Sequence record: MZ726793.1
Length of the DNA stretch: 64,000 nucleotides
Origin: Escherichia phage vB_EcoM_ASO2A
Direction: 5' to 3' (one strand)
Shown here: piece after piece, positions 1 through 64,000 of the stretch
Layout of the letters: each line of letters starts with the position of its first letter
How positions within the stretch are numbered: position 1 is the first letter of the stretch
Translations under genes and position numbers: made by a program
Notes under the pieces: generated by a model
The model's database searches: none
Seen by the model: only the letters and a program-made list of their open reading frames with translations
Told to the model about the DNA's origin: nothing

Positions 1-26
1 GGGCGCACCAAGCGCCCTTTCTTTTT
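1..26 (+). terminator. Rho-independent terminator, conserved GGGCGCAC-N-AAGCGCCC hairpin (copy 1 of 3)
   Basis: gggcgcaccaagcgccc followed by tttcttttt; same hairpin recurs at 3984 and 5122. Confidence 0.65.
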
Positions 27-47
27 ACATGTAGAGGATAAACAAAA

Positions 48-233
48 ATGACTTTAAACGAGCTTAAAACAGCCTATAACGCAACATTAAAAATAGCCGT
101 GCGTTACCGTGACGAATACGGTTTTATTGCGCAGGGTGTGATCCTGGGCTTTTCTGACGATGGTTTGATCTATGTTGATGCACATCACAACAAGGTTAAA
201 CCTGAAAACGTCATTAGCATAAAATATCTTTAA
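48..233 (+). CDS. hypothetical protein (61 aa)
   Basis: ATG ORF directly after terminator, purine-rich leader. Confidence 0.55.
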   Translation: MTLNELKTAYNATLKIAVRYRDEYGFIAQGVILGFSDDGLIYVDAHHNKVKPENVISIKYL

Positions 234-239
234 AAACGC

Positions 240-298
240 TTGACACCATAACCAGGTAGGATAAGATGTATCACATAGGGCGGGAATAGTTCCCGACC
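240..298 (+). promoter_or_regulatory. promoter + 5'-terminal GC hairpin cassette, copy 1
   Basis: -35 TTGACA 240-245, -10 TAAGAT 262-267, cacaTAGGGCGGGAAtagTTCCCGaCC from 276. Confidence 0.6.
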
Positions 299-318
299 AC
301 ATAAAAGAGAAAAACATT

Positions 319-531
319 ATGACCACTATCACAACAAAACAAGAAAAAATTATTACAGACATTGCCGCAGTAGCCGCTATTGCTATTATCGGTACCTACT
401 ATGACACCGCGCGTCCTTCCTCCTTGCATGAGATCGCCGCCGTTGCATCAGTTGGCGTGCTGTTTTACGTTGGTAAACGTTATTTATCACCAATGATTAA
501 CAAGCTGACACCGTGGAAAAATAAAGGTTGA
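319..531 (+). CDS. small membrane protein, two hydrophobic segments (70 aa)
   Basis: leader agagaaaaacattATG; AAVAAIAIIG and AAVASVGVLFYVG segments. Confidence 0.6.
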   Translation: MTTITTKQEKIITDIAAVAAIAIIGTYYDTARPSSLHEIAAVASVGVLFYVGKRYLSPMINKLTPWKNKG

Positions 532-587
532 TCCTGTTTTACATTGTGTTATAGTTATCGTGTAGGGCGGCAATGGTGCCGCGCCCC
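528..587 (+). promoter_or_regulatory. promoter + 5' hairpin cassette, copy 2
   Basis: -35 TTGATC 528-533, -10 TATAGT 550-555, gtgTAGGGCGGCAatggTGCCGCgCCC from 563. Confidence 0.5.
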
Positions 588-602
588 TTTGAGGATGCAA
601 TC

Positions 603-887
603 ATGAGTAAAGCTAACACCGTGCTAATGTTTTCCCTGATTAATGATCCCGCTTACTTGTCCAACATGACGCAGGAGGGTAACACATTAACGGCAACATT
701 CACCAATAAGCTTGACCGAGTGATCATCATCTCACTGAAAACAGTTAGTAAAGGCTTTTACTCGTTAGCTTATCATTGGATCACTGATACCGACGAGACA
801 AGCCAGGACTATAGCGCCCCTTTCCCTGAATCAATGGCACGGGAGATCATCGCCGCCGTTGTAAATGATGGTTTGTTTACTGCATAA
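603..887 (+). CDS. hypothetical protein (94 aa)
   Basis: start moved to ATG 603 (leader ...gcaatcATG, downstream of hairpin); track start 573 lies inside the hairpin. Confidence 0.55.
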   Translation: MSKANTVLMFSLINDPAYLSNMTQEGNTLTATFTNKLDRVIIISLKTVSKGFYSLAYHWITDTDETSQDYSAPFPESMAREIIAAVVNDGLFTA

Positions 888-904
888 ATAATTTAGAAAA
901 AGGC

Positions 905-961
905 TTGCAATCATTTTGAGATAGTGTATATTTAATTCATAGGGCGGCGGGAATAGTTCCC
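905..961 (+). promoter_or_regulatory. promoter + 5' hairpin cassette, copy 3
   Basis: -35 TTGCAA 905-910, -10 TATATT 927-932, tcaTAGGGCGGCGGGAAtagTTCCC from 940. Confidence 0.5.
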
Positions 962-984
962 AAAGCAAACGAGAGGATTACACG

Positions 985-1104
985 ATGAGCAAGTACACAG
1001 TAGAATACACGGTAGAGAATCCGGTAGTATCCGAAGGTAAAAAGATGACATTTGCCATCAGTATAATCGCTTTCGTTGTCACTATCTTATCAATCATCTT
1101 ATAA
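985..1104 (+). CDS. 39-aa peptide with C-terminal transmembrane segment
   Basis: not in track (<60 aa); gagaggattacacgATG; MSKYTVEYTVENPVVSEGKKMTFAISIIAFVVTILSIIL. Confidence 0.45.
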   Translation: MSKYTVEYTVENPVVSEGKKMTFAISIIAFVVTILSIIL

Positions 1105-1114
1105 GGTGCACACC

Positions 1115-1276
1115 ATGAAAATAACAGACATTATCAAAGAGATCGCCCTTGCCGCTGGCGTTGAAGTCGAGGAAGTGATCGCGCTCAATCTTACAGAAAA
1201 CGATCTGCGCAACTATGAAGCGGAAAGCGTGAAAGCAAGCGGCGCGGTCCTGGCATATAATCCGGCTAACAAATAG
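1115..1276 (+). CDS. hypothetical protein (53 aa)
   Basis: taaggtgcacaccATG; track ORF 1076 trimmed to this ATG. Confidence 0.5.
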   Translation: MKITDIIKEIALAAGVEVEEVIALNLTENDLRNYEAESVKASGAVLAYNPANK

Positions 1277-1277
1277 T

Positions 1278-1332
1278 TTGACAAGCTGAATCAACCTGAT
1301 AAGATGTATCACATAGGGGCGACAAGCGCCCC
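1278..1332 (+). promoter_or_regulatory. promoter + 5' hairpin cassette, copy 4
   Basis: -35 TTGACA 1278-1283, -10 TAAGAT 1300-1305, cacaTAGGGGCGacaaGCGCCCC from 1314. Confidence 0.6.
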
Positions 1333-1356
1333 GCCTAACAGAAGAGAGAAAAAATC

Positions 1357-1635
1357 ATGACCATCGTTAAATTAACAACCGAAGAAATGAAAACAATGTT
1401 AACCACTAATTTACAAAATTGGAAAATTGGTGTTGACGTTGAAACAGTGTGCAAGTTGAACGACAAACTAACACCGGACGACATTGAAACGATCATCCGT
1501 GCAGATTTCTATGATGCTTTATACGATGATTCCACAGTCCTTGAAACGATGTTGGATAACGCTTGGATCAATCCCGATTTGGCGGCTTATGGTCATCTTG
1601 CCTTTGAAGCCATCCATAATGTTTATAATCGTTAA
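1357..1635 (+). CDS. hypothetical protein (92 aa)
   Basis: leader agaagagagaaaaaatcATG. Confidence 0.6.
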   Translation: MTIVKLTTEEMKTMLTTNLQNWKIGVDVETVCKLNDKLTPDDIETIIRADFYDALYDDSTVLETMLDNAWINPDLAAYGHLAFEAIHNVYNR

Positions 1636-1645
1636 GGGGGATAAC

Positions 1646-1756
1646 ATGAATCCGAAAGATATGCAAGCATGGAAAGGGTACGACGATCTAAGCGCCTTGC
1701 GCAATAAGTCAAGCCGTAACTTTAGACGGTTGGAAGCAAAGAAAAAGAAAAAATAG
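1646..1756 (+). CDS. hypothetical basic peptide (36 aa)
   Basis: taagggggataacATG; ends in KKKKK. Confidence 0.4.
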   Translation: MNPKDMQAWKGYDDLSALRNKSSRNFRRLEAKKKKK

Positions 1757-1757
1757 T

Positions 1758-1813
1758 TTGACAAGTCCGCGTAGTCTGGTAATATGTATCTTGTAGGGCG
1801 GCAATGGTGCCGC
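1758..1813 (+). promoter_or_regulatory. promoter + 5' hairpin cassette, copy 5
   Basis: -35 TTGACA 1758-1763, -10 TAATAT 1780-1785, cttgTAGGGCGGCAatggTGCCGC from 1794. Confidence 0.6.
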
Positions 1814-1834
1814 TCACAAGAAGAGAGAAAAATC

Positions 1835-2119
1835 ATGAAAATTACAAAAAGCCTAACTAATTATGCAGCACGTCGCGGATTATGCTTAACCGTTGAAAAC
1901 TTAGGGAAAGAAGACTTTTTGTGTTTTTGGGAGCTTGAGAATGATTGCGAGTGGATGTTTTCTTATTCTATCTGCGAAGATCAAAACGGTTGTTTGTTAA
2001 CCTGGCGCGGTAATATCTATTTACCGGAAGAAATTAAAGAAGAGTTACCAGGTACGATCATGACAGAGAGACAGCTTAAAGAAGTGATCAATTTTGTAGG
2101 GCAAAACATTAAAAAATAA
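1835..2119 (+). CDS. hypothetical protein (94 aa)
   Basis: leader agaagagagaaaaatcATG; track start 1784 overlaps promoter/hairpin. Confidence 0.6.
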   Translation: MKITKSLTNYAARRGLCLTVENLGKEDFLCFWELENDCEWMFSYSICEDQNGCLLTWRGNIYLPEEIKEELPGTIMTERQLKEVINFVGQNIKK

Positions 2120-2120
2120 T

Positions 2121-2183
2121 TTGACAGTAGGCAAACAACGTAGTAAAGTTTATTACATAGAGCGGCGGAATGGTCCACCGCTC
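2121..2183 (+). promoter_or_regulatory. promoter + 5' hairpin cassette, copy 6
   Basis: -35 TTGACA 2121-2126, -10 TAAAGT 2144-2149, tacaTAGAGCGGcGGAatggTCCaCCGCTC from 2158. Confidence 0.55.
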
Positions 2184-2204
2184 ACAACAGAAGAGAAACA
2201 AATC

Positions 2205-2375
2205 ATGATCCCGACTATGTTTTATGTATCGCGCAAAGGTCACAATATTTTTTGGTCTGAAGATTTAAATGAAGCTATGACGTTTGCCCATGATCGTGTT
2301 GCTATCGGTGGCGTTAACATCACTGTAACCGATGAAAACGGCATTGAATACTATAACGGCGACGATGAAGAATAA
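2205..2375 (+). CDS. hypothetical protein (56 aa)
   Basis: leader agaagagaaacaaatcATG. Confidence 0.5.
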   Translation: MIPTMFYVSRKGHNIFWSEDLNEAMTFAHDRVAIGGVNITVTDENGIEYYNGDDEE

Positions 2376-2382
2376 TTAATGA

Positions 2383-2405
2383 GGCGGGGGGAGTATTCCC
2401 CGCCG
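2383..2405 (+). promoter_or_regulatory. GC hairpin of the same type but without an upstream promoter
   Basis: GGCGGGGggagtattCCCCGCC, no U tract, followed by aaagaggtaaatcATG. Confidence 0.4.
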
Positions 2406-2423
2406 TCAATAAAGAGGTAAATC

Positions 2424-2693
2424 ATGAAAATATCATTAGACGTTGCAATCAAGGCCATCGAATCCGGTTACATCCTGGTAAAAGATGATAAGGCTAAAAC
2501 CGTGCACCACGTTAACAAGGAAACAGGCGAAAGCATGATCACATATAAAGCCGCCTACTTTCTCCAATCAGTAGCAGATCCGCGCGTACAACGCCAGGTT
2601 ACAGCGGCTATTGCTAAAAAATTATGTGCTTTACAGGGCACAAGTTTTAACGAGATCGCCCCGTGTTTTGACTGGTCGAGCTTGAAAAAATAA
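2424..2693 (+). CDS. hypothetical protein (89 aa)
   Basis: ATG ORF with purine-rich leader. Confidence 0.6.
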   Translation: MKISLDVAIKAIESGYILVKDDKAKTVHHVNKETGESMITYKAAYFLQSVADPRVQRQVTAAIAKKLCALQGTSFNEIAPCFDWSSLKK

Positions 2694-2694
2694 T

Positions 2695-2756
2695 TTGACA
2701 ACAATTATAAATCGGGTAGAATGTATTTCGTAGGGCGGGGCAATAAGGCAACGCCC
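2695..2756 (+). promoter_or_regulatory. promoter + 5' hairpin cassette, copy 7
   Basis: -35 TTGACA 2695-2700, -10 TAGAAT 2717-2722, ttcgTAGGGCGgggcaataaggcaaCGCCC from 2731. Confidence 0.55.
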
Positions 2757-2774
2757 ATTAATGAGGGTAGAATC

Positions 2775-2879
2775 ATGTTAGAGAAAATTTTCACGGTCGT
2801 AGTAGTGGGCCTGGCGTTATCGGTTGGAGTGGTTGCAACTATGGCTAACATGATCCTATCTTCCCACGGTATTGGATAA
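2775..2879 (+). CDS. 34-aa hydrophobic (transmembrane) peptide
   Basis: not in track; gagggtagaatcATG; MLEKIFTVVVVGLALSVGVVATMANMILSSHGIG. Confidence 0.4.
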   Translation: MLEKIFTVVVVGLALSVGVVATMANMILSSHGIG

Positions 2880-2889
2880 GGTGAATCAA

Positions 2890-3105
2890 ATGATCACGAA
2901 TAAGACAGGTAAAACAGAATTTTTACGCGCCTTGCAGATCGGCAAGCCTGAGATCTGGCATTGCACTAAATCCGCGCATAATGAAATGAAAGATTTTACC
3001 GCTACTTTACAACGTGTTAAAATATCTATCACACAGAAAAAAGCCTTGTTAGTAGTAGAAAACGAGATCCCGCAAACTATTATTATTGTCGAGCGTACAG
3101 CATGA
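2890..3105 (+). CDS. hypothetical protein (71 aa)
   Basis: aaggtgaatcaaATG; track start 2872 is TTG. Confidence 0.5.
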   Translation: MITNKTGKTEFLRALQIGKPEIWHCTKSAHNEMKDFTATLQRVKISITQKKALLVVENEIPQTIIIVERTA

Positions 3106-3488
3106 AAACAGAAATCATTATTGAAATCATCAACGGTTATAAAGAAGCCTTTATTTTTGCTGAATCAGCAAGGGATCATGAAGGTAATTTTATTGATAAC
3201 TTAGACGATTATGATTTTTCTCCTAGCGCGGACGAACGGATCGCCCAGGATGTAACAGCCTTTATTAATGCTAATCTTGCCGCTATCTCTGAGGCAATGA
3301 GCGACGGCGCAACAGCCAACCAGATCGGGAATGATTTACATTTTACCCGTAACGGTCACGGCGCAGGCTTTTGGGATCGCCCTGAAATATACACCACTAA
3401 CACGGCGAACCGCCTAACCAATGCAGCTAAGTTTATGCCGAACGTGTCGGCTTACATTGGTGAAGATAATTTGATTTATATTGAATAA
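3102..3488 (+). CDS. hypothetical protein (128 aa) with TRNGHGAGFWD motif
   Basis: ATGA overlap with upstream stop; I recognise the motif but no function. Confidence 0.6.
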   Translation: MKTEIIIEIINGYKEAFIFAESARDHEGNFIDNLDDYDFSPSADERIAQDVTAFINANLAAISEAMSDGATANQIGNDLHFTRNGHGAGFWDRPEIYTTNTANRLTNAAKFMPNVSAYIGEDNLIYIE

Positions 3489-3494
3489 AAAGTA

Positions 3495-3552
3495 TTGACA
3501 CCGATCCCCAATATGGTACTATTTACCACGTAGGCGGGAAATGGTTTCCCGC
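3495..3552 (+). promoter_or_regulatory. promoter + 5' hairpin cassette, copy 8
   Basis: -35 TTGACA 3495-3500, -10 TACTAT 3517-3522, cacgTAGGCGGGAAAtggTTTCCCGCC from 3531. Confidence 0.6.
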
Positions 3553-3576
3553 CAGGTAATCAAAAAGGTAAATACT

Positions 3577-3966
3577 ATGCGCAACCTGGTTTCTGTTTCT
3601 AACGTTGAAAAATTTCAATCTTTACAGGGTATCGTTAACAACGTAGCGCCTTTTTTAGTCAACGGCTTGATTGCAAAGATGAAAAATAAACATCATGCGG
3701 CATGGTCTGCTTACTGCTTTGATAATGATGAAAAAGCGGCTGAAATGATGCTAAATATGCTGTTAGACAGTGTAGAATCATCTTTACCGGAAAACATCGC
3801 AGAAGAGATCACCTATCGTTATAATATGGCGATCACTTACCAGGAGGTTGCGCAATTTAATATGATGGACGATGACGAACAACAGGATCAGGAAATGTTT
3901 TGGGAGTATGCTGATCGTCAATCGGCTTTTGATGAAAAATTAGCGATGTATTATAACGAATATTAA
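3577..3966 (+). CDS. hypothetical protein (129 aa)
   Basis: aaaaggtaaatactATG; track start 3541 lies inside the hairpin. Confidence 0.6.
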   Translation: MRNLVSVSNVEKFQSLQGIVNNVAPFLVNGLIAKMKNKHHAAWSAYCFDNDEKAAEMMLNMLLDSVESSLPENIAEEITYRYNMAITYQEVAQFNMMDDDEQQDQEMFWEYADRQSAFDEKLAMYYNEY

Positions 3967-3983
3967 TACACGGTAAAAGAAAG

Positions 3984-4006
3984 GGGCGCACTAAGCGCCC
4001 TTTTTT
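3984..4006 (+). terminator. Rho-independent terminator, conserved hairpin copy 2
   Basis: GGGCGCACTAAGCGCCC + tttttt. Confidence 0.75.
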
Positions 4007-4071
4007 GTATTCTTTTTTCACGATGGAAACAACACGTAAAGAATAGGCGTAAAGGTGGCGTAAAACCATCT

Positions 4072-4164
4072 AAAACCGACTGTAACCGCTTAAACAAGGT
4101 AGGAATGATTAATCACCTTACCAGGATGAAAAAGCCGTTATAAAGCTATCTAGAGCGTTTAAAG
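4072..4164 (+). repeat. post-terminator non-coding module, copy 1 (related to 5180-5296)
   Basis: shares aaaaccgac ... taccagg..gccgtta.a.agc.at.tagagcg.ttaaa with copy 2, roughly 60-70 percent identical by eye. Confidence 0.45.
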
Positions 4165-4351
4165 CACATAGGAAATAATTTGCTTTTTATCTTGCCTTTT
4201 ACCCTGCTTTTGATTATTATTATGGAACGGGCGGCACCTGGAAGCAGGGGAAGATAATCACCGGAAGACCCCGCTATATATTGATAGCTAACATCTATCA
4301 AACAACAAAACATCAAAGAGATAAACTATCAAATCTTTACAATCCTACCTA

Positions 4352-4410
4352 TTGACACCGGATCACGCTTACATTATCATTTATCACGTAGGGCGGGAAT
4401 GTTTCCCGCC
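4352..4410 (+). promoter_or_regulatory. promoter + 5' hairpin cassette, copy 9
   Basis: -35 TTGACA 4352-4357, -10 TATCAT 4375-4380, cacgTAGGGCGGGAAtgTTTCCCGCC from 4389. Confidence 0.6.
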
Positions 4411-4428
4411 TGATTTAGGAGTCATATC

Positions 4429-4662
4429 ATGATCGAACAAATTAAAAGCACTAAACCAAATGTTAACGGTAATGTTTCTCACTTTATCGGGGATAATGAA
4501 AGAGGTACACCGTACGCCGCCGTAACCGTTCAACCGAACGGGGATTATTGGTTTACCGTGTACGGATCTTACTCTTTTGGACGTTCGGCACATGATAAGA
4601 TCTTGCAAGTGGTTAAGCCTACTGGGAAGAATATCACAGCAGAAAAATTTTATAAAAAATAA
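4429..4662 (+). CDS. hypothetical protein (77 aa)
   Basis: ttaggagtcatatcATG. Confidence 0.6.
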   Translation: MIEQIKSTKPNVNGNVSHFIGDNERGTPYAAVTVQPNGDYWFTVYGSYSFGRSAHDKILQVVKPTGKNITAEKFYKK

Positions 4663-4663
4663 C

Positions 4664-4723
4664 TTGCTTTATAGCTCCTGTTAACTTATAGTTATTGCGT
4701 AGGGCGAGCAATACAGCAAGCCC
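4664..4723 (+). promoter_or_regulatory. promoter + 5' hairpin cassette, copy 10
   Basis: -35 TTGCTT 4664-4669, -10 TATAGT 4687-4692, tgcgTAGGGCgagcaatacagcaaGCCC from 4700. Confidence 0.5.
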
Positions 4724-4741
4724 ACAAAGAGGAAAATAAAA

Positions 4742-5110
4742 ATGAGCAAATCAGCAATTAAAGCACTTGAAAAAGCACAAGAAGTGATCGCAACGTCAAC
4801 CACTGGCGCAAAGGTTAATCTTGTTGGTTATCTGACAGATGAAACTATCCGTAAAAATTGGCGTAATGCTGATTTACTGGCTTGCTTATTGATTAATAGT
4901 GTCGCTAATGCTTTCCAGTGCGAAACAGCCGAGAGCCTGGAGGAAAACTTGTTTGATAATATGGATCAAGCCATTGAAACCTATATACAATCAAACATGG
5001 ATAGCTGGAACAGTAAAACATGGCCCGACAATTTACGCGATACAACTGATCAACTGATCCGCCTTGCCCTGATGGTTGAACGCGATAACGTTCACAACCG
5101 CACAAAGTAA
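4742..5110 (+). CDS. hypothetical protein (122 aa)
   Basis: aaagaggaaaataaaaATG. Confidence 0.6.
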   Translation: MSKSAIKALEKAQEVIATSTTGAKVNLVGYLTDETIRKNWRNADLLACLLINSVANAFQCETAESLEENLFDNMDQAIETYIQSNMDSWNSKTWPDNLRDTTDQLIRLALMVERDNVHNRTK

Positions 5111-5121
5111 GATTATACAAG

Positions 5122-5147
5122 GGGCGCACTAAGCGCCCTTTCTTTTT
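5122..5147 (+). terminator. Rho-independent terminator, conserved hairpin copy 3
   Basis: GGGCGCACTAAGCGCCC + tttcttttt. Confidence 0.75.
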
Positions 5148-6659
5148 GCCTAAATAATGTTGATAGATTCCGCCTATGGAAAACCGACACAGAACAAAAC
5201 TGAATAAATAGCGGTATCGAGCTAATCAACCATTAAACGAATAACCATACCTCCCAGGGTAACAGGCTGTTAGAGAGCCATTTAGAGCGGTTAAAATCGA
5301 TCAACAACCAACAACAAACCATCAAAAACACCCTTTTACCTCCTTTCTAGTGCAATGATAACCATTATCATCTATCCATGTTTATCTATGCAATATAAGT
5401 GCATAACTATAATGTTGATAATAGTTCGCAACAACTAACTAACCAACAACCTAAAACAATAAGCAAACTAATCATAATCAAAGGAATAATAGCAAGATGA
5501 TTGATAACGACAAACAATCAAACTATGATGAATACTAAGCAAGATAACGATAATACGACAAAACAACCAACTAACGAACAATAACAAACGAAACCATTAA
5601 AATAATAACTATTAGCAAAATAGTGCCTGAATGAAATCATTACAAAACGAATCATTCACAGGATCATCATTAGCACGCTATGCCGGACACATAGCGAGCT
5701 AATAATAAGCCAACTACACCCCAACAATCATAACCATCGGTGATGGTTATTTCTTGTTACTGCGTAGCTTGCAATAATTGCAAGCGTAATACGCTTACAC
5801 TTATTGCGCTGGCTTATTATTAGCATTATATGTAATTACCAAGATCATAACATTAGCGCAATAACAATAATCATTGTGGTAATTACAAGATGAAATCATT
5901 AGCAAGATGAATAATTGCACGTAGCAACATGAGCGAATAGCGACAGGTTGCATAGTGTGCACATAGATGTACACGCAGTGTATAAACATACAAGAAAATA
6001 AAGGCTAATCTTTCGGGGGCGAATACTATCGCGTAGCGATATGTTGAGCATCTTCTCTTAAACGTAAATAAAATCAGAAAATTCTTGATTTATTTTAGTT
6101 TTTATGTTAATAAACGTTTAAATAATAATCATTCTCATATAAATAATAGTCTGCTTGTCATGAGCGGGATCAGTTGACAATGTTCCGTCATATGATGAAG
6201 TTGCCAAACCATTGATAAATAAGTGTTTGTGTGATTTATAATCAAGTGGCCCACCTTGTCGCTATGTTGGCATGAGCCTTGCATAAGTCCTTGAATACGA
6301 ATGATAATTATTCTCATTCTCATGATATTTGGGAATTGTCGCTGCGTGGACCTGACGGCCCGAAAATTCGCGTTAAGCACTTCTTACGTATGCGCCATGA
6401 TTTTTGCCATATGATATTGATTCTATTAGATATTCTTGCCATGATTGCCATGAAACAGGGTGTCCCGAAATAATCTCTCCCCGTAGATATTTTGGGTTAC
6501 TTTTTATACAAGAGTGGGGTGTCAAAAATAATCGGTATATATGGGATAATTGATAGGAATCCCCTATGATAATTCGATTGTAATTCCCTGAGATTGATCG
6601 TATGATGTTGGTGATTGATGATTGCCATGAAAGATGGCTAACGATGAGAGGAGATTATC
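5148..6659. other. 1.5 kb gene-free, repeat- and palindrome-rich region
   Basis: no credible ORF. Plus strand is A+C rich and G poor over about 5280-5720. AGCAAGAT(G/A)A occurs at 5491, 5538, 5901. ATCATTAGCA occurs at 5666, 5895. Palindromes at 5730-5750, 5767-5785, 5782-5796. GATTGCCATGAAA occurs at 6443 and 6620. Confidence 0.6.
5180..5296 (+). repeat. post-terminator non-coding module, copy 2
   Basis: see 4072-4164. Confidence 0.45.
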
Positions 6660-7034
6660 ATGCAAGAGAGTAAAAATGTTCCGTTGAGTAGTGCAACATT
6701 GCTTCGCTTCTATAAAGCATGGATTGCCAACTATCCTGCAATGAATCGCACAACGAGTGGCTTATGTGGTTGTCTGGTGGATTATGTAGATGATTTTGTT
6801 GGTGAGACAACTAGAGAAGAAGATAGAAAATGGCGGGATAGTTTGTTGGACCGTTTGAAATATGAAATGAGGAAACAATTTACATGTGCAGGGCTGGACT
6901 ACAATCTTCCGTTCAATGCAGATTGCATGGATTACCTTTCAGAGTGTATAAACTTGGCGTGTCATACCAACACGTTACGTCTTCAATGGGTGAAAGACAG
7001 AATTGAAGATGCAAATAATGCTTGCATTGAATAA
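6660..7034 (+). CDS. GLC/WVKD paralog family, member 1 (124 aa)
   Basis: SD gagaggag; FYKAW, GLCGC, EMRKQF, LPFN, RLQWVKDR. Confidence 0.7.
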   Translation: MQESKNVPLSSATLLRFYKAWIANYPAMNRTTSGLCGCLVDYVDDFVGETTREEDRKWRDSLLDRLKYEMRKQFTCAGLDYNLPFNADCMDYLSECINLACHTNTLRLQWVKDRIEDANNACIE

Positions 7035-7093
7035 AGATGTTTGTATAATGGTTTGCATACCGCGCATAACAGATAGCCAATGAGGAGATTGAA

Positions 7094-7303
7094 ATGTCAA
7101 ATATGAAAACTGTATCCTTGTATTTAGCTAACACTGATCGTGTGCACACCCTTGCTAACGCAAGTCGTGTACTCGTGCAGTTTCGAAACTTCGCACCGTC
7201 CGTTGTGACAGGTAGTGAAACGTGTGTTATCGATTTCATTAACGAATACTTCCGAGGGAATCCGGTTGGTCGTTATTTCATTAAGGGTCTGAAGGATGCA
7301 TAA
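7094..7303 (+). CDS. hypothetical protein (69 aa)
   Basis: SD tgaggag. Confidence 0.6.
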   Translation: MSNMKTVSLYLANTDRVHTLANASRVLVQFRNFAPSVVTGSETCVIDFINEYFRGNPVGRYFIKGLKDA

Positions 7304-7304
7304 T

Positions 7305-7526
7305 ATGAAACGCATGAAAATTCGTATTGAGAATGATGGTGGTTATAAAGGATTGGCACATGCAAAATTTCCACTTGTGCTGGAAGCTACGGTGGAATAC
7401 AGTGGGCTTGCTCATGTGCGATTCTCGAAGATGATGGAAGTGCAGGAATGGTTTTGGGACGAGATAGATGCACGAGAAGGAGAAGATTATGTTTTCTTTC
7501 CTCACGAATATGAAATTGTCTATTAA
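7305..7526 (+). CDS. MKIR/DYVFF small-protein family, copy 1
   Basis: paralog of 11243-11464 (MKIR., FP.V.EA, DYVFF); start ambiguous between 7296, 7305 and 7314. Confidence 0.55.
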   Translation: MKRMKIRIENDGGYKGLAHAKFPLVLEATVEYSGLAHVRFSKMMEVQEWFWDEIDAREGEDYVFFPHEYEIVY

Positions 7527-7538
7527 AGGTTGTGTGCA

Positions 7539-7778
7539 ATGATCACACCACAGCAAAACGAAGCAGCAATGGATCTTCTTGATAGTTTGTATTTCGATAA
7601 TTGGTATTCTGAATGTGAATGGATGAATATGCAAACTCTGAAAGAGAAGACAAAAGCGTTGATTACAGTAGATCAATTTCTTGCAGAGACGGAAAGAATG
7701 AATTATGATATGGCATCTCGCGCACGACGCGTTTCCATTTTCAATAAAATGTTAGCATTATGGGGAGGTAGAAAATGA
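7539..7778 (+). CDS. hypothetical protein (79 aa)
   Basis: ATG after taaagg; track start 7530 is TTG. Confidence 0.5.
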   Translation: MITPQQNEAAMDLLDSLYFDNWYSECEWMNMQTLKEKTKALITVDQFLAETERMNYDMASRARRVSIFNKMLALWGGRK

Positions 7779-8236
7779 GACAATTCACTATACTGGCAGC
7801 TTATGTGCAATGTGTTCACGATTATGTTAGTGCTCATACAGGTTTGCTGGAAGTTAATAGTAAAATTGAAGGCAATATGGGTACTGTCTATGTGCAACAT
7901 ACTTTATCCAATGTGCCGTTTAAAGTGTTCACTGTTGTAGCTGCCGATTACAATCGTGTAGATGTACGTTTCTTGGATCATAATTTTCGTAACGCACTAG
8001 ATAATATCGAAGATTATCTTCCCGTGAAACCTTTGTCATTTCCACCAAGTCGTGCAAATAATGTAGTGACAAACCTTAATGAAAGGAATGTGGCTATGCA
8101 CAAAAAAGTCCGTCAACTGAAAACGCTGATGGAAATGCAAGAAGAGATTGAAAAAGAACTAAAAGAAGATTTTGGTATGCTTCCAAAAGACGCTTTGAAA
8201 TGGTATGATGAACTAAGAGGAGAAAGTTATGAATAA
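7775..8236 (+). CDS. hypothetical protein (153 aa)
   Basis: SD ggggagg, ATGA overlap. Confidence 0.6.
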   Translation: MRQFTILAAYVQCVHDYVSAHTGLLEVNSKIEGNMGTVYVQHTLSNVPFKVFTVVAADYNRVDVRFLDHNFRNALDNIEDYLPVKPLSFPPSRANNVVTNLNERNVAMHKKVRQLKTLMEMQEEIEKELKEDFGMLPKDALKWYDELRGESYE

Positions 8237-8423
8237 AGGAACTACTGTATATTTAGTAACAAAGAATACCCCAGGCTGGAGCCAATGCAGCACTGTCCCT
8301 TACAAGATCTGTGCAACATTAGAACTAGCACAACGTGCAGAAGCAGAAGTGGATGCCATGCAATACAGCTATGGTGAGATCATTCCTTTTACTCTTGAAC
8401 AAGAAGGAGCATACAATGTTTAA
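8229..8423 (+). CDS. hypothetical protein (64 aa)
   Basis: SD agaggag. Confidence 0.55.
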   Translation: MNKGTTVYLVTKNTPGWSQCSTVPYKICATLELAQRAEAEVDAMQYSYGEIIPFTLEQEGAYNV

Positions 8424-8871
8424 AGTAGGGATTACTTATAAATTCAAAAGCGTTGCTGACCAAGGAGATATGGCAACACATGACAAAGCAAATATTGCTG
8501 TTTGCCAAGCGATTGGAAACGAAGTTTTCAAAGTTATGAATACAGATGATAAGTATGGTCATGTTCTTGAGTTTTATATCAATGGTACCCTCTATACAGC
8601 AGGTGTTACCCCAGGGTTTAATTCGTATACTTATTTGATTGATAACGAAGAATTTAAATATTTTGAAGAAGTAAAGGAGGAAACAATGGGTAAAGCAGAA
8701 CCACAATGGCATGTTGTGATCGTAGGATCAGAGTGTGTAGATGTTTGTTCTAGTTTTGAAAAAGCTTCTGAAGTAGCTACAAAAGCTAAGAAGGATTATC
8801 CGTCGAAGACGGTTGAGATTTACGCTCGTGTTGCAGTAGCAAACGCCACAATCACTATTGATAAGGAGTAA
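8416..8871 (+). CDS. MFK tandem paralog 1 (151 aa)
   Basis: SD aaggag then ATG 8416 (MFKVGITYKF); the C-terminal half (WHVVIVG..FEKA.E.A....P...VEIYARV) resembles the next gene. Confidence 0.6.
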   Translation: MFKVGITYKFKSVADQGDMATHDKANIAVCQAIGNEVFKVMNTDDKYGHVLEFYINGTLYTAGVTPGFNSYTYLIDNEEFKYFEEVKEETMGKAEPQWHVVIVGSECVDVCSSFEKASEVATKAKKDYPSKTVEIYARVAVANATITIDKE

Positions 8872-8876
8872 AGCCA

Positions 8877-9332
8877 ATGTTCAAAGAAGGTCATGTCTAC
8901 CGTTTCCAGGATGAAGATTATATGCGACTATATTCTACCTTTGATAACAGTATTGCGGCTATCATCGGAGAGAATTTTTTCGAGGTGTTGAGCACTGATG
9001 CAAATGGTAATATCTTGTCAATTGTTGTGATAGGGAGAGACGGTATTATCACTGCTAGTGATGGGGATCGTTACATAATCAATTCTGCTCATATAGATTA
9101 TTTTGTTGACGGTGGTATTCGTGGTGGTCGTGGAAAACCCCAAGAAGAACCTGTTGATACAACAAAAGAAGAGTGGTATGTTGTAATGACTGATGACACC
9201 TGTATTTCTGGGTTTGAAAGTTATGAAGAAGCTTTGAAAGAGGCAGCAGAGCATAAAATGTCTAATCCTACAGAAGAGGTTGAAGTTTATAAACGTTTGG
9301 TTGTTGCTACCATCGGCGTATCTTTTGTTTAA
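8877..9332 (+). CDS. MFK tandem paralog 2 (151 aa)
   Basis: SD taaggag; MFKEGHVYRF; WYVVMTD..YEEA.KEA...P..EVEVYKRL. Confidence 0.6.
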   Translation: MFKEGHVYRFQDEDYMRLYSTFDNSIAAIIGENFFEVLSTDANGNILSIVVIGRDGIITASDGDRYIINSAHIDYFVDGGIRGGRGKPQEEPVDTTKEEWYVVMTDDTCISGFESYEEALKEAAEHKMSNPTEEVEVYKRLVVATIGVSFV

Positions 9333-9344
9333 AAGGGGAATGTT

Positions 9345-9782
9345 ATGTTTAAAGTTAATGCTGTTTATTGTTTCAAAAGTAAAGCTGCCTGTGAAGCTTT
9401 CTCTATGATCTCTGATGAAAATTTCAAAATGGCAGCTTTGATTGAAGGGTCTTGTTTCCGCGTCGAGGATGTTAGTGAATCAGGGTCTGTTTGCTCATTG
9501 ATTTTATTGGACAGCGGGGATATTATTGAAGCTGGACAGTATCCGTTCAGAAGTTGGGAGATATTGTTAGCTCGCGGAGAGCGTAACTTTTTTATGTGCG
9601 TGTCTGCGGGGGAAGTTGTGAAAGAAACTAAGGATGTTTCTGTTTACAATTCTGAATTTATAAGTTATAGTGAGTATCAACATCTGGAAGGCATTGTTGG
9701 TCACTTGTTATCTCTGATTGACATTGAATGTGACCTGCCTGAATCATTGAAAGAAGAGTTGAAAGCATTAGATTTGTTATAA
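9345..9782 (+). CDS. MFK tandem paralog 3 (145 aa)
   Basis: MFKVNAVYCFKS N-terminus as in the two preceding genes. Confidence 0.6.
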   Translation: MFKVNAVYCFKSKAACEAFSMISDENFKMAALIEGSCFRVEDVSESGSVCSLILLDSGDIIEAGQYPFRSWEILLARGERNFFMCVSAGEVVKETKDVSVYNSEFISYSEYQHLEGIVGHLLSLIDIECDLPESLKEELKALDLL

Positions 9783-9809
9783 TGTTTCGCACAACGAAAG
9801 GAGAATAAG

Positions 9810-10109
9810 ATGAATCTGACCGAACAGTTACGCCGTATTGCAAAAGAAGCTTCCTTCAACTTCCCTGTTGAAGAAGTGATCGAGACATGTTTTGCTGAAG
9901 CACGAGCGGGGAATTCTTCAAGAAATTTCACACCATCTGATTTTGGTCTGGATAATTCCCCTACCCACCCAGGGGCGATCTACAATCAGGTGAAGTGGAT
10001 GGATGAAGCAGTAGCAATTCTTCGTGAGCGTGGGCTTATTGTTTATAAAGAAATGGATCTGAACGGGGCATACGAGTGGATCACTATTGATTGGTCCGAG
10101 GTGAAATGA
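9810..10109 (+). CDS. hypothetical protein (99 aa)
   Basis: SD aaaggag; C-terminal ..LRERG......I.W resembles 17732-18004. Confidence 0.6.
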   Translation: MNLTEQLRRIAKEASFNFPVEEVIETCFAEARAGNSSRNFTPSDFGLDNSPTHPGAIYNQVKWMDEAVAILRERGLIVYKEMDLNGAYEWITIDWSEVK

Positions 10110-10342
10110 TGAAAGGTAACAAGATGAAAGTTAATCAAGTGCCGAGCGCATACACTTTGTGGCTTGCGCGAGCGTTACACCAGACGATCAAAGACCCTAA
10201 GAAGCCAATGAAGAGTGGGAAGAAGTTTATGTCTAAGGGCAAAACAACCTTTGGCTTCACTCGTATGTCTGTTAAGATGAAAAGGCTGGGGTACAAGCCA
10301 AACTACGCTCGTTACCCTTCTGAATACAACTGGTTTGACTAA
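10106..10342 (+). CDS. hypothetical basic protein (78 aa)
   Basis: ATGA overlap with upstream stop. Confidence 0.5.
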   Translation: MMKGNKMKVNQVPSAYTLWLARALHQTIKDPKKPMKSGKKFMSKGKTTFGFTRMSVKMKRLGYKPNYARYPSEYNWFD

Positions 10343-10355
10343 AAGGAGAAAGACT

Positions 10356-10532
10356 ATGGCTACTTTTCAACAACTGAAAGATGTTTCACGTTTAGTAAGA
10401 AAAATCCGAGAAGCAGACGCTGCTGTGCGGAATGCATTAACGCCAGCAGAGCGTGAAGATCTTGAAGAGGAGGTGAAAACAGCCGAGAATGCTTTTGCTG
10501 TGTATCTTTCAACACTGTATACAGGAGGTTAA
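10356..10532 (+). CDS. hypothetical protein (58 aa)
   Basis: SD aaaggag then ATG 10356. Confidence 0.5.
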   Translation: MATFQQLKDVSRLVRKIREADAAVRNALTPAEREDLEEEVKTAENAFAVYLSTLYTGG

Positions 10533-10847
10533 ATGTCAGAAGAACTTAAAGAATTTTATCAAGCATATCATAACTGGCTGTTAGCTGGTGCTCCTGATAA
10601 TAATCCTTTCTGGCATGATAAAGGATTATGTAGTTGCCTCTACCTTTGGACTGGAGGTTATGATGATCTAAATTATGAAATGCAAATGCAATTCCGTGAG
10701 GCAGGATTGTCTGAAGAATACCCGTTTGATGACGGAGACTGGTTTAAATATGATTTTGCACAAAGAAACGGGCTGCTACATTTGAATGCTGCCCGTATAA
10801 AATGGGTAAAAGATCATGCTACACAGGAGGATGTGCAATGCCAATAG
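10533..10847 (+). CDS. GLC/WVKD paralog family, member 2 (104 aa)
   Basis: SD caggagg; FYQAYHNWL, GAP, GLCSC, EMQMQF, YPF, RIKWVKDH. Confidence 0.7.
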   Translation: MSEELKEFYQAYHNWLLAGAPDNNPFWHDKGLCSCLYLWTGGYDDLNYEMQMQFREAGLSEEYPFDDGDWFKYDFAQRNGLLHLNAARIKWVKDHATQEDVQCQ

Positions 10848-11038
10848 TGTTTAGTTTCTTGGTGATTGTTATGGTTGTTCTTTTCGCGGCATGGCTTTGG
10901 GATTTTGACCCAGGAGCAGCGCAGCAAAGAGCTACAGACTGGAAAGAACAATGTATTGTGCTCAAACATGAACGAAATGCGGAGAAATTTCTTGACCTGG
11001 AGTGTGATCGCCTTGTAAGATACAAGCAAGATAAATAA
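10838..11038 (+). CDS. small membrane protein (66 aa)
   Basis: SD caggagg; MPIVFSFLVIVMVVLFAAWLW. Confidence 0.55.
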   Translation: MPIVFSFLVIVMVVLFAAWLWDFDPGAAQQRATDWKEQCIVLKHERNAEKFLDLECDRLVRYKQDK

Positions 11039-11052
11039 CCTTGAGGTGCAAA

Positions 11053-11241
11053 ATGGTAATTGAGATTAAACTTGAATATGCTGGGGCTGTTGCCCTGATC
11101 GCACAAATGTTGGGAGCAAAGATTGAAGAAGTGTGTATCAATGCCTGGAGTGTAGAGATTAATGTTCCTATGGATAACATTGCTAATCGCTTGCTGGTAG
11201 CAGAGTGTGAACGCACCAACATAATCTACAAAGGAGCATAA
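11053..11241 (+). CDS. hypothetical protein (62 aa)
   Basis: SD gaggtg. Confidence 0.5.
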   Translation: MVIEIKLEYAGAVALIAQMLGAKIEEVCINAWSVEINVPMDNIANRLLVAECERTNIIYKGA

Positions 11242-11242
11242 T

Positions 11243-11464
11243 ATGAAAATTAGAGTTTGTGATGTATTGGGTTATGTTGGTTTTGAGAATGTTCAGATTC
11301 CTTTTGTTGTTGAAGCACATCTTGTTAGCGATGACATGACAACATTCTTTGTTACGATAGAAGAAATGTCCAAAGTTGAGGGATGGGAGTGGTTTGAAGA
11401 AGATGTTTGGGAAGGTTGTGATTACGTATTTTTCTCTGACGAAGTGAATATTCTTGCGGAGTAG
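11243..11464 (+). CDS. MKIR/DYVFF small-protein family, copy 2
   Basis: SD aaaggag; paralog of 7305-7526. Confidence 0.6.
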   Translation: MKIRVCDVLGYVGFENVQIPFVVEAHLVSDDMTTFFVTIEEMSKVEGWEWFEEDVWEGCDYVFFSDEVNILAE

Positions 11465-11466
11465 GT

Positions 11467-11673
11467 ATGTCTTGTTTTACAAAAGCAGTGTCCATATGTA
11501 AGAAACAATATGAAAGTGATTACGGAATATTTAATATTCCAGTAGATCATACAGAGTATTGTTCATGTGGTGGCAGAATGAAGAAAACAGTGATTTATGC
11601 GGATAATGGAGATGAACTTGTTCCGGTTGTGGTTTGCAAAGCTTGTCATTCTGTTAAAACATTAAAAGCGTAA
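11467..11673 (+). CDS. small cysteine-rich (zinc-ribbon-like) protein (68 aa)
   Basis: CSCGG ... CKACH. Confidence 0.5.
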   Translation: MSCFTKAVSICKKQYESDYGIFNIPVDHTEYCSCGGRMKKTVIYADNGDELVPVVVCKACHSVKTLKA

Positions 11674-11768
11674 GGAGTCGGGACACCCGACGATTGGAGC
11701 TAAAAATTTTGCGTACAACCCTTTCCGCCCAACAGGGGCGCGTCGGGTAAGTAAAGAGGAGAGTTTAT

Positions 11769-12167
11769 ATGAAAAAGATCATCGTAGGTTTCTTGTTACT
11801 CATTGCATCACTTGGAACAGCAAATGCGTCTCAAGTTTATGAGTGTGTGTCAGATGTGGTTGTTAAAAATCTGAAAGGTGAAGTGATTTCTGGTCCTAAG
11901 AAAATGGCTTCTGTTGTCATTAATAAAGATAACTCCTTTATCCTTAAAAATTCAGGTGGTGCTTTGATGAGTGGCATTCTGCAATACACAGGAGAAAAAA
12001 GTAAAGATGGTAGTGCTATGTATGGTTCACAACAGTTTATTGGCACTACTGAAGTTGTGATGATGCGCACAGAGTATCGAGACACTTTAGCTTGGTTTGC
12101 ATTTCTAAAAAATGATAAAACAATAACGAATGTTCTTACTCTAGAAGCTGATTGTACGCAACGATAA
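11769..12167 (+). CDS. secreted protein with N-terminal signal peptide (132 aa)
   Basis: SD agaggag; MKKIIVGFLLLIASLGTANA-SQ. Confidence 0.65.
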   Translation: MKKIIVGFLLLIASLGTANASQVYECVSDVVVKNLKGEVISGPKKMASVVINKDNSFILKNSGGALMSGILQYTGEKSKDGSAMYGSQQFIGTTEVVMMRTEYRDTLAWFAFLKNDKTITNVLTLEADCTQR

Positions 12168-12177
12168 GGGGGGATTT

Positions 12178-12633
12178 ATGACTAAAATGAGACATTACGC
12201 TGTAAACTGCAACGATGCTTGGCGTTTGTGTCCTGATGATCCGACAGAAGGCACATTTGTAAGATATGAGGATTATAAAGAGTTATCGGATGCTGTAATC
12301 GCATTGTTAACTGATATCCGTTCACGTTATCCAGGACAAGATTTCACTTGCCCTCACATCAAACTTCTTGCTTGCCTGGTAGAAGGTGAGAAAGAAGTGG
12401 AAGATGGCTTCAAGCGTGTAGAGTATCAAGGTGAAACTTTAGATGTTCCTGAATTTGTTAATTATATTGCAACAGATTCAAGTGGCGAGCGTTATGGTTA
12501 CACTCATAAACCGGAGATTCCAGATTTCGCTTATGCGTGGCGTATTCCTTATGAAGTTTTTAATGTTGCAGATTGCTGGTATTTAGGAGAAGGAAACAAC
12601 CTTAATTGGCGTGATTCCTTGTTTCAGGTTTAA
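12178..12633 (+). CDS. hypothetical protein (151 aa)
   Basis: SD aagggggg. Confidence 0.6.
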   Translation: MTKMRHYAVNCNDAWRLCPDDPTEGTFVRYEDYKELSDAVIALLTDIRSRYPGQDFTCPHIKLLACLVEGEKEVEDGFKRVEYQGETLDVPEFVNYIATDSSGERYGYTHKPEIPDFAYAWRIPYEVFNVADCWYLGEGNNLNWRDSLFQV

Positions 12634-12637
12634 CAAT

Positions 12638-12901
12638 ATGAAAGAGACATTGCCAGCAGCATACCGTTTGAATGATGAACGTATTTGGGAGTGGACCGAC
12701 GTTTCTTGTTTTTACCCTGAAATAGTTCAATATTGGCGAGCAAAAGGGTGTGTTGTAGTTATCAACCCATGTGGACCAGTCGATGAAGATTGCTTGTATC
12801 TCGATGGAAAGTGGCACAGTTATTGTCGCTGGCCTTTTGAGTGGATGTGTAAAGAAGATCTCCCAGAGGGTTGGGAGTATCCAAAAGCAAATAGGAGATA
12901 A
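12638..12901 (+). CDS. hypothetical protein (87 aa)
   Basis: ATG 12638; weak SD. Confidence 0.45.
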   Translation: MKETLPAAYRLNDERIWEWTDVSCFYPEIVQYWRAKGCVVVINPCGPVDEDCLYLDGKWHSYCRWPFEWMCKEDLPEGWEYPKANRR

Positions 12902-12902
12902 T

Positions 12903-13265
12903 ATGTCTAAAGATTTTGTTGAAATGTTTGTCAAAGATGAAGAAACTGGTTTAGGCACAGGTTTCATTTGTGAAGAAACCTTTAAACGTGAACAAGAAAA
13001 AGCTATTCTTATGCGAAACTATGATCACGCATTAGAACAATGGAAAAATGCAGAACAAAAATGCAAAAACCTTTATGCAGAAAATAGAAAACTACAAGAT
13101 CAAATGGAGTTGTTAGCTATCAGTTTACGATCTCTCATTTTGGCTGTAGAAGATGGTTTTAAAAATCCAGATGGTTTTCCTGTGAGCGATATTGAACATG
13201 ATTTGTATCTTGCTCGTGGTGCTTACTTCTATGTTAAACAGAAGTCTGTAGAAGGAGAGAAGTGA
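12903..13265 (+). CDS. hypothetical coiled-coil protein (120 aa)
   Basis: SD taggag; track ORF 12771 trimmed. Confidence 0.55.
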   Translation: MSKDFVEMFVKDEETGLGTGFICEETFKREQEKAILMRNYDHALEQWKNAEQKCKNLYAENRKLQDQMELLAISLRSLILAVEDGFKNPDGFPVSDIEHDLYLARGAYFYVKQKSVEGEK

Positions 13266-13462
13266 TGGAAGAAAAACTGGAACGTATTATCGAGTTAGCC
13301 ATGTCTATTGGCTACGACGATTGTTTTCTCCAAACTATTGGAGAAACAGAGAACGATTACGACTCTTGGGTGAAAGAGTTGGAAGAACTTAAAACTTCCT
13401 TGATTGCTGACTTTGCTAAAGCAGAGGATAAAGCAGATCGTTACAACTATCTGTGTCGATAA
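13265..13462 (+). CDS. hypothetical protein (65 aa)
   Basis: SD ggagag. Confidence 0.5.
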   Translation: MEEKLERIIELAMSIGYDDCFLQTIGETENDYDSWVKELEELKTSLIADFAKAEDKADRYNYLCR

Positions 13463-13465
13463 ACC

Positions 13466-13493
13466 TTGACATTTATTTTATGTATGGTATACA
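13466..13493 (+). promoter_or_regulatory. sigma70-type promoter
   Basis: TTGACA 13466-13471, TATACA 13488-13493, overlaps palindrome ATGTATggTATACATACAT. Confidence 0.45.
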
Positions 13494-13524
13494 TACATTA
13501 TCAACGTGAGCAAGGTGGTGTAAT

Positions 13525-13797
13525 ATGAATAAAGATCGGTTTCTTTCTTTAGTCGCGGAAGCTCCTTTTGATGTTCTTGGGGTGAGATTATGGAAAGACA
13601 GAAACTATGGGTTAGATGTTCAAACATACTCTCTTTGGTTGGTTGGGGAGCACAGCTTAGATGAAAGCTTGTGCATGGGTAGGGATTCTCGTTCCCTCTG
13701 TTTAAAGTTCAGAAGCTTAGAACGCGCAAACAAAGAGCAAGAAAAACTAACGAGGTGGCTAAATGAAAACAAGCGCAAGGTTGATGGAGTTTTATAA
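13525..13797 (+). CDS. hypothetical protein (90 aa)
   Basis: SD aaggtgg. Confidence 0.55.
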   Translation: MNKDRFLSLVAEAPFDVLGVRLWKDRNYGLDVQTYSLWLVGEHSLDESLCMGRDSRSLCLKFRSLERANKEQEKLTRWLNENKRKVDGVL

Positions 13798-14089
13798 AAT
13801 TTATCTAGCATGGATTGATGTTGGTGCTCCTGATGGTAAACCTTTTCGGCGGGATTGCGGTTTGTGTGCCAACTTATTCGACTATGTGCACGCGGATGGC
13901 TACAATCCCCTTATAACAACCTTGTCAGATGAAATGCACGCACAGTTTTACCACAAAGGGTTAAGTCAAGAATTACCCTTCAATGAGAACTACGATGCAT
14001 ATGTCTTAGAATCAGATGCAGAGGTATGTCACCTGAATGTGGACAGGATTAATTGGGTAAGAGATCGTATTGCAGAGGAGGATGAATAA
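13763..14089 (+). CDS. GLC/WVKD paralog family, member 3 (108 aa)
   Basis: SD gaggtgg; FYKIYLAWI, GAP, GLCAN, EMHAQF, LPFN, CHLNVDRINWVRDR. Confidence 0.7.
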   Translation: MKTSARLMEFYKIYLAWIDVGAPDGKPFRRDCGLCANLFDYVHADGYNPLITTLSDEMHAQFYHKGLSQELPFNENYDAYVLESDAEVCHLNVDRINWVRDRIAEEDE

Positions 14090-14316
14090 TGTCGGATTAT
14101 AACTGGTATGAACTTGAGGCTGTTTGTCAGTTTTATGACTCAATAGTTCTGCGTGATCCAATCTGTCAAGAATTGAGTCGCCGTGCAAGTGCATTGGCAA
14201 TCCGTGTTAAAATAAACGGTTGGAACGCAGATTTGGAAAAAGAGTTGGAATTTCTCTTAGAAAACACGCGGGTCTTCCGCAAAGTGTTCCCTGAATGGTT
14301 TGAGATGGAAGAATGA
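14089..14316 (+). CDS. hypothetical protein (75 aa)
   Basis: SD gaggagg. Confidence 0.55.
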   Translation: MSDYNWYELEAVCQFYDSIVLRDPICQELSRRASALAIRVKINGWNADLEKELEFLLENTRVFRKVFPEWFEMEE

Positions 14317-14531
14317 TCATGTGGATTGTGCGTCTTAAGTATGATGGCAAGTTTCCGTGGGAGAAAGATGTTTGTGCTTGTGATTCGGCAGCACATGCCA
14401 AAGCAGCGGGTCAGGCAGTAGTTGACATGTATAACAACACTTCCGTTGATCCAGAAATGGCAGGTGTTACAATGAGCATGTTCACTTACTATTCTTTTGA
14501 GGTTTACTATCATGAAGGAGAGTGGAAATGA
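14313..14531 (+). CDS. hypothetical protein (72 aa)
   Basis: ATGA overlap. Confidence 0.5.
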   Translation: MIMWIVRLKYDGKFPWEKDVCACDSAAHAKAAGQAVVDMYNNTSVDPEMAGVTMSMFTYYSFEVYYHEGEWK

Positions 14532-14848
14532 GCGAAGAACTATTAACATTTTACCGCACGTATTTGGCATGGTTGGAAGCTGGTGCTCCTGAAGGCGAAC
14601 CGTTCACCCGTTGCACAGGTTTGTGCTCGAACCTCTATGATTTTTACGATATGGGTGAAAGCGAACGATACGAACCCGTACTGGATGAAATGCATGAGCA
14701 GTTCTACCGCAAAGGTTTGGTTATGGTGTTGCCTTTCAACAGTAATTTTGGAAAGTACACCTTAGAAGCGGAAAAAAGCCGCTGTCACTTGAATGTGGAT
14801 CGTGTGAACTGGGTAAAAGAACGTGTAGCAGAAGAAATAATTGGTTGA
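14528..14848 (+). CDS. GLC/WVKD paralog family, member 4 (106 aa)
   Basis: SD aaggagag; MSEELLTFYRTYLAWL, GAP, GLCSN, EMHEQF, LPFN, CHLNVDRVNWVKER. Confidence 0.7.
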   Translation: MSEELLTFYRTYLAWLEAGAPEGEPFTRCTGLCSNLYDFYDMGESERYEPVLDEMHEQFYRKGLVMVLPFNSNFGKYTLEAEKSRCHLNVDRVNWVKERVAEEIIG

Positions 14849-14873
14849 CAGAGGGATCTATCTTTGTCATAAT
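14845..14873 (+). promoter_or_regulatory. sigma70-type promoter
   Basis: TTGACA 14845-14850, 17 nt, CATAAT 14868-14873. Confidence 0.5.
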
Positions 14874-14902
14874 CATCTCATCGAAACAGAGAGGAGAGAA
14901 TC

Positions 14903-15316
14903 ATGAAAAAGTTTATTTGCACCCGTTCCACTAACAGTGATATCCTTGTAGGTAAGGTTATCAAAGGAGAACTCTTCCATGCAAACGGTAAGAAATATAT
15001 TCTGCTGAAAGATTCTTTCAACGGGGAATATCCGCGCTGCACTTTCTTCAATTACAACACTCCATTTGCTTTAGAAGGAGATGCTTGGGATTGGGCTGAA
15101 CTCAATCCTTGTTGTGAGGAAGAAGAATCTATGTTCTTAGGTTTAAACGTTTACCGTGTAGATTACACCATGTGCGGAGCGGAACATTCTGTTCGCGTAG
15201 AAGCCGAATCCAAGCTACAAGCACCTTTCAAGGCGGGATTGACTTTGGGTCATTGTTTGGCAAACATTGAAGATGTTGTGATCCAAAGAGTTGTTTTAGA
15301 GAAAGAGGCTATTTGA
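14903..15316 (+). CDS. hypothetical protein (137 aa)
   Basis: SD agaggagag. Confidence 0.6.
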   Translation: MKKFICTRSTNSDILVGKVIKGELFHANGKKYILLKDSFNGEYPRCTFFNYNTPFALEGDAWDWAELNPCCEEEESMFLGLNVYRVDYTMCGAEHSVRVEAESKLQAPFKAGLTLGHCLANIEDVVIQRVVLEKEAI

Positions 15317-15341
15317 CAGAAAACGGTGCAATATTTAAAAT
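15313..15341 (+). promoter_or_regulatory. sigma70-type promoter
   Basis: TTGACA 15313-15318, 17 nt, TAAAAT 15336-15341. Confidence 0.5.
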
Positions 15342-15369
15342 ATAAAGATTAACCACAAAAGGAGAGAAA

Positions 15370-15669
15370 ATGCAAGTTGAAGACCTGATCCAGATTCTAA
15401 ATAAAGCCAAAGAGAAGGGTGCTATCAAAGACTGGAAACGTGAAACGAGTGAAGACCTATCTCACTGTTGCCGAGAATTTTACATCGAAGGTATTGCTGA
15501 CGATCATTATATTATCGAATGGTATATCAACTTAATGACTCTTAAGCACGGTTCGTTTGAGGTTTGGTTTGATGACATTGATGTAAATGGTTTTCATCCT
15601 GGCTATAAAATCGCTATGCAGTTATCTTATCGTAGAGAAGTTGTAGCACATTTGGGTTTACATAACTAA
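15370..15669 (+). CDS. hypothetical protein (99 aa)
   Basis: SD aaaggagag. Confidence 0.6.
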   Translation: MQVEDLIQILNKAKEKGAIKDWKRETSEDLSHCCREFYIEGIADDHYIIEWYINLMTLKHGSFEVWFDDIDVNGFHPGYKIAMQLSYRREVVAHLGLHN

Positions 15670-15679
15670 GGAGAAAAGA

Positions 15680-16003
15680 ATGCAAGCAGTTGTTAACGAA
15701 GCTATTATGAACTTATCCTTCTTGTTAGCTGGTTTAGGAGGTGTTCTCATAGGTTTGGCTCTTATCTGGTGTATTCGTCGATTAGTCGGGTACCGACAAA
15801 AAGGTGTTTCATGTTTTGTATCTTACAATTTTACAACTGCTTACAGCAATGAGGTTGGATCTGGCAATGCTCAAGCATTTTTACCAACATATCCTCCTAC
15901 GGTGGAAGATATTCGAAACTTGGAAGTAGAACTTATGGGACTAAGTGATAACTATACATCTCTAGTTATTCAAAATATTTTTCGACTAAAACAGGGGGCG
16001 TGA
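15680..16003 (+). CDS. membrane-anchored protein (107 aa)
   Basis: SD taaggag; LSFLLAGLGGVLIGLALIWCI segment. Confidence 0.6.
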   Translation: MQAVVNEAIMNLSFLLAGLGGVLIGLALIWCIRRLVGYRQKGVSCFVSYNFTTAYSNEVGSGNAQAFLPTYPPTVEDIRNLEVELMGLSDNYTSLVIQNIFRLKQGA

Positions 16004-16216
16004 ATGAAGGTACATTACCCTCATCCGTTTGATCCTAAAAACAAAGCCGTAATTCTTCGTCAGTGGCAACGGGTTTGTCGTACTAAATGTCCAATCAATA
16101 GCCCACACAATGTAGACAAGGACTATCTTGGGACATTTGTTGAATACACTTACATAGACAAAAACAAGCGTAAACAACATGTCGAGGAATACTGCTTAAG
16201 AGTAGAATGGCTGTAA
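16004..16216 (+). CDS. hypothetical protein (70 aa)
   Basis: SD aggggg. Confidence 0.5.
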   Translation: MKVHYPHPFDPKNKAVILRQWQRVCRTKCPINSPHNVDKDYLGTFVEYTYIDKNKRKQHVEEYCLRVEWL

Positions 16217-16228
16217 ATAATAAATACC

Positions 16229-16257
16229 TTGACAAATGTTTATTCGTTTTGTAAAGT
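16229..16257 (+). promoter_or_regulatory. sigma70-type promoter upstream of the recombinase
   Basis: TTGACA 16229-16234, 17 nt, TAAAGT 16252-16257. Confidence 0.5.
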
Positions 16258-16286
16258 GAGAATACAGCAATGGTTTAGGAGTGGTT

Positions 16287-16958
16287 ATGAAAAAGTTTGT
16301 TGTTTACAGTCGTCTTTCTAAACAGAAAAAAGGTGAGGCACAATATGGTATGGAGAGCCAAGAGAACGATATCCGTTACTTCTTAGACTCTGTACCTGAT
16401 GCGGAAGTTATTGGTCAATTTTCTGAATACTATTCGGGTAAGGGCGATTGGAAGCAACGTAAGGAACTGGTTAAAGCGGTTGAAATGTGTAAAGCTACCG
16501 GAGCAACTTTATTGGTAGCTAAAGTTGACCGCTTGGGTCGTAACAACGCCTCCGTAGCAACTCTTCTAGAAATGATCGATGTTAAGATAGCCATCATGCC
16601 AGACGCAGATAAAATGGTTATACAGCTTCTGTCTGTTCTGGCTGAACAAGAAGTTAGAGGTATTGCTGATCGTATTAAAAAGGGTCTTGCTGTAGCAAAA
16701 AGCAAAGGTGTTTTATTAGGCAGTGCTAATCCTAAAACTGCCGCTGCACGTAGAAAAGGAAAAATGGAATACAACTCTGTTAAAGCAGACGCTTTTGCAG
16801 AGACATTCCGTGAACGTTTGGAGATCCTTAGAGATTTAAATACACCTTACAAAACTATTGCTGAAAAATTCAATAGTAAGAAAATAGCAACAGCACGTGG
16901 TGGTAAATGGGATGCTAAAACTGTTTCTCGTTTGTGTGCCAGACTGAACATTAAATAG
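16287..16958 (+). CDS. small serine recombinase (resolvase/invertase family, 223 aa)
   Basis: SD aggag then ATG 16287. VYSRLSKQ (catalytic Ser region), LLVAKVDRLGRN, EQEVRGIADRIKKGL; C-terminal HTH-like TIAEKFN...GGKWDAKTVSRL. Confidence 0.85.
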   Translation: MKKFVVYSRLSKQKKGEAQYGMESQENDIRYFLDSVPDAEVIGQFSEYYSGKGDWKQRKELVKAVEMCKATGATLLVAKVDRLGRNNASVATLLEMIDVKIAIMPDADKMVIQLLSVLAEQEVRGIADRIKKGLAVAKSKGVLLGSANPKTAAARRKGKMEYNSVKADAFAETFRERLEILRDLNTPYKTIAEKFNSKKIATARGGKWDAKTVSRLCARLNIK

Positions 16959-16966
16959 GAGAGGAT

Positions 16967-17389
16967 ATGAAACAAGAAAATGAATCTGTAGATCACTTAA
17001 TCATGCTGTCAGCCCTTTTTGCCGGATGGGACGTATTTTTTGAAAATTTGTTCAATTCTGCTACAGATGGTTCCGATTTTATGCGCCAGTTTAAACGACG
17101 AACTGTTGAGGACTATGCTTTCTATTCAGGTCGGATTGAAAAAGGTTACGAAGATACAAATACAACACTCACCATTAAAGTTTTAGATGTGATGTTTAGT
17201 GTTATAGATGCTATCGACGAAAGTCTTCCGATCCTAGATAATTGTAATACGAAAGTCTATGTTTACAAAATAGCTCGTGCTTATGTGTCTGCAAACAGTT
17301 GTCTTCTTTCCACCCAGATTGCCGTGAACAATCTTGCCAACTTGTTTGATGAAGGAGAAACTTTTTATGACAATCGATTTGAAGTGTAA
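16967..17389 (+). CDS. hypothetical protein (140 aa)
   Basis: SD taggagagg. Confidence 0.6.
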   Translation: MKQENESVDHLIMLSALFAGWDVFFENLFNSATDGSDFMRQFKRRTVEDYAFYSGRIEKGYEDTNTTLTIKVLDVMFSVIDAIDESLPILDNCNTKVYVYKIARAYVSANSCLLSTQIAVNNLANLFDEGETFYDNRFEV

Positions 17390-17732
17390 GAGGATTCTTT
17401 TAGATTTCTATAATAATTGGTTAGAACACCTCCGGCTCTTTCCAAGAGAAAGTGGTTACGCTGATGTTGGCTTATGCCGAGGTCTACGTATGTATATAAG
17501 TGATGAATTTCGGGCCGAGCATTCTTTAGCATATTCTGTTTATGGTATGCAATTAGCCAGTTTTGAAAACGCTGGCTTAGATACAACTTTCCCATTTAAC
17601 ACAGCAAAATCTTTTGAGCAAGAGTGTAAGGAAAAACGTTGCATGTTTAATGAAAAACGTGTACAGTGGGTTAAGGATCGAGTTAAACAACTGGAACAAG
17701 AGTTGGATTTCTTCTATGATGAGGCAGAATAA
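17367..17732 (+). CDS. GLC/WVKD paralog family, member 5 (121 aa)
   Basis: SD aaggag then ATG 17367; FYNNWL, GLCRG, FPFN, RVQWVKDR. Confidence 0.65.
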   Translation: MTIDLKCKRILLDFYNNWLEHLRLFPRESGYADVGLCRGLRMYISDEFRAEHSLAYSVYGMQLASFENAGLDTTFPFNTAKSFEQECKEKRCMFNEKRVQWVKDRVKQLEQELDFFYDEAE

Positions 17733-18004
17733 TGGATAGACAAACCTTAAAAACAATGGCAGATGCCACTAATTCCCCGTACTTTGAAAAAGTAAGTAAA
17801 TTGGTAGCTCAAGCCGCAGAGGAAGGATATTATAACATAAACATCCACAACCCAAGTCTTATACTAGAAATGCCAAGTGATAAGAAGATACAAGAGAGTA
17901 TCTGTGAAGGTATTGTTAGTTACTGGCGCGAGCGTGGGTGTGGTGCAAACATGGCTTTAGACAGTGCAAACATTGTAAGATATATAAATATTTCTTGGGG
18001 GTGA
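17732..18004 (+). CDS. hypothetical protein (90 aa)
   Basis: TAATG overlap; C-terminal WRERG......I.W as in 9810-10109. Confidence 0.55.
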   Translation: MDRQTLKTMADATNSPYFEKVSKLVAQAAEEGYYNINIHNPSLILEMPSDKKIQESICEGIVSYWRERGCGANMALDSANIVRYINISWG

Positions 18005-18008
18005 TTTT

Positions 18009-18620
18009 ATGATTCAATGCACTCATATCCAAATTACTTGGAGAGATGAACTTTACCATTTGGGACAATTTACTGTAGGGGAAACATACCCTGTCATTAA
18101 ACATAATCCTAACATCGCAAACTTTGATAGGATGGTTCTTGTTGAGGACGATCTGGGTCAAACTTATTCTTTAGATCTAAAATATCCGTTTTCTTACGGC
18201 TACGATTGGATCGTTACTTTTGAAGACGTGGAGGAAAATAAAACAATGAACGAAAAAAATTCTTGGTATTATCGTTGTGAACTGCCGCCAGTAGGTGAAA
18301 AGGTTATCTTTGTTCCTGATTTGGAAAGATATTCTTGGGACAGTTCTTATTCTGTTCCTAAAGAAGGCACCGAAGTTGAAGTTATTGCACATCGCACGAC
18401 TTCGCATGGTAACGATGTAGCAGTTGTTTTCTGGGATGATGAAGGCGCTGCTTGTGCAGGTGGCTTTGTTGCAGGTAACTTTGAACCCCTGCCAGATCCT
18501 TTGAAGGAGGCAATTTTAGGCGTAGCTTCTTTTGGACTCTCTTACACGTCTGCACAGGAGATCGTAGAAGGTATTTTAAACGGTACTGTTCCAAACGAAA
18601 TTTTCAAACAGATTAAGTAA
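18009..18620 (+). CDS. hypothetical protein (203 aa)
   Basis: SD gggggtg. Confidence 0.6.
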   Translation: MIQCTHIQITWRDELYHLGQFTVGETYPVIKHNPNIANFDRMVLVEDDLGQTYSLDLKYPFSYGYDWIVTFEDVEENKTMNEKNSWYYRCELPPVGEKVIFVPDLERYSWDSSYSVPKEGTEVEVIAHRTTSHGNDVAVVFWDDEGAACAGGFVAGNFEPLPDPLKEAILGVASFGLSYTSAQEIVEGILNGTVPNEIFKQIK

Positions 18621-18626
18621 CAGTTG

Positions 18627-18650
18627 CACCCCGTTCTGCGGGGTGTTATT
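18627..18650 (+). terminator. hairpin / weak terminator
   Basis: CACCCCGttctgCGGGGTG + ttatt. Confidence 0.45.
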
Positions 18651-18671
18651 GTATATGTAAAGGAGGCGCTA

Positions 18672-19010
18672 ATGTATTACACTGAAGACTACATATTGTA
18701 TAACTTTTTTAAAGGTTGGTTGAAATGGGCGGAACAAGCTCCTGTCGGAGATTGTGTTTTTCCTTGGGATTCTCGTCAAGGCTTGTGTCGTTGTTTGGAA
18801 GATTGGCTTATAACCACAAACTACAATTCAGAAACTAAGAAATCTACATCAAACAGATTAAAAATGTTGTTTGAAGAAGATGGTTTAGATCCAATTTATC
18901 CTTTCGGTGAGGAAAGTTTCCACAATGGTCTTTTCCTTGGCACTCAACATTATGATAAAGATCGTGTAGATTGGGTAAAAGAAAAGGTAGCACAGTATGA
19001 ATGGGGTTAA
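18672..19010 (+). CDS. GLC/WVKD paralog family, member 6 (112 aa)
   Basis: SD aaaggagg then ATG 18672; FFKGWLKW, GLCRC, YPF, RVDWVKEK. Confidence 0.65.
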   Translation: MYYTEDYILYNFFKGWLKWAEQAPVGDCVFPWDSRQGLCRCLEDWLITTNYNSETKKSTSNRLKMLFEEDGLDPIYPFGEESFHNGLFLGTQHYDKDRVDWVKEKVAQYEWG

Positions 19011-19200
19011 GAATTATCACCGCTGGTTAGAAAGCTATCTTAAGAAATGTGAACTTGGTGTTCCAGGTTATACTTACGACACGGACGAGATTCTTGATGA
19101 AATGGAAGTTTGGTTTAAAGAGCCTCGTGAACTATTGGAAAACATTCTAATGGCTTGGGATGGTACGGCACAAAGCATTGAAGGAGGTAGAAATGAGTAA
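18997..19200 (+). CDS. hypothetical protein (67 aa)
   Basis: ATG ORF overlapping the upstream gene end. Confidence 0.5.
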   Translation: MNGVKNYHRWLESYLKKCELGVPGYTYDTDEILDEMEVWFKEPRELLENILMAWDGTAQSIEGGRNE

Positions 19201-19327
19201 GAAATTGTTTAATATTCGTGAGAACCGTGATGGATCGTTCTCTGTAGTCAATGAGTTTAACGTTTCGGTTGGGACTTTTATTACTAAACGTCAAGCAGAA
19301 CAAGTAAGAGATACTTTAAACAAGTAA
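19193..19327 (+). CDS. hypothetical protein (44 aa)
   Basis: not in track; SD aaggagg; MSKKLFNIRENRDGSFSVVNEF... Confidence 0.45.
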   Translation: MSKKLFNIRENRDGSFSVVNEFNVSVGTFITKRQAEQVRDTLNK

Positions 19328-19345
19328 ATTTTTAAGGGGGGACTT

Positions 19346-19765
19346 ATGTTAGGTAAGATCAAAGCTTTTTTCAAACGTATTGTTGAAGGAAGTCCAACAG
19401 AAGGTGCATTAGGAAGATCTCTAACAGGAGAACCACTTGCCATAATTTCTATCAGTCGGTATGGTGGATATTCAATTAAACAAACACCTTTAGGTATAAA
19501 AGGTAGTATGCTTTCTTGGACAATATCTCAAGTTGGTGATAACAGACTTGCAGCTATAGCATTGCTTCGTGGGGAGTATGACTATTGTTTATCAGCATCT
19601 TGTAAAAAGCACCTCATAGAGCACATTAGAGACAGAGTAGAAAGAGAAGGCGGATACTTCTTCGAAACTAAGAGAAACGAACAAGGAACTCTTGACTTCA
19701 CTAAGGTTTACTGGGACAATCATACTCGTCAAACTGTTGAACAACTTCTGGAGGAAAGATGTTAA
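19346..19765 (+). CDS. hypothetical protein (139 aa)
   Basis: SD aagggggg. Confidence 0.6.
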   Translation: MLGKIKAFFKRIVEGSPTEGALGRSLTGEPLAIISISRYGGYSIKQTPLGIKGSMLSWTISQVGDNRLAAIALLRGEYDYCLSASCKKHLIEHIRDRVEREGGYFFETKRNEQGTLDFTKVYWDNHTRQTVEQLLEERC

Positions 19766-19968
19766 AAGCTTTTGCTGTATACTCTACTGTAGGATTCTTT
19801 TATTGGATTATAGTTGTTGTTGGATGTTGGTTGGGTTCTTCTGTTGTGATGGGAGAATGGTTAACATACAATGTATTTGAATGGGATGTAGTTTGTAGAT
19901 CATTACTTGTTATATGGACTGCTATTGTTTGTTGGATAACTGTTAGTCTAACATTAGATCTATATTGA
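19759..19968 (+). CDS. polytopic small membrane protein (69 aa)
   Basis: SD ggagg; FFYWIIVVVGCWLG and LLVIWTAIVCWITVSL segments. Confidence 0.6.
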   Translation: MLKAFAVYSTVGFFYWIIVVVGCWLGSSVVMGEWLTYNVFEWDVVCRSLLVIWTAIVCWITVSLTLDLY

Positions 19969-20261
19969 TTAATAGATGGTAGATAGATGATCATAGTTTA
20001 TCTACCTTCACTTACGTTTCATACCTCACTATCGTGAGTAACATGAAACATTATTATATAGAAATCTACTACTCGCTATCGCTCGTAAACATATGTTTAG
20101 GGTACCATATTTTTTTGAAAAAGTCAATGTTGATTCACCTATCAATTATCTGTTTAAGATAAATCTTACCTATCAATCTAACTCTTAACTAGTATTGCAC
20201 CTATAGTAAGACTATTCCTATAGTTATTAACCCTCTTCTTCTGTAGAATGTAATTAGATCC

Positions 20262-20291
20262 TTGACAAACTCACAAAGCTTGTGTTACATT
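20262..20291 (+). promoter_or_regulatory. sigma70-type promoter
   Basis: TTGACA 20262-20267, TACATT 20286-20291. Confidence 0.5.
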
Positions 20292-20328
20292 GTGTCTCAC
20301 AAGTGAATAATACCGAACAGGAGGAAGA

Positions 20329-20544
20329 ATGAGTTCCAATTTTCTATACAAAGCAAAAGATTCACGAGATGGAGAGAACCATTGGTGGTTGATCACAGAA
20401 GATGGTGTTATCATCCTACCGTGGGACGGAGAGACGAAAGTTCAAATACTAGAGAAAGTAAAAGGTGTTAGTTTTAATGTTAGTCATGATATAACAACTT
20501 TCAAAGCTTTTGCTATGAATCCTAGTCTTGTTGCTGAATGGTAA
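20329..20544 (+). CDS. hypothetical protein (71 aa), ..VAEW family copy 1
   Basis: SD caggagg; same C-terminus (AEW) as the next gene. Confidence 0.6.
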   Translation: MSSNFLYKAKDSRDGENHWWLITEDGVIILPWDGETKVQILEKVKGVSFNVSHDITTFKAFAMNPSLVAEW

Positions 20545-20557
20545 TCCAGGAGAAGAT

Positions 20558-20776
20558 ATGACTAAAATGTATGCAGCCGTTGATAAGCTGGATGGGTCTG
20601 ATTCTGTTTTTATTTTGAATAAAATGGGTGTCTTAGTTTATGCCCGAACTTCTCAAAACATAGAGCACCAAGTGGAAGCAGCACAAATTTTAGAGCAAAT
20701 AACCCCTCCATACCTATACTCAAATGTTGAGCGTTTTAACGATGCACTTGGTTTGACGTTAATAGCGGAATGGTAA
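20558..20776 (+). CDS. hypothetical protein (72 aa), ..IAEW family copy 2
   Basis: SD aggag then ATG 20558. Confidence 0.55.
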   Translation: MTKMYAAVDKLDGSDSVFILNKMGVLVYARTSQNIEHQVEAAQILEQITPPYLYSNVERFNDALGLTLIAEW

Positions 20777-20778
20777 TA

Positions 20779-20976
20779 ATGGCGAAAATGTTGAAAATTG
20801 ATAATGTCGTAACAATCACTACGTCCATACCTTGTCCTCCTATGCCTTGCCCCTATTGTGGTGGTGCAGGATATGTTATGGCGGATGTAGGTCAAATTTA
20901 CGAGTGTAACCCGTGCAAAACCACAGGTTATATCCAAATAGAATCAGAGGAGAAACACTATGAGCCAAAACGCTAA
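20779..20976 (+). CDS. stand-alone DnaJ-type zinc-finger mini-protein (65 aa)
   Basis: CPYCGGAG ... CNPCKTTG (CxxCxGxG twice). Confidence 0.55.
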   Translation: MAKMLKIDNVVTITTSIPCPPMPCPYCGGAGYVMADVGQIYECNPCKTTGYIQIESEEKHYEPKR

Positions 20977-21409
20977 AGAAAAAGAAGTAATCACGGTAAT
21001 CCGTCAGATGGAAGGTGCCGAAAACAATGCTTTTGTTACTAAGATTCTTCTTAATATTTTTGAAGATGTTATTTTAAACAATCCTGGTCATAAAGATTAT
21101 CAGTATGATGTTATGATGGGTGCTTTGCTTGAGATTAACAAAAACACTTTTGCTGAATATGAGCAACACATGCTTTTACCAGAGGAAGATCAGGATTATT
21201 TGTTATCTGGTGCTTTAAGTGCACAAGAAAATTTCTACCACGTTCTTAATATGGCTTATGCAGATGAACTTGCTGTCTCCCTTGAAGAGCGGATTCAAAT
21301 GGTTCGTGACGTAATGAATGAACAAATCCAAGAAGTTGAAGATCTGGTAGCAGAGCCTTTAGCAGAAATTCGTGCAGCTATTGAAAAACAAAAAGGAACT
21401 CAATCATGA
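20960..21409 (+). CDS. hypothetical protein (149 aa)
   Basis: SD agaggag. Confidence 0.6.
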   Translation: MSQNAKEKEVITVIRQMEGAENNAFVTKILLNIFEDVILNNPGHKDYQYDVMMGALLEINKNTFAEYEQHMLLPEEDQDYLLSGALSAQENFYHVLNMAYADELAVSLEERIQMVRDVMNEQIQEVEDLVAEPLAEIRAAIEKQKGTQS

Positions 21410-21573
21410 TGCAAGTAGGTGATGTGGTTTGTCTTAAAGGTGCAAACAAACAAATGACAGTAATAGAAAGTTATGGTGAATCTTGTAAAGTAACTTGGTT
21501 TGATGAAAACGGGGATTTGCAACACGCTATATTCGATCAAAAAGCTTTGAGGAAGGTTGAAGAAAAAGAATGA
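21406..21573 (+). CDS. small protein resembling the YodC/DUF2158 pattern (55 aa)
   Basis: not in track; MMQVGDVVCLKGANKQMTVIE...CKVTWFDENG. Confidence 0.45.
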   Translation: MMQVGDVVCLKGANKQMTVIESYGESCKVTWFDENGDLQHAIFDQKALRKVEEKE

Positions 21574-21833
21574 GCCATCCGTCAATATTTTTCTGTTTTG
21601 TAGATCTTGAAAACGAGTCTTTAATCGTTGATAGTGAGGGTTACTTCACTTATTGGGAATCCGAGCACGAAACTATAAGTGTAGTGAAAGAAATTATGCA
21701 AACCAATCCAAACCTACCAGCGCATAAGTACGGTATTGCAAAAGTGTTTGTTACTAAAACAGAGTACACAAAAGAGCGAAGCACTTTGTACCATAATATT
21801 GAAGTGATTCACTATTTCAAAGATGTTATTTAG
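21570..21833 (+). CDS. hypothetical protein (87 aa)
   Basis: ATGA overlap. Confidence 0.55.
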   Translation: MSHPSIFFCFVDLENESLIVDSEGYFTYWESEHETISVVKEIMQTNPNLPAHKYGIAKVFVTKTEYTKERSTLYHNIEVIHYFKDVI

Positions 21834-21841
21834 GAGGTTAT

Positions 21842-22450
21842 ATGGAAGAGAAGATTTGGGATGGTAAAGATCCTTTAGAAGTTGGACACGTAGCACGTGT
21901 CAAAAAATCTACTACAGGTCCTGGTTTTTCTGGTTTGTATCATATACCAGAAGAAGGTCAGCACGTTACAATTTTGGCTCGTGACAAACAAAACGGAGCA
22001 ACGCCTGTGTGGATTGTTCGTTGGTATGACAAAGATCTTAACATTTGCTTGTCACCTATTATGGCTCATTTGCTGGAAGCCCCTTGCTCTGAAGAAGCTC
22101 TAATTTTTGTTTCGGCTTTTCAGAAAGCCACAGGTTTAACATTAGATGCAAAAGATGTGCAAAAAGCATTTGACATTATTCAGGAAGACAACGATACTAC
22201 ATCTAACGACGAACTGGTTGAAGTTACAATCTTATCTTCAGCAGATATCCGAGAGATTGATAATTGTGATTTTCCAATCACATTTAAAATGTCGCAGAAA
22301 GACATGCAGTCATCTGGAAGTTGTTTTGGTATACCTCGTTGGTTTTTTGATTCTATCAAAAATTCTACTACAGAGGGATCAGACTATGATCAAGATGACA
22401 TGCTTTGGTTCTTAAAAAACCGAGAGATTGTTCTCTCACCACTTAAATAA
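21842..22450 (+). CDS. hypothetical protein (202 aa)
   Basis: SD taggagg. Confidence 0.65.
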   Translation: MEEKIWDGKDPLEVGHVARVKKSTTGPGFSGLYHIPEEGQHVTILARDKQNGATPVWIVRWYDKDLNICLSPIMAHLLEAPCSEEALIFVSAFQKATGLTLDAKDVQKAFDIIQEDNDTTSNDELVEVTILSSADIREIDNCDFPITFKMSQKDMQSSGSCFGIPRWFFDSIKNSTTEGSDYDQDDMLWFLKNREIVLSPLK

Positions 22451-22459
22451 GGAGAAATA

Positions 22460-22561
22460 ATGGTTTCATTTATCGTAGGTGTAGTTGTAGGCTATCTTAT
22501 TAACAAATATCAAGACGTTATCACGGCAAAAGTAAAAGACATTTTAGACTCATCTAAATAA
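22460..22561 (+). CDS. 33-aa membrane peptide
   Basis: not in track; SD taaggag; MVSFIVGVVVGYLINKY... Confidence 0.4.
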   Translation: MVSFIVGVVVGYLINKYQDVITAKVKDILDSSK

Positions 22562-22613
22562 TCTATCAAAGCTGCATCTTCAATAGGTGCAGCCTTTTAA
22601 AAGGAGATATGGC

Positions 22614-22784
22614 ATGACTAAACGCACTGATTTTAAATGTATGCATTGTGGGAAATCTTTTGGGGATCATCAAGCTCGCACATTCAACTGTCCACGTAAA
22701 GGTCGCGGAAATTTTAAAGGTTTTAATCCCGCACATGTTTATTCTCCAGATTACGATAAGCCAGAAGAAAAATTTGTTATTTAA
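22614..22784 (+). CDS. small cysteine/histidine-containing protein (56 aa)
   Basis: SD aaaggag; CMHCG ... H ... C. Confidence 0.5.
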   Translation: MTKRTDFKCMHCGKSFGDHQARTFNCPRKGRGNFKGFNPAHVYSPDYDKPEEKFVI

Positions 22785-22796
22785 TAAGGAGGTCAT

Positions 22797-23078
22797 ATGG
22801 AACTCGTTCAAGAATTGTATAATGCTTTAGGAGCAAAAGGAAAAGATTGGCCCGAACATGCGCTTATTGCTATAAGAGACTCCGATGGTGAGATTAAGTT
22901 TTCAAGCGTAAGTAAAGAGCACATCGTAGAAACAAAACTGGGTATTTACATGCGTGGAACTTATTGCTTATTCAACACTAGAATGGTAGAAGCCCCTGTT
23001 ATCGAGGATGGAACAAAAGGTTGCCCCACAATCGTAACAAAATCTGAATATGAGAAGTTTTTCTACGCTAAGGCTTGA
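22797..23078 (+). CDS. hypothetical protein (93 aa)
   Basis: SD taaggagg. Confidence 0.6.
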   Translation: MELVQELYNALGAKGKDWPEHALIAIRDSDGEIKFSSVSKEHIVETKLGIYMRGTYCLFNTRMVEAPVIEDGTKGCPTIVTKSEYEKFFYAKA

Positions 23079-23123
23079 CACAGAAACAATACTATAGGAT
23101 AGTGATCCTATCGTAGCAATAGA

Positions 23124-23145
23124 ACCCGCTTCGGCGGGTTTTTTC
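23124..23145 (+). terminator. Rho-independent terminator
   Basis: ACCCGCttcgGCGGGT + tttttt. Confidence 0.75.
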
Positions 23146-23169
23146 ATATCTGTAGCAATAGGAGGTCGT

Positions 23170-23400
23170 GTGTTAAATAAAATCGAAGAAGGTTGTATGG
23201 CATTTTTGGTAGATAACCCGTTTCCCTTTATGGTTAAGGTCCATGTAGGAGAGTATTTAGGTTATGACGAATGGGATTGTAGTATCAATAGTGAAATGCA
23301 CCACTACCAACCAACAATACTTAAGACGGATCAAATGGCGCGTATTACAGTAGAGGATGAATTGATCATCGAGTTATACGAGAGAGCACTGCACAAGTAA
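23170..23400 (+). CDS. hypothetical protein (76 aa)
   Basis: SD aggagg then GTG. Confidence 0.5.
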   Translation: MLNKIEEGCMAFLVDNPFPFMVKVHVGEYLGYDEWDCSINSEMHHYQPTILKTDQMARITVEDELIIELYERALHK

Positions 23401-23442
23401 GCTAGAACCCACCTAAATCGAACAGAGACGCTCTAAAATAGA

Positions 23443-23470
23443 AAAGGCACCCACTTGGGTGCCTTTGTTT
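23443..23470. terminator. bidirectional terminator at the convergence of the plus and minus blocks
   Basis: aaaAGGCACCCacttGGGTGCCTttgtttt. Confidence 0.7.
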
Positions 23471-23742
23471 TATTCTTCGTTAGATTGCGTCTCAGACGCG
23501 TTAAATTCGGTTTCAGTACAACTTGCTAGGTAACTTATATTTTGCATCACTACAACTACAGGTGTTTGAAGTTTATCTTCTAGCCCCGCAGCCACTTGAG
23601 CCAAGGCATTATCAATATTTGATTTCCTAACGCCTGTTCCATGTCCTGTTGCCAAGTAAAGATTACCTTCCCCTTTTTGTGTAGCATTAGCAAAGTAGTA
23701 AACGTAATGTGCAAGGTAGTAATCACGGATTTCTTCAGTCAT
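23470..23742 (-). CDS. hypothetical protein (90 aa)
   Basis: SD aggag. Confidence 0.6.
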   Translation of the reverse strand: MTEEIRDYYLAHYVYYFANATQKGEGNLYLATGHGTGVRKSNIDNALAQVAAGLEDKLQTPVVVVMQNISYLASCTETEFNASETQSNEE

Positions 23743-23751
23743 TTTATTCTC

Positions 23752-23778
23752 CTAATAAGAAAGGGGCCGAAGCCCCTT
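23752..23778 (-). terminator. hairpin terminator (GGGGCttcgGCCCC type)
   Basis: minus strand aaGGGGCttcgGCCCCtttcttatt. Confidence 0.6.
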
Positions 23779-23785
23779 GAGTGGT

Positions 23786-24586
23786 TTATTTGTTTAAGTG
23801 GTCTTCGACCATTTTAATGAAACCTTCATTGCTGAAGGCTGTTGCAGCTTTTTCTCGGTAAACAAAAACTCCACGATCTTCATAGAGAAGTGTTTCTTCG
23901 TAATTAACTCCAGGGTTAACTACAACCATTTTTGTCCCGATATTAAGAGCAGGAAAAAGCTCCCAGTTAAAATTGATAACTTGATTAGAGCAACCCACTA
24001 CAATCACCATATCTTGAGCCGTCAAGCCGTCTAAGATGTGGTACATATCGTTATACAATGGGGCAGTCTCCCCAAAGAACACTACATTGGGCTTCACATA
24101 CTTGTAATCATCCACATCGATAGCAGCATAGCCAACATCTTTGATGATTCTATTGTCTACGATCACTTCAGGCAGGAAGCCGTGAACATGTAGAACATCT
24201 TCATGAACAACACCCGCTTGTTCCAGAAGATCATCTACGTTTGTCGTGATGTTGATAACACGATCACAGCCGTACTCTTGAAACCATTCCGCGATCTGGT
24301 AATGCGCAGCGTTAGGAGACACACTATCCATCTCTACGCGACGTTTATTGTAGAAGTCATGAGTTTTACGGTAGAGGTTGTATCCCTCTGCATCTAATCC
24401 ACCAACAGCGCCAGGAACACACTGTTCTTGCTGGTAGCCAGCACGGAAATTGAAAATGTCACACACTTCAGAAAGGTCGTATTCATCCCACAAAGCTTTA
24501 CCACTTTCTGTGTCAGTGCGGAAAGTACGAATACCGCTATCGGCGCTTAAGCCAGCGCCGCTAATCACTATTAATCGTCTTGGCAT
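23786..24586 (-). CDS. SIR2-family NAD-dependent protein (deacetylase/NADase-like), no zinc ribbon (266 aa)
   Basis: SD gaggagg. ISGAGLSADSGIRTFR, TTNVDDL, LHVHG, KPNVVFFGE. No CxxC pairs between the HG and FGE motifs. Confidence 0.8.
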   Translation of the reverse strand: MPRRLIVISGAGLSADSGIRTFRTDTESGKALWDEYDLSEVCDIFNFRAGYQQEQCVPGAVGGLDAEGYNLYRKTHDFYNKRRVEMDSVSPNAAHYQIAEWFQEYGCDRVINITTNVDDLLEQAGVVHEDVLHVHGFLPEVIVDNRIIKDVGYAAIDVDDYKYVKPNVVFFGETAPLYNDMYHILDGLTAQDMVIVVGCSNQVINFNWELFPALNIGTKMVVVNPGVNYEETLLYEDRGVFVYREKAATAFSNEGFIKMVEDHLNK

Positions 24587-25056
24587 TCTTCCTCCTCAAA
24601 TGGATCATAAGAATCGTACTCGTAAGTATCATCTTCTGAAAATTCTACTTCGAAATAAATATCAAACTCTGCAAACAGACGTAGGATGTTAGACATGCTG
24701 TAATAATTATCGTAGGCAGATTCAGCTTCATAGTAAACATAAAGCAAATGGTTAGCCTTATCATCTTCCAAATATTTCCCGTCTGCATACGCATAGTCTG
24801 CATATGCTTTACCTGCATCTTCCACAAGAGAACGATCAAGCAGAGTAGGAAATGGTTTCTCTTTTTCTTTTAGTTTGCTCACCAACCAATGTGCAATATC
24901 ATTCCATTCTGCATCCATACCACTAAAGCAACTTGCTTCTTCTCCAAAAGAAGCTTCTCCTAAATCGCCACTAATACGAACAACATTAGATGAACTATAG
25001 CCACACGTTTCACAATCAGAGTAACTATTATGCACATTGACATTTACTTGAAACAT
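24571..25056 (-). CDS. hypothetical acidic protein (161 aa)
   Basis: SD taggaggg. Confidence 0.6.
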   Translation of the reverse strand: MFQVNVNVHNSYSDCETCGYSSSNVVRISGDLGEASFGEEASCFSGMDAEWNDIAHWLVSKLKEKEKPFPTLLDRSLVEDAGKAYADYAYADGKYLEDDKANHLLYVYYEAESAYDNYYSMSNILRLFAEFDIYFEVEFSEDDTYEYDSYDPFEEEECQDD

Positions 25057-25072
25057 ATTCCCTCCTATAAAA

Positions 25073-25097
25073 GAAAAGCCCCCTGAAACAGGAGGCT
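25073..25097 (-). terminator. Rho-independent terminator
   Basis: minus strand AGCCTCCTgtttcAGGGGGCT + tttctttt. Confidence 0.55.
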
Positions 25098-25114
25098 TTG
25101 TTCAGATATCGGCA

Positions 25115-25768
25115 CTATACCAGACTTTGAAGGTATTTGTCAAGTGCTTCTTGATCACCTTGACAAACATAGCAACGGAAGTCTTGAGCAGAAGGTTCTT
25201 TGTCCTCGTCCCAATCCCAATAGACAGTACCTTTATAGCGTGAGCCTGGGAACTCGAAGTATGCCACATGAGTAATATGGTGTGGGCCACCCCAAAACTC
25301 TGTAAAAGTAAATTGAGGATACGCTGCTTTAACTGTATTTTCAAACCAAGTTTTACGATCTAATGCTTCGTTTATAAAATAAGCATGGCGTTCCATTTCA
25401 TCCCACGTTTTCCAGACACTTCTCTCATCAGGAGAAAAGACAAGCCATTCTGGAAGGTAGAGAGTGTCATAGTAATCATCATATTCGATCTCGGAGACGC
25501 ACGAAGCTGACTCCTCCAGTTTTGAGTAATCAAAAGCAGAATATACCCACCAACCATCTTCCAGTAACGCTTTGATAGGGACGAAGCCTTTATCAGCATA
25601 TTGATCGAATTGTTTGACACGGTGGCTTGTGCAGTCTTCAAACTCACATTCTAAACGATATGCACCTTTTCGACGAGCCTCAAGACCGTGTGCACTGAAA
25701 ATAACAACACTTCCTTCACCATCATTACGATCTACTTGATAAGCAACTACTTGTTTTGAATTTGACAT
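25115..25768 (-). CDS. hypothetical protein (217 aa)
   Basis: SD taaggag, TAATG overlap. Confidence 0.65.
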   Translation of the reverse strand: MSNSKQVVAYQVDRNDGEGSVVIFSAHGLEARRKGAYRLECEFEDCTSHRVKQFDQYADKGFVPIKALLEDGWWVYSAFDYSKLEESASCVSEIEYDDYYDTLYLPEWLVFSPDERSVWKTWDEMERHAYFINEALDRKTWFENTVKAAYPQFTFTEFWGGPHHITHVAYFEFPGSRYKGTVYWDWDEDKEPSAQDFRCYVCQGDQEALDKYLQSLV

Positions 25769-26451
25769 TATTTCTCCTTATCTAGAAGATTGTTAGACAA
25801 AAACACTGCACGAGCAAAACCACGTGCGGTTAAGGATCTAAGTTGTTTTGTTTTTGCACTAGCTCCACCTAAGCTTTTCCAACCCCAGAAGCAGCCTATA
25901 TGATCTACTGGTTTCTTCACTGGTTGAACAAAACCATTGCCGTGCCAAATACAAGTTTTCTTTGTATACCCATCACGGGTAGGCATTTTAGGATGAAAGC
26001 TTCCTTCCTCTTCAAACAAATACCCACCATACTCATAAGGATCAAAGTAAAAATCGGGTTTACGCCATAAGGTTGAAAGTTTACCTACTGGGTTCTCAAT
26101 CATCCAAGGAACATTATATTTGTTACCCAAAGCTTCCACTACACGAATATTAGCTAAAGCTTCATCTAGTTCCTCTGTGCTACGTTCGTGTTTGCTACCA
26201 CTACCTGCTAACATAGTGCAAGGTGGAAATCCAAAAATAATATCGGGTTTAGGTATCCCATGATCTTCAGGGTTGAATGTAGAATCTATCCAGGCATTCA
26301 CATAGGTTATGTTTGGGTGCTCCATCCTAACCTCGTATTTACCGTGATCCCCTTCATCAGCGTTTACACAAAAACACTTGTGACCTGCTTCGGCATAACG
26401 TAACACCATAATCCCAGATCCGTCAAACATAGACAAAACTGTTTTACTCAT
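25768..26451 (-). CDS. cytosine-C5 methyltransferase-like protein (227 aa)
   Basis: SD ggagggg then ATG 26451. SMFDGSG (motif I-like), GFPPCT (PC motif), IENPVG (ENV-like). Shorter than canonical Dcm enzymes. Confidence 0.5.
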   Translation of the reverse strand: MSKTVLSMFDGSGIMVLRYAEAGHKCFCVNADEGDHGKYEVRMEHPNITYVNAWIDSTFNPEDHGIPKPDIIFGFPPCTMLAGSGSKHERSTEELDEALANIRVVEALGNKYNVPWMIENPVGKLSTLWRKPDFYFDPYEYGGYLFEEEGSFHPKMPTRDGYTKKTCIWHGNGFVQPVKKPVDHIGCFWGWKSLGGASAKTKQLRSLTARGFARAVFLSNNLLDKEK

Positions 26452-26839
26452 TACCCCTCCATTCAAGACAAGCCATAACTTTACGCCAATCACTTTCTGT
26501 AAGAAAAATCTCGTTTGCTTTCTTCCACAAATCTAAATCGTGAAGGGTTGGAATACGATATGTTAGTTCACAGAATCTATGCTCTTCTTCTGTAATATAA
26601 CCAAAATGCAGAGCCACATCGTGAAACCAACACCAACCATGCATCTCTCGAACAACATGGTCATGCTGAGACATTGTTTTATGCCGTAAACCTAACCAAC
26701 AAGGAACAGATACTTTAGTAGTCTTTAATCTGTGATCAACAGTATTAGAGTATTCAATAATAGCTGTCAGTTTCAATCGTGCTTTTTCTAAATCCTCATG
26801 GGTCACTTTGAAATAACTTTCTGAAAGATATCCACACAT
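26444..26839 (-). CDS. hypothetical protein (131 aa)
   Basis: SD aaggagg then ATG 26839 (track start is TTG 26857). Confidence 0.6.
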   Translation of the reverse strand: MCGYLSESYFKVTHEDLEKARLKLTAIIEYSNTVDHRLKTTKVSVPCWLGLRHKTMSQHDHVVREMHGWCWFHDVALHFGYITEEEHRFCELTYRIPTLHDLDLWKKANEIFLTESDWRKVMACLEWRGNE

Positions 26840-26840
26840 A

Positions 26841-27782
26841 TTAATAACCTCCTTCAAAAGGCTTAACTACATGTTGATTAGCTTTAAAACGTTCAACATA
26901 GTCGTTTTCGCCCATGTTTTCATATAGCTTAGTAACAACATAAAAGTTTTCCCAAGCATATTCCCTAAACCAACCACTAGTGATGGATGTGCAGACTTTA
27001 GATAAAGCCATTATAAAACTTTGCTTAGGGGTTGGACCTCCGATCTCTTCACCGAAAGGAATTTGTGAACGTTCCAAAGCCAAAACACACGCTTCTTCAT
27101 AAACACCTAACAGGCGCACATGTTTTGGTTGAGCAAAAAACTTTTCTTTGCTGGTCATAACTTCACTTCCATCTTTCATATAAGATTTATATGCTGGAGC
27201 ATCCATTAACGCGATTGCTTCATGGATAGAATCATGATCATAAACATAGGGAACCTCGTCACCTTTAAAGAAGTCTTTACTTTTTACGTTTAAGTTCGGA
27301 TGAGAGTAAGTGTATGTTTCTTTCTCACGTAACTCATAAATACTCTTAAGATTTTCTGGGATCTTTGCGCCCAGTGACCGCATGAAATGAATATCTTTCA
27401 TAGTTTTAAAGAAGTGAGGACTATCCTTTTTAAAACGATGACTCATTTTAAGAAGGTAGAGCACATCTAAAGGAGCAACAACATGTCCAGCGTAAGTTCG
27501 ACGAACATCATCAGAATCTTCACAATAACTAATCAAAGCTTCTGTGCTATCTCCTTGAGAAGCAATATCATATTCCAAATGTGCACCAGCTATCATTTTG
27601 ACGTGGCCTTTGTTCCTTTTACGTTCTACAAGTTCAACAAACTCGTCTTGAGAGAACATTTTTGATAATTCTTCCCACTCTTGTTCTGTACACAGGTAAT
27701 CTAAATCTACACAAGGGCGATACAAGTCTTTTCCCATGTCCATAGCATGAATTTGTAATGCACGGCTACCAATTAACACCAT
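26841..27782 (-). CDS. hypothetical protein (313 aa)
   Basis: SD agaggag; the N-terminal IGSRAL...DLDY faintly resembles a Pol-beta nucleotidyltransferase signature (weak). Confidence 0.65.
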   Translation of the reverse strand: MVLIGSRALQIHAMDMGKDLYRPCVDLDYLCTEQEWEELSKMFSQDEFVELVERKRNKGHVKMIAGAHLEYDIASQGDSTEALISYCEDSDDVRRTYAGHVVAPLDVLYLLKMSHRFKKDSPHFFKTMKDIHFMRSLGAKIPENLKSIYELREKETYTYSHPNLNVKSKDFFKGDEVPYVYDHDSIHEAIALMDAPAYKSYMKDGSEVMTSKEKFFAQPKHVRLLGVYEEACVLALERSQIPFGEEIGGPTPKQSFIMALSKVCTSITSGWFREYAWENFYVVTKLYENMGENDYVERFKANQHVVKPFEGGY

Positions 27783-27812
27783 AATATTTCTCCTCTATTG
27801 GTTGATAGGTTA

Positions 27813-27841
27813 AGTTTATCAAGCTTCCAGATTCCTGTCAA
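27813..27841 (-). promoter_or_regulatory. sigma70-type promoter
   Basis: minus strand TTGACA (27841-27836), 17 nt, TAAACT (27818-27813). Confidence 0.5.
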
Positions 27842-27864
27842 TAAAAAACCCGCCGAAGCGGGTT
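27842..27864 (-). terminator. Rho-independent terminator
   Basis: minus strand ACCCGCttcgGCGGGT + tttttt. Confidence 0.7.
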
Positions 27865-27872
27865 ATTATTTA

Positions 27873-28145
27873 CTAACACATTGAGGAAGAAGAGATCCAA
27901 ACACCTCTTGTGGTTAAACCATTTTCATCCAACTCTACACCATAATCTTCACAAATGAAATCAATATAGTGATCTGCGGCTGGCGTTCCTGTAGGGTAAT
28001 AAGTTTCTCCGTTACCGTAGTCACCTATCCAAGCTTGTTCCTGAAACTGTTCACAGAGTTCTTCAATTTCCTTACGAAACTTTCTTTGTGCTTGTTCCAT
28101 CTCTTTAACTTTCTTTTTTATCAGCAGTTCGCCTTCAGACTCCAC
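27873..28145 (-). CDS. small acidic protein ending ..GVWISSSSMC (W-x-S-S-x-C family, copy 1)
   Basis: SD aaggagag then GTG. Confidence 0.55.
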   Translation of the reverse strand: MESEGELLIKKKVKEMEQAQRKFRKEIEELCEQFQEQAWIGDYGNGETYYPTGTPAADHYIDFICEDYGVELDENGLTTRGVWISSSSMC

Positions 28146-28154
28146 AATCTCTCC

Positions 28155-28373
28155 TTAACAGCTACTACTGTGCCAAACGCCTTGAGAATTAACGACGAAA
28201 CCATCATCACCTTCACCATAACAAGAAGAGGATTGCCAATCTTCAAAACAGATTGCGTCATCTTCTAAGCTAAGACCAAAACCAGCATCTTCGGCTTCTT
28301 TTGTAAGTTCGTCCACTAAAGCCATAATAGCTTGGGCTTTTTCAGTTAATTCTTCAATGTTACGATAACTCAT
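28155..28373 (-). CDS. small acidic protein ending ..GVWHSSSC with internal DWQSSSC (family copy 2)
   Basis: SD agaggag then ATG 28373. Confidence 0.55.
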   Translation of the reverse strand: MSYRNIEELTEKAQAIMALVDELTKEAEDAGFGLSLEDDAICFEDWQSSSCYGEGDDGFVVNSQGVWHSSSC

Positions 28374-28642
28374 TAGTATTTCTCCTCTGGTTGGAAAACG
28401 GAACGACAGGCCCACATAGAAGCTTCTTTCAACTTAGTCTTTGCTATTGAAATTTGGTCAAGGCGGGTGGATATATTGGTAGACTCTTCCAAATCTTCAC
28501 AATCATCCAGTTCAGCCCACAATTCAGACATTAGAGCATCAAAGATTAATCCTAATCGAACTTCAGCATCTTTAATAGCATTCACTTTACCAATTTTGTC
28601 ATCGGTATGCGGTTTATAACCTTTGATATCTTCGATTCCCAC
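28373..28642 (-). CDS. hypothetical protein (89 aa)
   Basis: SD taggagg then GTG 28642. Confidence 0.5.
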   Translation of the reverse strand: MGIEDIKGYKPHTDDKIGKVNAIKDAEVRLGLIFDALMSELWAELDDCEDLEESTNISTRLDQISIAKTKLKEASMWACRSVFQPEEKY

Positions 28643-28653
28643 TTTACCTCCTA

Positions 28654-28851
28654 TTAACAACTTAAAGAAGATGGATGCCAATTTGTTCCAGTATTCTCAT
28701 TTTCATCTTCTGGATCATAATAACCACCCATCCCATATTCAGGAGAGAAACTGAAACCTTCACCAGTCTCGTCTGCTAACTGTTCTGCTTCCGCTAAAGC
28801 CTCATAAGCTGCTTTTACGGCTTCTTCTACTGTTTTAAACTTGGTCGTCAT
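28654..28851 (-). CDS. small acidic protein ending ..NWHPSSLSC (family copy 3)
   Basis: SD agaggag. Confidence 0.55.
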   Translation of the reverse strand: MTTKFKTVEEAVKAAYEALAEAEQLADETGEGFSFSPEYGMGGYYDPEDENENTGTNWHPSSLSC

Positions 28852-29125
28852 AAAATTTCTCCTCTCCTAAAGACATGTTGACATGAAATGCGCGGTATGT
28901 AAATTCGTTGTCCGTTGTGTTAGAATAAAACTCAAATTGAACAACACCGTCTTGAGAAGACAAATACATGCCAATTTGAACTGTTCCTTCTGGTACCAGG
29001 TAAGCATACTCTGGACGTAGTGTTACATTGTAAAAATAAAGTTCCCCAACACCCATTTCATCCCAAGCTTCCCAAGCGGTAACGAAGTTACTTTCAAAAC
29101 TTGTTACTGATCCGAACTCTGCCAT
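28835..29125 (-). CDS. hypothetical protein (96 aa)
   Basis: SD tgaggagg. Confidence 0.6.
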   Translation of the reverse strand: MAEFGSVTSFESNFVTAWEAWDEMGVGELYFYNVTLRPEYAYLVPEGTVQIGMYLSSQDGVVQFEFYSNTTDNEFTYRAFHVNMSLGEEKFYDDQV

Positions 29126-29616
29126 AAAACCTCCTCAATCTTGTAGTTTGACTCCATCTCCAACACATTTCCACGAACATCTCTCCGAAGAAAGGCATAA
29201 GCTTTATTAGGTATTGTAGACTCATATTTAACCATATCTGGCACAGCAAAAGATACTACTACTCCTGCTGGGCTTCTGTCAAGAGCCTTATTAATATTTC
29301 TAAGGATATCGTTAGCCAAGATTTCTGCCAATTCTCCAAGAACAGTTTCGGTTATATCTTTATATCCCATTAAATATTTGTTGATATCTTTCATCTCTGT
29401 ATTGTTCAGAGTATAGTCTAAAGGATAAAAATTCAAAGAGGAGTCACTTTTATGTGTCCACATGAAATGCACCCGATCCGAGCAGAATCGTAACCCTCTA
29501 CGAAGAATATCTTCTACAACAGGGAGAATTTCTTTTGTCACATCATTAACCATGTTGTAATCTAAGATTTCTGCCAAGTTTGTTCTTTGTTCACCACGTT
29601 TACGTCTAGGAATCAC
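29104..29616 (-). CDS. hypothetical protein (170 aa)
   Basis: GTG start after gaggg; start uncertain. Confidence 0.5.
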   Translation of the reverse strand: MIPRRKRGEQRTNLAEILDYNMVNDVTKEILPVVEDILRRGLRFCSDRVHFMWTHKSDSSLNFYPLDYTLNNTEMKDINKYLMGYKDITETVLGELAEILANDILRNINKALDRSPAGVVVSFAVPDMVKYESTIPNKAYAFLRRDVRGNVLEMESNYKIEEVLWQSSDQ

Positions 29617-30187
29617 TTGTTATTGCCCTCATTACCAAAGGTCGTAGAAAATCGTAAATCTCTTGTTTTGTTTTCCCACGAATGTTTAAACAAGGAACAT
29701 TATTGGCTTTAGCTATCTTCCAAGCCGTAGCTGTTCCACCTTTTGCATCTCCATGTTTATCAGTATTAGTACAAGCCAACAAGAAACATGATGGAGCAGG
29801 ATTCTCCAAATCTCTGCCTAACACTTGATGCACATTACGTTGGTGCAATTTTCTAGCACCCTGCTTAAGCTTTTCATAAGCTGGGTGAACATCTTTGATC
29901 CATTGCACAGAGATAGCATAGTTCATTGTATCTGGTTTTGCAAGAACAATAACATCACCTGGAATCTGATTACCTTTGAAATTTTCCCAAGGAACATAAA
30001 TTTCCTTGTTAGTAGGATTTTCAGACTCTTGGACACCTGTTTCAAAAGCAGAATCACTACCCTCTGCCTTACCAGACCGTAATTTAAACCCAAGGTTTGA
30101 AAGCCATTTCCCTATGCCTACCATCAAAGCCCACTCTTCTTCAGATATGTCCCTACTTCCAACTCCCGTATAGAACAGTTCTGCCAT
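29606..30187 (-). CDS. Rossmann-fold SLOG/DprA-like nucleotide-binding protein (193 aa)
   Basis: SD gaggtg then ATG 30187; FYTGVGSR ... SGKAEGSDSAF pattern. Confidence 0.4.
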   Translation of the reverse strand: MAELFYTGVGSRDISEEEWALMVGIGKWLSNLGFKLRSGKAEGSDSAFETGVQESENPTNKEIYVPWENFKGNQIPGDVIVLAKPDTMNYAISVQWIKDVHPAYEKLKQGARKLHQRNVHQVLGRDLENPAPSCFLLACTNTDKHGDAKGGTATAWKIAKANNVPCLNIRGKTKQEIYDFLRPLVMRAITSDS

Positions 30188-30194
30188 AATCACC

Positions 30195-30503
30195 TCAACA
30201 AGTAATTTCAAAAGGTGTATAGGGTTCCGTATTTCTCATAATCCAAGGACTGCTAGGATTGCTCGGATCATAAGGACCAAAAGGTTTTATGGTAGGTTGT
30301 GTTTCTTTCTTCTGAATCTCTTCAAAAATACGACGAAGTTCAGAATATTCTTGATCCACCATAAGATTCGGTGCATCTGATTCTACAGTTTGCAGGTTAT
30401 CTTCCTTAAGAACAATCTCACGAACAAGATTAACATCTTCTGTTTCTAAGATAACTTCTTTACGGATATTACCTACACTTTGAATAATTGTAATTTTATA
30501 CAT
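30195..30503 (-). CDS. hypothetical protein (102 aa)
   Basis: SD tgaggagg, TAATG overlap. Confidence 0.6.
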   Translation of the reverse strand: MYKITIIQSVGNIRKEVILETEDVNLVREIVLKEDNLQTVESDAPNLMVDQEYSELRRIFEEIQKKETQPTIKPFGPYDPSNPSSPWIMRNTEPYTPFEITC

Positions 30504-31246
30504 TAATCCTCCTCAAGAGTTGAATAAAATTGAAGACCACCATCCATATCGAAATAAGCAAATGTTAAGTTATTATTGAACACAGATCCAGTATCCATAT
30601 AAACACGATTCGCATTGATAATAGGTGTTTTTACATAAGAGTGTCCATGAAACACATAATCCACACCCATCACAACAGGAAGTTTCATTCCCTCTTTAGC
30701 ACAGTCTACCATATCTCTGTCCCACATAAGTGCTTCAGCAAAACGGTTTTCCTGTGTTTTTGTCATCTTCGAAATGTATTCTGGAAGATCTGTTACAGGG
30801 AGATATTCCAAAGAAGATGGATACCCACCATGAATAAACGCAAGTTTCATGCCTCTGTAGTTAACAATGAGAACAACAGGTAAATCTTCTGTCATCATTG
30901 CTAAGGCTGTAGCTCCTTCTTCACCACATTCTTCAAATACCGTATATCCTCCATTTTGATACCAACACTCGTAGTAGCTACGATCTCCTTCCAGCATACC
31001 TTTAATCATCATGTCTTCATGATTGCCACGAATAGCGTAGCGATTGTGTTTACGAGTAAATTCTAAAACACAACGAAAGTTTTGCTTTCCACGATCAGTA
31101 AGATCTCCTAAAGATACAACTACATCTGTATCTCGGATACCTAACTTTGCCTTTCCTTTTTCATACAGATTATAACAACCATGTAGATCTCCAATTATAA
31201 AAAGGTCTTGATCGCTTTTAACAGTAATTTCTCTATGTATGATCAC
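30503..31246 (-). CDS. Ser/Thr protein phosphatase (lambda PPase-type metallophosphoesterase)
   Basis: GDLHGC, GDLTDRG, RGNHE, HGG, GH motifs; SD gaggagg then GTG. Confidence 0.9.
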   Translation of the reverse strand: MIIHREITVKSDQDLFIIGDLHGCYNLYEKGKAKLGIRDTDVVVSLGDLTDRGKQNFRCVLEFTRKHNRYAIRGNHEDMMIKGMLEGDRSYYECWYQNGGYTVFEECGEEGATALAMMTEDLPVVLIVNYRGMKLAFIHGGYPSSLEYLPVTDLPEYISKMTKTQENRFAEALMWDRDMVDCAKEGMKLPVVMGVDYVFHGHSYVKTPIINANRVYMDTGSVFNNNLTFAYFDMDGGLQFYSTLEED

Positions 31247-31572
31247 TTATCCTCCTCAAAATCTAAGAAAATAAAAATATTCACCTTTCCTTCAATCTCT
31301 TGTTCTAAAACAAGATCGGCAAATTCTGCATAAGCTTTCTCTTCAACTTTTTCAATATGCTCTGCGGCATCTTTAAAAGGCGTATCCCCATCCACCTTTA
31401 CTAATAAGAAAAGAGATCGCATTTCTACGCTTTTACTGTTACGAGGAAGGAAATCTACAGCTTCAACAATTCTCCAACCCAAATAGCCAGGGGTTTTATG
31501 AATCTCTCCTAAATACTTTTCTAAGATTTTACGACCCTCGTCGATAAGGGCTTGTTCTGTAGTAATTTCCAT
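31243..31572 (-). CDS. hypothetical protein (109 aa)
   Basis: SD tgaggagg. Confidence 0.6.
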   Translation of the reverse strand: MEITTEQALIDEGRKILEKYLGEIHKTPGYLGWRIVEAVDFLPRNSKSVEMRSLFLLVKVDGDTPFKDAAEHIEKVEEKAYAEFADLVLEQEIEGKVNIFIFLDFEEDK

Positions 31573-31582
31573 TCCTTCCTCC

Positions 31583-32155
31583 TCAAATTATTAACGAAAC
31601 CGCATGACTAAATCTTGGTTCAGATATAACCTCTGCTACAGTAACATATGTATCGTGCAGCCAAAAAGATTCTACTCTACAAACACAAATACCGTTGATA
31701 ATGAAATCTACACAGGCTTTATTATTTTCGCACACTTGTTGACTATAAACAACCCCTAAAGAGTCATAAAGTGATCTCACTGTTGCTACCATTTCATCTG
31801 TTTCGTCTTCCTGTGAAACAAAGAAAACGAATACAGACAAGTTATTAGCGAAAGTATTGCTATTCTCTACTTCAACCGACTTACAAGGTAAAAAGGAGTA
31901 ATATTTACCATTAGGTATCAATTTCGCCTCAACCTGGTTAAGTATGCTTTGAGATGGTTTTGTTACATAAAAAAGATTTTCTGTTGGGTTTTCAACATTA
32001 CTCCTTACTATGCAACGAGTGGGGTTCGAAGGATCAAAAACATGATCGAAATCGACACACACAGGTAAGTTAACAACTTTAAACTTTTTGCTAAGAATGC
32101 TTACTGCTGTAAAAATCAAACCAGCATTTATTTTGCCAGTGAAAGTTGAACGCAT
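31583..32155 (-). CDS. hypothetical protein (190 aa)
   Basis: SD gaggag then ATG 32155; alternative ATGA-coupled start at 32173. Confidence 0.55.
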   Translation of the reverse strand: MRSTFTGKINAGLIFTAVSILSKKFKVVNLPVCVDFDHVFDPSNPTRCIVRSNVENPTENLFYVTKPSQSILNQVEAKLIPNGKYYSFLPCKSVEVENSNTFANNLSVFVFFVSQEDETDEMVATVRSLYDSLGVVYSQQVCENNKACVDFIINGICVCRVESFWLHDTYVTVAEVISEPRFSHAVSLII

Positions 32156-32169
32156 AACTACTCCTCGGA

Positions 32170-32364
32170 TCATTCTACCAAAGAGAATTCCGCCTCTTCC
32201 AGGTAGATTACAGACCTTGTTGCATGATATTTAACGCTCCAGAAATTACCTTCGCGCCGTAAAAGTATCTCATTCACATCAAGATTGCTTAGAAAAACCA
32301 TATAACTTAAAGCTTGTTGACGCGTTGAGAATTGTTTCTCTAAAAGTTCTTCTCCGCTCTGCAT
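32170..32364 (-). CDS. hypothetical protein (64 aa)
   Basis: SD taaggaggg. Confidence 0.55.
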   Translation of the reverse strand: MQSGEELLEKQFSTRQQALSYMVFLSNLDVNEILLRREGNFWSVKYHATRSVIYLEEAEFSLVE

Positions 32365-32375
32365 AATCCCTCCTT

Positions 32376-32402
32376 AAAATACTCCCTCCGAAAAGGGAGT
32401 AT
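32376..32402 (-). terminator. hairpin terminator
   Basis: minus strand TACTCCCTtttcggAGGGAGTA + tttt. Confidence 0.5.
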
Positions 32403-32409
32403 AAGTATA

Positions 32410-32613
32410 TCACGTAGTTGTTATGTTGTCTTCTTGGATTCTAGAATCCACTTCTGCAAACATATCTTCTGCACTGTAATTATTTCCAGTCCAGCGTGAT
32501 AAAAGGATAGCACCAATCTCTTTTGCATGAGATTCGGACTCCGCATAAACGTTAGTCCCAGTGTCACCTTTTTTCTTTTCATGTGCATAAATGCAGTAAT
32601 AATTGTAAGCCAT
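32410..32613 (-). CDS. hypothetical protein (67 aa)
   Basis: TAATG overlap. Confidence 0.5.
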   Translation of the reverse strand: MAYNYYCIYAHEKKKGDTGTNVYAESESHAKEIGAILLSRWTGNNYSAEDMFAEVDSRIQEDNITTT

Positions 32614-32849
32614 TAGTCTTCCCAGTCATTGCCCTCGGTAGAGTGAACCAAAGCTCGCACGATACCGCCGTAATCTACTGCCTGATTTGCAGCATGTTCG
32701 GCATAAACTTCAATGGCTTTTTTGAAGAAAAGAGCAGTAGCTGCTTCAATATTATCCATTTCGCCATCTACGTCAGTAGAAAGTGAAAGGTTGAGGCTTT
32801 CATCTACTTCATCAAAATCAATAGCCACTGTCATAATTAGTTTACCCAT
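32613..32849 (-). CDS. hypothetical acidic protein (78 aa)
   Basis: SD taaggag. Confidence 0.55.
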   Translation of the reverse strand: MGKLIMTVAIDFDEVDESLNLSLSTDVDGEMDNIEAATALFFKKAIEVYAEHAANQAVDYGGIVRALVHSTEGNDWED

Positions 32850-32861
32850 AGTTCACACTCC

Positions 32862-33371
32862 TTAAACAAAATAAAATGGTTGAGAGAGGCCCAAACGATT
32901 CTTTGGGTCGTATACATACCAAGCGTATGCTGTCTTATCTGTTCCACCTGCAACAAACGAAGGCCGTTCTGAAAGGACTATAAGGTTTGTTGGTGGATTC
33001 TTTTGATGGAACTCTCGTCGTTTCTTTGACTCCAAGAAGCCCAACCGAAGAAGATAAATACAAACATCCGCCTCTTTTAAGCTCTTTTCCAAGAACTCCA
33101 TTGCTAACTTAAATGGAGGATTTGTGATTATAATATCGGGACGATTTTCCCATTTATGACTAAAATAATCTTTACCTTCTTCAAGTTCGCAATATTCTGA
33201 ACCTTCAGGAAAATGGCGATAAATCGCTTCAGCTTCACCTCTACAAGGTTCTGCAAAAACCCAACCTTCTTCCTTTAGATTTTTGAAATCTATAACACTA
33301 AACAAACTATTGATTGCTTTTTGCGGTGTCGGATAATAATCGCTCGTTGGGCGATCATAATCTAATGCCAT
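32862..33371 (-). CDS. small DNA N6-adenine (or N4-cytosine) methyltransferase (169 aa)
   Basis: DYYPTP, EPCRG (SAM pocket-like), IITNPPF catalytic motif. Confidence 0.65.
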   Translation of the reverse strand: MALDYDRPTSDYYPTPQKAINSLFSVIDFKNLKEEGWVFAEPCRGEAEAIYRHFPEGSEYCELEEGKDYFSHKWENRPDIIITNPPFKLAMEFLEKSLKEADVCIYLLRLGFLESKKRREFHQKNPPTNLIVLSERPSFVAGGTDKTAYAWYVYDPKNRLGLSQPFYFV

Positions 33372-33789
33372 CTAAAATCTCCTCTTTTGTAATATTATCC
33401 AACTCTTTAAAGGATGAAATCTCGTTTAATAATCCTATTTGATCAGCCTCTAGAGGATAAGTGTTTTTATCTGTTTTTCTAGACAGAATATCTTCAACAA
33501 ACTTATCAATAGCCAAAGAAGAATCATAAAATTTTAAAAGTTGGTAATCCATAGGAGATATTTTGTCATCTCTTAGAAATATTTCTAACATGTTTTCAGT
33601 AGTATCGTGGTTTAGTGTATGTTCACCAAAAATATTAACTTCGTAAACATCTTTGCCAAACCAACGTTTCTTCTTTTCAACAGTATAGGTTTTTGCCACC
33701 AGACCATCTAAACAGTTTCTTGCCCTCTTACATGTTTGACGGTAAGAGTGGATAGCGCCTTCAACAAACTTAGCAGGAACTTGTAACAT
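33355..33789 (-). CDS. hypothetical protein (144 aa)
   Basis: SD taggag. Confidence 0.6.
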   Translation of the reverse strand: MLQVPAKFVEGAIHSYRQTCKRARNCLDGLVAKTYTVEKKKRWFGKDVYEVNIFGEHTLNHDTTENMLEIFLRDDKISPMDYQLLKFYDSSLAIDKFVEDILSRKTDKNTYPLEADQIGLLNEISSFKELDNITKEEILDGIRL

Positions 33790-33815
33790 TATTAATCTCC
33801 TATGTTTAAGAAATG

Positions 33816-33833
33816 CCCCCGAAGGGGCAGTTT
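33816..33833 (-). terminator. hairpin terminator
   Basis: minus strand TGCCCCttcgGGGGCA + tttctt. Confidence 0.55.
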
Positions 33834-33834
33834 G

Positions 33835-34527
33835 TTAAATAGCGGTTCCTTCGAAATCCGCCACATTTACGAGATTAATATTTTCAGATTTAGAAGTCAA
33901 GTTGTTTTCTGCAACAGATTTTTCTTCAGTATCCGCCTCGTTACCTGCCACGTTACGAGGTTCTTCTTCACCGTAGGGATTACCGAATTTCAAAAGATTG
34001 ATCAATTCTTCTTTGGAGAAGTTTTCTAAATCATCGTCTGTTAATTCAATAATCTCGTCTTGTTCTTCAATAAATGTTTCACCACCAGAAAAAGCATCTC
34101 GCTTTTTAGCTACTTCCATAGCTTGTTCTGGTGTTGCCCCTGCGTCAAGAGCAGCTAAAGCAAAGTCTGACCCACTTCCTACTGCATAATATTCTTCATC
34201 AATCGGATATGCACGTGTTGGGTTGTTACCTTCGTGCAAGAAAATACGTCCGTCTGGATGAACAACAAGTGCAATAAACTCTTCATCTTCTTTATCTGGA
34301 TCAGAGTGAATCATCAAACCAGGGACAGCATCACGTGCTGCTTCGCACTGTAGATTTTGTTCAAACCATTGAAAGAAAGAAAGCACGGAGGTCAGACGAC
34401 CAGCACCACCTACAAGGTAATCTCCAATTTTTCGGACCTTTTTGAAATTAATAGAATCTACACGTCCACCAAAAGTTACCTTACCGTCACTCAAAATCTT
34501 ATTTTTGGTTGCAATAATTGTCGTCAC
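33835..34527 (-). CDS. HslV-like / proteasome beta-type Ntn-hydrolase peptidase with acidic C-terminal extension (230 aa)
   Basis: N-terminus M-TTIIATKN (Thr nucleophile after Met removal, cf. HslV MTTIVSV), KVRKIGDYLVGGAG, YAVGSGSDFALAALDAG; SD gaggagg then GTG. Confidence 0.65.
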   Translation of the reverse strand: MTTIIATKNKILSDGKVTFGGRVDSINFKKVRKIGDYLVGGAGRLTSVLSFFQWFEQNLQCEAARDAVPGLMIHSDPDKEDEEFIALVVHPDGRIFLHEGNNPTRAYPIDEEYYAVGSGSDFALAALDAGATPEQAMEVAKKRDAFSGGETFIEEQDEIIELTDDDLENFSKEELINLLKFGNPYGEEEPRNVAGNEADTEEKSVAENNLTSKSENINLVNVADFEGTAI

Positions 34528-35027
34528 TATTCTTCCTCCTCTGTTAATGTTTTAAGAACCGCTTTCCCGCCATTCACATATTTGCAGATGTATTCTATCG
34601 CACGTAGTGTCTCTTTGTCAACAAAAATTTGATCAGACGTTGCGAGCGGGTTATTAAGAAGATCACTGCAATCACGAACAAGCAGTGCTTTCTTATTAAA
34701 CAAATTACTTAAGAACAGTAACTTCGCCTCTTCTTCTGTTATGTGCAGAAGGCTAGGATCGGAGCCAGCTATTCCTATTATACAATCAAACAAGCTTTCT
34801 TTACTATCAGAAAGTTCTTGAAAATGGTTTAAAAGCCAATCTTCTCCTAGACACCAACATTTAAACATTTCCAGTTTATCTCGGAGGGTCATATTCTCTA
34901 AAGTAAGAGCAATCTCTTTTTCAATATGGTTTACACAAATTTGACGAAATTCGTTAGGTTTTACGAGTCCCGTTTGATAGCACTCATCTATACCGCTTCT
35001 TCCGATAGCTATTGTTGCTACACCCAT
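34527..35027 (-). CDS. hypothetical protein (166 aa)
   Basis: SD aaggagg. Confidence 0.6.
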   Translation of the reverse strand: MGVATIAIGRSGIDECYQTGLVKPNEFRQICVNHIEKEIALTLENMTLRDKLEMFKCWCLGEDWLLNHFQELSDSKESLFDCIIGIAGSDPSLLHITEEEAKLLFLSNLFNKKALLVRDCSDLLNNPLATSDQIFVDKETLRAIEYICKYVNGGKAVLKTLTEEEE

Positions 35028-35062
35028 CAATCCTCCTTATAAATGGCTTCCCTGCCATGTCA

Positions 35063-35821
35063 TTAAATAAACACTTCAGTAATCAGTTTAGACAAACGTC
35101 CACGTTTATTATCGTCCGTTGTCAGTTCAACGTATCCAATAAAATCTACAATTGGCTCACGAACACCTTCTTCATTTTCTGGATATAAAAGTTCCAAAAT
35201 TTGATGCAGACCATTGCTACGTTTTTTAATTGCATATGTCTGGCGAACATCGCCTAATACAATAACATGCGTATTAATACCTGCACGTTCAATAAGAAGT
35301 TTAAGTGTTTCTGTTGACATAAGTTGTGCTTCGTCAATAATGACGATTGTATTATCCAGGGTGGCCCCCAACAAATAGTTAGGAATATTCAATTCGATCT
35401 TACCTGATCCAATATCGTTTTCCAATTTGTTGGCTGTCATGAATTGCTGGAAAATACGTTTTGTAGATTCATAGTGTGCTGCTAGTTTATCTGTTTTATC
35501 TCCAGACAAGAAACCAATCTGGTCATCTCCGACTTCAGTAGGGTTCTTGATAAAAAGTAGTTTACGGAAGTCTCCTGAACGAAGCATCTGCAAAGCTTTC
35601 CATAAAGCAACAGAGGTTTTACCAGTCCCTGCCGGAGCATTTACAACAGTCAGATCATTCCAAATCATGCTTTGAACAATCTTATTTTGGTCCCCTTCAG
35701 GCATAAATTCATCTAAACGGTAATCGTCATTACCTACCGCTTTTGCTGCATAACGGCTTTCAATCTTTGCTGAATTAGCCAGTTTCTGCCGTTGTGTTTT
35801 AGCTGCGGTTTTATTTCCCAT
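35063..35821 (-). CDS. phoH: PhoH-like ATPase
   Basis: SD aaggag then ATG 35821. NAPAGTGKTSVAL (Walker A), VIIDEAQ (Walker B). The track start 35872 would run through a hairpin. Confidence 0.9.
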   Translation of the reverse strand: MGNKTAAKTQRQKLANSAKIESRYAAKAVGNDDYRLDEFMPEGDQNKIVQSMIWNDLTVVNAPAGTGKTSVALWKALQMLRSGDFRKLLFIKNPTEVGDDQIGFLSGDKTDKLAAHYESTKRIFQQFMTANKLENDIGSGKIELNIPNYLLGATLDNTIVIIDEAQLMSTETLKLLIERAGINTHVIVLGDVRQTYAIKKRSNGLHQILELLYPENEEGVREPIVDFIGYVELTTDDNKRGRLSKLITEVFI

Positions 35822-35858
35822 AGTAGCACTCCTTTTAGAAGGGGCCGAAGCCCCTTTA

Positions 35859-36359
35859 TTAGTTGTAAGCATCTAAAGTTCCAGAAGTCAGAACTTTAAT
35901 TACTCGTTCAGCACGGTTTGGCGTCTGGCTATACCATCGGCTTTTACGCATGTTTTTACCTGCTTGAGTATAATATGCATTGCTGATTAAAGTCAAGCTA
36001 TTTTGAAACCCTTCAGCACCTTTTAACCCCAACTGGAAAACCATGTTGATTATTCCCAATTTACGAGTATCACTAACCTTATCATAGATTGGTGATAAGA
36101 TAGCACTGTTTTTTATGTCTCTCTTCACTTTTGCAACATCGTCAGCAAAGATTTGACGGGCTTCTTTTTCTGTGATAACTCCATTAGTCTTACGACCAAG
36201 AAGATTATCTAAGATTTGAATAGCCTTTGCTTTATCTTTTATTTTAGTCAGAAGGTGTCCTATGCCGACTGTCCAATAACCAAGATGGTCTTGATAAACA
36301 GTAAGCTTCAGTCCTTCATCGACTCGTAGCATATCAAACTCATCTACTACTTTAGCCAT
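35859..36359 (-). CDS. T4-type lysozyme (GH24 endolysin)
   Basis: FDMLRVDEGLKLTVYQDHLGYWTVGIGHLLTK ... SRWYSQTPNRAERV aligns by eye with T4 gp e. Confidence 0.95.
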   Translation of the reverse strand: MAKVVDEFDMLRVDEGLKLTVYQDHLGYWTVGIGHLLTKIKDKAKAIQILDNLLGRKTNGVITEKEARQIFADDVAKVKRDIKNSAILSPIYDKVSDTRKLGIINMVFQLGLKGAEGFQNSLTLISNAYYTQAGKNMRKSRWYSQTPNRAERVIKVLTSGTLDAYN

Positions 36360-36366
36360 TTACTTC

Positions 36367-36516
36367 CTATTCGTCGTCTCCTACTCCGTGATCCAACTCG
36401 TTAAACAACAGATGTTCTGGAGAAGTTTCACGTTTTGGTTTCGTTTTCTTTATGTTGGACTTCAGCTCATTTGCCAAAGCACGAGAAAAGATCTTACGTT
36501 TCTGTTTACTTTTCAT
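36367..36516 (-). CDS. 49-aa basic peptide
   Basis: not in track; SD ggag 8 nt upstream; MKSKQKRKIFSRALANELKSNIKKTKPKRE... Confidence 0.4.
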   Translation of the reverse strand: MKSKQKRKIFSRALANELKSNIKKTKPKRETSPEHLLFNELDHGVGDDE

Positions 36517-36521
36517 AATTG

Positions 36522-36782
36522 TTACTCCGCAATTTGAGCCATGAGATCACGCAGTTCGGTAAAACCGCCTACGTATGTTACCTCCCCGTTCACTTCGGAC
36601 AGAATTTGTGGAAATGTGCGTGGAGGAACTCCGGTAAGATCAACAACTGTTTTAGTCATTGATTCTAAATCATAGTCTTGATCAAGACTTAAATATTCAA
36701 ACTGTTTATTGCGCATGGTTAATAGTTGTTTTGACATTTCACAAAATTGACAGTTAGGTTTACCAAAAATTACAAATTCCAT
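36522..36782 (-). CDS. glutaredoxin / NrdC-like thiol-disulfide oxidoreductase (86 aa)
   Basis: FGKPNCQFCEMSKQLL (CxxC), ..TFPQI..., GGF..L; TAATG coupling to rmlD. Confidence 0.8.
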   Translation of the reverse strand: MEFVIFGKPNCQFCEMSKQLLTMRNKQFEYLSLDQDYDLESMTKTVVDLTGVPPRTFPQILSEVNGEVTYVGGFTELRDLMAQIAE

Positions 36783-37624
36783 TACCTCTCCTTATTAAGT
36801 AATACTGCTAAAGACTGTTCAATACCTTTATTTAAATCTGATTTTGTAAGATAGTGACTGGTTACTAGTTGTGACTTCACCGGACGTGCTGCTGGAGCAT
36901 TATAGGTTGAAGCTGATACCGCCGATATCTTAACAGGTTCTGGCATCTGTGTCAAGATCTTTTCCGCAAACTCCGCCCAAGAAATAAGATGGCTTCCTGC
37001 AAAATGGTAAGTCTTAACAGACCTTGACCAACCTGTTTTTAATACTTCAAAAATAGCTTCTGCTAAATCTGGAGCATATGTTGGACAAGAGAACTGATCA
37101 GCAACAATAATAAAATCACGTTGTCCATCATTATAGCGAGACAACATGGTTTTTAGAAAGTTATTTCCAAATTCGCTATATACCGAGGCTGTTCGAATAA
37201 TATATGCATTTGGGTTAACTCCTCGCACCATTTTTTCACCAAGTTCTTTCGTATACCCATAATTGTTTATTGGGTTAGGTGTAGTATCTTCAAAAATAGG
37301 ATGAGAATAATTAAAAATATAGTCTGTAGAAATATGCACAAAATCAATTTTAAGTTTGCTGCACACTGCCGCAATATTTGCAGGTCCATACGCATTAACA
37401 GCCAAAGCAGTAGCAAAATCATGTTCTGCTTTATCTACAGCCGTATAAGCGGCGCAATTAATAACACCATCTACATAATCTTCAATAATAGCGTTTCGCA
37501 CAGCTTCAAAATTTGTAATATCTACACGTTCTTTAGGATAAATTAAAGATACATTTGAAGGAGCCACTTTACGTAAAGCTTGTCCCAGTTGTCCATTACC
37601 GCCCAATACCAGATATGTTAGCAT
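36782..37624 (-). CDS. rmlD: dTDP-4-dehydrorhamnose reductase
   Basis: LVLGGNGQLGQAL Rossmann N-terminus, 280 aa, position after rmlC, overlapping start. Confidence 0.9.
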   Translation of the reverse strand: MLTYLVLGGNGQLGQALRKVAPSNVSLIYPKERVDITNFEAVRNAIIEDYVDGVINCAAYTAVDKAEHDFATALAVNAYGPANIAAVCSKLKIDFVHISTDYIFNYSHPIFEDTTPNPINNYGYTKELGEKMVRGVNPNAYIIRTASVYSEFGNNFLKTMLSRYNDGQRDFIIVADQFSCPTYAPDLAEAIFEVLKTGWSRSVKTYHFAGSHLISWAEFAEKILTQMPEPVKISAVSASTYNAPAARPVKSQLVTSHYLTKSDLNKGIEQSLAVLLNKER

Positions 37625-38184
37625 ACACCCTCGCTACGTAACTGTTGAAAAGATTTAGCCATTGCATCTTTTGTTGATAGAATAGGTTTAAAACCTTCGT
37701 CAAAAATCATATCGAAGCCCCAATCGATCCCTATATCAGGATCATCCCAACGTAAACTTTGTTCACTAGAAGGGTCGTATGGAGTTGTGCATTTGTATTC
37801 AAAGATAGCATCCATACTCAAAACTATAAAACCATGAGCCAAACCAGGCGGAAGCCAAAACTGCGTATGGTGTCGTGCACGAAGAACAACACCGTCCCAA
37901 GCACCGTAAGTTGGACTATCTTTACGTAAATCTACAGCGAAATCCAATACTTCCCCACTTACACAACGAACTAGCTTACCTTGCGGGTTATTTGTTTGAA
38001 AGTGCATTCCTCGCAAAACACCGAAGTTTGATTTAGACATGTTATCTTGAACGAAAGTTTGTCTACCAATAATATCTTCGTATTTTTGTTCATTATATGT
38101 TTCTAGAAAGAAACCACGATCATCTTTATAAACGTCTGGTTTGATAATTACCGCACCTTCAATTTTTGTTTTTTCTACTTTCAT
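37618..38184 (-). CDS. rmlC: dTDP-4-dehydrorhamnose 3,5-epimerase
   Basis: start ATG 38184 (ATGA overlap with the rmlA stop); [50 protein letters not shown]. Confidence 0.9.
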
Positions 38185-39059
38185 TTTCTCTCCGCTAATT
38201 TGAGTAGGTATTGCCCGTACTCTGTTTTCTTCAGTGAGTTTCCATGATACACCAAAGTCTCTAAAGAAATCCACCCTTTTTTGAAAGCAATTTCTTCCAG
38301 GCACGCAATCTTCAATCCTTGACAGTTCTCAATAGTCTGCACGAATTGACCAGCTTCCATCAGACTGGCGTGTGTTCCTGTGTCAAGCCAAGTAAATCCT
38401 CGTCCGAGAACTTCCACTTGTAACTTCCTGTCTTCTAGGTAGCTGCGATTGATATCAGTGATCTCCAGTTCTCCACGCGCGGAAGGGGTTACTTCTAATG
38501 CACGTTGAATAACAGAGTTATCATAGAAATACAAACCTGTGACAGCATAATCTGATTTAGGATTTTCAGGTTTCTCTTCAATAGAAATAGCTTGACGATT
38601 ACTCCCAAATTCAACCACACCGAATCGTTCAGGATCTTTCACCAAATACCCGAAAATACAAGCTCCGCCCCAAACATCTACCATCTCACTGGCGTTAATC
38701 AGTAGTTTACCAAAGCTTTGTCCGAAGAATAGGTTGTCACCTAAAATAAGAGCAACAGAGTCTTCTCCGATAAAATCTTTACCTATGATGAAAGCTTCCG
38801 CAAGACCTCGTGGCTCGGATTGGATTGCGTAAGTGAGTTTTATCCCAAACATAGACCCATCTCCGAGAAGATACTCAAAGTCTTCCTGATCACCTGGTGT
38901 GGTGATGATTAAAATATCCTTAATGTCAGCCAACATCAATACCGATAAAGGGTAGTAGATCATGGGTTTGTCATACACAGGGAGCAATTGCTTGCTCACA
39001 CTGCGTGTTACCGGATGAAGGCGGGTTCCGCTTCCTCCCGCCAAAATAATACCTTTCAT
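38181..39059 (-). CDS. rmlA: glucose-1-phosphate thymidylyltransferase
   Basis: [37 protein letters not shown]. Confidence 0.95.
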
Positions 39060-39067
39060 AACCCTCC

Positions 39068-40060
39068 TTAAATTTTCTCACTCCACCATTGAGGGTTGTT
39101 TAAGTACCATTCAATCGTTGAGTAGAGATCTTGTTCAAATGTAGAGTTTGCACTCCAGCCCAGTTCAGACTCTATCTTAGAAGGATTGATTTCATAACGC
39201 AAGTCATGTCCTTTACGATCTTCAACAAAAGTTATCAAGTTGGAAGAAGGGTAGGTTACTGCTTCTGGATGTACAGTATCCATATAGTCACAAACCATAT
39301 AGATGATCTCCATATTGGTTTTGGGATTACGTGTTCCAACATTATACGTTTGACCTGGTTCTCCACCTGTTGCCACTTGAAGAATAGCTCGCGCATGATC
39401 CTCAACAAAAAGCCAGTCTCGCACCTGGTCGCCTTTACCATACACCGGAATCTCTTTATTCGTCAAGATACTTGTGATGATTTTTGGGATCAGCTTTTCT
39501 GGATGTTGATAAGGCCCAAAGTTATTGGAGCAGTTGGTTATCACAACAGGCAAATCGTAGGTGCGGTGCCAAGCTTTCACAAGATGGTCAGATGCCGCCT
39601 TAGACGCACTGTATGGGCTTGAAGGGGCATAAGCTGTCTCTTCGGTAAAAGGAACGCCAGAGTCTGCCATATCGCCGTACACTTCGTCTGTGGAGACGTG
39701 TACGAACATCTTCAGTTTATTTTTTGGGAGGAGCCTTGCAGCTTCCAATAAATTGTATGTACCAATAATATTGGAGTCAATGAAAACTCGTGGATTCTTG
39801 ATAGAATTATCCACATGACTCTCTGCCGCTAAGTGAATGATGAAATCGGGATTGCACTCTACTACTAAACTTTTGACCTGGGTTTCGTTTGCCAAATCTG
39901 TCATGCTTAGTTTAATGTGAGTGATATCGCCTACATTCTCAATATCTGCTGCATAGCCCATCTTATCAACGACAAAAACTTCGTTATTAGGATCTTGACA
40001 AAGAGAGCGCACCACGGCACTCCCAATAAAACCAAGACCACCTGTTACCAGATAGCGCAT
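39068..40060 (-). CDS. rmlB: dTDP-glucose 4,6-dehydratase
   Basis: [30 protein letters not shown]. Confidence 0.95.
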
Positions 40061-40069
40061 CAGTTCTCC

Positions 40070-40396
40070 TTACCAGACATGTTGAGAAATAATAGTTTCC
40101 GTTTTAATGTTATATTTTTCAAGTAGTTTTGCATAGGCTTCTTTTGCATTCTCATTCAATTGCTCAAGATCTACAGCTATGCTTCCCTCTCCGCCTTCTA
40201 AATCAAGGCCATATATGCAATAAGACTCATCCGCATCGTAGAAAGGAGAGATGCGGCTTAAGTCCAGACCTTCTTGTAAGAACCAGTTAAAATCTCCATC
40301 AAATTCTTCTTCAATTCTAGGATCTTCTCCTACAGCCTCTTCCCATTTATTAAAAGGTGCACCCTGTAACATACGCCATGCAATATCAACTCCCAC
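40070..40396 (-). CDS. hypothetical acidic protein (108 aa)
   Basis: GTG start; overlaps the end of the upstream mini-ORF. Confidence 0.5.
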   Translation of the reverse strand: MGVDIAWRMLQGAPFNKWEEAVGEDPRIEEEFDGDFNWFLQEGLDLSRISPFYDADESYCIYGLDLEGGEGSIAVDLEQLNENAKEAYAKLLEKYNIKTETIISQHVW

Positions 40397-40532
40397 TATC
40401 TTCCTCCTCTTCTTTTTCTTCTGTATGAACGAAACCTAAGCCGTTACAATTCCAACAAGGAATAAATTGTTCCATACTAACAATAAAATTCCCAGTGCCG
40501 CCGCAGATAGGACAAATACTTACATCATCCAT
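40386..40532 (-). CDS. stand-alone DnaJ-type zinc-finger mini-protein (48 aa)
   Basis: not in track; SD gaggag; MDDVSICPICGGTGNFIV...CWNCNGLGFV. Confidence 0.5.
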   Translation of the reverse strand: MDDVSICPICGGTGNFIVSMEQFIPCWNCNGLGFVHTEEKEEEEDSGS

Positions 40533-40534
40533 TA

Positions 40535-40717
40535 TTAAAGCTCCTCAATCTTTTCTAACATCTGTTTTAACTCATTCTCTGTTAACAGAATTTCTGTGAT
40601 ACCATCATAAGTTTCTACCATCAGAGTAAAACATTTTTCCCCATCTGAACACACAAAAGCGCCACCTTCATCTTCTGTTAAGTCAGAATTAATATCTACA
40701 TCACCAAAATCAATCAT
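40535..40717 (-). CDS. hypothetical acidic protein (60 aa)
   Basis: SD aaggag then ATG 40717. Confidence 0.5.
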   Translation of the reverse strand: MIDFGDVDINSDLTEDEGGAFVCSDGEKCFTLMVETYDGITEILLTENELKQMLEKIEEL

Positions 40718-40928
40718 CTTTTTCTCCTTTGATAATTTCAAACTTGGCTACACCATTAACTATAATGTGACCACAAGACATAACTCCTAGCCAAGGATCG
40801 CCGTTTTTCTTCAGGCGTTTACCGAATACATCACAAAAACCATTCTTCATTTCGGAGGCTTCATAAGAAGCCCCTTTATCAAAAACGTCTTTGAATGTGT
40901 CGATTATACCAACACATCTCAAAATCAT
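40710..40928 (-). CDS. hypothetical protein (72 aa)
   Basis: TAATG overlap with the nrdB stop. Confidence 0.5.
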   Translation of the reverse strand: MILRCVGIIDTFKDVFDKGASYEASEMKNGFCDVFGKRLKKNGDPWLGVMSCGHIIVNGVAKFEIIKGEKDD

Positions 40929-42013
40929 TAGAAGTCAAGCTCCTCATCATCAGAGAGATCTTTGTTAGCTGAATTCAATTTGTAATTAGTTAACTGAATC
41001 TCTTGGGCTGCTGACTGAATCAAATCAGGATTCAACCATTTTTCCATCCAAGCTAAAGGACTATGTTTAGGTGCTTTAAACTTGGCTTTCATTTTCAATC
41101 GACGATAAATAGGAGCAGCATTGAAATAAACCCACTGTTTAGACAATTCGGCGTTAAGACCTACAATAAAACGACCTTCACTAAACAGGTAGTCACACCA
41201 CTGTTCCTCTTGTTCAACAACAGTGTCGAGGATCAAAGTCAACTCTTCAATATTGTCTTCGTAAATTTTACGCCAAATTGGGTCATGCATCAATGCATCA
41301 ATTACAGCATAATCCATCTTAACATGCAAGATTTCATCTAGCATAATTTTCTGGATCAGTTTACAAGCCCCAACAAACAGTTGTTGTTCTGCCATAGCAA
41401 AAGTAGCAGAGAAGGAAGATATAAACTGAATACCTTCTAATCCAATCAGGGCTACCATCCCTTTAAGAATCAGCAGTCGAAGTTCATCGTTAGCTTCAAT
41501 CAATCCTAGAGCATACTTATGACCAGCTTCTTCCAACTGACCCATGATATCAGCAATGATACCCATACGATTGAAAATTTTATCATTAATCATAATCTGA
41601 TTGATGACTTCAATTGGATCTGGAGTACATTGACGGATTATTTCAGAATACGTTAACGCATGGAGAACTTCCATTTCACTCTGCTTCATCATCATAGCAC
41701 AGGCTTCATTGTTACTCAAGAATGGAGAGAACAAAGTGATGATTGATTTTGCAAGAGAATCATTTTCCCATTGGAACGATAAGTTTTTAATCATAACATC
41801 ATAGTTGTTTTTAGAACAAGCTACGAAATCTTTACGTGTCTGATCCAGATTAACTTCGTTTTCATCCCAATCTTGTGCTTTTTGAAGTTTGTAGAGTTTG
41901 TGCATTTCAGGGTAAGTCACGTTGATAGAATCAAAAATCCCCAACTGTTCCCCCATGAAAACTGGATATTTACCTGTTTTGTAAGTCTCGTTATGTAAAT
42001 TAATTGCTGCCAT
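40928..42013 (-). CDS. nrdB: ribonucleotide reductase class Ia beta subunit
   Basis: 361 aa; EVLHALTYSEII, EGIQFISSFSATFA, DEILHV iron-site helices; acidic C-terminal tail. Confidence 0.95.
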   Translation of the reverse strand: MAAINLHNETYKTGKYPVFMGEQLGIFDSINVTYPEMHKLYKLQKAQDWDENEVNLDQTRKDFVACSKNNYDVMIKNLSFQWENDSLAKSIITLFSPFLSNNEACAMMMKQSEMEVLHALTYSEIIRQCTPDPIEVINQIMINDKIFNRMGIIADIMGQLEEAGHKYALGLIEANDELRLLILKGMVALIGLEGIQFISSFSATFAMAEQQLFVGACKLIQKIMLDEILHVKMDYAVIDALMHDPIWRKIYEDNIEELTLILDTVVEQEEQWCDYLFSEGRFIVGLNAELSKQWVYFNAAPIYRRLKMKAKFKAPKHSPLAWMEKWLNPDLIQSAAQEIQLTNYKLNSANKDLSDDEELDF

Positions 42014-42338
42014 TTAAATCCTCCACTATTTCACAAAAACCTCTTAAGCTTAAAATATCTTCTTCCTCAAAATCATTGCTCCGGTAGAAAGCTTCCAGTG
42101 CTTCCCATACGCTTCTACCAAGTATAACAGTCACTGTTTCTTCACTTCTTGCCCTTGTTATTGCGTAAGCCGTGGCTTCTGGATAAAAAGATTCCCAAAT
42201 CTGCATGTTAGCTATTTCAAGACCGCCAAGATAATGGTGACACCAAGTAGGGGTAAAATCTTCAGGGCGAATCAACAGAGGCTTAAACCCAGGTCGGTAG
42301 ATTGGGGTTACTCCAGGTAAAACTATAATTGTGCTCAT
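42000..42338 (-). CDS. hypothetical protein between nrdA and nrdB (112 aa)
   Basis: SD gaggagg then ATG 42338. Confidence 0.55.
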   Translation of the reverse strand: MSTIIVLPGVTPIYRPGFKPLLIRPEDFTPTWCHHYLGGLEIANMQIWESFYPEATAYAITRARSEETVTVILGRSVWEALEAFYRSNDFEEEDILSLRGFCEIVEDLNGSN

Positions 42339-42349
42339 AATCCTCCTCA

Positions 42350-42371
42350 ATAAAAAGGGGCTGAAGCCCCT
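42350..42371 (-). terminator. hairpin / attenuator after nrdA
   Basis: minus strand AGGGGCttcaGCCCCT + tttta. Confidence 0.5.
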
Positions 42372-42378
42372 AGTTTCA

Positions 42379-44619
42379 TCACATTTTGCAAGCTTCACAA
42401 CCACCATCAGAATCTTCTTGTGCTAAAGAGTCTGCTGATTTTGTTCTACTGTTAAGGTAATACAATGACTTGCCACCCAGTCTAGCAAAATTCAGAATAA
42501 ACTGCATCTCAGCTTTCACTGATAAACGTCCACCTACCAATTTAGAATAATCTAGCCAAGAATCACAAGAAATTCCTTGGTCCGTAAACTTGGTAAAGAT
42601 ACCATACATTTCTGCAAGATCTTTAGCCGGAGTGTCCCAGGCAGACTGGTAGAACATTTTCAGTTTTTCATAGTCTGGAACAATAAATAATACACTACCT
42701 TTCTGACTTTGTTTATACATAATAGTATCACGAACAGGATACAGAGAGTTAGTAGTATTGCTTACCAAACTGCTGGACTCATTAGGTGCAATAGCAGCCA
42801 AGACACTGTTACGGATACCACCTTGTTCAATGATTTCAGCACGTAAGCCTTCCCAGTCCATTTTAAGATCAAAATTACCGATACTATCTACTGTTTTAGC
42901 ATAAGTGTCAATTGGTAGCCAACCTTGAGGCCATTTGGTCTTATCGATCCATTCTGCATTACCTTTTTCCTTAGCCAGACGCAGAGAGGCTTTTGCCAAC
43001 CAAAAGTAATGACGTTCTGCAAGTTCATGCATTAATTTTTTAGCATAAGCGTCTGAATAATTTACAAAATTACTTGCCAAATAATGCGCTAAGTTTGTAA
43101 TGCCTACACCAATAGATCTACGTGCTTTAGCAGTTATTTCGTTATGTTTAAATGGATAATCCATTGTTTCAATAACGTTGTCAATTGTCAATACAGTGTA
43201 GTATGCAACATCCTCATATTCTTCAGGTAAGACACGACCAGCAACAATAGAAGATAAGAAGCATAAAGCCAATTCTTGATTTTCTGTATTCTCACCAGTA
43301 AAGAGATCCGGCATACTGTGGAAAGCTTTAGTTGGTAAGAAGATCTCTTGACACAGGTTTGATTGATACACCGTATCCAGGAAAGGTGTATGGTTGTTAA
43401 CGTTGTCAGCAAAGAACATGTAAATACGTCCTGTTTCTGCACGTTGAACAATAATCTCTGTCAGAAGATCACGAGCCTTAACAAATTTTTTCTTAATGCG
43501 ACGACGGCTTACTTTGTCATAAACTGCATCAAACTCTTCTTCACTTTTATACAAAGCTTCATAAAGTTCAGGAGCATCATCACAACTAACTAACATCCAA
43601 TCTTCGTTTTTTGCTGCTCGACGCAAGAACGAACGGTTAACAACAATAGAATAATCCAGTTTGTCTACTCGTTTATCTATAGGTGTTGTTGGATTCTTCA
43701 GTCGAATCAGATCGTCGAAGTCTGGTTCAAGTATGGTAAAGGTAACTGTAGCACTACCTCCACGGCTTGCTTGCTTCGAAGCTCCAACACTATCTTCCAT
43801 CCATTTCAGATACGGAAGAAGACCACCATGAATAATACGATTATTCTTAACACCTTGACCTGTGGCACGAGTTTGAAGATTAACACCAATACCTGCGTTA
43901 TTCAACGTATACTCATGAGCTAAGTAATTAGCAATGGCTAAAGACTCTGCCGTATCGTCTGCACGGAACAAACAACAAGACGCACTTCCTTTGATTGGAG
44001 TTCGTAGAGTTGTCAGATACGGCGATGGCAGATTAATCTTAAGATCGCTAACATAAGTATAAAGTTTTTTAATATCTTCTATACGGCGTTCTTTTGGTTG
44101 GATCTCCATAACCTTCATTGCGATACCAATGAAAAGAAACTGTGGAGACTCATGCACCACATCGTTTACTGCATCTCGAATAAGATATTTATCTACCATC
44201 TGACGTAAAACAGAATAACCATAAGTTAGATTTTTATTATGCTTTACAATCTTACCGATTTCTTTGATCTCTTCATCAGTATAATCCATTTTAGCCCAAT
44301 GTCCACGTTCTACCATATCATGATAAAAGGTATTCAGTGAAGGGATACTGTGGTATCCCCCATGAGCCTGTTTGTAAATCATACCCAGAAGAAGTCTTCC
44401 TGCCATATCACTGTAAGCTTGTGTTTTCTTGTCAATACACGCTGCAATCATTGCTTTATGCAGATCACGTGTAGACACACCGTCATAACACCGCTTCACA
44501 GCTTCTAATTCAATTTCAGACCAGTTTAGTTTACCTGCTGCAAATTCAGACCACTTGCGAAGTTTTTCTGGATTAAACTCCTCTGTCTTACCGTTAGATT
44601 TAGTTACAAAACGAATCAA
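42379..44619 (-). CDS. nrdA: ribonucleotide reductase class Ia alpha subunit
   Basis: 746 aa; N-terminal ATP-cone-like VTKSNGKTEEFNPEKL, ..SCCL.., NLCQEI, C-terminal CEAC pair; TTG start after gggaggag. Confidence 0.95.
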   Translation of the reverse strand: MIRFVTKSNGKTEEFNPEKLRKWSEFAAGKLNWSEIELEAVKRCYDGVSTRDLHKAMIAACIDKKTQAYSDMAGRLLLGMIYKQAHGGYHSIPSLNTFYHDMVERGHWAKMDYTDEEIKEIGKIVKHNKNLTYGYSVLRQMVDKYLIRDAVNDVVHESPQFLFIGIAMKVMEIQPKERRIEDIKKLYTYVSDLKINLPSPYLTTLRTPIKGSASCCLFRADDTAESLAIANYLAHEYTLNNAGIGVNLQTRATGQGVKNNRIIHGGLLPYLKWMEDSVGASKQASRGGSATVTFTILEPDFDDLIRLKNPTTPIDKRVDKLDYSIVVNRSFLRRAAKNEDWMLVSCDDAPELYEALYKSEEEFDAVYDKVSRRRIKKKFVKARDLLTEIIVQRAETGRIYMFFADNVNNHTPFLDTVYQSNLCQEIFLPTKAFHSMPDLFTGENTENQELALCFLSSIVAGRVLPEEYEDVAYYTVLTIDNVIETMDYPFKHNEITAKARRSIGVGITNLAHYLASNFVNYSDAYAKKLMHELAERHYFWLAKASLRLAKEKGNAEWIDKTKWPQGWLPIDTYAKTVDSIGNFDLKMDWEGLRAEIIEQGGIRNSVLAAIAPNESSSLVSNTTNSLYPVRDTIMYKQSQKGSVLFIVPDYEKLKMFYQSAWDTPAKDLAEMYGIFTKFTDQGISCDSWLDYSKLVGGRLSVKAEMQFILNFARLGGKSLYYLNSRTKSADSLAQEDSDGGCEACKM

Positions 44620-44635
44620 CTTCTCCTCCCTATTA

Positions 44636-44878
44636 TTAATGCATATTCAAAACATCTACATCATAACCGAACTTCATTTCATTAAAAAGTCCATTAGCAT
44701 ATAGAAAACCTTCAAAATGAGTTATGTCATCAAACCCTTTTGCTTTTGCTCGACGGTCTGCTTCTTGTCTTTTAGGAGATAAACGTTTTGAAGTGTCTAG
44801 AATTACAGTTACATTACAACCAACAGTTTCATCAAAATAGACTTCGATTTCACAGCCTTCATATTTATTATCAGTCAT
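44636..44878 (-). CDS. hypothetical protein (80 aa)
   Basis: ATG 44878 after gagaggg; alternative start at 44890. Confidence 0.5.
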   Translation of the reverse strand: MTDNKYEGCEIEVYFDETVGCNVTVILDTSKRLSPKRQEADRRAKAKGFDDITHFEGFLYANGLFNEMKFGYDVDVLNMH

Positions 44879-44886
44879 TGTCCCTC

Positions 44887-45297
44887 TCATTGATTAGTAT
44901 CATCTGCTTTCGCAGGATCATAAGAGTTACCGAAATCATCCATCTTAATATGTGACGCACCCCAACCTGTAAATTCTTCATCACCAAAATGAAAAATATC
45001 ATTTTCTTGATAGATTCGTTTAAAACCACAATTAGGTGAAACAGGGAAAGTGAAAAGCGTTGTATTTGAAAACACTACTCGCTTATCGTTATTGCTTCGG
45101 ATATTCACATTACGCTCAACAGAATAGTGTGAATCTTCAGCCATACCCAGCATTACAAGCGACGCTCTAATAACAGCATTTTGTTTCTCGTGTGGGATAT
45201 TGCCATTGTGTTTATTTGATTCTAGTTTCCAGATAGGGGTAGACATTACAGTAGACATGCTTACGGTAGCCCAAGTTGTAGTATTTACTAATGACAT
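44887..45297 (-). CDS. hypothetical protein (136 aa)
   Basis: SD aaggag then ATG 45297. Confidence 0.55.
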   Translation of the reverse strand: MSLVNTTTWATVSMSTVMSTPIWKLESNKHNGNIPHEKQNAVIRASLVMLGMAEDSHYSVERNVNIRSNNDKRVVFSNTTLFTFPVSPNCGFKRIYQENDIFHFGDEEFTGWGASHIKMDDFGNSYDPAKADDTNQ

Positions 45298-45351
45298 ATT
45301 TTCTCCTTCATTTTGAATGGGAGGACTCACCTCCTCCCAGTATTGTGCTAT

Positions 45352-45379
45352 ATTATACTAAAACTAATACTAAAGTCAA
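45352..45379 (-). promoter_or_regulatory. sigma70-type promoter followed by a GGAGG-containing leader hairpin
   Basis: minus strand TTGACT (45379-45374), TATAAT (45357-45352); leader hairpin GGGAGGAggtgagTCCTCCC at 45338-45319. Confidence 0.6.
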
Positions 45380-45395
45380 TAACTATTTAAACAGA

Positions 45396-46394
45396 TCACC
45401 ATTTAGTATGATTTGTTAAAAGTTGACGATGTTGAATCCAGCCTTTGAAATTGCCAGACCAAAACTTACCATTACGATCTACATGGGTAATACCTGGTTC
45501 CCAAGAGTTAAAATCCCAAGGAGCATTGATAAACAAATCTTCAAAACAGTTCTCTCCATATTGTTCGCATGTTTCTTGAATTGGAGTGGCTTGATGTTCA
45601 AACGGAGAAGCATGAACCTTGCGCCCAGTCAGCAAACGACCATAGATATCTAAAGCTTTATCTTTAGTTGCATTTAAACGACGATAGCTAACCTGTGCAC
45701 AACATGAAGCTGAAATAGCTTTGGCTTCTTCCAAGGTAAGCACAACAACTTCTCCAGATTCATCTTGAACGTAGTATCCACCAAAAACAAAATGATCGTC
45801 ACCTTCTGTGCCAATATTATCGTAGAAATGGTCTACATAAGGTGTGTGCCATTGCCCTGGTTTCAGCACTTCTGGTGTAGATCCTTCATACTCTTTGTGC
45901 ATCTCTTTAGCCAAAGCTTCGATAGTAGGATCGGCTTCTTTGTCATCACGTAGCCACCAGAAATTTTCATATTCTGTTGCTGTCAGAACTGTTTTAATTC
46001 GTTGGAAAGGTTCCAGAAGACGGTTTGCAACTTGTTTGTGGTACCCTGCCAAAGAGAATTCTTCTGCAAAACGTGCTGCACTAAGCGCGGCAAGATCCCA
46101 CCACTCTTGAGCAGTATAACCTGCATCAATAAGAGCGTCATGATCAACACCTTTATCCTGCATACCAGGTTGGTTAGCCCCAAAACGATAAGGACGAGCA
46201 GGTTGATTTCGCACCATTTCAATCAGTGTTTTAACAGGTATAGCACGGCTAGAAGCAGCATTACGACTGAACAGGCGGTGAGTCATCAATTCTGAATGAA
46301 TAATACGTGGATATTCTAGTTCAAAAGTTACAATCTCTTTTCCGTCTTCAGTGATGGAATGCGCAATAATACTAGCCGAAATCTGTTTTGTCAT
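45396..46394 (-). CDS. thyX: flavin-dependent thymidylate synthase
   Basis: THRLFSRNAASSRA matches the ThyX RHRxxSxxxxSxR motif; SD taaggag; 332 aa, longer than typical. Confidence 0.85.
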   Translation of the reverse strand: MTKQISASIIAHSITEDGKEIVTFELEYPRIIHSELMTHRLFSRNAASSRAIPVKTLIEMVRNQPARPYRFGANQPGMQDKGVDHDALIDAGYTAQEWWDLAALSAARFAEEFSLAGYHKQVANRLLEPFQRIKTVLTATEYENFWWLRDDKEADPTIEALAKEMHKEYEGSTPEVLKPGQWHTPYVDHFYDNIGTEGDDHFVFGGYYVQDESGEVVVLTLEEAKAISASCCAQVSYRRLNATKDKALDIYGRLLTGRKVHASPFEHQATPIQETCEQYGENCFEDLFINAPWDFNSWEPGITHVDRNGKFWSGNFKGWIQHRQLLTNHTKW

Positions 46395-46403
46395 TTTTTC
46401 TCC

Positions 46404-47012
46404 TTAGTTTTTAAAATTGTTCAAAGTGTTAAAAACATCCAAACATGTTAGCCACTGATCTTCTAAACCTGTGATCACAACATTTGGTTTTTTCTTTAGT
46501 TCTTCTAGATGGTTATCTTTATAAGGCGTATTAAAATATATTTTAACCACTTCATCTGGAAAATATAGTAGGTTATCAGCCCTGTCATCTATTGCTATAT
46601 CACAAGGCAATAAGTATTTTTCTTTCGTAGCAAAAAAGCCGTTACCAGATCCTTTGCTAAAATCAATCGTATCTAACGTTCTTAAAACATGCTTATGTTT
46701 AGAACTTAAGTGACCACCTTTTGTCACACTTGCGATCAAAAGATTGCTACCTTTCCTTGAAACATACTTTAAGAAATCTGGCATACCTGGAACAAAACCC
46801 ATTGTATCATAGAGATGAGGATTATCCAGAAATCCGTAAGGATCTATATTGAACTCCTCCCTGAAACCAGGAAAGTAGTTGGTAAGATCATAGTCTGCAT
46901 TTTTTGTGAATGTGTCTATCTTAACACCAAGTCCACTAATCTTATTCAACCATTCTAACCAAGCAACATCTAATGGAGCCACAACTAAATCCCAATCACA
47001 TACTATCTGCAT
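46404..47012 (-). CDS. HAD-superfamily phosphatase, 5'(3')-deoxyribonucleotidase-like
   Basis: VCDWDLVV (DxDxV motif I), LLIASV, SKHKH, IAIDDRADN. Confidence 0.55.
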   Translation of the reverse strand: MQIVCDWDLVVAPLDVAWLEWLNKISGLGVKIDTFTKNADYDLTNYFPGFREEFNIDPYGFLDNPHLYDTMGFVPGMPDFLKYVSRKGSNLLIASVTKGGHLSSKHKHVLRTLDTIDFSKGSGNGFFATKEKYLLPCDIAIDDRADNLLYFPDEVVKIYFNTPYKDNHLEELKKKPNVVITGLEDQWLTCLDVFNTLNNFKN

Positions 47013-47030
47013 AAAACCTCCTCTCTCTTT

Positions 47031-47059
47031 TAGTATAGTTATCTTATACTAACTTTCAA
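47031..47059 (-). promoter_or_regulatory. possible promoter
   Basis: minus strand TTGCAG (47059-47054), 17 nt, TAAGAT (47036-47031). Confidence 0.35.
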
Positions 47060-47624
47060 TTTCCTGCAATAGGATTTTGACTATTTGTTTGCGGCGTTTC
47101 GCTACTGTGCTTTCAGGTTCTATTTTACGCTTCTTCAACCAAGCTTTATCTTTCTTAGCTCTACACAAAGCTATTGCTTCTTTTTCAGCTTTCGCTTCTT
47201 CAAAAGATATACCTTGTTTATCTGCATAAGCAAGAATAGAGTTGCACAATTTACAAACCATTCGCAAATCTTCTTCTTTCACATAGATCAAACGGAAAAC
47301 AAAAAGGGGAATATCCTCAAAACATTGAAGTTGTTTTGCTGCGTGAATATGATCCACTTGGAAGTCTTTCATTCCTCCTCTGTGTCCACATATTTCGCAC
47401 TCACAATTCCAAACTTGTTTTGGTTTTCCAGTTTTCTTGTCTATCATCACATTGCCGTCTTTATCTACACGATCAACTTTAAAACGCCTTGCATTGATAA
47501 CCTTAATTTTATTAGGGTGTCTCATCCATGCTTTTCTAAAACATCCCCTAAGATAAGTATAAAATTCAGCTTGTGTTTTCCAGGGTGTTCCTTCACCCCA
47601 CATTATTTTTGGTTCACCTGCCAA
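47049..47624 (-). CDS. HNH-type homing endonuclease-like protein (191 aa)
   Basis: CECEICGH...FQVDHIH...CKLCNS (CxxC..DH..H..CxxCN); TTG start after aaggtgag. Confidence 0.6.
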   Translation of the reverse strand: MAGEPKIMWGEGTPWKTQAEFYTYLRGCFRKAWMRHPNKIKVINARRFKVDRVDKDGNVMIDKKTGKPKQVWNCECEICGHRGGMKDFQVDHIHAAKQLQCFEDIPLFVFRLIYVKEEDLRMVCKLCNSILAYADKQGISFEEAKAEKEAIALCRAKKDKAWLKKRKIEPESTVAKRRKQIVKILLQEIES

Positions 47625-47808
47625 TATTGCTCACCTTTTTAGCTGTATATTCCCCTGGTGGGATATTGTGTTTAAAAAACAAAAGGCGGTCTAACCCCGC
47701 CTTGCACATTGTTTCTGGAATAGTCAAAGTTAGTAAAAGTTTATCACCTTTTCGGTTGAATATTTTATAAACTTCTCCTGCTCCATATTGTTTAGTATTG
47801 CTCGCCAC
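47614..47808 (-). CDS. small protein, possibly AbrB/SpoVT-like fold (64 aa)
   Basis: GTG 47808 after aaggaa; KGDKLLLTLTIPETMCKAGL; start uncertain. Confidence 0.35.
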   Translation of the reverse strand: MASNTKQYGAGEVYKIFNRKGDKLLLTLTIPETMCKAGLDRLLFFKHNIPPGEYTAKKVSNIGR

Positions 47809-48193
47809 TAATACGTTCCTTAAGTTGTTTAATAGCTTCGATTGCATCTAAATAAGAAGAGTTATACATGTGTTTCAGTGCTACTCGTACTAAAGGATCT
47901 TTTGTGAAGAAATCAATAAGAAGCATAGCTTGATCATGTTTAGCTGCATTTGTCATAGATGGATAATTTTCACGAACCATATACGTGCTATTTTGCATAA
48001 GGGTTCTTTCTAGTTCAATACAATGAATAGCTTTATCTAGGTTAATCTGACGTTCACCTTTAATACGTGTTGCGTATTTTGCCAATTTGCAAAAACAAGG
48101 TGTGCCACCAACCAAATAAGCTAGTTCAATAGGTTGCATTGCCATTTTTGTGTAGTGATCACCGTCAACCTGATTATCAAAAGCATTAGACAT
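47792..48193 (-). CDS. DUF3310-type protein (T7 gp1.7 nucleotide-kinase-like family)
   Basis: QVDGDHYTKMAMQPIELAY...FCKLAKYATR.KGE...DLDKAIHC pattern. Confidence 0.55.
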   Translation of the reverse strand: MSNAFDNQVDGDHYTKMAMQPIELAYLVGGTPCFCKLAKYATRIKGERQINLDKAIHCIELERTLMQNSTYMVRENYPSMTNAAKHDQAMLLIDFFTKDPLVRVALKHMYNSSYLDAIEAIKQLKERISGEQY

Positions 48194-48413
48194 AATTTTC
48201 CTCCTGAATTCCTACTGCACCTTCTTCTGGGTAGTCTGCATAATAAGCTACCCTACCTTGATAGATAACATCACCATCATTATTGTAGATTGCTGTATCT
48301 TCTTGAATTGTTATTTCAACATCAAGTAAATCTGGGTCTTTCTCGATGGTATAGTTCAAACCTAACATTTCAAACAGTTCGAAAATTTCGTTACCTGTTA
48401 ATGTAATGCTCAT
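48186..48413 (-). CDS. hypothetical protein (75 aa)
   Basis: SD aaaggagg then ATG 48413. Confidence 0.55.
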   Translation of the reverse strand: MSITLTGNEIFELFEMLGLNYTIEKDPDLLDVEITIQEDTAIYNNDGDVIYQGRVAYYADYPEEGAVGIQEENYV

Positions 48414-48440
48414 ATTTCCTCCTTTTATTGTGGTTAGCAG

Positions 48441-48469
48441 AGTATACACTAATATAAAATTTTTGTCAA
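48441..48469 (-). promoter_or_regulatory. sigma70-type promoter
   Basis: minus strand TTGACA (48469-48464), 17 nt, TATACT (48446-48441). Confidence 0.6.
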
Positions 48470-48472
48470 TAA

Positions 48473-48495
48473 AAAAGGGAGCAATAAGCTCCCTG
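48473..48495 (-). terminator. Rho-independent terminator
   Basis: minus strand GGGAGCttattGCTCCC + tttttt. Confidence 0.65.
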
Positions 48496-48499
48496 ATTA

Positions 48500-49459
48500 T
48501 TAGATTCCAATAATAGTTGCTGCTCGTTTATCCTTGGATCTGGTGTTTGCTCTACTACGTGACAAACCGCCGCAAGATTCACAACGAATGATATCGAAAG
48601 AACTTACCGCAGTGTGGTATTGTTTACCAGTAACAACGTGAACGTGATCACTGCCACAACGAGAACAACGGACCTTCTCATCTGGGTAATAAGCGGATAA
48701 GTTAGGATGCTGTGGAATCCACGGAAGGATTTTCATATACAAATCACGGAGTGAAACAACATCACCATCATTGTAAATCTGCATACGTTCAAAAGCATCA
48801 CGATCACCTTCACAACATGCTTTCCATAAAGGGAATCCCTCGTTATCCAGTTTTTCACTTTCTGTTTCGAAATATGCTCCCATTTCTTTAAGGGAGTTGG
48901 AAGGAAGTGCAAATTGTTTCTTAGCTGCCTTCAATGTATCAACAACTACATAATTAGAAGGAGGAGCCATATCGTGATATGCAAATCGTTGGTTAATGTA
49001 TGCACGGTCAAACTTATACCCGTTGTGTGCCACAACTACATCTGCCTCATTCAGAAGGTTCCAAAGATCTTGGCAAAGCTCCCAATCATCTGTATGATCA
49101 ATATCAAAAAGAGGATAAGAAGACAAGTTCTTACCTTCCACTTCACCAGTATACAGGTCAGCAGAAGAGTAAGATAACAAATAACCCCTACGAATTACTT
49201 GATCTGGAGAAATGAAGGCTTTGAATCGACGGAAAGTATATGCAATCTCTGGTGCAGTTTCAACATCAATAATTTTAATAACGGGTTGTTTCTTTTTAAC
49301 TGGCTCTTGTTTACTTGCTCCAAATCGTGCAAGGAAATCGTTCACTGTGCTTTTTCTTGTTGGACTACCTAAAACAATTGCTGCAATATTACGAGAAGAC
49401 ATACCCTCTGCACTCATACTAAGGATATCTGCTTTCTGCTCTTCTGTTAATCTGCTCAC
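48500..49459 (-). CDS. DEDDy-type 3'-5' exonuclease (RNase H-like fold) with N-terminal HTH and C-terminal zinc ribbon
   Basis: IIDVETAP (Exo I), VVAHNGYKFD (Exo II), YNDGDV (Exo III), CSRCGS...CESCGG. Confidence 0.65.
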   Translation of the reverse strand: MSRLTEEQKADILSMSAEGMSSRNIAAIVLGSPTRKSTVNDFLARFGASKQEPVKKKQPVIKIIDVETAPEIAYTFRRFKAFISPDQVIRRGYLLSYSSADLYTGEVEGKNLSSYPLFDIDHTDDWELCQDLWNLLNEADVVVAHNGYKFDRAYINQRFAYHDMAPPSNYVVVDTLKAAKKQFALPSNSLKEMGAYFETESEKLDNEGFPLWKACCEGDRDAFERMQIYNDGDVVSLRDLYMKILPWIPQHPNLSAYYPDEKVRCSRCGSDHVHVVTGKQYHTAVSSFDIIRCESCGGLSRSRANTRSKDKRAATIIGI

Positions 49460-50574
49460 TCTGCCTCCTGTTGTGAGATGTATGACTGAAGCATACTCTC
49501 AAATGTTGTATCGTCATTATCCCAGCGTTTCATGTATACCAACTGGAAAATTGTTTCTATCCATTCATCTGTTGTCATATGGACTTCTTCTCCATCCCAA
49601 GAAGTAAAATTAACACCATCTGGGAACCATGAGTAGTAAGTATCTTTAACTGTTTGGAAAAGTTCTGCTTGAGTTTTACAAGCTGAAAGAAGATTAAAAC
49701 AAGTAATATCTCCGAACTTAATATCAAAATCTTGATAAGGTCGGATACTATCTGTTTTATCTCCCATTAGCATCTGATATGCTAACCAGTAACTGCCCCA
49801 ACCTTTAACTTCTTTCTTTTTACCTTTATCTACGATCCATATATCGCCAATAGACTCGTCAATAAGAATTATATCTGGATTTTTAAATACTCCATCCTCT
49901 TTGTAGAAATTAAAAAGGATACTAGGAGTATGTAAACTATCTTTATCTATAGATACTACGATATAAGAAAATTTACCCGTCCTTTTATAATCTTTATAAC
50001 CTTGGAAACCATACTTCTCTAACTCATCATCAGCTTCTATTACAGTAACAACATCACCATTGTGGAACTCCACAAGATAATCTTTGGTTTCTGAAAGCTG
50101 AAGTGGTTTGATATCTAATCGTTCAGATTTATATTCTACAGGCATTTTGAAGGCGTGTCTGAAAGTTTTTCCTACGCCAATAACTCCGCAATATTTTTCT
50201 AAACGTAGATGTTTTAGAATACCTAAGACTTTTGTTTTAGCTGCTTGGAAGGTGTGTCCGATATCTTCTGGCGGGTATTGCTTATCAATGATTTCGAACT
50301 CTTCCTTTGTGAAGGGACGTTTGTTTTTGGAGGATCTTTCTGCATTTGTATCTCCTAGCCAACCTCCAATTTTAGTCTTGCTTTTACCCCAAAACTCTGT
50401 CTTATTTTTAAATTCCTTTTGAGCACCTGAAGGGATGTGCTTCGCAATGATTGTTCTTTTCTCTAATGCAGACGCTGCTTGGAAAGCGATCTGATCATAA
50501 TCAATTGCAGCTATTGTTTCTTCATTGACATATAAATGAAGATCTTCAGGTTTAATTAAAATATAACCGCTAAT
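49456..50574 (-). CDS. T7 gp6-like 5'-3' exonuclease (FEN family); no canonical start codon, AUU 50574 proposed
   Basis: The frame is open from 50586 to 49456. The N-terminal AIDYDQIAFQAASA resembles T7 gp6 VMDGDWLVFQAMSA. SIDKD and LMGDKTDSI motifs are present. The first ATG/GTG/TTG is codon 148 (50145). Confidence 0.6.
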   Translation of the reverse strand: MSGYILIKPEDLHLYVNEETIAAIDYDQIAFQAASALEKRTIIAKHIPSGAQKEFKNKTEFWGKSKTKIGGWLGDTNAERSSKNKRPFTKEEFEIIDKQYPPEDIGHTFQAAKTKVLGILKHLRLEKYCGVIGVGKTFRHAFKMPVEYKSERLDIKPLQLSETKDYLVEFHNGDVVTVIEADDELEKYGFQGYKDYKRTGKFSYIVVSIDKDSLHTPSILFNFYKEDGVFKNPDIILIDESIGDIWIVDKGKKKEVKGWGSYWLAYQMLMGDKTDSIRPYQDFDIKFGDITCFNLLSACKTQAELFQTVKDTYYSWFPDGVNFTSWDGEEVHMTTDEWIETIFQLVYMKRWDNDDTTFESMLQSYISQQEAE

Positions 50575-50586
50575 ATTTCCCCCTAG

Positions 50587-50796
50587 TTATTCATCGTCAT
50601 CCTCTGTTGAGAATGTTTTAGTATACGGACATTGACGACTTTTCGGGATTGCTATAACTTCATCTTGGTTAGCGTTAGAATAGTAGCAATATTTTGTATT
50701 GCCATTAACTTCAGAATCAGACAAGATTAAAGTAATTTGACCTGCTGCTACTGTGAAACTAAAAGCTAAAAGAACGACTGTCAGAATCTTTTTCAT
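50587..50796 (-). CDS. small secreted protein with signal peptide (69 aa)
   Basis: SD taggagg; MKKILTVVLLAFSFTVAAG-Q; two Cys. Confidence 0.6.
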   Translation of the reverse strand: MKKILTVVLLAFSFTVAAGQITLILSDSEVNGNTKYCYYSNANQDEVIAIPKSRQCPYTKTFSTEDDDE

Positions 50797-50805
50797 AACG
50801 CCTCC

Positions 50806-50831
50806 TAAAAAGCCTACCTCATTAAGTAGGT
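50806..50831 (-). terminator. Rho-independent terminator
   Basis: minus strand GCCTACCTacttaatgAGGTAGGC + ttttt. Confidence 0.65.
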
Positions 50832-50868
50832 AGGCATAATATCATAACTAATCCCGCAAGTCAAGAAC

Positions 50869-51747
50869 TTATTTAAGGATTGTTGCTTTGGTTAAATCTT
50901 CCATCAGACCTCGAATCTCATTGAAGCACAGAAGGACTGAAGCTTCAATACTGCCTTCTTCGTCTGCAAAATATTTCGGAAAACGTAGTTTAGAAAGTTT
51001 AAACTCTTTATCCACTACGAAATCTACAACACCGTCATATTCAAGACCGATTGCAACAACATCTTTACCATCTTCTTTTAGTTCGACAGCTTTAGACTCG
51101 TATAGGGATTCTTTACTCCAAACAACAACGCCCTCGCTATCCTCCATTTTGATATAATTTCCGAGAGTAATACGATCTGCTTCGTGATTCTCCAGCAATT
51201 CACCAAAACCTTTTACAATAGCTTCTTCATGCACACTAAAACCTACCGAAGGGAAAGTCCCCAGAACGGAACGGAGGAAAGAAGTAATCTCTTCTGCAAC
51301 CTTTTTACTTCCATTAAGAACATAAAGAAGATTCGTAGTTTTATCCAAGACAACATAGTTAAAGAAATCTTCAGGTTCTGTTTCAGGCAATAGTGCAAAT
51401 TCAATATCTTCCTTCATTGCTTTTACTACTTCTTTATCGACATAAAACTCTTTACCTTCGCTCTCCATGTCCTGACGCATTTCTTCTAGACGTTCATTCA
51501 GAATACGTTTAACTTTCTTTTTATCTACCTTCTTCACAGATTGACCTACATTAAGCAGTTCAAGATCTGAAAACTCTTTTACAAATTTAGAGTCATCTTC
51601 GAAACGAACAAGACCGATAGTGTGTGACTGGGAGCCTTCTGCTGTTACAAATTCCAGAGGAATATCTGTAATGTTGTTAAGGGATGCTACAGAAGCATTG
51701 TCACCAACAACCATAGGCAGAGCGGATTTAAAAGATTTTACAAACAT
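50869..51747 (-). CDS. RdgC-like recombination-associated protein (292 aa)
   Basis: size and MF.K N-terminus; VLDKTTNLLYVLNGSKKVAEEITSFLRSVLGTFPSV resembles RdgC [36 protein letters not shown]. Confidence 0.45.
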   Translation of the reverse strand: MFVKSFKSALPMVVGDNASVASLNNITDIPLEFVTAEGSQSHTIGLVRFEDDSKFVKEFSDLELLNVGQSVKKVDKKKVKRILNERLEEMRQDMESEGKEFYVDKEVVKAMKEDIEFALLPETEPEDFFNYVVLDKTTNLLYVLNGSKKVAEEITSFLRSVLGTFPSVGFSVHEEAIVKGFGELLENHEADRITLGNYIKMEDSEGVVVWSKESLYESKAVELKEDGKDVVAIGLEYDGVVDFVVDKEFKLSKLRFPKYFADEEGSIEASVLLCFNEIRGLMEDLTKATILK

Positions 51748-51803
51748 GTTTCCTCCTATTTAATACATCTCACATTACCGCCCGTAAAGGGCGGCTTACA
51801 ACA

Positions 51804-52529
51804 TTACTTGTTAATAATACCTGCAATATTAGGTTTGACAAAGGTCGATGGTTTCATGATCTTACCTTTATCATCAAAGAACACATACACTTTCTGTTTT
51901 TCATTATAAACAGCATGAACACCAGTGTATGCCCCTTCTGGACGATTGGCATTTCGTTCTTCAATTGCAGCGCATTCTTGTGCAATGGCTGAATCGATAT
52001 CCGAAGTTTTCCAAGTTTTCAGCAACTGTTGTTTAGTTGGATACTTGGAATCATTACTTTTCAATACCTCTTTAATAACTTTCTTTTCTGGATATTTTGA
52101 ACGGATTAGAGTGTCACGAGACATACGCATAATACCAGCAGCCATTAGTGCCATTTGAACTGGCTCTGTAAATGTTTGTTCCAAAGCATCAAAATCAGTA
52201 TACACAGTTGGAGTAAAAACATCGCCTACAGCATAGTCCAAGAAATTCATCGTATGTTCTTCACCAAAGAACATGTAAGTCAGATAACTGGATACTACAA
52301 AAATATCCGCTGCTGCATCCAAGAGTTCTACATGATCGTTTACTTTCGCGGCTGTTTCATACTCTTTAAGCTCTTCACGAACGAACCCGATTTGGGACAT
52401 AAATAACTCTTGAGTGAATTCAGGTTGTTCACCACCTCGTGCTTTGGCATTCCAATCAATTACGTGCTTTGCTGCATTTTTGAAAAATTCAGTATCGAAT
52501 TTAATATCTTTAAAAAAATTCTCGATCAT
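51804..52529 (-). CDS. MazG-like all-alpha NTP pyrophosphohydrolase (241 aa)
   Basis: REELKEYETAAKVNDHVELLDAAADI fits an ExxE...ExxD signature. Confidence 0.45.
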   Translation of the reverse strand: MIENFFKDIKFDTEFFKNAAKHVIDWNAKARGGEQPEFTQELFMSQIGFVREELKEYETAAKVNDHVELLDAAADIFVVSSYLTYMFFGEEHTMNFLDYAVGDVFTPTVYTDFDALEQTFTEPVQMALMAAGIMRMSRDTLIRSKYPEKKVIKEVLKSNDSKYPTKQQLLKTWKTSDIDSAIAQECAAIEERNANRPEGAYTGVHAVYNEKQKVYVFFDDKGKIMKPSTFVKPNIAGIINK

Positions 52530-52538
52530 TATAACTCC

Positions 52539-52721
52539 TTATTTAAAATAGCTTTCTAGAAAGTTGCTAATATTTACTACAGACTCACCCATGTAAATCC
52601 CTGCGAAACCGAAAACAAGCATACGTGGAATATTGAAATACCATTTATCTGCCGGAAAAGATGCCAGAATTACAATAGCAATTGCTATCAACATCATAAG
52701 AATTGTTGCTAAAATTATCAT
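52539..52721 (-). CDS. small membrane protein (60 aa)
   Basis: SD tggagg; two hydrophobic helices. Confidence 0.55.
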   Translation of the reverse strand: MIILATILMMLIAIAIVILASFPADKWYFNIPRMLVFGFAGIYMGESVVNISNFLESYFK

Positions 52722-52774
52722 AAAAATGCCTCCAGGTATTTTTCACAATGATAAGCTAAGAACATTTTTCCTCC

Positions 52775-53890
52775 TTATTCTGCTGGTTCCCAAGTGCCTG
52801 GGATCATTTCTCGAATACGAACACCAACAGGTTTTGTTGGAATACCTTCATCTGAAAATTCTTCATACTCTATTTCAACGAACTGATTAATCAAGGTAGA
52901 AGCATTCTCTGCTTTACGATAATTGATAGTCTCATGAGCATCTTTACGCATTAAGAATTCGACTACTTTACCATTTTCCATCTCGCCTGTCAACACTCCA
53001 TCACCATTTTTATCACTTTTTGAATTTATTACTTTAACTTCAAGCGTATGACGAGGCTTACGTTTAATAACATCATAAGAACGTTTATCAAATTCGTAAA
53101 CTCCGTGAGCATTACGATATACTACACCTTCAGCTTTCTCAAGTAAAGCTTTTTCATAGAAAGCATCAAACTGTTCTTGGTTTTCAATATACTCTGTATG
53201 AACTACACAAATAAGCTCATCAAGACCATAATCCTCCACTACTGCCTTAAGAGCAGTAAGAACATCAACACGTTTTTCAAACGGTAGATCTGGAACTGGA
53301 ATATCGTATACGTAATAGTTCAGCAAAGGTGTATTTGCATTATGCTTCTTCCAGGCACTGTTAATTTGTTGTAGACTAAGGACACCTAACCCAGCAAACA
53401 CTTCACCATCAAGAGGATGACCAACAACTTCACTAATAAAGTTTGGAATACCTTTCCAATGAGGTGGCAGGTTATACACTTCCCCAGCTTTTGATAAACA
53501 CTCCCCTTTCATGTTAATCATAGAACGTAACCCGTTCAGTTTGTATTGTGCATAACCAGGGAACACAACCCTTTCAGGATAATCTTTATAATCCTGGCAT
53601 TTCATTGGTGTGGAAGGAACATGGTTTTCAGCTTCTTCTTTTGTTTTATAATAGCCATTCTTTAACTGTTTTGTCCATTTGGCAAAAGCTTCAAGTTCAG
53701 CTTGTTCTTCCGGTGTTGTTTCATTGGAACGACCAATGTTTTTTGCTTCTGCTGTATAAGATTTTTCTGTGATTTTTCCACCTACCCTTCCATGAGCTAC
53801 AGTAACAACTGCACCATCTGTATACACTGTCCACTGTTTAAGTTTTCCTTTTGAATCTTTACCATACAGCGTTTGATTTGTTTGTTGCAT
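52775..53890 (-). CDS. ATP-dependent DNA ligase (371 aa)
   Basis: start ATG 53890 (TAATG overlap, GGAGGA upstream). QYKLNGLR (motif I with N for D), LDGEVF (III), YYVYD, AEGVVYR (IV), VIKRKP (V). Confidence 0.8.
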   Translation of the reverse strand: MQQTNQTLYGKDSKGKLKQWTVYTDGAVVTVAHGRVGGKITEKSYTAEAKNIGRSNETTPEEQAELEAFAKWTKQLKNGYYKTKEEAENHVPSTPMKCQDYKDYPERVVFPGYAQYKLNGLRSMINMKGECLSKAGEVYNLPPHWKGIPNFISEVVGHPLDGEVFAGLGVLSLQQINSAWKKHNANTPLLNYYVYDIPVPDLPFEKRVDVLTALKAVVEDYGLDELICVVHTEYIENQEQFDAFYEKALLEKAEGVVYRNAHGVYEFDKRSYDVIKRKPRHTLEVKVINSKSDKNGDGVLTGEMENGKVVEFLMRKDAHETINYRKAENASTLINQFVEIEYEEFSDEGIPTKPVGVRIREMIPGTWEPAE

Positions 53891-54111
53891 TAGTCCTCCC
53901 ATTTAAAAACTGAAATTTTCAATCTGTTACACACTTCATCCAAATCTGCGTCGAGTAACGTTGTAGATGTTGCCAACATATAATCAATGCTTGTGAAACC
54001 TTGCCCTTTGGCATAGTCAAACATATCTTCATACATATCTTCAAGATCACCGTCATCAAAAGTAGCTAGAAAATCCTCGTCCCCACTACGAACATAAAAT
54101 GCAGTACTCAT
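53890..54111 (-). CDS. hypothetical acidic protein (73 aa)
   Basis: ATGA overlap. Confidence 0.5.
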   Translation of the reverse strand: MSTAFYVRSGDEDFLATFDDGDLEDMYEDMFDYAKGQGFTSIDYMLATSTTLLDADLDEVCNRLKISVFKWED

Positions 54112-54296
54112 TCATCTTCATCCCAAGATTCAAAAACGCAGCAATCATCGGTTTCTATAATACCAACACGTCCGCAGGTATTGCAAGTGATTTTATCACC
54201 GTAGAATAAATAATTTTTATCACCCTCTGTGTTTACAGAGATTTCATGACTGCCACAAGGACAAGTCAGCCAATCAACAACGATATCTTTTTTCAT
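54108..54296 (-). CDS. zinc-ribbon protein (62 aa)
   Basis: SD taaggaggg; CPCG ... CNTCG. Confidence 0.55.
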   Translation of the reverse strand: MKKDIVVDWLTCPCGSHEISVNTEGDKNYLFYGDKITCNTCGRVGIIETDDCCVFESWDEDE

Positions 54297-54305
54297 AATC
54301 CCTCC

Positions 54306-54632
54306 TTAAGCGTTCAGTTCGTTGTTGAGTTCGTAAATCTCTTCTTGAAGAGCATCAATCTCTTCCTCCAAACGGGAGATCTCTTCTTTTAGATATACCA
54401 TTTCTGATTCTTTCTCTTCTAACTCATTTTCAAATTTTACTTTATTCGCCTCATTTTCATAATGGAGTTCAGCGTAATCATCGCGCATTTGTTCAATAAG
54501 ATGAATCAGAGACAAGATGTAATTATCTCCCGTTTCATCACGCCATTCTTCACCGTGGCGGAGAACGGTAATTCGTCCAGTATCTTCATCTAAAATTGTC
54601 TCATATTTACGATCATCTGTATAAATCTGCAT
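54306..54632 (-). CDS. hypothetical coiled-coil protein (108 aa)
   Basis: SD taaggag. Confidence 0.55.
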   Translation of the reverse strand: MQIYTDDRKYETILDEDTGRITVLRHGEEWRDETGDNYILSLIHLIEQMRDDYAELHYENEANKVKFENELEEKESEMVYLKEEISRLEEEIDALQEEIYELNNELNA

Positions 54633-54641
54633 TATTACTCC

Positions 54642-55046
54642 TTATTGAAGTTTAAGTGAACCACGAAGACGTTTCTCTTGCTGATCACGAATATATTGTG
54701 GAACCTCGTGAATTGAATCATTACCGTGCCTATTTTCAACAACTAAAGAGATAACTTGATAACCAAACTCTTCAGCAAGAGTTAGATAAGGTTTAAGTTC
54801 TTTCTCTGTGGTTGAAGTGTTAGAAACAATAATCTTGTTAAGATTAGATGCCATAGCATCACGAACAATACTCTGACACCATGCGTGTGCTTTACCTACG
54901 TTTTCTGGCTTCCAATCGTAAACACCACTTTCTGTGTAATGATATTGATCTGCCTCACAGATAGGCCAATAACCTTCAGAAATAATTTCTGCTACTGTAG
55001 ATTTACCAGCACCTGAAACGCCACGTAAAATGATAAGTTGTTTCAT
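54642..55046 (-). CDS. P-loop polynucleotide 5'-kinase-like protein (T4 Pnk kinase-domain-like, 134 aa)
   Basis: LILRGVSGAGKST, EADQYH, IIVSNTSTTEKELKPYLTLAEEFGYQV parallels T4 Pnk [45 protein letters not shown]. Confidence 0.6.
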   Translation of the reverse strand: MKQLIILRGVSGAGKSTVAEIISEGYWPICEADQYHYTESGVYDWKPENVGKAHAWCQSIVRDAMASNLNKIIVSNTSTTEKELKPYLTLAEEFGYQVISLVVENRHGNDSIHEVPQYIRDQQEKRLRGSLKLQ

Positions 55047-55979
55047 TTATCCTCCAAAGAAGTTTTCGATTTTTTCACGTCGCTCCTGCTGATTTAAAGC
55101 AGCCCATTGAGTCTTCGTAAAATTATTTCGAATCCATTCTAACAAAGCGTAATATTCTTCGTCAACAATTTGTTTGGCATTTTTTGGATTATCCCAAATC
55201 AGATCCCACTTTTTATCTCCACCACGCATAAGAAACTTCTTAGTAAGATAGTGTGGTGATTTAATTTTTAAAAGTAAGTTGAACGGATAGTTTGTTTCAC
55301 GAACTACAAATCCTTCGTGTTTACAATGTTTAGACATTTCAACAACATCTGAAAACTTAACCATTGGATGAACTTCAGGACGCTTAAATTTGGTGACAGA
55401 AGCAATTCCATCAAGAGCACCTTCAGGTAACATAAAACTTGTCCCATCAGGATTTTGAATTCTGGCACCAATTAAGTATGCACCTGGTTCTTCTTCGACA
55501 ATATGCGGATCAGAAGGATCACAGATTTCAAAAAGGAAAGTTGCTTTTGCACTCTCTATCCATTTGATGAAATGTTCTATGTCATCACACTCTGAAATAA
55601 TATGATTCTTTGCAATACTTGCAAAATCTGATTCAAGGCTTCCTGTTGTCGATACAATAAGTTGACCTTTATATACACCTACAGAGGCCATAAAACCATT
55701 TACTTTACGAACCACATCTACAAATTCATCCGCTGGTAGATCTGTGCCATTCTCAAAACGATTAAAAATCTTAGTGAAAGGCCAAATAACAACATTGTCA
55801 TCATCGTCAACAACGATTCCGCGACATTCTAGAAGACGAGAATCAATGTTCCACAGGTTATCCCAGAAAACTTTGTTCTTATACTTAAGAACAGATAGAC
55901 CAGAATACTCTCCTTCTTTATATGTTTTCTTATGAACTAAACCTTTTTCAACCAAATCGTCGCAATTAAATTTAGCCAC
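55047..55979 (-). CDS. Rnl1-type RNA ligase (310 aa)
   Basis: LECRGIVV and PFTKIFNRFE parallel T4 Rnl1 LECRGIMF/PMEKFFNLNE; RKVNGFM as the nucleotidyl-lysine motif; GTG start after aaggagag. Confidence 0.7.
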   Translation of the reverse strand: MAKFNCDDLVEKGLVHKKTYKEGEYSGLSVLKYKNKVFWDNLWNIDSRLLECRGIVVDDDDNVVIWPFTKIFNRFENGTDLPADEFVDVVRKVNGFMASVGVYKGQLIVSTTGSLESDFASIAKNHIISECDDIEHFIKWIESAKATFLFEICDPSDPHIVEEEPGAYLIGARIQNPDGTSFMLPEGALDGIASVTKFKRPEVHPMVKFSDVVEMSKHCKHEGFVVRETNYPFNLLLKIKSPHYLTKKFLMRGGDKKWDLIWDNPKNAKQIVDEEYYALLEWIRNNFTKTQWAALNQQERREKIENFFGG

Positions 55980-55980
55980 A

Positions 55981-56532
55981 TTACTCTCCTTTGATTATTT
56001 TGTGATGGTCTACAGTTACGATATCTCGTTTACTCATCATAGAAATTATCTCATCAAAATGTAAGATTTTTCCGTGTGCATCCCAACCCACATCTAACAT
56101 TTTACCATAAGCTTCATCAGGGAAAGATCCGTGGGAATGCCCGTGTAGCATGATTGATCCACGACCTTGCTTATTCCAGGAGGCCATAGGGTAATGGCTT
56201 AAGACGAAGAACAGCTTCTGATATTTCACTTCGTCATAATACACCACTTCTCCATACTCTGCAAGCACTTCTCGGTGTTTGCTGTAATCATGGTTCCCAA
56301 CACAATAAGTGATATCCCCTTGGAGGCGGGAAGCAATCTTACGGGTATCTTCTTCAGTCCCGAAACAGAAGTCACCCAAATGCCACATCTTGACACCTGG
56401 ACTCGTAGCGCATTTATTCCATGCTTCGATCAGTGCTTCTGTCATGTGGTCCATATCTTCCCACGGTCGATATTCAGGAGCAAACTCTCGTATACGTTTG
56501 TGCATAAAATGCAAATCACTTGTAATAAACAT
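55981..56532 (-). CDS. calcineurin-type metallophosphoesterase (183 aa)
   Basis: SDLHFMH, LGDF, VGNHD, LHGHSHG. Confidence 0.8.
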   Translation of the reverse strand: MFITSDLHFMHKRIREFAPEYRPWEDMDHMTEALIEAWNKCATSPGVKMWHLGDFCFGTEEDTRKIASRLQGDITYCVGNHDYSKHREVLAEYGEVVYYDEVKYQKLFFVLSHYPMASWNKQGRGSIMLHGHSHGSFPDEAYGKMLDVGWDAHGKILHFDEIISMMSKRDIVTVDHHKIIKGE

Positions 56533-56888
56533 TAGTATAATCCCTCGCTAAATAGGTCACGATCATGACCATTACGTTCGTAGTCAATCTGGTCTGCGTG
56601 TTTTGCAATAATGTATGCATCTTCACGACTCCACCAATTGTAGTATTGATCAATAAAACCTTGATTGTTTGGAAGACAATGCACTTTATCAAGCACACCT
56701 GCTTCTTTCAATACATTCAATTGTGCTGATAATATAGGATTTGCATGTCGAACACAAGGAATAATTAACTCTTCACCATTTTTCAGAATATATTTATTCG
56801 CAGCACAGACGATAACACGTTGCGCATAATGACCCTCACCAATCCAGGTAAGAGGTTGGTAACAAATATTGTTTTCAATACCACTCAT
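56532..56888 (-). CDS. hypothetical protein (118 aa)
   Basis: coupled to the downstream gene (TAATG). Confidence 0.55.
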   Translation of the reverse strand: MSGIENNICYQPLTWIGEGHYAQRVIVCAANKYILKNGEELIIPCVRHANPILSAQLNVLKEAGVLDKVHCLPNNQGFIDQYYNWWSREDAYIIAKHADQIDYERNGHDRDLFSEGLY

Positions 56889-56894
56889 TGTTTC

Positions 56895-57038
56895 CTAATC
56901 CTCCTCTCTTAAGTTATCCTCGATAAAACTAGTATCTGGAAGTAAAAGATCATTACTTGTGTCGGGCCAATCCTCTTCTTCTCGGTAGATAAAATAACCT
57001 TCGTCCTCTTCTTGTTCCGACCAAACCGAATGATGCAT
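56895..57038 (-). CDS. 47-aa acidic peptide
   Basis: not in track; SD aaggagag; MHHSVWSEQEEDEGYFIYREEEDW... Confidence 0.4.
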   Translation of the reverse strand: MHHSVWSEQEEDEGYFIYREEEDWPDTSNDLLLPDTSFIEDNLREED

Positions 57039-57047
57039 GTTCTCTCC

Positions 57048-57404
57048 TTAATAGTGCACACGAATCATTTTAATACCATAACGCAGCATGGATTCTTTTG
57101 CAAGCATGAATTTATCCCCAGCGGCTGGATTAGAAGTATGCACGAAAATGGTAGGTGAACCAAAGCAAGGTTTACCAAACGCCAGAAGTTCTTCCAGGCA
57201 CAGGAAAACATCATACCCATCTTGGTCAGAATCTTCACCCAAATCGTTGTCAAAATGCCACTCGTCTACAAAACGATAACCCTTCTGCACCTCATTCATG
57301 TAGCGAGAGGCAAGAAGTTCCTGTGATGTTTTAAACCAGATTGCATCTGGACAACCATAATCTTTTGGATCACGTAAATCATCAAGCCAAATAATAGTAC
57401 CCAT
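57048..57404 (-). CDS. receiver-like domain protein, possibly the cyclic-phosphate-processing REC family seen in RNA-repair loci (118 aa)
   Basis: IIWLDDLRDP, WHFDNDLGE, VHTSNPAAG; assignment from memory of the motif pattern only. Confidence 0.3.
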   Translation of the reverse strand: MGTIIWLDDLRDPKDYGCPDAIWFKTSQELLASRYMNEVQKGYRFVDEWHFDNDLGEDSDQDGYDVFLCLEELLAFGKPCFGSPTIFVHTSNPAAGDKFMLAKESMLRYGIKMIRVHY

Positions 57405-57414
57405 ATAACCTCCT

Positions 57415-57885
57415 CTAAGCTGGCATGATTAAAAAAGAACTCTCCACTTCAAAATGCCAATCATCTACAAGCCCTGATTCCCAATCCTTCTCTTCATGGA
57501 AAGAGCAAATCCAACGGTACATACCTGGCGGTGTATTCTCAACATCTTCTGGCAACCCGTAATCCAAAGCTGTCAAACCGTTCTCTGTAAAACTAGAATG
57601 GAGATTAGGAGCTTTCAATACAGAAACCCTGCCTCCAACATCTACAGCCACAATCCACTCTGTCATGTATGGGCTGTCATATTGAGGCTCATCAGAACCT
57701 ACCTCAACAGCCTCTGTGCGTAAGATGATAAGAGGCTGCTCTGTGATTGGGGCTTTGACAATATACCCGTGATCCTCAAAAAGATCGATAACCTCGAACT
57801 CATCGCCGTTTTCGACACCATAACTCTTATTCAAAGAGATAAACTTCGGGTTATCATCGTAAGCTTTAGTTACTTTAATTCTCAT
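57415..57885 (-). CDS. hypothetical protein (156 aa)
   Basis: SD gaaggagg. Confidence 0.6.
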   Translation of the reverse strand: MRIKVTKAYDDNPKFISLNKSYGVENGDEFEVIDLFEDHGYIVKAPITEQPLIILRTEAVEVGSDEPQYDSPYMTEWIVAVDVGGRVSVLKAPNLHSSFTENGLTALDYGLPEDVENTPPGMYRWICSFHEEKDWESGLVDDWHFEVESSFLIMPA

Positions 57886-58088
57886 TTTTCCTCCTTCACT
57901 TTAACCTCAAATTCTACAGGCTTACCCTCAATGTAAAAACACTGATACTCTGCCTTATCATCCTCATCACGAGGCCAAGTTACCAAGGAGTTATAGCAAT
58001 CTTCTGGTGTTTTGAAGATGTTTTTAGTCTCCACAGTAACATTCCCATTAAGTGTTGCCAATACCACCCACCCAGCTACAGGGATCAT
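57882..58088 (-). CDS. hypothetical protein (68 aa)
   Basis: ATGA overlap, ggagg upstream. Confidence 0.5.
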   Translation of the reverse strand: MIPVAGWVVLATLNGNVTVETKNIFKTPEDCYNSLVTWPRDEDDKAEYQCFYIEGKPVEFEVKVKEEK

Positions 58089-58267
58089 AGTGCCTCCACT
58101 TTCCACGTTTTACCCTTATCAACCAAGGTCTTTGCTACAGCATACTCCTTCCCATTAACAAGGAAATAATAAACGATAAAAGATTTCCCGATTGTTACTG
58201 TCTTAGTAACCTCTACACGTTTAACACCTTGCATGTATTTTGCCTTACCGGAATAGAGTAAAATCAT
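58085..58267 (-). CDS. hypothetical protein (60 aa)
   Basis: ATGA overlap. Confidence 0.5.
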   Translation of the reverse strand: MILLYSGKAKYMQGVKRVEVTKTVTIGKSFIVYYFLVNGKEYAVAKTLVDKGKTWKVEAL

Positions 58268-58545
58268 TTTGCATTCCTCTTGTTGTTGATAACATCCATA
58301 GCAGTATATGGTTTATTAGTGCCATGATACTCCAGAATCATTGGAGAGCCTTCTTGCACTACTTCAAAGATACCATAAACAGAACTTTCAGCAAATACCA
58401 TTTGCTTCGTGCCTTCATCGTTTACAACGAGAGAAAACTTCTTGCCTGTCCCGTTGAGGATCTCGTATTTCTTGCCAGCAGTGAATAATCCAGAGTACCA
58501 CTCATTATCTGTTGCTTTTACACACTTCAGGAAAGTCTTGATCAT
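58264..58545 (-). CDS. hypothetical protein (93 aa)
   Basis: ATGA overlap. Confidence 0.55.
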   Translation of the reverse strand: MIKTFLKCVKATDNEWYSGLFTAGKKYEILNGTGKKFSLVVNDEGTKQMVFAESSVYGIFEVVQEGSPMILEYHGTNKPYTAMDVINNKRNAK

Positions 58546-58895
58546 TTCTTTTTGCTCCTCTTTTTAGATTTCTCATACAAACCTAACACAGCCGCTTCTT
58601 TTGCACAAGTAGGAACTGAAGTCATCCCTCTTCTTTTTGCTTCTGGTAGTTGCAAAGTCCATATTCCCCACCAATAAATTTGGTCTGCCGTGAGTGGTTC
58701 AGCCATTGGATCTGCCTCCTGCTCCTCAAGACGTTGCAACGCTTCTTCAATCTTCTCGATTGGTGTGTCAAAGACGAATGCCTCCGTATCAAATTTATCT
58801 TTCTTAGGAACTGATTTGGCTACTTTGAGAACCTCGTTTTTCGGTTTCTTAGTAACGTTCTTTGGCTTTGATAACTTCTTCGGTGTTTTCGCCAC
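58542..58895 (-). CDS. lysine-rich basic protein (117 aa)
   Basis: SD ggagg then GTG; MAKTPKKLSKPKNVTKKPKN... Confidence 0.55.
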   Translation of the reverse strand: MAKTPKKLSKPKNVTKKPKNEVLKVAKSVPKKDKFDTEAFVFDTPIEKIEEALQRLEEQEADPMAEPLTADQIYWWGIWTLQLPEAKRRGMTSVPTCAKEAAVLGLYEKSKKRSKKK

Positions 58896-59088
58896 TTACT
58901 ACCTCCATACGATCTAAAAAGTCATTCACAAATCTCCAGTAACGTTGACCTGTTCTAAGATCTTCATAGATAACCACAGGATCAAACACTTTAGATATTC
59001 CGGCAGGTTTTGGAAATTCCACTACTGTATATAAACCACCTTTTGCTACACAAGAATAGGTTACGCCTGTAATTGGATAGTTGCTCAT
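58849..59088 (-). CDS. hypothetical protein (79 aa)
   Basis: ATGA overlap; 47-nt overlap with the next gene. Confidence 0.5.
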   Translation of the reverse strand: MSNYPITGVTYSCVAKGGLYTVVEFPKPAGISKVFDPVVIYEDLRTGQRYWRFVNDFLDRMEVVSGENTEEVIKAKERY

Positions 59089-59279
59089 TTCTTTACGTAC
59101 TCCATGATTGGGGTATGGTCGCCAGTAAGCGTAACACGGCTGTAGGACACATCTTGTGTCTTCAACGTATCAATCCACTCTAAGAAGTGTTCTTTAGCTT
59201 CTGTGTAGTTCTGTGTGCCTTTAACAACGTGTATACCATCTAGCGTTACACGGAATACCATTTGAATAACGTCTTTCAT
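59085..59279 (-). CDS. hypothetical protein (64 aa)
   Basis: SD aaaggagg. Confidence 0.55.
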   Translation of the reverse strand: MKDVIQMVFRVTLDGIHVVKGTQNYTEAKEHFLEWIDTLKTQDVSYSRVTLTGDHTPIMEYVKK

Positions 59280-59391
59280 TTCTTACCTCCTTTGTTGTCA
59301 AAGTAGCTTACCAGAACATCGTGAACCACACACATGGCAAAAATCAGAACAATTGTTGCCAGGATTGGGTTCTCACTAATTAGTGCTATCA
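59275..59391 (-). CDS. 38-aa membrane peptide
   Basis: not in track; SD ggaggtgg; MIALISENPILATIVLIFAMCVVHDVLV... Confidence 0.45.
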
Positions 59392-59699
59392 TCTTTAACC
59401 ACCTCCAATTGCCTTTCTAGTTTGACTCTGTTTGAGAACTGATAATGACACAACTTACATTGCATGTCAACAATCTGATCGTGATTTAACCCTACAATTT
59501 TAACTTCCTTTGCACCATCCCACTCCAAATACTCAAAGCCATCCAAATGATTACTCTTGTACAACAGGAATGCTATCTGCTTCCATTCAATCTGAATATC
59601 ATTTAAATGATATGCTGCACAGAAGATATCCTCATAGTAAAAGACGATCATTGTCATTGCTTCGTCAAGTACAACTACCTCTTGTCTTGTAAATCTCAT
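59376..59699 (-). CDS. hypothetical protein (107 aa), first gene of the minus-strand block
   Basis: SD taggagg; leader hairpin GCGTCagaGACGC. Confidence 0.6.
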   Translation of the reverse strand: MRFTRQEVVVLDEAMTMIVFYYEDIFCAAYHLNDIQIEWKQIAFLLYKSNHLDGFEYLEWDGAKEVKIVGLNHDQIVDMQCKLCHYQFSNRVKLERQLEVVKDDSTN

Positions 59700-60178
59700 T
59701 CTAGCCTCCTAAACGCGTCTCTGACGCACTTTTATATATAAGATGATAAATCACCTTACCTAGTAAGTAAACTTGCTCTACAGCCTCTTATGAAGCTTAT
59801 GTTATAGGCTATACTATTGCTACCTGTTTAAGCAAGGTTTTTGCACACAGAAAATAATTTTTAATAAAACTCTTGACTTTTGTGTTCGAAGTATGCTACC
59901 CTAGAAATCTATTAACGAGCGCAGCGAGTTAAGGTTTTAGGTTGGTGATGTAGTACTCTGTACTCAAGTACTGTACTCCGTACTAGATTAATAATTATTA
60001 AATATTAATAATAAATAATTATTAGATCTAACAAACAGGTACAGTGTATCAGAACTGGTACGTACAGATCAACTTCTATCAATTAAAAATAAAATAATAA
60101 ATTATTATAAATAATACTTGATCTATAGATTAGTATGAAGTACAGTACGAAACATCTTAACAAGAATGGAGGTGTGCA
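59700..60178. other. divergent intergenic region with a GTAC(T) array and two pure A/T tracts
   Basis: GTACT at 59953, 59960, 59968, 59973, 59980. GTAC at 60039, 60058, 60062, 60140, 60145. A/T-only runs at 59987-60024 and 60081-60116. Three GATC sites. Confidence 0.6.
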
Positions 60179-60364
60179 ATGATTAGTGAGAATCCGTGCA
60201 AATGGCATCATGTGCCTATTAAAGATTGTATGTCTTGTAATCCACGTTCTATTTATAACATTGCATCTTATGATGATGACAATGTGTTAGACGATGATGA
60301 AGGCTGGGAGGATTTAGATTGGACTGGTTATGAAACCAAAAAGGATAAAATTATTCCTAGTTGA
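60179..60364 (+). CDS. hypothetical acidic protein (61 aa)
   Basis: SD ggaggtg. Confidence 0.55.
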   Translation: MISENPCKWHHVPIKDCMSCNPRSIYNIASYDDDNVLDDDEGWEDLDWTGYETKKDKIIPS

Positions 60365-60389
60365 CTTAAGATATCCTTCGTGCTAAACT
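60361..60389 (+). promoter_or_regulatory. extended -10 promoter
   Basis: TTGACT 60361-60366, 17 nt, TGcTAAACT ending at 60389. Confidence 0.5.
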
Positions 60390-60401
60390 AGAAGTGAGGA
60401 G

Positions 60402-60653
60402 ATGCCGATCACTCCCCATTTGGGGTTCGAAGGATATATGCAAAATAGCTTTTATTTTAGGTGCCGTGCTTGTAATAGGCATTTGACAAACCACTCCAGA
60501 CGTGATAAAAATGGAGTCATCAAGGAATCAGACCTCTGTTCTATTTGCACAGGTTTGGCTTTTGATGATAGTCCCGAAAGGGTTTATCAGCATCAATGTA
60601 TAACAGACGTTCTCGTGTCAAACTTGGTAGAGGACGAACAACTAACAGATTAG
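60402..60653 (+). CDS. zinc-ribbon protein (83 aa)
   Basis: CRACNRH ... CSIC; start may instead be ATG 60438. Confidence 0.5.
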   Translation: MPITPHLGFEGYMQNSFYFRCRACNRHLTNHSRRDKNGVIKESDLCSICTGLAFDDSPERVYQHQCITDVLVSNLVEDEQLTD

Positions 60654-60661
60654 GAGGAACA

Positions 60662-60910
60662 ATGTCTCTATTAGAAAAACACGTGTTTGAAGATGGTAAC
60701 GGCAATGCAGTTTTTCTTTTCCATCCAGAAAAATACACATCTGAAAACAATGGTACAACTTCTATTGTAATCACTAAAGATGTTAAAGTTATTGATTTCT
60801 TGGCTCTGATGCGAGAGATGGATCTTGAAATTAATACTTTTAACGCAGAAGCTTTGGTTGTTGCTCTTCTGGAAAAGAAAGATAGTGAAGAAGTAGCAGA
60901 ATATGCTTAA
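60662..60910 (+). CDS. hypothetical protein (82 aa)
   Basis: SD taggagg then ATG 60662. Confidence 0.6.
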   Translation: MSLLEKHVFEDGNGNAVFLFHPEKYTSENNGTTSIVITKDVKVIDFLALMREMDLEINTFNAEALVVALLEKKDSEEVAEYA

Positions 60911-60917
60911 ATAACTA

Positions 60918-60947
60918 TTGACAAACGTATCCTTCATATGTTAGGAT
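60918..60947 (+). promoter_or_regulatory. tRNA-operon promoter P1 (CTATTGACAA type, extended -10)
   Basis: TTGACA 60918-60923, 18 nt, TGtTAGGAT ending at 60947; 9-bp inverted repeat ACGTATCCT/AGGATACGT at 60925-60951. Confidence 0.6.
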
Positions 60948-60960
60948 ACGTTCATCAAGT

Positions 60961-61150
60961 GTGGTAACAGGGTCGTTGACTTTTGTTAAGAGGGGCTTGC
61001 ACTGCGGTAGTGTTAGAGACTACTTCTTCAGAGGTTAGCTACCAAAGAGGAAAAGGAATAGTCTCGGCTCAAGAACTTTTACGCTGAAAGTTGGGCTTGG
61101 TCTTAGAGAATGTAGCGGTTCTCTACAATCGTCAGCGTCTCTGTTACCAC
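60961..61150 (+). ncRNA. about 190-nt structured non-tRNA RNA, first transcript element of the tRNA operon
   Basis: 10-bp closing stem GTGGTAACAG (60961-60970) / CTGTTACCAC (61141-61150), extendable by cgttgac/gtcagcg; no ORF; ends 6 nt before tRNA-Met. Confidence 0.4.
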
Positions 61151-61156
61151 ATTTAT

Positions 61157-61231
61157 GGCCCTGTAGCTCAATGGGAGAGCTGTCGGCTCATAACCGATAG
61201 GTAGCTGGATCGAAACCAGCCAGGGCCACCA
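61157..61231 (+). tRNA. tRNA-Met (CAT), CCA encoded
   Basis: acceptor GGCCCTG/CAGGGCC, anticodon loop CTCATAA, T arm GCTGG-ATCGAAA-CCAGC. Confidence 0.85.
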
Positions 61232-61233
61232 AC

Positions 61234-61308
61234 GTCTTTATGGTGTAATGGATAGCACAGGAGTCTTCTAAACTCTTAGTCAAGGTTCGATTCCTTGTAA
61301 AGACACCA
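61234..61308 (+). tRNA. tRNA-Arg (TCT), CCA encoded
   Basis: acceptor GTCTTTA/TAAAGAC, loop CTTCTAA, T arm CAAGG-TTCGATT-CCTTG. Confidence 0.85.
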
Positions 61309-61309
61309 G

Positions 61310-61492
61310 AACATTTTAACATGAATTAGCTCAAGTGATTTGAACCCACTACTGATCATGGTGGCAGAGAATGAGGCAAGTATGTCAGACATTATAAACA
61401 AAGGCCACGGTTATATTAGAAGACATAAATGCTCGAAGAGCACCGTTCGTGGAGAACGGGGTTGGTGGAGTCACCATTCATGGTAAAATGTT
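61310..61492 (+). ncRNA. about 180-nt structured non-tRNA RNA
   Basis: 17-nt closing stem AACATTTTAACATGAAT (61310-61326) / ATTCATGGTAAAATGTT (61476-61492), 16 of 17 paired; internal hairpin CCGTTCgtggaGAACGG. Confidence 0.45.
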
Positions 61493-61503
61493 TTAAAAAA
61501 CTA

Positions 61504-61533
61504 TTGACAACTAACATTATTTTATGTTAGATT
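61504..61533 (+). promoter_or_regulatory. tRNA-operon promoter P2
   Basis: aaaaCTATTGACAA, 18 nt, TGtTAGATT; inverted repeat CTAACAT/ATGTTAG at 61511-61530. Confidence 0.6.
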
Positions 61534-61541
61534 ATAAGTAT

Positions 61542-61632
61542 GGAAGGGCAAATCGACGTGGCGACGAAAACGGTCTTGAAAACCGCCGAGCTTGAAAGAG
61601 CCTTGGGAGTTCGACTCTCCCTCCTTCCGCCA
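61542..61632 (+). tRNA. tRNA-Ser (TGA), type II
   Basis: acceptor GGAAGGG/TCCTTCC, G73, loop CTTGAAA, long variable arm GCTTgaaaGAGC, T arm GGGAG-TTCGACT-CTCCC; D arm atypical in my hand fold. Confidence 0.75.
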
Positions 61633-61637
61633 GATTA

Positions 61638-61723
61638 GGTAGATTGGTGAAATGGTAGCCACGACAGTTTGCTAAACTGTAGTCGGAAACGGCGTGTAGG
61701 TTCGAGTCCTACATCTACCGCCA
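61638..61723 (+). tRNA. tRNA-Ser (GCT), type II
   Basis: acceptor GGTAGAT/ATCTACC, G73, loop TTGCTAA, variable arm GTCGgaaaCGGC. Confidence 0.85.
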
Positions 61724-61853
61724 AGTTCTTTTTAATATAGCTTACTTTAGCAGAGTAAATCTTCGGCAAGTGGCGGTAACCACTTTACCGATAACTCATA
61801 GTTAGTGGTGTGAACACTGGCTATTTTAAAAAGAATTTAAATATTAGTATTTA

Positions 61854-61941
61854 GGTGAGTTAATTCCGTAGGGGTAGCGGGGCAGACTGTAAATCTGTTA
61901 TCATTGCGATTCGGGTGGTTCGACTCCATCACTCACCACCA
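61854..61941 (+). tRNA. tRNA-Tyr (GTA), type II
   Basis: acceptor GGTGAGT/ACTCACC, A73, GCAGA-CTGTAAA-TCTGT as in E. coli tRNA-Tyr; D-arm junction atypical. Confidence 0.8.
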
Positions 61942-61947
61942 AATTAA

Positions 61948-62033
61948 GATGAGTTGGCTGAATGGTTTAAGCGGCGGACTGTTAATCCGTGTTCGAAAGA
62001 ACGATATAGGTTCAAATCCTATACTCATCGCCA
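61948..62033 (+). tRNA. type II (long variable arm) tRNA with GTT (Asn) anticodon and G73
   Basis: acceptor GATGAGT/ACTCATC, D stem GCT/AGC, GCGGA-CTGTTAA-TCCGT, variable arm GTTCgaaaGAAC+gat, T arm ATAGG-TTCAAAT-CCTAT. Confidence 0.6.
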
Positions 62034-62040
62034 GAATTAT

Positions 62041-62117
62041 GGACTTGTAGAGTTAAGGTAAACCCCCAGTCGCCAAGAGGCTTCTGGAATTGCAGGTATC
62101 GAATCCTGCCGAGTCCC
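62041..62117 (+). ncRNA. tRNA-like element without an anticodon loop
   Basis: acceptor GGACTTG/CGAGTCC, D arm with GG, T arm GCAGG..CCTGC (8-nt loop). The anticodon arm is replaced by CCAGtcGCCaagaGGCttCTGG. No CCA. Confidence 0.35.
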
Positions 62118-62123
62118 AGCTTT

Positions 62124-62198
62124 GCTCCTATAGTATAATGGCTATTACAACGGTTTTGTAATCCGTGGATCTCTGTTCGATTCAGAGTGGGAGCACCA
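62124..62198 (+). tRNA. tRNA-Thr (TGT)
   Basis: acceptor GCTCCTA/TGGGAGC, loop TTTGTAA, T arm CTCTG-TTCGATT-CAGAG. Confidence 0.8.
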
Positions 62199-62473
62199 AC
62201 ACAACATTAAGGGCACTGTGATTGATCGTCGTATCCTGTGCACAAGGTCTGTTCGAAAGACAGTGTTCTTAGTATTGTGTTGATCACACAAAAAGAGTTA
62301 CCTGAAACTTGACCGGAGTAGGGTTGGATGGGGCAAAAGAAGAAGCGGCTCTCCCATCGACAGCAACGAAGAATAATATTTGACTTTGGTTTTGTATTAT
62401 TTTAAGTTAGCTTACCGAACGTAGGGCTAGTCACCCAACGGGATACTCGTCACTGTCCCACTCAATAAAACTA

Positions 62474-62503
62474 TTGACAACCAATAGTAAAATGTAGTAT
62501 AGT
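62474..62503 (+). promoter_or_regulatory. tRNA-operon promoter P3
   Basis: aaaaCTATTGACAA, 18 nt, TATAGT 62498-62503. Confidence 0.6.
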
Positions 62504-62524
62504 AAAGATGTAGGGCGTTCTTGG

Positions 62525-62598
62525 TGTAGCGGTAGCATTCCGTCCTTCCAAGTCGGCGGCACGAGTTCGATCCTCGTAGAACGCTCCAAATTATTTAA
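62525..62598 (+). tRNA. tRNA-Gly (TCC)
   Basis: acceptor GCGTTCT/AGAACGC, loop CTTCCAA, T arm ACGAG-TTCGATC-CTCGT. Confidence 0.8.
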
Positions 62599-62678
62599 TA
62601 AAGGGTTGCCAGAAAACTTTCTCTTTTACTCATGGTTTTCTCCTTCTCTCACACCTCTTCTGGTTGCCCTTCATTAAA
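62594..62678 (+). ncRNA. long hairpin RNA with a 43-nt pyrimidine-rich loop
   Basis: arms TTTAATAAAGGGTTGCCAGAA / TTCTGGTTGCCCTTCATTAAA (about 18 of 21 paired); the loop contains TCTCCTTCTCTCACACCTC. Confidence 0.45.
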
Positions 62679-62686
62679 TGATTTAT

Positions 62687-62762
62687 TGGTTTGTAGTGTA
62701 GTCCGGTAGCACACGACACTTTGACTGTCGTAGGTTTGGTTCAAATCCAGACAGACCAGCCA
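62687..62762 (+). tRNA. tRNA-Gln (TTG)
   Basis: U1-A72 acceptor TGGTTTG/CAGACCA, G73, loop CTTTGAC. Confidence 0.8.
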
Positions 62763-62855
62763 TATAACAAAGGTGAGTCACTACCTCAAGTGTGAAGTTA
62801 AAAACGAGGAGCCGCCGAACACTTTCTTTTGCGGTGTACCTTTAGAATGTTATGA

Positions 62856-62932
62856 CGGAATTTAGCTCAGTTTGGTAGAGTGTACGCTTTGGGAGCGTAT
62901 TGTCGCAGGTTCGAATCCTGCAATTCCGACCA
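62856..62932 (+). tRNA. tRNA-Pro (TGG)
   Basis: acceptor CGGAATT/AATTCCG, loop TTTGGGA, T arm GCAGG-TTCGAAT-CCTGC. Confidence 0.85.
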
Positions 62933-62938
62933 ATTAAA

Positions 62939-63012
62939 TGTTTCGTAGTTCAATGGTAGAACCCACGACTGATAATCGTGAGATACAAGTTCGATTCTTG
63001 TCGAAACAACCA
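62939..63012 (+). tRNA. tRNA-Ile (GAT)
   Basis: acceptor TGTTTCG/CGAAACA, loop CTGATAA, T arm ACAAG-TTCGATT-CTTGT. Confidence 0.8.
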
Positions 63013-63014
63013 GT

Positions 63015-63084
63015 TTCCCGTTAGACTTACAGGATAAGAGTTCCACAATTTATTGTGACGCTGGTTCGAATCCAGCACGGGATA
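63015..63084 (+). ncRNA. tRNA-like element without an anticodon loop
   Basis: acceptor tTCCCGT/ACGGGAt and T arm GCTGG-TTCGAAT-CCAGC are intact. The anticodon arm is CACAA-ttta-TTGTG (4-nt loop). No CCA. Confidence 0.35.
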
Positions 63085-63090
63085 CATAAT

Positions 63091-63169
63091 AGCGGGATAG
63101 AGGAGTCTGGTCGTCCTCGCCAGTTTCATATGCTGGAGATCATTGGTTCAAATCCAATTCCCGCCTCCA
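63091..63169 (+). tRNA. tRNA with CAT anticodon (Met, or Ile2 if lysidine-modified), 1:72 mismatch
   Basis: acceptor aGCGGGA/TCCCGCc, loop TTCATAT, T arm ATTGG-TTCAAAT-CCAAT, CCA encoded. Confidence 0.75.
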
Positions 63170-63284
63170 AATATCGCTTGCCAGCGGTATCTTTGAAGAC
63201 CTTGCCTGGTTCCTTCTAAGATGGAGGGGTGCGACTCCTTAACGCACAATTATAATAAAGCATTTCAAATTAACAGTATTTATT

Positions 63285-63307
63285 AGCCTCCTTATTGGAG
63301 GCTTTTT
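63285..63307 (+). terminator. Rho-independent terminator closing the tRNA operon
   Basis: AGCCTCCttatTGGAGGCT + ttttt. Confidence 0.75.
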
Positions 63308-63326
63308 GCTATCTATTGAATAAAAC

Positions 63327-63355
63327 TTGACTTATTATTTTTTATATGTTAAGAT
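63327..63355 (+). promoter_or_regulatory. extended -10 promoter
   Basis: TTGACT 63327-63332, 17 nt, TGtTAAGAT ending at 63355. Confidence 0.55.
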
Positions 63356-63376
63356 AAAGTTTAGGAGGATTTTATT

Positions 63377-63673
63377 ATGCCTAAACTAAAACGTGGTCGT
63401 GGAAGACCAACAGCCGAAATGCAACAGATTTACGCAATGGATGCGGCGCAAGCAAGTGTAAAAGAATTATTTGCAGAGCATTATTTAGAAGCTATGCGGT
63501 ATATTGTTGAACTTGTTAATGATAAGGATGCAGCAAAACCTCTCCGCTTCCAAGCAGCTAAAGCTATTAAAGAGCAAGTAGAAGAATGGTTAGAAGAACA
63601 TTATGAAGCTATGGAAGAAGAAACCCCTGCCGTGCAGAATACAGATGACGTTCCTAAAAAGATCGTAATCTAA
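63377..63673 (+). CDS. small protein with N-terminal AT-hook-like motif (98 aa)
   Basis: SD taggagg; KRGRGRPT; acidic C-terminus. Confidence 0.6.
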   Translation: MPKLKRGRGRPTAEMQQIYAMDAAQASVKELFAEHYLEAMRYIVELVNDKDAAKPLRFQAAKAIKEQVEEWLEEHYEAMEEETPAVQNTDDVPKKIVI

Positions 63674-63722
63674 TCCCTCTCCTCTCTTGGGGCTTTGCCC
63701 CTCCTCCTTGTTATTTTTAACA

Positions 63723-63752
63723 CCCCTCTCCGAAAGGTTAGGGGCTTTTTTA
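63723..63752 (+). terminator. Rho-independent terminator
   Basis: CCCCTctCCgaaaGGttAGGGG + ctttttta. Confidence 0.55.
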
Positions 63753-63762
63753 TTTTTAATGC

Positions 63763-63792
63763 TTGCAATTATATATCATTTTGTGATAAGAT
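63763..63792 (+). promoter_or_regulatory. extended -10 promoter
   Basis: TTGCAA 63763-63768, 18 nt, TGaTAAGAT ending at 63792. Confidence 0.5.
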
Positions 63793-63813
63793 CAGATATG
63801 AGGAGGATAAAAT

Positions 63814-63984
63814 ATGCGCAATTTTGTAGTTAAAAATGATTTTAACCGTTCTTCTTATCATAAAGATAAAAAGAATGATTACACACGGGCTTGGAACTTG
63901 GAGGAAGAACTTTATGATGACAGAGAAGACTTGGGAAGAGATCCTAGCGGAGGCTCAACCAATGGAAGTGAAGAAGATAGTTAA
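63814..63984 (+). CDS. hypothetical protein (56 aa)
   Basis: not in track; SD gaggagg; MRNFVVKNDFNRSSYHKDKKNDYTRAW... Confidence 0.5.
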   Translation: MRNFVVKNDFNRSSYHKDKKNDYTRAWNLEEELYDDREDLGRDPSGGSTNGSEEDS

Positions 63985-64000
63985 CAACGCCCCTTCTCTT

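Follow-up and report, generated by a model that had tools for sequence, protein, structure and literature searches.

We analysed a 64,000-nucleotide stretch of the genome of Escherichia phage vB_EcoM_ASO2A (MZ726793.1), hereafter the window. It derives from a Phapecoctavirus, for which phAPEC8 provides a near-identical complete genome. The window encodes a proteasome-like peptidase, equivalent to phAPEC8 gp175, and upstream of it a small protein of the all-alpha type (gene X) and a PhoH-like ATPase (Table 1). The peptidase ORF opens with a GTG codon that has one base in common with the TAG stop codon of gene X (TAGTG), and the sequence GAGGAGG lies 7 nt 5′ of this start. In this clade, gene X invariably lies between phoH and the peptidase gene.

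Table 1. Features of the peptidase locus and the second Walker A ORF of the window.
Feature	Position in window	Strand	Basis or remark
Proteasome-like (PPH/HslV-like) peptidase gene, 230 aa	33835..34527	-	ORF, PF00227, PHROG 1040, RefSeq
Catalytic Ntn core, residues 1-156	34060..34527	-	Alignments, AF2, Foldseek
Thr1 codon	34522-34524	-	N-terminus of the core
Acidic loop, residues 68-83 (VPGLMIHSDPDKEDEE inside)	34279..34326	-	Where HslV and 20S beta have H2
Conserved C-terminal motif, residues 160-184 (IELTDDDLENFSKEELINLLKFGNP), two-helix hairpin between acidic residues	33976..34050	-	AF2, motif HMM
Variable net-acidic tail, residues 185-230	33838..33975	-	Predicted largely disordered
Gene X (phAPEC8 gp174), ~166 aa, all-alpha	34527..35030	-	PHROG 14834 (function unknown)
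PhoH-like P-loop ATPase gene, two genes upstream of the peptidase gene	35063..35872	-	Pfam PhoH, 1.2e-36
Sigma70-like promoter match, TTGACA-18-TAGAAT (11/12)	34592..34621	-	Consensus scan; inside gene X
GC-rich hairpin with UUCG loop, then TTTCTT; terminator-like	33814..33829	-	Consensus scan; 5 nt past the stop codon
AAA_33 kinase-like ORF, 134 aa	54642-55046		Walker A

Consensus scans placed a sigma70-like match some 65 nt before the GTG and a terminator-like hairpin just past the stop codon. Sigma70-like sites are no more numerous in this region than in shuffled sequences, and this one is not conserved in the related contig L013; the hairpin is not at the same place in a phi92-like relative. 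We therefore rejected an autonomous “moron” transcription unit, as both sites were recognised by consensus alone and the phi92-like relative does not share them.

Catalytic core and relationship to known proteasome homologues

The peptidase exceeds the gathering cut-off of the Pfam Proteasome family (PF00227; 25.6 bits, cut-off 22.4) and matches PHROG 1040, “peptidase HslV family,” with an E-value of 1.6e-63. RefSeq already names the gene “peptidase HslV family” (Escherichia phage PNJ1809-36/phAPEC8), an annotation that the preliminary description of this DNA overlooked. The gene type is therefore not new: it has a RefSeq annotation and a PHROG of its own, and Fuchs, Alva and Lupas published the class in 2021 (PMC8665760). 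We identified homologues in 233 phage records and at least 332 IMG/VR stretches. The hosts of these phages include Escherichia, Klebsiella, Vibrio, Aeromonas and Caulobacter.

The protein begins M-TTIIATKN, and removal of the initiator Met would leave a chain that starts with the Thr nucleophile. Asp14 and Lys30 align with Asp17 and Lys33 of HslV, GGAG (residues 40-43) holds the oxyanion Gly, and GSG (117-119) lies within AVGSGSDFALAAL (115-127). The set of nucleophile, Asp17, Lys33 and Gly47 is thus present as T2, D14, K30 and G43. In an alignment of 41 sequences M1, T2, T3, I4, D14, K30, G117, S118 and G119 are invariant. Among 150 representatives of the family, the nucleophile position is occupied by Thr in 139 and by Ser in two; the remaining nine have alignment gaps in this column and are probably truncated or mis-started sequences. 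Asp is conserved in 144, Lys in 143 and the equivalent of Gly47 in 149. By alignment, the Thr, Asp14, Lys30, the GGAG glycine and the GSG serine reproduce the active site of the proteasome and HslV.

The best match in a phmmer search of the PDB was Thermotoga maritima HslV (E = 4.9e-9), and with the family profile the HslV match reached 4e-16. An AF2 model of the monomer has a pLDDT of 84 overall and above 90 in the core. Its best Foldseek matches are HslV, BPH and 20S beta (E ~1e-10, probability 1.00), and the model shows the alpha-beta-beta-alpha Ntn fold of the proteasome beta subunit. The preliminary description, made from the letters alone, had proposed an HslV/proteasome-beta-like Ntn peptidase with a Thr exposed on Met removal and with the GGAG and AVGSGSDFALAAL segments of the HslV fold. 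These proposals are borne out on the minus strand: both segments are in place, PF00227, PHROG 1040 and the AF2/Foldseek comparison back the Ntn-hydrolase fold, and the Thr, whose loss in homologues had been named as grounds for doubt, is kept.

One element of the fold is missing. The activator-facing surface is made up of H1 and H2. DSSP assignment of the AF2 model gives a single helix at residues 45-67, coil at 68-83 and a strand at 84-89; H2 is absent, and H1, H3 and H4 are kept. An acidic loop would take the place of H2 on the surface from which the helix was lost. The helices H1 to H4 form the inter-subunit contacts of proteasome-like proteins, and H2 loss is the hallmark given for the phage PPH and RPC groups (PMC8665760). 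Beyond altering the activator face, H2 loss could block ring formation in the modelled protein.

HslVs are the best-matching solved structures, and they share with the phage peptidase the MTTI start, the catalytic residues, the lack of a propeptide and H1, H3 and H4. In contrast to HslV, the phage protein lacks H2 (and thus the four-helix set H1-H4), has a first hairpin that is four residues shorter, carries a C-terminal extension and is encoded without a neighbouring hslU gene. We take the N-terminus of Escherichia coli HslV to be MTTIVSV, and a Ser of the phage peptidase aligns with what is presumably Lys28 of that protein (we assume both the identity and the role of this Lys). The NCBIfam equivalog models for HslV were both failed by a wide gap (PRK05456, 32.2 of the 137 bits required; TIGR03692, 31.4 of 157.75). 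In phmmer searches HslVs score 26-39 bits against the phage peptidase. An exhaustive search found that its nearest relatives without an extension are not HslVs but proteins of 130-160 aa that score 57-75 bits, and about 90 representatives of this length match at E-values of 1e-10 to 1e-14. On sequence comparison, the phage peptidase is not an HslV orthologue. HslV itself forms a dodecamer from two hexameric rings and is activated by the C-terminal tails of HslU. In HslV, the groove that receives the HslU C-terminus is formed by the beta-hairpin and the body of the neighbouring subunit (PMC7468587).

In length, the short relatives resemble PPH, the “Proteasome homologue of Phages and their Hosts” (PMC8665760). 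PPH, which is also known from prophage regions, and the phage peptidase have in common their occurrence in tailed phages of Proteobacteria, a compact HslV/BPH-like beta fold, the Thr1/Asp17/Lys33/Gly47 site, the lack of a propeptide and the missing H2. Unlike PPH, which has about 140 residues and no added domains, the phage peptidase consists of a 156-aa core and a 74-aa extension. RPC, a PPH-like core with a C-terminal extension, is listed for Proteobacteria and not for phages (Table 1 of PMC8665760). It resembles the phage peptidase in its H2-less core and in an added C-terminal region without a counterpart among known structures, and differs in that it is published only from Proteobacteria and its C-terminal part is called a domain. 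The PPH cluster is defined by CLANS at P<1e-10, whereas we liken the phage peptidase to PPH (representative WP_042125023.1) and RPC (WP_140207863) by their published descriptions. BPH, the Betaproteobacterial proteasome homologue (PDB 5OVS), is a top Foldseek match with a group I proteasome-like fold, and is a double-ring peptidase without a known unfoldase (PMC8665760). In contrast to the phage peptidase, BPH keeps H2, has about 200 aa, is chromosomal and heptameric, and its phmmer similarity is marginal (E ~1).

The C-terminal extension, phoH and other ATPases

The extension (residues 157-230, 74 aa) includes 20 Asp or Glu residues and has a net charge of -15. It contains a conserved motif (consensus LTxExLxxMSKEELLxLLFG) that has acidic stretches on either side and is modelled as helices at 164-169 and 172-181 (pLDDT ~90). 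An HMM of this motif matched 41 of the 73 long representatives and none of the 77 short ones; among 13,125 ORFs it matched no non-PPH ORF. Within the tail that follows, residues 190-214 have a pLDDT below 50 and are the sole stretch predicted to be disordered. The tail is not conserved in sequence, yet it is in charge (69 of 80 tails are net negative, median -12), and Pfam found no family in the tails. The roughly 60 extra acidic residues of the preliminary description thus correspond to a genuine acidic extension, but not to a plain tail, as part of it is a structured helical motif.

In longer homologues a second terminal motif (…LGVKYAHNIGxEKL…) is present, and by eye both it and the helical motif resemble HeH/SAP/Rho_N. 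A nucleic-acid-binding reading based on this likeness was rejected, as Pfam searches of eight tails with E-values up to 10 returned none of these families. Likewise, an apparent sharing of the helical motif (“S-D/K-E-E-L”) with small ORFs located between phoH and the peptidase gene in Vibrio phages yielded no significant HMM match.

Homologues with the motif are encoded next to phoH. A phoH gene lies within 3.4 kb of the peptidase gene for all 26 motif-bearing homologues examined, compared to 7 of 102 others. When only contigs that extend 4 kb or more to each side are counted, linkage is 20/20 vs 2/53 (Fisher p = 5e-16), and for clusters at 50% identity it is 5/5 vs 4/33 (p = 2.5e-4). At 40% identity the clusters merge and the statistic loses power, and shared ancestry may therefore account for the linkage. 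The linkage survives at least five gene orders: phoH is downstream in contigs L029 and L099, and in L129-L131 its stop codon overlaps the peptidase start. Homologues in Caulobacter phages have no adjacent phoH. We considered whether the linked PhoH proteins have an HbYX-like C-terminus, but rejected this, as their endings (…ITE[VIL][YF](x)) fit loosely and the aromatic residue belongs to the general C-terminal helix of PhoH.

Homologues of gene X occur on the same contigs as the peptidase gene. Beyond the clade no conservation of gene X was detectable; in a 10-sequence search VnaP_090 reached only E = 0.004. Its AF2 model (pLDDT 92) had no fold match in the PDB by Foldseek (best E 0.33).

No AAA+ gene was found in the 64-kb window, and no hslU gene adjoins the peptidase gene. 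Among the window ORFs of at least 100 aa, Walker A motifs occur only in PhoH and the AAA_33 kinase-like ORF. The only candidate we noted elsewhere is phAPEC8 gp014, a weak classic-AAA ATPase (PF00004, 8.7e-7; Rix7/Cdc48, ~5e-4). Its gene lies beyond the part of phAPEC8 that matches the window, about 43 kb from the peptidase gene across the ends of the linear record. Homologues of gp014 occur mostly in Herelleviridae-type phages of Gram-positive bacteria, which are missing from the peptidase match list, and are rare or absent in the peptidase-bearing phages of Vibrio, Caulobacter and Rhizobium. We rejected gp014 as a dedicated unfoldase, given that its distribution does not track the peptidase. 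The preliminary description was right that no AAA+ unfoldase gene is visible in the window, but it overlooked the P-loop ATPase PhoH, encoded two genes upstream in conserved linkage. Of the co-occurring ATPases, which it proposed to survey, phoH is linked to the motif-bearing peptidases and gp014 does not follow the peptidase.

Possible roles of the peptidase

In combination, these results are best explained by a phage proteasome-like Ntn hydrolase of the compact, H2-less PPH/RPC type that works as a threonine peptidase and has no HslU-type unfoldase of its own, a reading to which we give a probability of about 0.55. Because H1, H3 and H4 are kept, we infer from the monomer model that it may assemble into stacked rings, as HslV and BPH do. 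Its substrates would be peptides or unfolded or disordered proteins. The family-specific hairpin, placed in such an assembly by extrapolation from the monomer, and the acidic disordered tail would most likely provide a partner with a docking site or a gate. As this partner we would favour X or PhoH, the neighbours inherited together with the peptidase gene, or a host factor. The literature we searched holds no data on PPH-type biochemistry and no phage proteasome homologue with an experimentally defined function.

An unlikely alternative, raised in the preliminary description, is that the phage peptidase stands in for host HslV or works alongside it, and that host HslU (or ClpX) drives degradation of host or defence proteins. 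HslVs are the nearest solved structures and sequences, the MTTI start equals the assumed start of E. coli HslV, and no phage unfoldase gene is nearby. To our knowledge, HslUV is also present in all known hosts of the peptidase-bearing phages (Escherichia, Klebsiella, Vibrio, Aeromonas and Caulobacter). However, the scores are far under the HslV equivalog cut-offs, and the groove for the HslU tail has diverged, with a Ser at the assumed Lys28 position. H2 is missing from the face on which an activator would sit, and thus the idea of a hijacked HslU is weakened. BPH is already an example of a ring protease without a known unfoldase, and ClpX docks through its IGF loops on ClpP, which has a different fold. 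That the targets are host or defence proteins is pure conjecture; the PADLOC models of defence systems matched neither the peptidase nor either neighbouring gene. It seems very improbable that the protein is a decoy, which would titrate host HslU or co-assemble with host HslV to shield phage proteins, with catalysis irrelevant. Phages do encode inhibitors of host proteases, such as T4 PinA, which inhibits Lon, and the acidic tail would suit such a role, but the near-invariance of the catalytic residues in very divergent homologues indicates that catalysis is under selection, and the HslU-facing features are not conserved.

The linkage to phoH suggests another arrangement, which we consider rather unlikely: the C-terminal motif may dock the peptidase to the PhoH ATPase, possibly via X, and so form a machine, specific to phages, dependent on nucleotides and unrelated to HslUV, that would degrade proteins or process RNA or protein. 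The three linkage counts, the persistence of the linkage through at least five gene orders and a deletion in phage VEcB that takes in precisely phoH, X and the peptidase gene are consistent with this. However, PhoH is common in phages without such a peptidase, its family is tied to RNA metabolism rather than to protein unfolding, the Caulobacter phage homologues lack an adjacent phoH, and the linkage may reflect inherited gene order and not function. Were the link functional, PhoH and the phage proteasome homologues, both long unexplained in phage genomics, would be addressed together, and phage PhoH, widely found as a marker gene, would gain a testable function. Quite unlikely, in our view, is an active enzyme that is not a bulk protease but a specific processing enzyme, a ligase or transpeptidase comparable to connectase, or a monomeric amidohydrolase with a single phage or host target. 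The proteasome-like family does include connectase, a non-protease, as well as split-ring or monomeric forms (PMC8665760); the H2 loss may prevent closed rings, and the C-terminal hairpin could be a substrate-recognition lid. However, connectase is missing H1 as well as H2 and contains an S3/S4 insertion, which is not so in the phage peptidase, where H1, H3 and H4 are kept.

To a known gene type, this analysis adds that the protein is H2-less and not an HslV orthologue, which weakens the case for a hijacked host HslU. It also adds a specific, conserved helical motif within what had appeared to be an acidic tail, the strict genomic linkage of this motif to phoH in several gene orders, and one sequenced phage in which the catalytic N-terminus is deleted. 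The question raised is what a virus gains from its own threonine peptidase.

A role as the head-maturation (prohead) protease deserves hardly any credence. In its favour, a 139-aa PPH is encoded between the scaffold and major capsid genes in the T7-like contig L048. However, the peptidase gene studied here sits in a nucleotide-metabolism/replication block, on the opposite strand to the head genes and about 30 kb from them. Nor would it be the sole such protease: phAPEC8 gp117, encoded beside the portal gene, belongs to Peptidase_S78_2 (XkdF-type) and has PHROG matches to head maturation protease. The peptidase gene is an accessory gene and does not encode the head-maturation protease. In the record of phage VEcB, an in-frame deletion joins PhoH residues 1-113 to peptidase residues 63-217, with loss of Thr1, the Asp and the Lys. 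If this record is true to the actual phage, it suggests that the peptidase gene is dispensable, because the deletion takes out the catalytic N-terminus.

A proteasome-like peptidase, probably of the phage type

The last base of the TAG stop of gene X, the ORF upstream, doubles as the first base of the GTG start codon of the 230-aa ORF (TAGTG). A GAGGAGG Shine-Dalgarno sequence is found 7 nt 5′ of this start. RefSeq annotates identical ORF boundaries for gp175 of phAPEC8 (Phapecoctavirus, Stephanstirmvirinae), which shares 99.6% identity in this region; Escherichia phage PNJ1809-36 shares 100%. Five "Campylobacter" phage records (host Campylobacter jejuni) were also among the megablast matches to this coliphage region and could reflect mislabelling or contamination. 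The gene is named "peptidase HslV family" in RefSeq records of the phAPEC8/PNJ1809-36 group, and "ATP-dependent protease subunit" by other depositors, some of whom use "putative proteasome component", so its identification as an HslV-family peptidase is not new. The protein is already catalogued, by RefSeq annotation, in PHROG 1040 and in the classes PPH ("proteasome homologue of phages and their hosts") and RPC (a relative with a C-terminal extension) (Fuchs, Alva & Lupas, 2021; PMC8665760). Beyond the stop codon, after 5 nt, comes a GC-rich hairpin that has a UUCG tetraloop and is followed by TTTCTT; the phAPEC8 record has no terminator annotation there.

The preliminary description took the protein for an Ntn peptidase with an N-terminal Thr nucleophile, citing MTTIIATKN at the N-terminus, GGAG and AVGSGSDFALAAL. 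All three are present in the translated ORF, GGAG at residues 40-43 and AVGSGSDFALAAL at residues 115-127 (counting the initiator Met as 1). The fold is supported by Pfam Proteasome (PF00227, 25.6 bits, passing the cut-off of 22.4), by an end-to-end match to PHROG 1040 "peptidase HslV family" (E = 1.6e-63) and by an AlphaFold2 model based on an alignment of 41 homologues (pLDDT 84, core >90), whose best Foldseek matches in the PDB were HslV, BPH and 20S beta subunits (E ~1e-10, probability 1.00). By sequence, HslVs are the closest solved relatives (4.9e-9 with the single sequence, 4e-16 with the family profile), and 46 viral cluster representatives in BFVD have the same fold. Residues M1, T2, T3, I4, D14, K30, G117, S118 and G119 are invariant across the 41-sequence alignment. 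We drew 150 representatives from an exhaustive search across 1.84 billion proteins. In these, the nucleophile position (T2, i.e., Thr1) is Thr in 139 and Ser in 2; the remaining 9 have a gap in the alignment there and are probably truncated or mis-started sequences. The catalytic Asp, catalytic Lys and Gly47-equivalent are conserved in 144, 143 and 149 of the 150, respectively. Thus, the fold matches and conservation counts bear out both the Ntn fold and the conservation of the Thr. Methionine aminopeptidase is specific for a small P1′ residue, from which we infer that the initiator Met is removed; E. coli HslV has the same N-terminal start.

The peptidase is not an HslV orthologue, as it failed both NCBIfam HslV equivalog models (32.2 bits vs. 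a cut-off of 137, and 31.4 vs. 157.75). In the AlphaFold2 model a single long helix (45-67) leads into an acidic loop (68-83), which takes the place of helix H2 of HslV and 20S beta subunits; H3 and H4 are present (120-128 and 133-143). Absence of H2 is a feature of the PPH and RPC groups (PMC8665760). The exhaustive search returned 2334 representatives at E <1e-3: the top ~60 are 180-350 aa with a C-terminal extension, and the next ~90 are 130-160 aa (57-75 bits). True HslVs from the PDB score 26-39 bits, well under the 130-160-aa proteins. This ranking agrees with the PPH/RPC picture, and we assign the peptidase to the PPH/RPC type by features rather than by direct clustering with published representatives. 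The most likely mechanism, to which we give a probability of about 0.55, is that of a threonine peptidase that is active, accessory and of the H2-less phage type. Docking of a partner, or gating, would fall to its family-specific C-terminal helical motif and its acidic tail. Assembly into rings and the substrate class are presumed.

Coordinates of the features discussed (L-numbers are handles of fetched loci)
Feature	Sequence	Position	Strand	Remarks
Peptidase (phAPEC8 gp175)	window	33835-34527	-	230 aa
Hairpin	window	33814-33829	-	
X (phAPEC8 gp174, PHROG 14834)	window	34527-35030	-	
PhoH	window	35063-35872	-	P-loop ATPase
Glutaredoxin gene and dTDP-sugar set (phAPEC8 gp166-gp170)	window	~36500-40100	-	
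AAA_33 P-loop ORF	window	54642-55046	-	134 aa; small nucleotide/polynucleotide-kinase-like
gp014	phAPEC8 record	139005-140144 (L003 41006-42145)		379 aa; Walker A GTKGSGKT; outside window; adjoins endonuclease
gp117	phAPEC8 record	66487-66966 (L002 17688-18167)		Peptidase_S78_2 (XkdF, 1.4e-11); outside window; adjoins portal gene
Fusion ORF, protein P0066	phage VEcB (NC_052663.1)	21498-22298		
Paralogue pair	L007 (Aeromonas phage 4L372D)	4432-4983, 5001-5885		PHROG 1040
Paralogue pair	L020	9432-9989, 10001-10873		PHROG 1040
PPH gene region	L048 (IMGVR_UViG_3300024484_000153)	1688-5888		139-aa PPH

A conserved motif within the acidic C-terminal tail

The tail was described earlier as acidic, and residues 157-230 indeed include 20 Asp/Glu among 74 (net charge -15). 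It is not uniform, as helices are confidently predicted at 164-169 and 172-181 (pLDDT ~90), and within the tail pLDDT falls below 50 at 190-214 only. The IELTDDDLENFSKEELINLLKFG segment is kept across homologues down to ~30% core identity, and the general pattern is an acidic run, L-T-x-E-x-L-x-x-M-S-K-E-E-L-L-x-L-L-F-G and a second acidic run. An HMM of this motif (residues 160-184) matched 41 of 73 long representatives, with further cases recognisable by eye, none of the 77 short ones, and no unrelated ORF among the 13,125 ORFs of the fetched loci. The sequence 3′ of the motif is variable, yet 69 of 80 tails are net negative (median -12); a Pfam search of the tails recognised no domain. Two loci, one from an Aeromonas phage, encode adjacent paralogues, one of 183-185 aa that starts M/L-TCIIA and is without the extension, the other of 290-294 aa with the motif, which hints at hetero-oligomeric rings.

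Linkage of the motif to phoH

The phage gene order is lysozyme, PhoH, X and peptidase, and PhoH-X-peptidase also occurs in metagenomic phages with peptidases 42-50% identical. In 128 non-identical loci, drawn from 160 IMG/VR loci plus phage records, we recorded whether the motif is present and whether the flanks contain phoH. All 26 motif-bearing loci have phoH, within 3.4 kb (median ~0.5 kb), vs. 7 of the 102 others. Among loci flanked by 4 kb or more on each side the counts are 20/20 vs. 2/53 (Fisher p = 5e-16), and for 50%-identity clusters 5/5 vs. 4/33 (p = 2.5e-4); at 40% identity the clusters fuse and statistical power drops. The 7 other loci with phoH are L029 and L099 (divergent motif by eye; phoH downstream, separated by one or two small ORFs for membrane proteins), L026 (truncated where its contig ends), L129-L131 (the peptidase has 157-160 aa and a short acidic end, and its start is overlapped by the phoH stop) and the T7-like contig L048. 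The homologues in Caulobacter phages lack a neighbouring phoH. Because the linkage persists through five or more gene orders and in differing genomic contexts, frozen synteny is unlikely to be the whole explanation. The literature searched gave no published connection between PhoH and the peptidase, and we consider the linkage a new observation and a testable lead. A functional PhoH-peptidase link is a lead rather than a finding, and we think it improbable.

In phage VEcB, a phi92-like Justusliebigvirus, one ORF joins PhoH 1-113 to peptidase 63-217; the in-frame deletion leaves PhoH without its C-terminal half, eliminates X entirely and takes from the peptidase the portion that carries Thr1, Asp and Lys, and RefSeq still labels the product "peptidase HslV family". 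Barring an assembly error, VEcB is an isolated phage without an intact module, which would fit an accessory, condition-dependent role.

The AlphaFold2 model of X is all-alpha (pLDDT 92) and matched no PDB structure (best E 0.33); it may represent a new fold or merely a helical bundle without relatives. The PhoH proteins that are linked to the peptidase in this clade (L010, L013-L016, L093, L097, L113 and the window) end in ITE[VIL][YF](x), the aromatic being the final or penultimate residue. There is a loose likeness to the HbYX tails by which proteasome activators are known, but the ending probably belongs simply to the C-terminal helix common to PhoH proteins.

Candidate partners and genomic setting

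The earlier proposal was that the peptidase could team up with host HslU to degrade host or defence proteins. In its favour, HslVs are the nearest solved relatives and HslUV is present in every known host; the failed equivalog test and the missing H2 somewhat weaken it. H1 and H2 lie on the side of the alpha ring or activator. In addition, a Ser aligns with E. coli HslV Lys28, which we take to have a role at the HslU-tail groove. The hairpin that in HslV forms this groove for the HslU C-terminus with the neighbouring subunit (PMC7468587) has also diverged. Helices H1-H4 make inter-subunit contacts, and BPH is a ring peptidase of the proteasome-like group without a known unfoldase (PMC8665760).

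The reported lack of an AAA+ unfoldase gene in the window holds: a Walker A scan of ORFs of at least 100 aa found two, PhoH and the AAA_33 protein. Elsewhere in the complete phAPEC8 genome, gp014 is a weak classic-AAA ATPase (PF00004 8.7e-7; Rix7/Cdc48 ~5e-4). Its homologues are chiefly from Enterococcus, Bacillus, Staphylococcus, Lactobacillus and Lactococcus phages and are widespread in Herelleviridae-type phages, whereas the peptidase is also found in Vibrio, Caulobacter and Rhizobium phages. Given these differing distributions, we rejected gp014 as a dedicated partner.

A capsid-maturation role is very unlikely, because phAPEC8 has its own head-maturation protease homologue, gp117, beside the portal gene and the peptidase lies in a minus-strand block of ribonucleotide reductase, glutaredoxin, dTDP-sugar, lysozyme and PhoH genes. 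RefSeq labels gp117 "DNA methyltransferase", as is the PHROG family of its strongest match; this annotation may be wrong, as the gene looks like a prohead protease. On the T7-like contig, the PPH gene is downstream of the portal gene, between T7-type capsid assembly (scaffold) and Gp10A-like major capsid genes; to our knowledge, T7-like phages normally have no prohead protease. The dTDP-sugar set comprises glucose-1-phosphate thymidylyltransferase, dTDP-4-dehydrorhamnose 3,5-epimerase and two nucleotide-sugar epimerases. With four glycosyltransferase genes elsewhere in the phage genome, it may serve DNA or surface glycan modification.

Follow-up and report, generated by a model that had tools for sequence, protein, structure and literature searches.

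Why would a virulent phage carry a pathway for dTDP-L-rhamnose among its nucleotide-metabolism genes, and onto which acceptor would the sugar be transferred? The window under study, a stretch of 64,000 nucleotides, belongs to a phAPEC8-like phage (Phapecoctavirus) and shares 99.3–99.5% identity with public records. The rml cluster itself is already known, since it has been annotated from 2012 onwards (phAPEC8 and other annotated records) and taken up in three or more papers, where it was termed 'peculiar' (PMC7552041) and 'putative dTDP glycosylation machinery' (PMC8594841), and where its partial absence in ESCO37 was remarked (PMC10269720). The first-pass annotation of the window had called the whole pathway unusual for a virulent-type phage, which was supported, and had allowed for a well-described feature of the group with a known role; the cluster is indeed described, but its role is not established in print. 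New here are the insertion site, the distinction between an rmlC-rmlD core and a frequently lost rmlB-rmlA pair, and a glycosyltransferase cassette present in the same phage groups.

Organization of the rml Cluster

As first annotated, all four genes are present and intact, each as an open reading frame (ORF) on the minus strand at the coordinates originally assigned: rmlB (39068..40060; dTDP-glucose 4,6-dehydratase, 330 aa), rmlA (38181..39059; glucose-1-phosphate thymidylyltransferase, 292 aa), rmlC (37618..38184; dTDP-4-dehydrorhamnose 3,5-epimerase, 188 aa) and rmlD (36782..37624; dTDP-4-dehydrorhamnose reductase, 280 aa). The longest ORF for rmlC begins with a GTG at 38304, while public records use the ATG at 38184. 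Translational coupling of the genes was likewise borne out, with an ATGA overlap between rmlA and rmlC, a 7-nt overlap between rmlC and rmlD, and a TAATG overlap that couples rmlD to the glutaredoxin gene (grx); between rmlB and rmlA, an 8-nt spacer with a GGAGG ribosome-binding site was read from the sequence.

With regard to the surroundings, the proposed neighbors nrdA, nrdB, glutaredoxin and lysozyme were all recovered by Pfam, but adjacency was less strict than first described: four small ORFs separate nrdB from rmlB, and grx is separated from the lysozyme gene by a 49-aa ORF (36367-36516). The grx gene (36522..36782, minus strand; PF00462, 1.8e-9) forms the downstream edge of the rml insertion, and on the upstream side rmlB adjoins a 108-aa ORF (40070..40396, minus strand) homologous to phAPEC8 gp165 (phrog_15453; PHROG match, 9e-73). 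Terminator-like sites were as frequent as in shuffled sequences (7 versus 6.7), with no informative signal inside the cluster, and promoter-like sites (43 versus 30.5 in shuffles, approximately 2 sd above) included none that was informatively placed. The rml genes would be expressed within the early/middle nucleotide-metabolism transcription block.

Enzyme Identity and Conservation of Catalytic Residues

Family calls were made with Pfam and with NCBIfam equivalog models with curated cut-offs, and residues were checked against solved structures. RmlB (Pfam GDP_Man_Dehyd/Epimerase, 5e-80) scored 431.7 bits with TIGR01181 (cut-off 365.1), found S. enterica RmlB (1g1a, 1.5e-110) and E. coli RffG (1bxk) as its top PDB matches and, when aligned to 1g1a, keeps the GxGxxG, STDE and YSASK motifs. 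For RmlA (NTP_transferase, 8e-73), TIGR01207 gave 464.5 bits against a cut-off of 360.65 and the top PDB match was 4ho0 (4.8e-125); the motifs GGSGTRL, the Gln in YAIQ, LGDN, EEKP and WLDTG are kept and also align to 1mc3. RmlC (dTDP_sugar_isom, 1e-66) reached 225 bits with TIGR01221 (cut-off 155.75) and had 1dzr as its top PDB match (4e-56), well ahead of the mono-epimerases NovW, EvaD and ChmJ (1e-25 to 1e-29), so that by family it is predicted to be a true 3,5-epimerase and not a mono-epimerase; its His, Lys, Tyr and Asp are kept in four phage lineages. RmlD (RmlD_sub_bind, 2e-73) passed the TIGR01214 cut-off by a narrow margin (237.6 versus 224.05 bits) and keeps GGNGQLG, STDY and YGYTK, with the SDR triad present. 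The residues of RmlC and RmlD are also kept in phi92, phiWec181 and a Klebsiella phage, at only 54–65% identity.

Taken at face value, the four genes would constitute a working, phage-owned route to dTDP-L-rhamnose. The product of RmlD may be this sugar, the C4 epimer dTDP-6-deoxy-L-talose being the alternative.

Insertion Site, Distribution and Origin

Judged by gene order, the rml genes were inserted between nrdB and grx, and the rV5-like sister group lacks them: in 'ime', a phage of that group, nrdB is followed directly by a grx homolog, leaving the site empty. The cluster occupies the same site in the further members compared (phi92, phiWec181 and a Klebsiella phage), and in phi92 the gene order B-A-C-D-grx is identical. 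RmlD was found in 64/64 Phapecoctavirus-level records with NrdB at ≥95% identity, which, together with the shared order and site in phi92 and the empty rV5-like site, points to vertical inheritance of the cluster. The 108-aa ORF lies directly upstream of the rml genes in phi92 (91% identity) and in the Klebsiella phage (48%) and is kept in ESCO37, a pattern in which it appears to travel with the cluster.

Conservation was uneven among the four genes. RmlA was present in 46 records versus 64 for RmlD, both at ≥95% identity, the rmlB-rmlA pair having been lost in approximately 18/64 Phapecoctavirus records, and most Klebsiella members carry rmlC and rmlD only. In ESCO37, rmlB and rmlA are absent through a deletion that runs between two Shine-Dalgarno sites and is bounded by GGAGA microhomology; compared with the two window sequences, its junction reads TAAGGAGA followed directly by GAAAATG. 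The segment missing in genomes of this type corresponds to 38194..40064 of the window (minus strand; blastn boundaries) and comprises rmlB and rmlA. These comparisons indicate that rmlC-rmlD is the conserved core and that rmlB-rmlA is dispensable in nature; hence, the view that the phage carries the whole pathway holds for this genome, but the conserved unit is rmlC-rmlD only.

Concerning origin, the best E. coli DNA match to the cluster had approximately 64% identity over 45% of the query, and the nearest cellular homologs of RmlD, mostly from Bacteroidota, shared at most 44% identity, values that speak against recent acquisition from a host. Between Phapecoctavirus and Justusliebigvirus, the rmlB-rmlA pairs are 62–72% identical. 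A later arrival of rmlB and rmlA was considered on the basis of composition and rejected: their GC3 (0.40) exceeds that of their neighbors, but amounts to z ~1.4 among the 73 genes of the window, and phi92 has no such split.

Selection would act on the last two steps, in which RmlC and RmlD convert dTDP-4-keto-6-deoxy-D-glucose to dTDP-L-rhamnose. Enterobacterial hosts make this precursor via RffH/RffG, for enterobacterial common antigen (ECA), or via RfbA/RfbB; RmlA and RmlB might then serve as an optional booster that frees the phage from host flux.

A Glycosyltransferase Cassette in the Same Phage Groups

No glycosyltransferase had been recognized at first pass, which is correct within the window, but the genome-wide search that had been suggested disclosed four adjacent glycosyltransferase genes in phAPEC8, approximately 70 kb away. 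Two of them (gp071 and gp072) are GT-A by predicted fold (pLDDT 92 and 87, respectively), and the other two (gp073 and gp074) are GT-B by Pfam and paralogous to each other. Among the solved structures closest in fold to gp071 and gp072 are protein O-glycosyltransferases as well as TarP, TarS and RmlT, wall-teichoic-acid enzymes of which the last is a dTDP-rhamnose enzyme. Reading an acceptor from these folds was nevertheless abandoned, since the models are confident but the matches are generic for GT-A (TM 0.4–0.5). Profile searches with three of the glycosyltransferase families against PDB sequences returned no matches, nor did NCBIfam models on the glycosyltransferases.

Organism counts were equal for RmlD, gp072 and gp073 (Escherichia 106, Campylobacter-labelled 5, Phapecoctavirus 3 and Justusliebigvirus 3); this co-occurrence of loci some 70 kb apart compares organism counts rather than individual records and, lying within one clade, is phylogenetically non-independent. 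ESCO37 keeps all four glycosyltransferase genes despite its rmlBA deletion, and a Klebsiella member keeps 2/4. The cassettes of two divergent relatives contain a gene for an NDP-hexose 4,6-dehydratase, placed between the homologs of gp071 and gp072. Across 15 divergent loci, the recurrent partners of the cassette among the best 25 of 52 families were phage housekeeping families only.

On balance, we predict, with a little more confidence than doubt, that the rml pathway feeds the phage's own glycosyltransferase cassette and that a rhamnose-containing glycoconjugate is made. The dTDP-L-rhamnose would most likely be used by the two GT-A enzymes (gp071 and gp072) together with one or both GT-B paralogs (gp073 and gp074), which would build the glycoconjugate during infection.

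A purely metabolic function, in which no glycosyltransferase takes part and dTDP-4-keto-6-deoxyglucose or dTTP is diverted so that host envelope synthesis (e.g., that of ECA) is perturbed or thymidine nucleotide pools are buffered, is in our view highly unlikely. Consistent with such a function, the rml genes sit inside the dNTP-supply operon, RmlA consumes dTTP, and RmlC and RmlD act at a branch point common to dTDP-Fuc4NAc synthesis. The chemical link from dTTP to ThyX and ribonucleotide reductase, which had been pointed out at first pass, is real, but specific evidence for it was not found, and the nucleotide operon of the sister group is devoid of rml genes. It also speaks against the metabolic function that the same phage groups, rmlBA-deleted ESCO37 included, retain the cassette, that the cassette of relatives contains the 4,6-dehydratase, and that rmlB and rmlA would add flux and not drain it. 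Diversion of ECA precursors to deplete the phage's own receptor was discarded, given that its premise has been revised: phi92-like phages depend on wecB, and this dependence is now ascribed to the NGR glycan.

Possible Acceptors of the Sugar

If the cassette does use rhamnose, phage DNA is an improbable target, even though DNA modification has been proposed in print (PMC7552041). By this proposal, rhamnose would be put on the DNA, in the manner of T-even glucosyl-hmC or RB69 arabinosyl-5-hydroxycytosine, for evasion of host nucleases. Both the rml cluster and the cassette lie amid replication and nucleotide-metabolism genes, and DNA glycan pathways with several glycosyltransferases and phage-made NDP-sugars exist (PMC13326640). 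In addition, gp072 showed a weak local TAGT match below the cut-off (PF20691, E 1e-3) and a match confined to residues 32-70 with the T-even beta-glucosyl-HMC alpha-glucosyltransferase PHROG (phrog_842, 7.6e-6), and it has the R..DDD..ED motif set that has been described in GT-A enzymes acting on DNA. This motif set is, however, generic to inverting GT2-type enzymes, no named T-even glucosyltransferase was among the top BFVD fold matches of gp072, and, with pI values of 4.9–6.0, three glycosyltransferases of the cassette are acidic. Moreover, the ORFs scanned or annotated included no enzyme that would generate an acceptor: neither TET/JBP, C5-methyltransferase, ThyA nor hydroxymethylase was detected in the ten larger unassigned ORFs of the window or in the phAPEC8 annotation, and the sole thymidylate synthase is a divergent ThyX (PF02511, 5e-8) common to rV5 and PVP-SE1, both without rml genes. 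No DNA-modification enzyme recurs beside the cassette in divergent loci among the best 25 of 52 families, and phi92-like relatives with the same genes were reported to be 'exceptionally susceptible' to restriction-modification systems (PMC8594841), which makes wholesale DNA glycosylation unlikely. Of the options originally listed, modified DNA bases are consequently the least supported, with ThyX only, no hydroxylase in the ORFs examined and restriction-sensitive relatives.

Transfer of the sugar to host envelope glycoconjugates (Und-PP-linked intermediates, LPS core or surface polysaccharide), whereby receptors would be masked, superinfection blocked or the sticking of progeny to debris avoided, also seems unlikely. 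Enterobacteria use dTDP-L-rhamnose as a donor for envelope glycans, and the phages of this group need surface glycans and the LPS core for entry, a requirement since updated to the NGR glycan; the fold neighbors TarP, TarS and RmlT are in line with such a target as well, and lambdoid-type contigs, which often carry envelope-modifying morons, contain pairs of the gp072/gp073 type too. Against this, the cassette has no flippase, polymerase, initiating phosphoglycosyltransferase or Gtr-type membrane protein, its glycosyltransferases have no transmembrane segments, and no experimental hint of envelope modification was found. Furthermore, in the short cycle of a virulent phage, surface molecules that already exist would stay unmodified.

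As the acceptor of the glycoconjugate that we predict, virion proteins carrying a glycan coat are favored because of the analogy with mycobacteriophage Che8 and the giant viruses; in the literature searched, no report of glycans on virions of the phAPEC8 or phi92 type was found. In its full form, the proposal is that Stephanstirmvirinae coliphages use a self-sufficient two-locus system, made up of RmlC/RmlD with or without RmlB/RmlA and of the GT-A/GT-B cassette, to coat their own virions with a rhamnose glycan, a tentative idea that we put forward with more doubt than conviction. If true, a phage of a Gram-negative host would for the first time be credited with a virion glycan coat, built with a phage-encoded nucleotide-sugar pathway, with consequences for antibody recognition, stability or adsorption of coliphages that are widely used in therapy cocktails; both Phapecoctavirus and Justusliebigvirus comprise broad-host-range coliphages repeatedly isolated for therapy and biocontrol. 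A rhamnose coat could affect immune clearance, neutralization, stability and host range, and secondary sources (PMC11256854 and PMC12363180) describe such effects for glycosylated mycobacteriophages. Should the target instead be DNA, a new sugar donor for DNA modification would be at hand, and in the case of the host envelope, a new superinfection-exclusion chemistry. The question is tractable, given the natural rmlBA deletions (ESCO37), genetically easy hosts (rfb and rff mutants) and predicted products that are simple to assay.

Comparison with Known Systems

The bacterial rfbBDAC/rmlBDAC clusters of E. coli and Salmonella, with their rffH/rffG paralogs, comprise the same four families with the same catalytic residues as the phage cluster. 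The latter differs in gene order (B-A-C-D versus B-D-A-C), in its position between nrdB and grx in a virulent phage, in having no linked Wzx/Wzy or O-antigen genes, and in an RmlD that is closer to Bacteroidota/Firmicutes forms than to the enterobacterial one.

With phage DNA glycosylation, the present system shares an NDP-sugar made or used by the phage and several glycosyltransferases amid DNA-metabolism genes. Such glycosylation is known from the alpha- and beta-glucosyltransferases of T-even phages and from RB69/DLP3, where arabinosyl-5-hydroxycytosine is formed with phage UDP-arabinose synthesis (PMC13326640), and glycosyltransferases associated with TET enzymes have also been described (bioRxiv 2023.12.21.572611). 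In the phage studied here, by contrast, the ORFs examined yielded no base hydroxyl(methyl)ase, and its relatives are restriction-sensitive. To our knowledge, dTDP-rhamnose is not among the known sugar donors for DNA.

Virion glycosylation has been described for mycobacteriophages Che8 (gp108-110), Corndog and Myrna (Freeman et al. 2023, cited through PMC11256854 and PMC12363180). Che8 resembles our phage in having a phage-encoded cluster of several glycosyltransferases outside the structural module, with DxD-bearing GT-A enzymes. In tblastn searches with gp072 (~1e-8), 327 glycosyltransferase genes of cluster-F phages were matched, and phrog_1579 was matched at 6e-13; however, the homology is limited to the GT-A nucleotide-binding half. 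Orthology of gp071/gp072 with Che8 gp108-110 was rejected, as the BLASTP match between gp072 and gp108 (E 4e-4) covers the DxD region only and hhalign probabilities were below 1%. Unlike the phage studied here, Che8 showed no genes for sugar-nucleotide synthesis in the region examined.

Among the giant viruses, Mimivirus combines UDP-L-rhamnose synthesis with fibril glycosyltransferases, and chlorovirus PBCV-1 bears capsid glycans. These viruses infect eukaryotic hosts, use UDP- or GDP-sugar routes rather than the four-enzyme dTDP route and have proven acceptors. The likeness lies in a virus that encodes both a 6-deoxyhexose nucleotide pathway and glycosyltransferases, independent of the host, and the BFVD fold neighbors of gp072 include megavirus glycosyltransferases.

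A tightly coupled and apparently intact rml cluster

The first-pass annotation had described four intact, translationally coupled rml genes, and this observation was confirmed, while the interpretation attached to it was supported in part. On the minus strand, rmlB (39068-40060), rmlA (38181-39059), rmlC (37618-38184) and rmlD (36782-37624) encode proteins of the NAD-dependent dehydratase, nucleotidyltransferase, dTDP-sugar isomerase and RmlD families of Pfam, respectively (E-values from 1e-66 to 5e-80). All four exceeded their NCBIfam equivalog cut-offs, with a narrow margin for RmlD (237.6 bits vs. 224.05), and alignment to solved structures showed that the nucleotide-binding and catalytic residues of RmlA-D are all intact. 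In line with tight coupling, the junctions overlap or nearly abut: an 8-nt spacer with GGAGG separates rmlB from rmlA, rmlA overlaps rmlC at ATGA, rmlC overlaps rmlD by 7 nt, and rmlD runs into the glutaredoxin gene (grx) at TAATG. As judged from its sequence, the cluster is real and functional-looking. The flanking nrdA, nrdB, glutaredoxin and lysozyme genes were recovered with Pfam, with two corrections: nrdB is separated from rmlB by small ORFs, and a further ORF, of 49 aa, separates grx from the lysozyme gene.

Escherichia phages PNJ1809-36 and phAPEC8 (Phapecoctavirus, Stephanstirmvirinae) match the region at 99.3-99.5% identity, and the same four gene names are already present in annotated records among the matches listed. 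Three papers comment on the cluster, namely Olsen et al., Maffei et al. 2021, who mentioned a 'putative dTDP glycosylation machinery' (PMC8594841), and a 2023 study in which rmlA and rmlB were absent from phage ESCO37 (PMC10269720). Hence, the suggestion that this might be a well-described feature with a known role holds for its description; a functional study of the cluster was not found in the literature search. Since the cluster had been annotated and discussed in print, its existence is already known and its presence is not new. What our analysis adds is the insertion site, an rmlCD core and rmlBA accessory part with a defined deletion mechanism, a non-host origin, and a link to a four-gene glycosyltransferase cassette, independently backed by dehydratase-containing relatives.

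Distribution, insertion site and origin

RmlD homologs were found in 156 phage records, with identities of at least 95% in Phapecoctavirus, 65% in phiWec181, 58% in Klebsiella members and 54% in phi92-like Justusliebigvirus; beyond those groups, matches were scattered and all at or below 41%. Phi92 has the identical order B-A-C-D-grx-lysozyme at the same site after nrdB. In phage 'ime', from the rV5-like sister group, a glutaredoxin homolog directly follows nrdB, which makes the rml cluster an insertion specific to Stephanstirmvirinae. At identities of at least 95%, NrdB and RmlD were found in equal numbers of records (64 each).

With regard to origin, the best DNA match to the cluster among 5,426 E. 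coli genomes covered 45% of the query at ~64% identity, and the genes are ordered B-D-A-C in the host but B-A-C-D in the phage. Among 185,579 species representatives, the closest cellular RmlD proteins were at most 44% identical and mostly from Bacteroidota. Rml proteins of the phAPEC8 and phi92 types are 54-72% identical to each other, values inside the range of the flanking genes (from 56% for Grx to 84% for NrdB). The cluster was not recently captured from the host and is old in this phage subfamily.

Core rmlCD and accessory rmlBA

RmlA was less widespread than RmlD, both in records at 95% identity or more (46 vs. 64) and in Escherichia-named records (87 vs. 106). Klebsiella phage phi1_175008 carries rmlC and rmlD only, and 05F01 was the only Klebsiella-named record with an RmlA match among the matches listed. 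The segment absent from ESCO37 corresponds exactly to window positions 38194-40064, and its deletion junction, where TAAGGAGA meets GAAAATG, lies inside the GGAGA common to the rmlB and rmlC ribosome-binding sites. The loss in ESCO37 is a microhomology deletion, which placed rmlC behind the ribosome-binding site of rmlB.

The catalytic residues of RmlC and RmlD were kept in all four lineages examined. Since enterobacteria already produce dTDP-4-keto-6-deoxyglucose via RffH/RffG for ECA, the simplest reading is that the phage would require only the last two steps, RmlC and RmlD, drawing the precursor from host RffH/RffG, and that rmlB-rmlA would serve as a booster. Base composition was also examined for signs of a later acquisition of rmlB-rmlA, but this line of argument failed.

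Other features of the window and of related records

A short distance upstream of the cluster, 306 nt with small ORFs (40415-40720), between a gp165-like ORF and the nrdB-proximal small ORFs, had no match in phAPEC8 or ESCO37. This variable site makes up the 6% left uncovered in each of the top 30 related records. The nrdA/nrdB junction is overlapped by a 135-aa ORF (42000-42407; phrog_17458, unknown function), and a terminator-like GC hairpin (42371-42356) follows closely on nrdA. At this junction, ESCO37 has only a 45-nt gap and phi92 an HNH endonuclease, and the site separating the RNR subunit genes resembles an indel hotspot.

The nucleotide-metabolism block also includes an HslV/proteasome-like protease (33835-34527), PhoH (35063-35872), an NT5C-type deoxynucleotidase (46404-47012) and a MazG-like pyrophosphohydrolase (51804-52529). 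The 'thymidylate synthase' (45396-46394) is a divergent long ThyX of 332 aa, in which only residues 22-176 match PF02511; it scored 31 bits against a TIGR02170 cut-off of 88 and strongly matched phage phrog_85. An ORF at 47049-47624 occupies the position of the annotated HNH endonuclease of phAPEC8. Elsewhere, we found a serine recombinase (resolvase) in this virulent phage (16281-16958), a Sir2-family protein (23786-24586), a DUF7277+DUF7275 protein (26841-27782), a T4-type RNA ligase (55047-55979) and, on the plus strand, 10 tRNA genes (61157-63169; Met, Arg, Ser, Asn, Thr, Gly, Gln, Pro, Ile and a second Met-type); the phAPEC8 annotation also includes a Tyr tRNA, for which the window gave no call.

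Five records carry the label 'Campylobacter phage' (host C. jejuni) but match genomes of the E. coli phage genera Phapecoctavirus, Justusliebigvirus and Vequintavirus. MG065650 shares 98% DNA identity with the window, and the protein identities of MG065639, MG065689, MG065656 and MG065677 equal those of the E. coli phages in these genera. Probably, either the host labels are wrong or the samples were contaminated.

A glycosyltransferase cassette outside the window

The window holds no glycosyltransferase gene, as previously stated, but four adjacent ones occur in phAPEC8 (gp074, gp073, gp072 and gp071), ~70 kb from the rml cluster, between a primase/helicase gene and an endolysin gene. Gp073 and gp074, which share one PHROG and match Glyco_trans_1 families of Pfam, are paralogs of the GT-B type. 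Gp072 and gp071 had no significant Pfam match, and their AlphaFold models (pLDDT 87 and 92) predict GT-A folds, both with DxD motifs.

In tblastn searches, organism counts were equal for gp072, gp073 and RmlD (Escherichia 106, Campylobacter-labelled 5, Phapecoctavirus 3, Justusliebigvirus 3). ESCO37, which lacks rmlBA, retains all four cassette genes, and the Klebsiella phage only the gp071- and gp073-type genes. The arrangement gp071-gp072-gp073(-gp074)-gp075-primase is repeated in many of 27 IMG/VR loci. In two divergent lineages (loci L012 and L107), the gp071 and gp072 homologs are separated by an inserted NDP-hexose 4,6-dehydratase, with RmlB as its best family match; this placement provides an independent physical linkage of the cassette to 6-deoxyhexose synthesis.

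Gp075 (phAPEC8 NC_020079 109340-109618; L004:2341-2619) is a small acidic protein of 92 aa (pI 4.2; phrog_4240, unknown function). In most of the loci that bear the cassette and in which both neighbours were detected, its gene lies after the last GT-B gene and ahead of the primase gene; it may interact with the cassette, as a partner or substrate, or serve as a replication factor. A tellurite-resistance-like set (TerD, vWA-TerF, TelA, TerC, Band_7) adjoins the endolysin gene and the cassette (NC_020079 114088-121891; L004, L003) and is also kept in a divergent relative (L013 1201-8331).

Candidate acceptors of the sugar

Wholesale glycosylation of DNA is unlikely, because several observations argue against it. 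The only thymidylate synthase is the divergent ThyX, common to rV5-type phages without rml genes; the ORFs that were scanned or annotated included no TET/JBP enzyme, C5-methyltransferase or ThyA homolog; and exceptional sensitivity to restriction is reported for phi92-like phages bearing the same genes (PMC8594841). In addition, gp072 matched TAGT and the T-even alpha-glucosyltransferase PHROG weakly, over ~40 residues, and its R..DDD..ED motifs are generic to its enzyme class. DNA modification may occur if it is sparse and site-specific. The host envelope is a plausible acceptor and fits on chemical grounds; however, no flippase, polymerase or Gtr-type partner lies beside the cassette, and its glycosyltransferases are without transmembrane segments.

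From the evidence on DNA, virion and envelope acceptors, we therefore adopted, with a slight leaning in its favour, the reading that the rml cluster supplies donor to the glycosyltransferase cassette of the phage itself. Within this reading, virion proteins are the preferred candidate acceptor, but overall this acceptor is less likely than not; a rhamnose-containing glycan coat on virions of therapeutic coliphages would be the corresponding, rather speculative prospect. The nearest solved folds to the gp071 model were the protein O-glycosyltransferases COLGALT1, LH3 and ppGalNAc-T2, and RmlT was among the fold matches of both gp071 and gp072, all of them generic similarities (TM 0.4-0.5). Matches between the cassette proteins and gp108-110 of mycobacteriophage Che8, which are virion-glycosylation enzymes, were weak or not significant. 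In tblastn, gp072 matched 327 glycosyltransferase genes of cluster-F mycobacteriophages at ~1e-8, a group whose capsid and tail proteins are glycosylated according to secondary sources (PMC11256854, PMC12363180).
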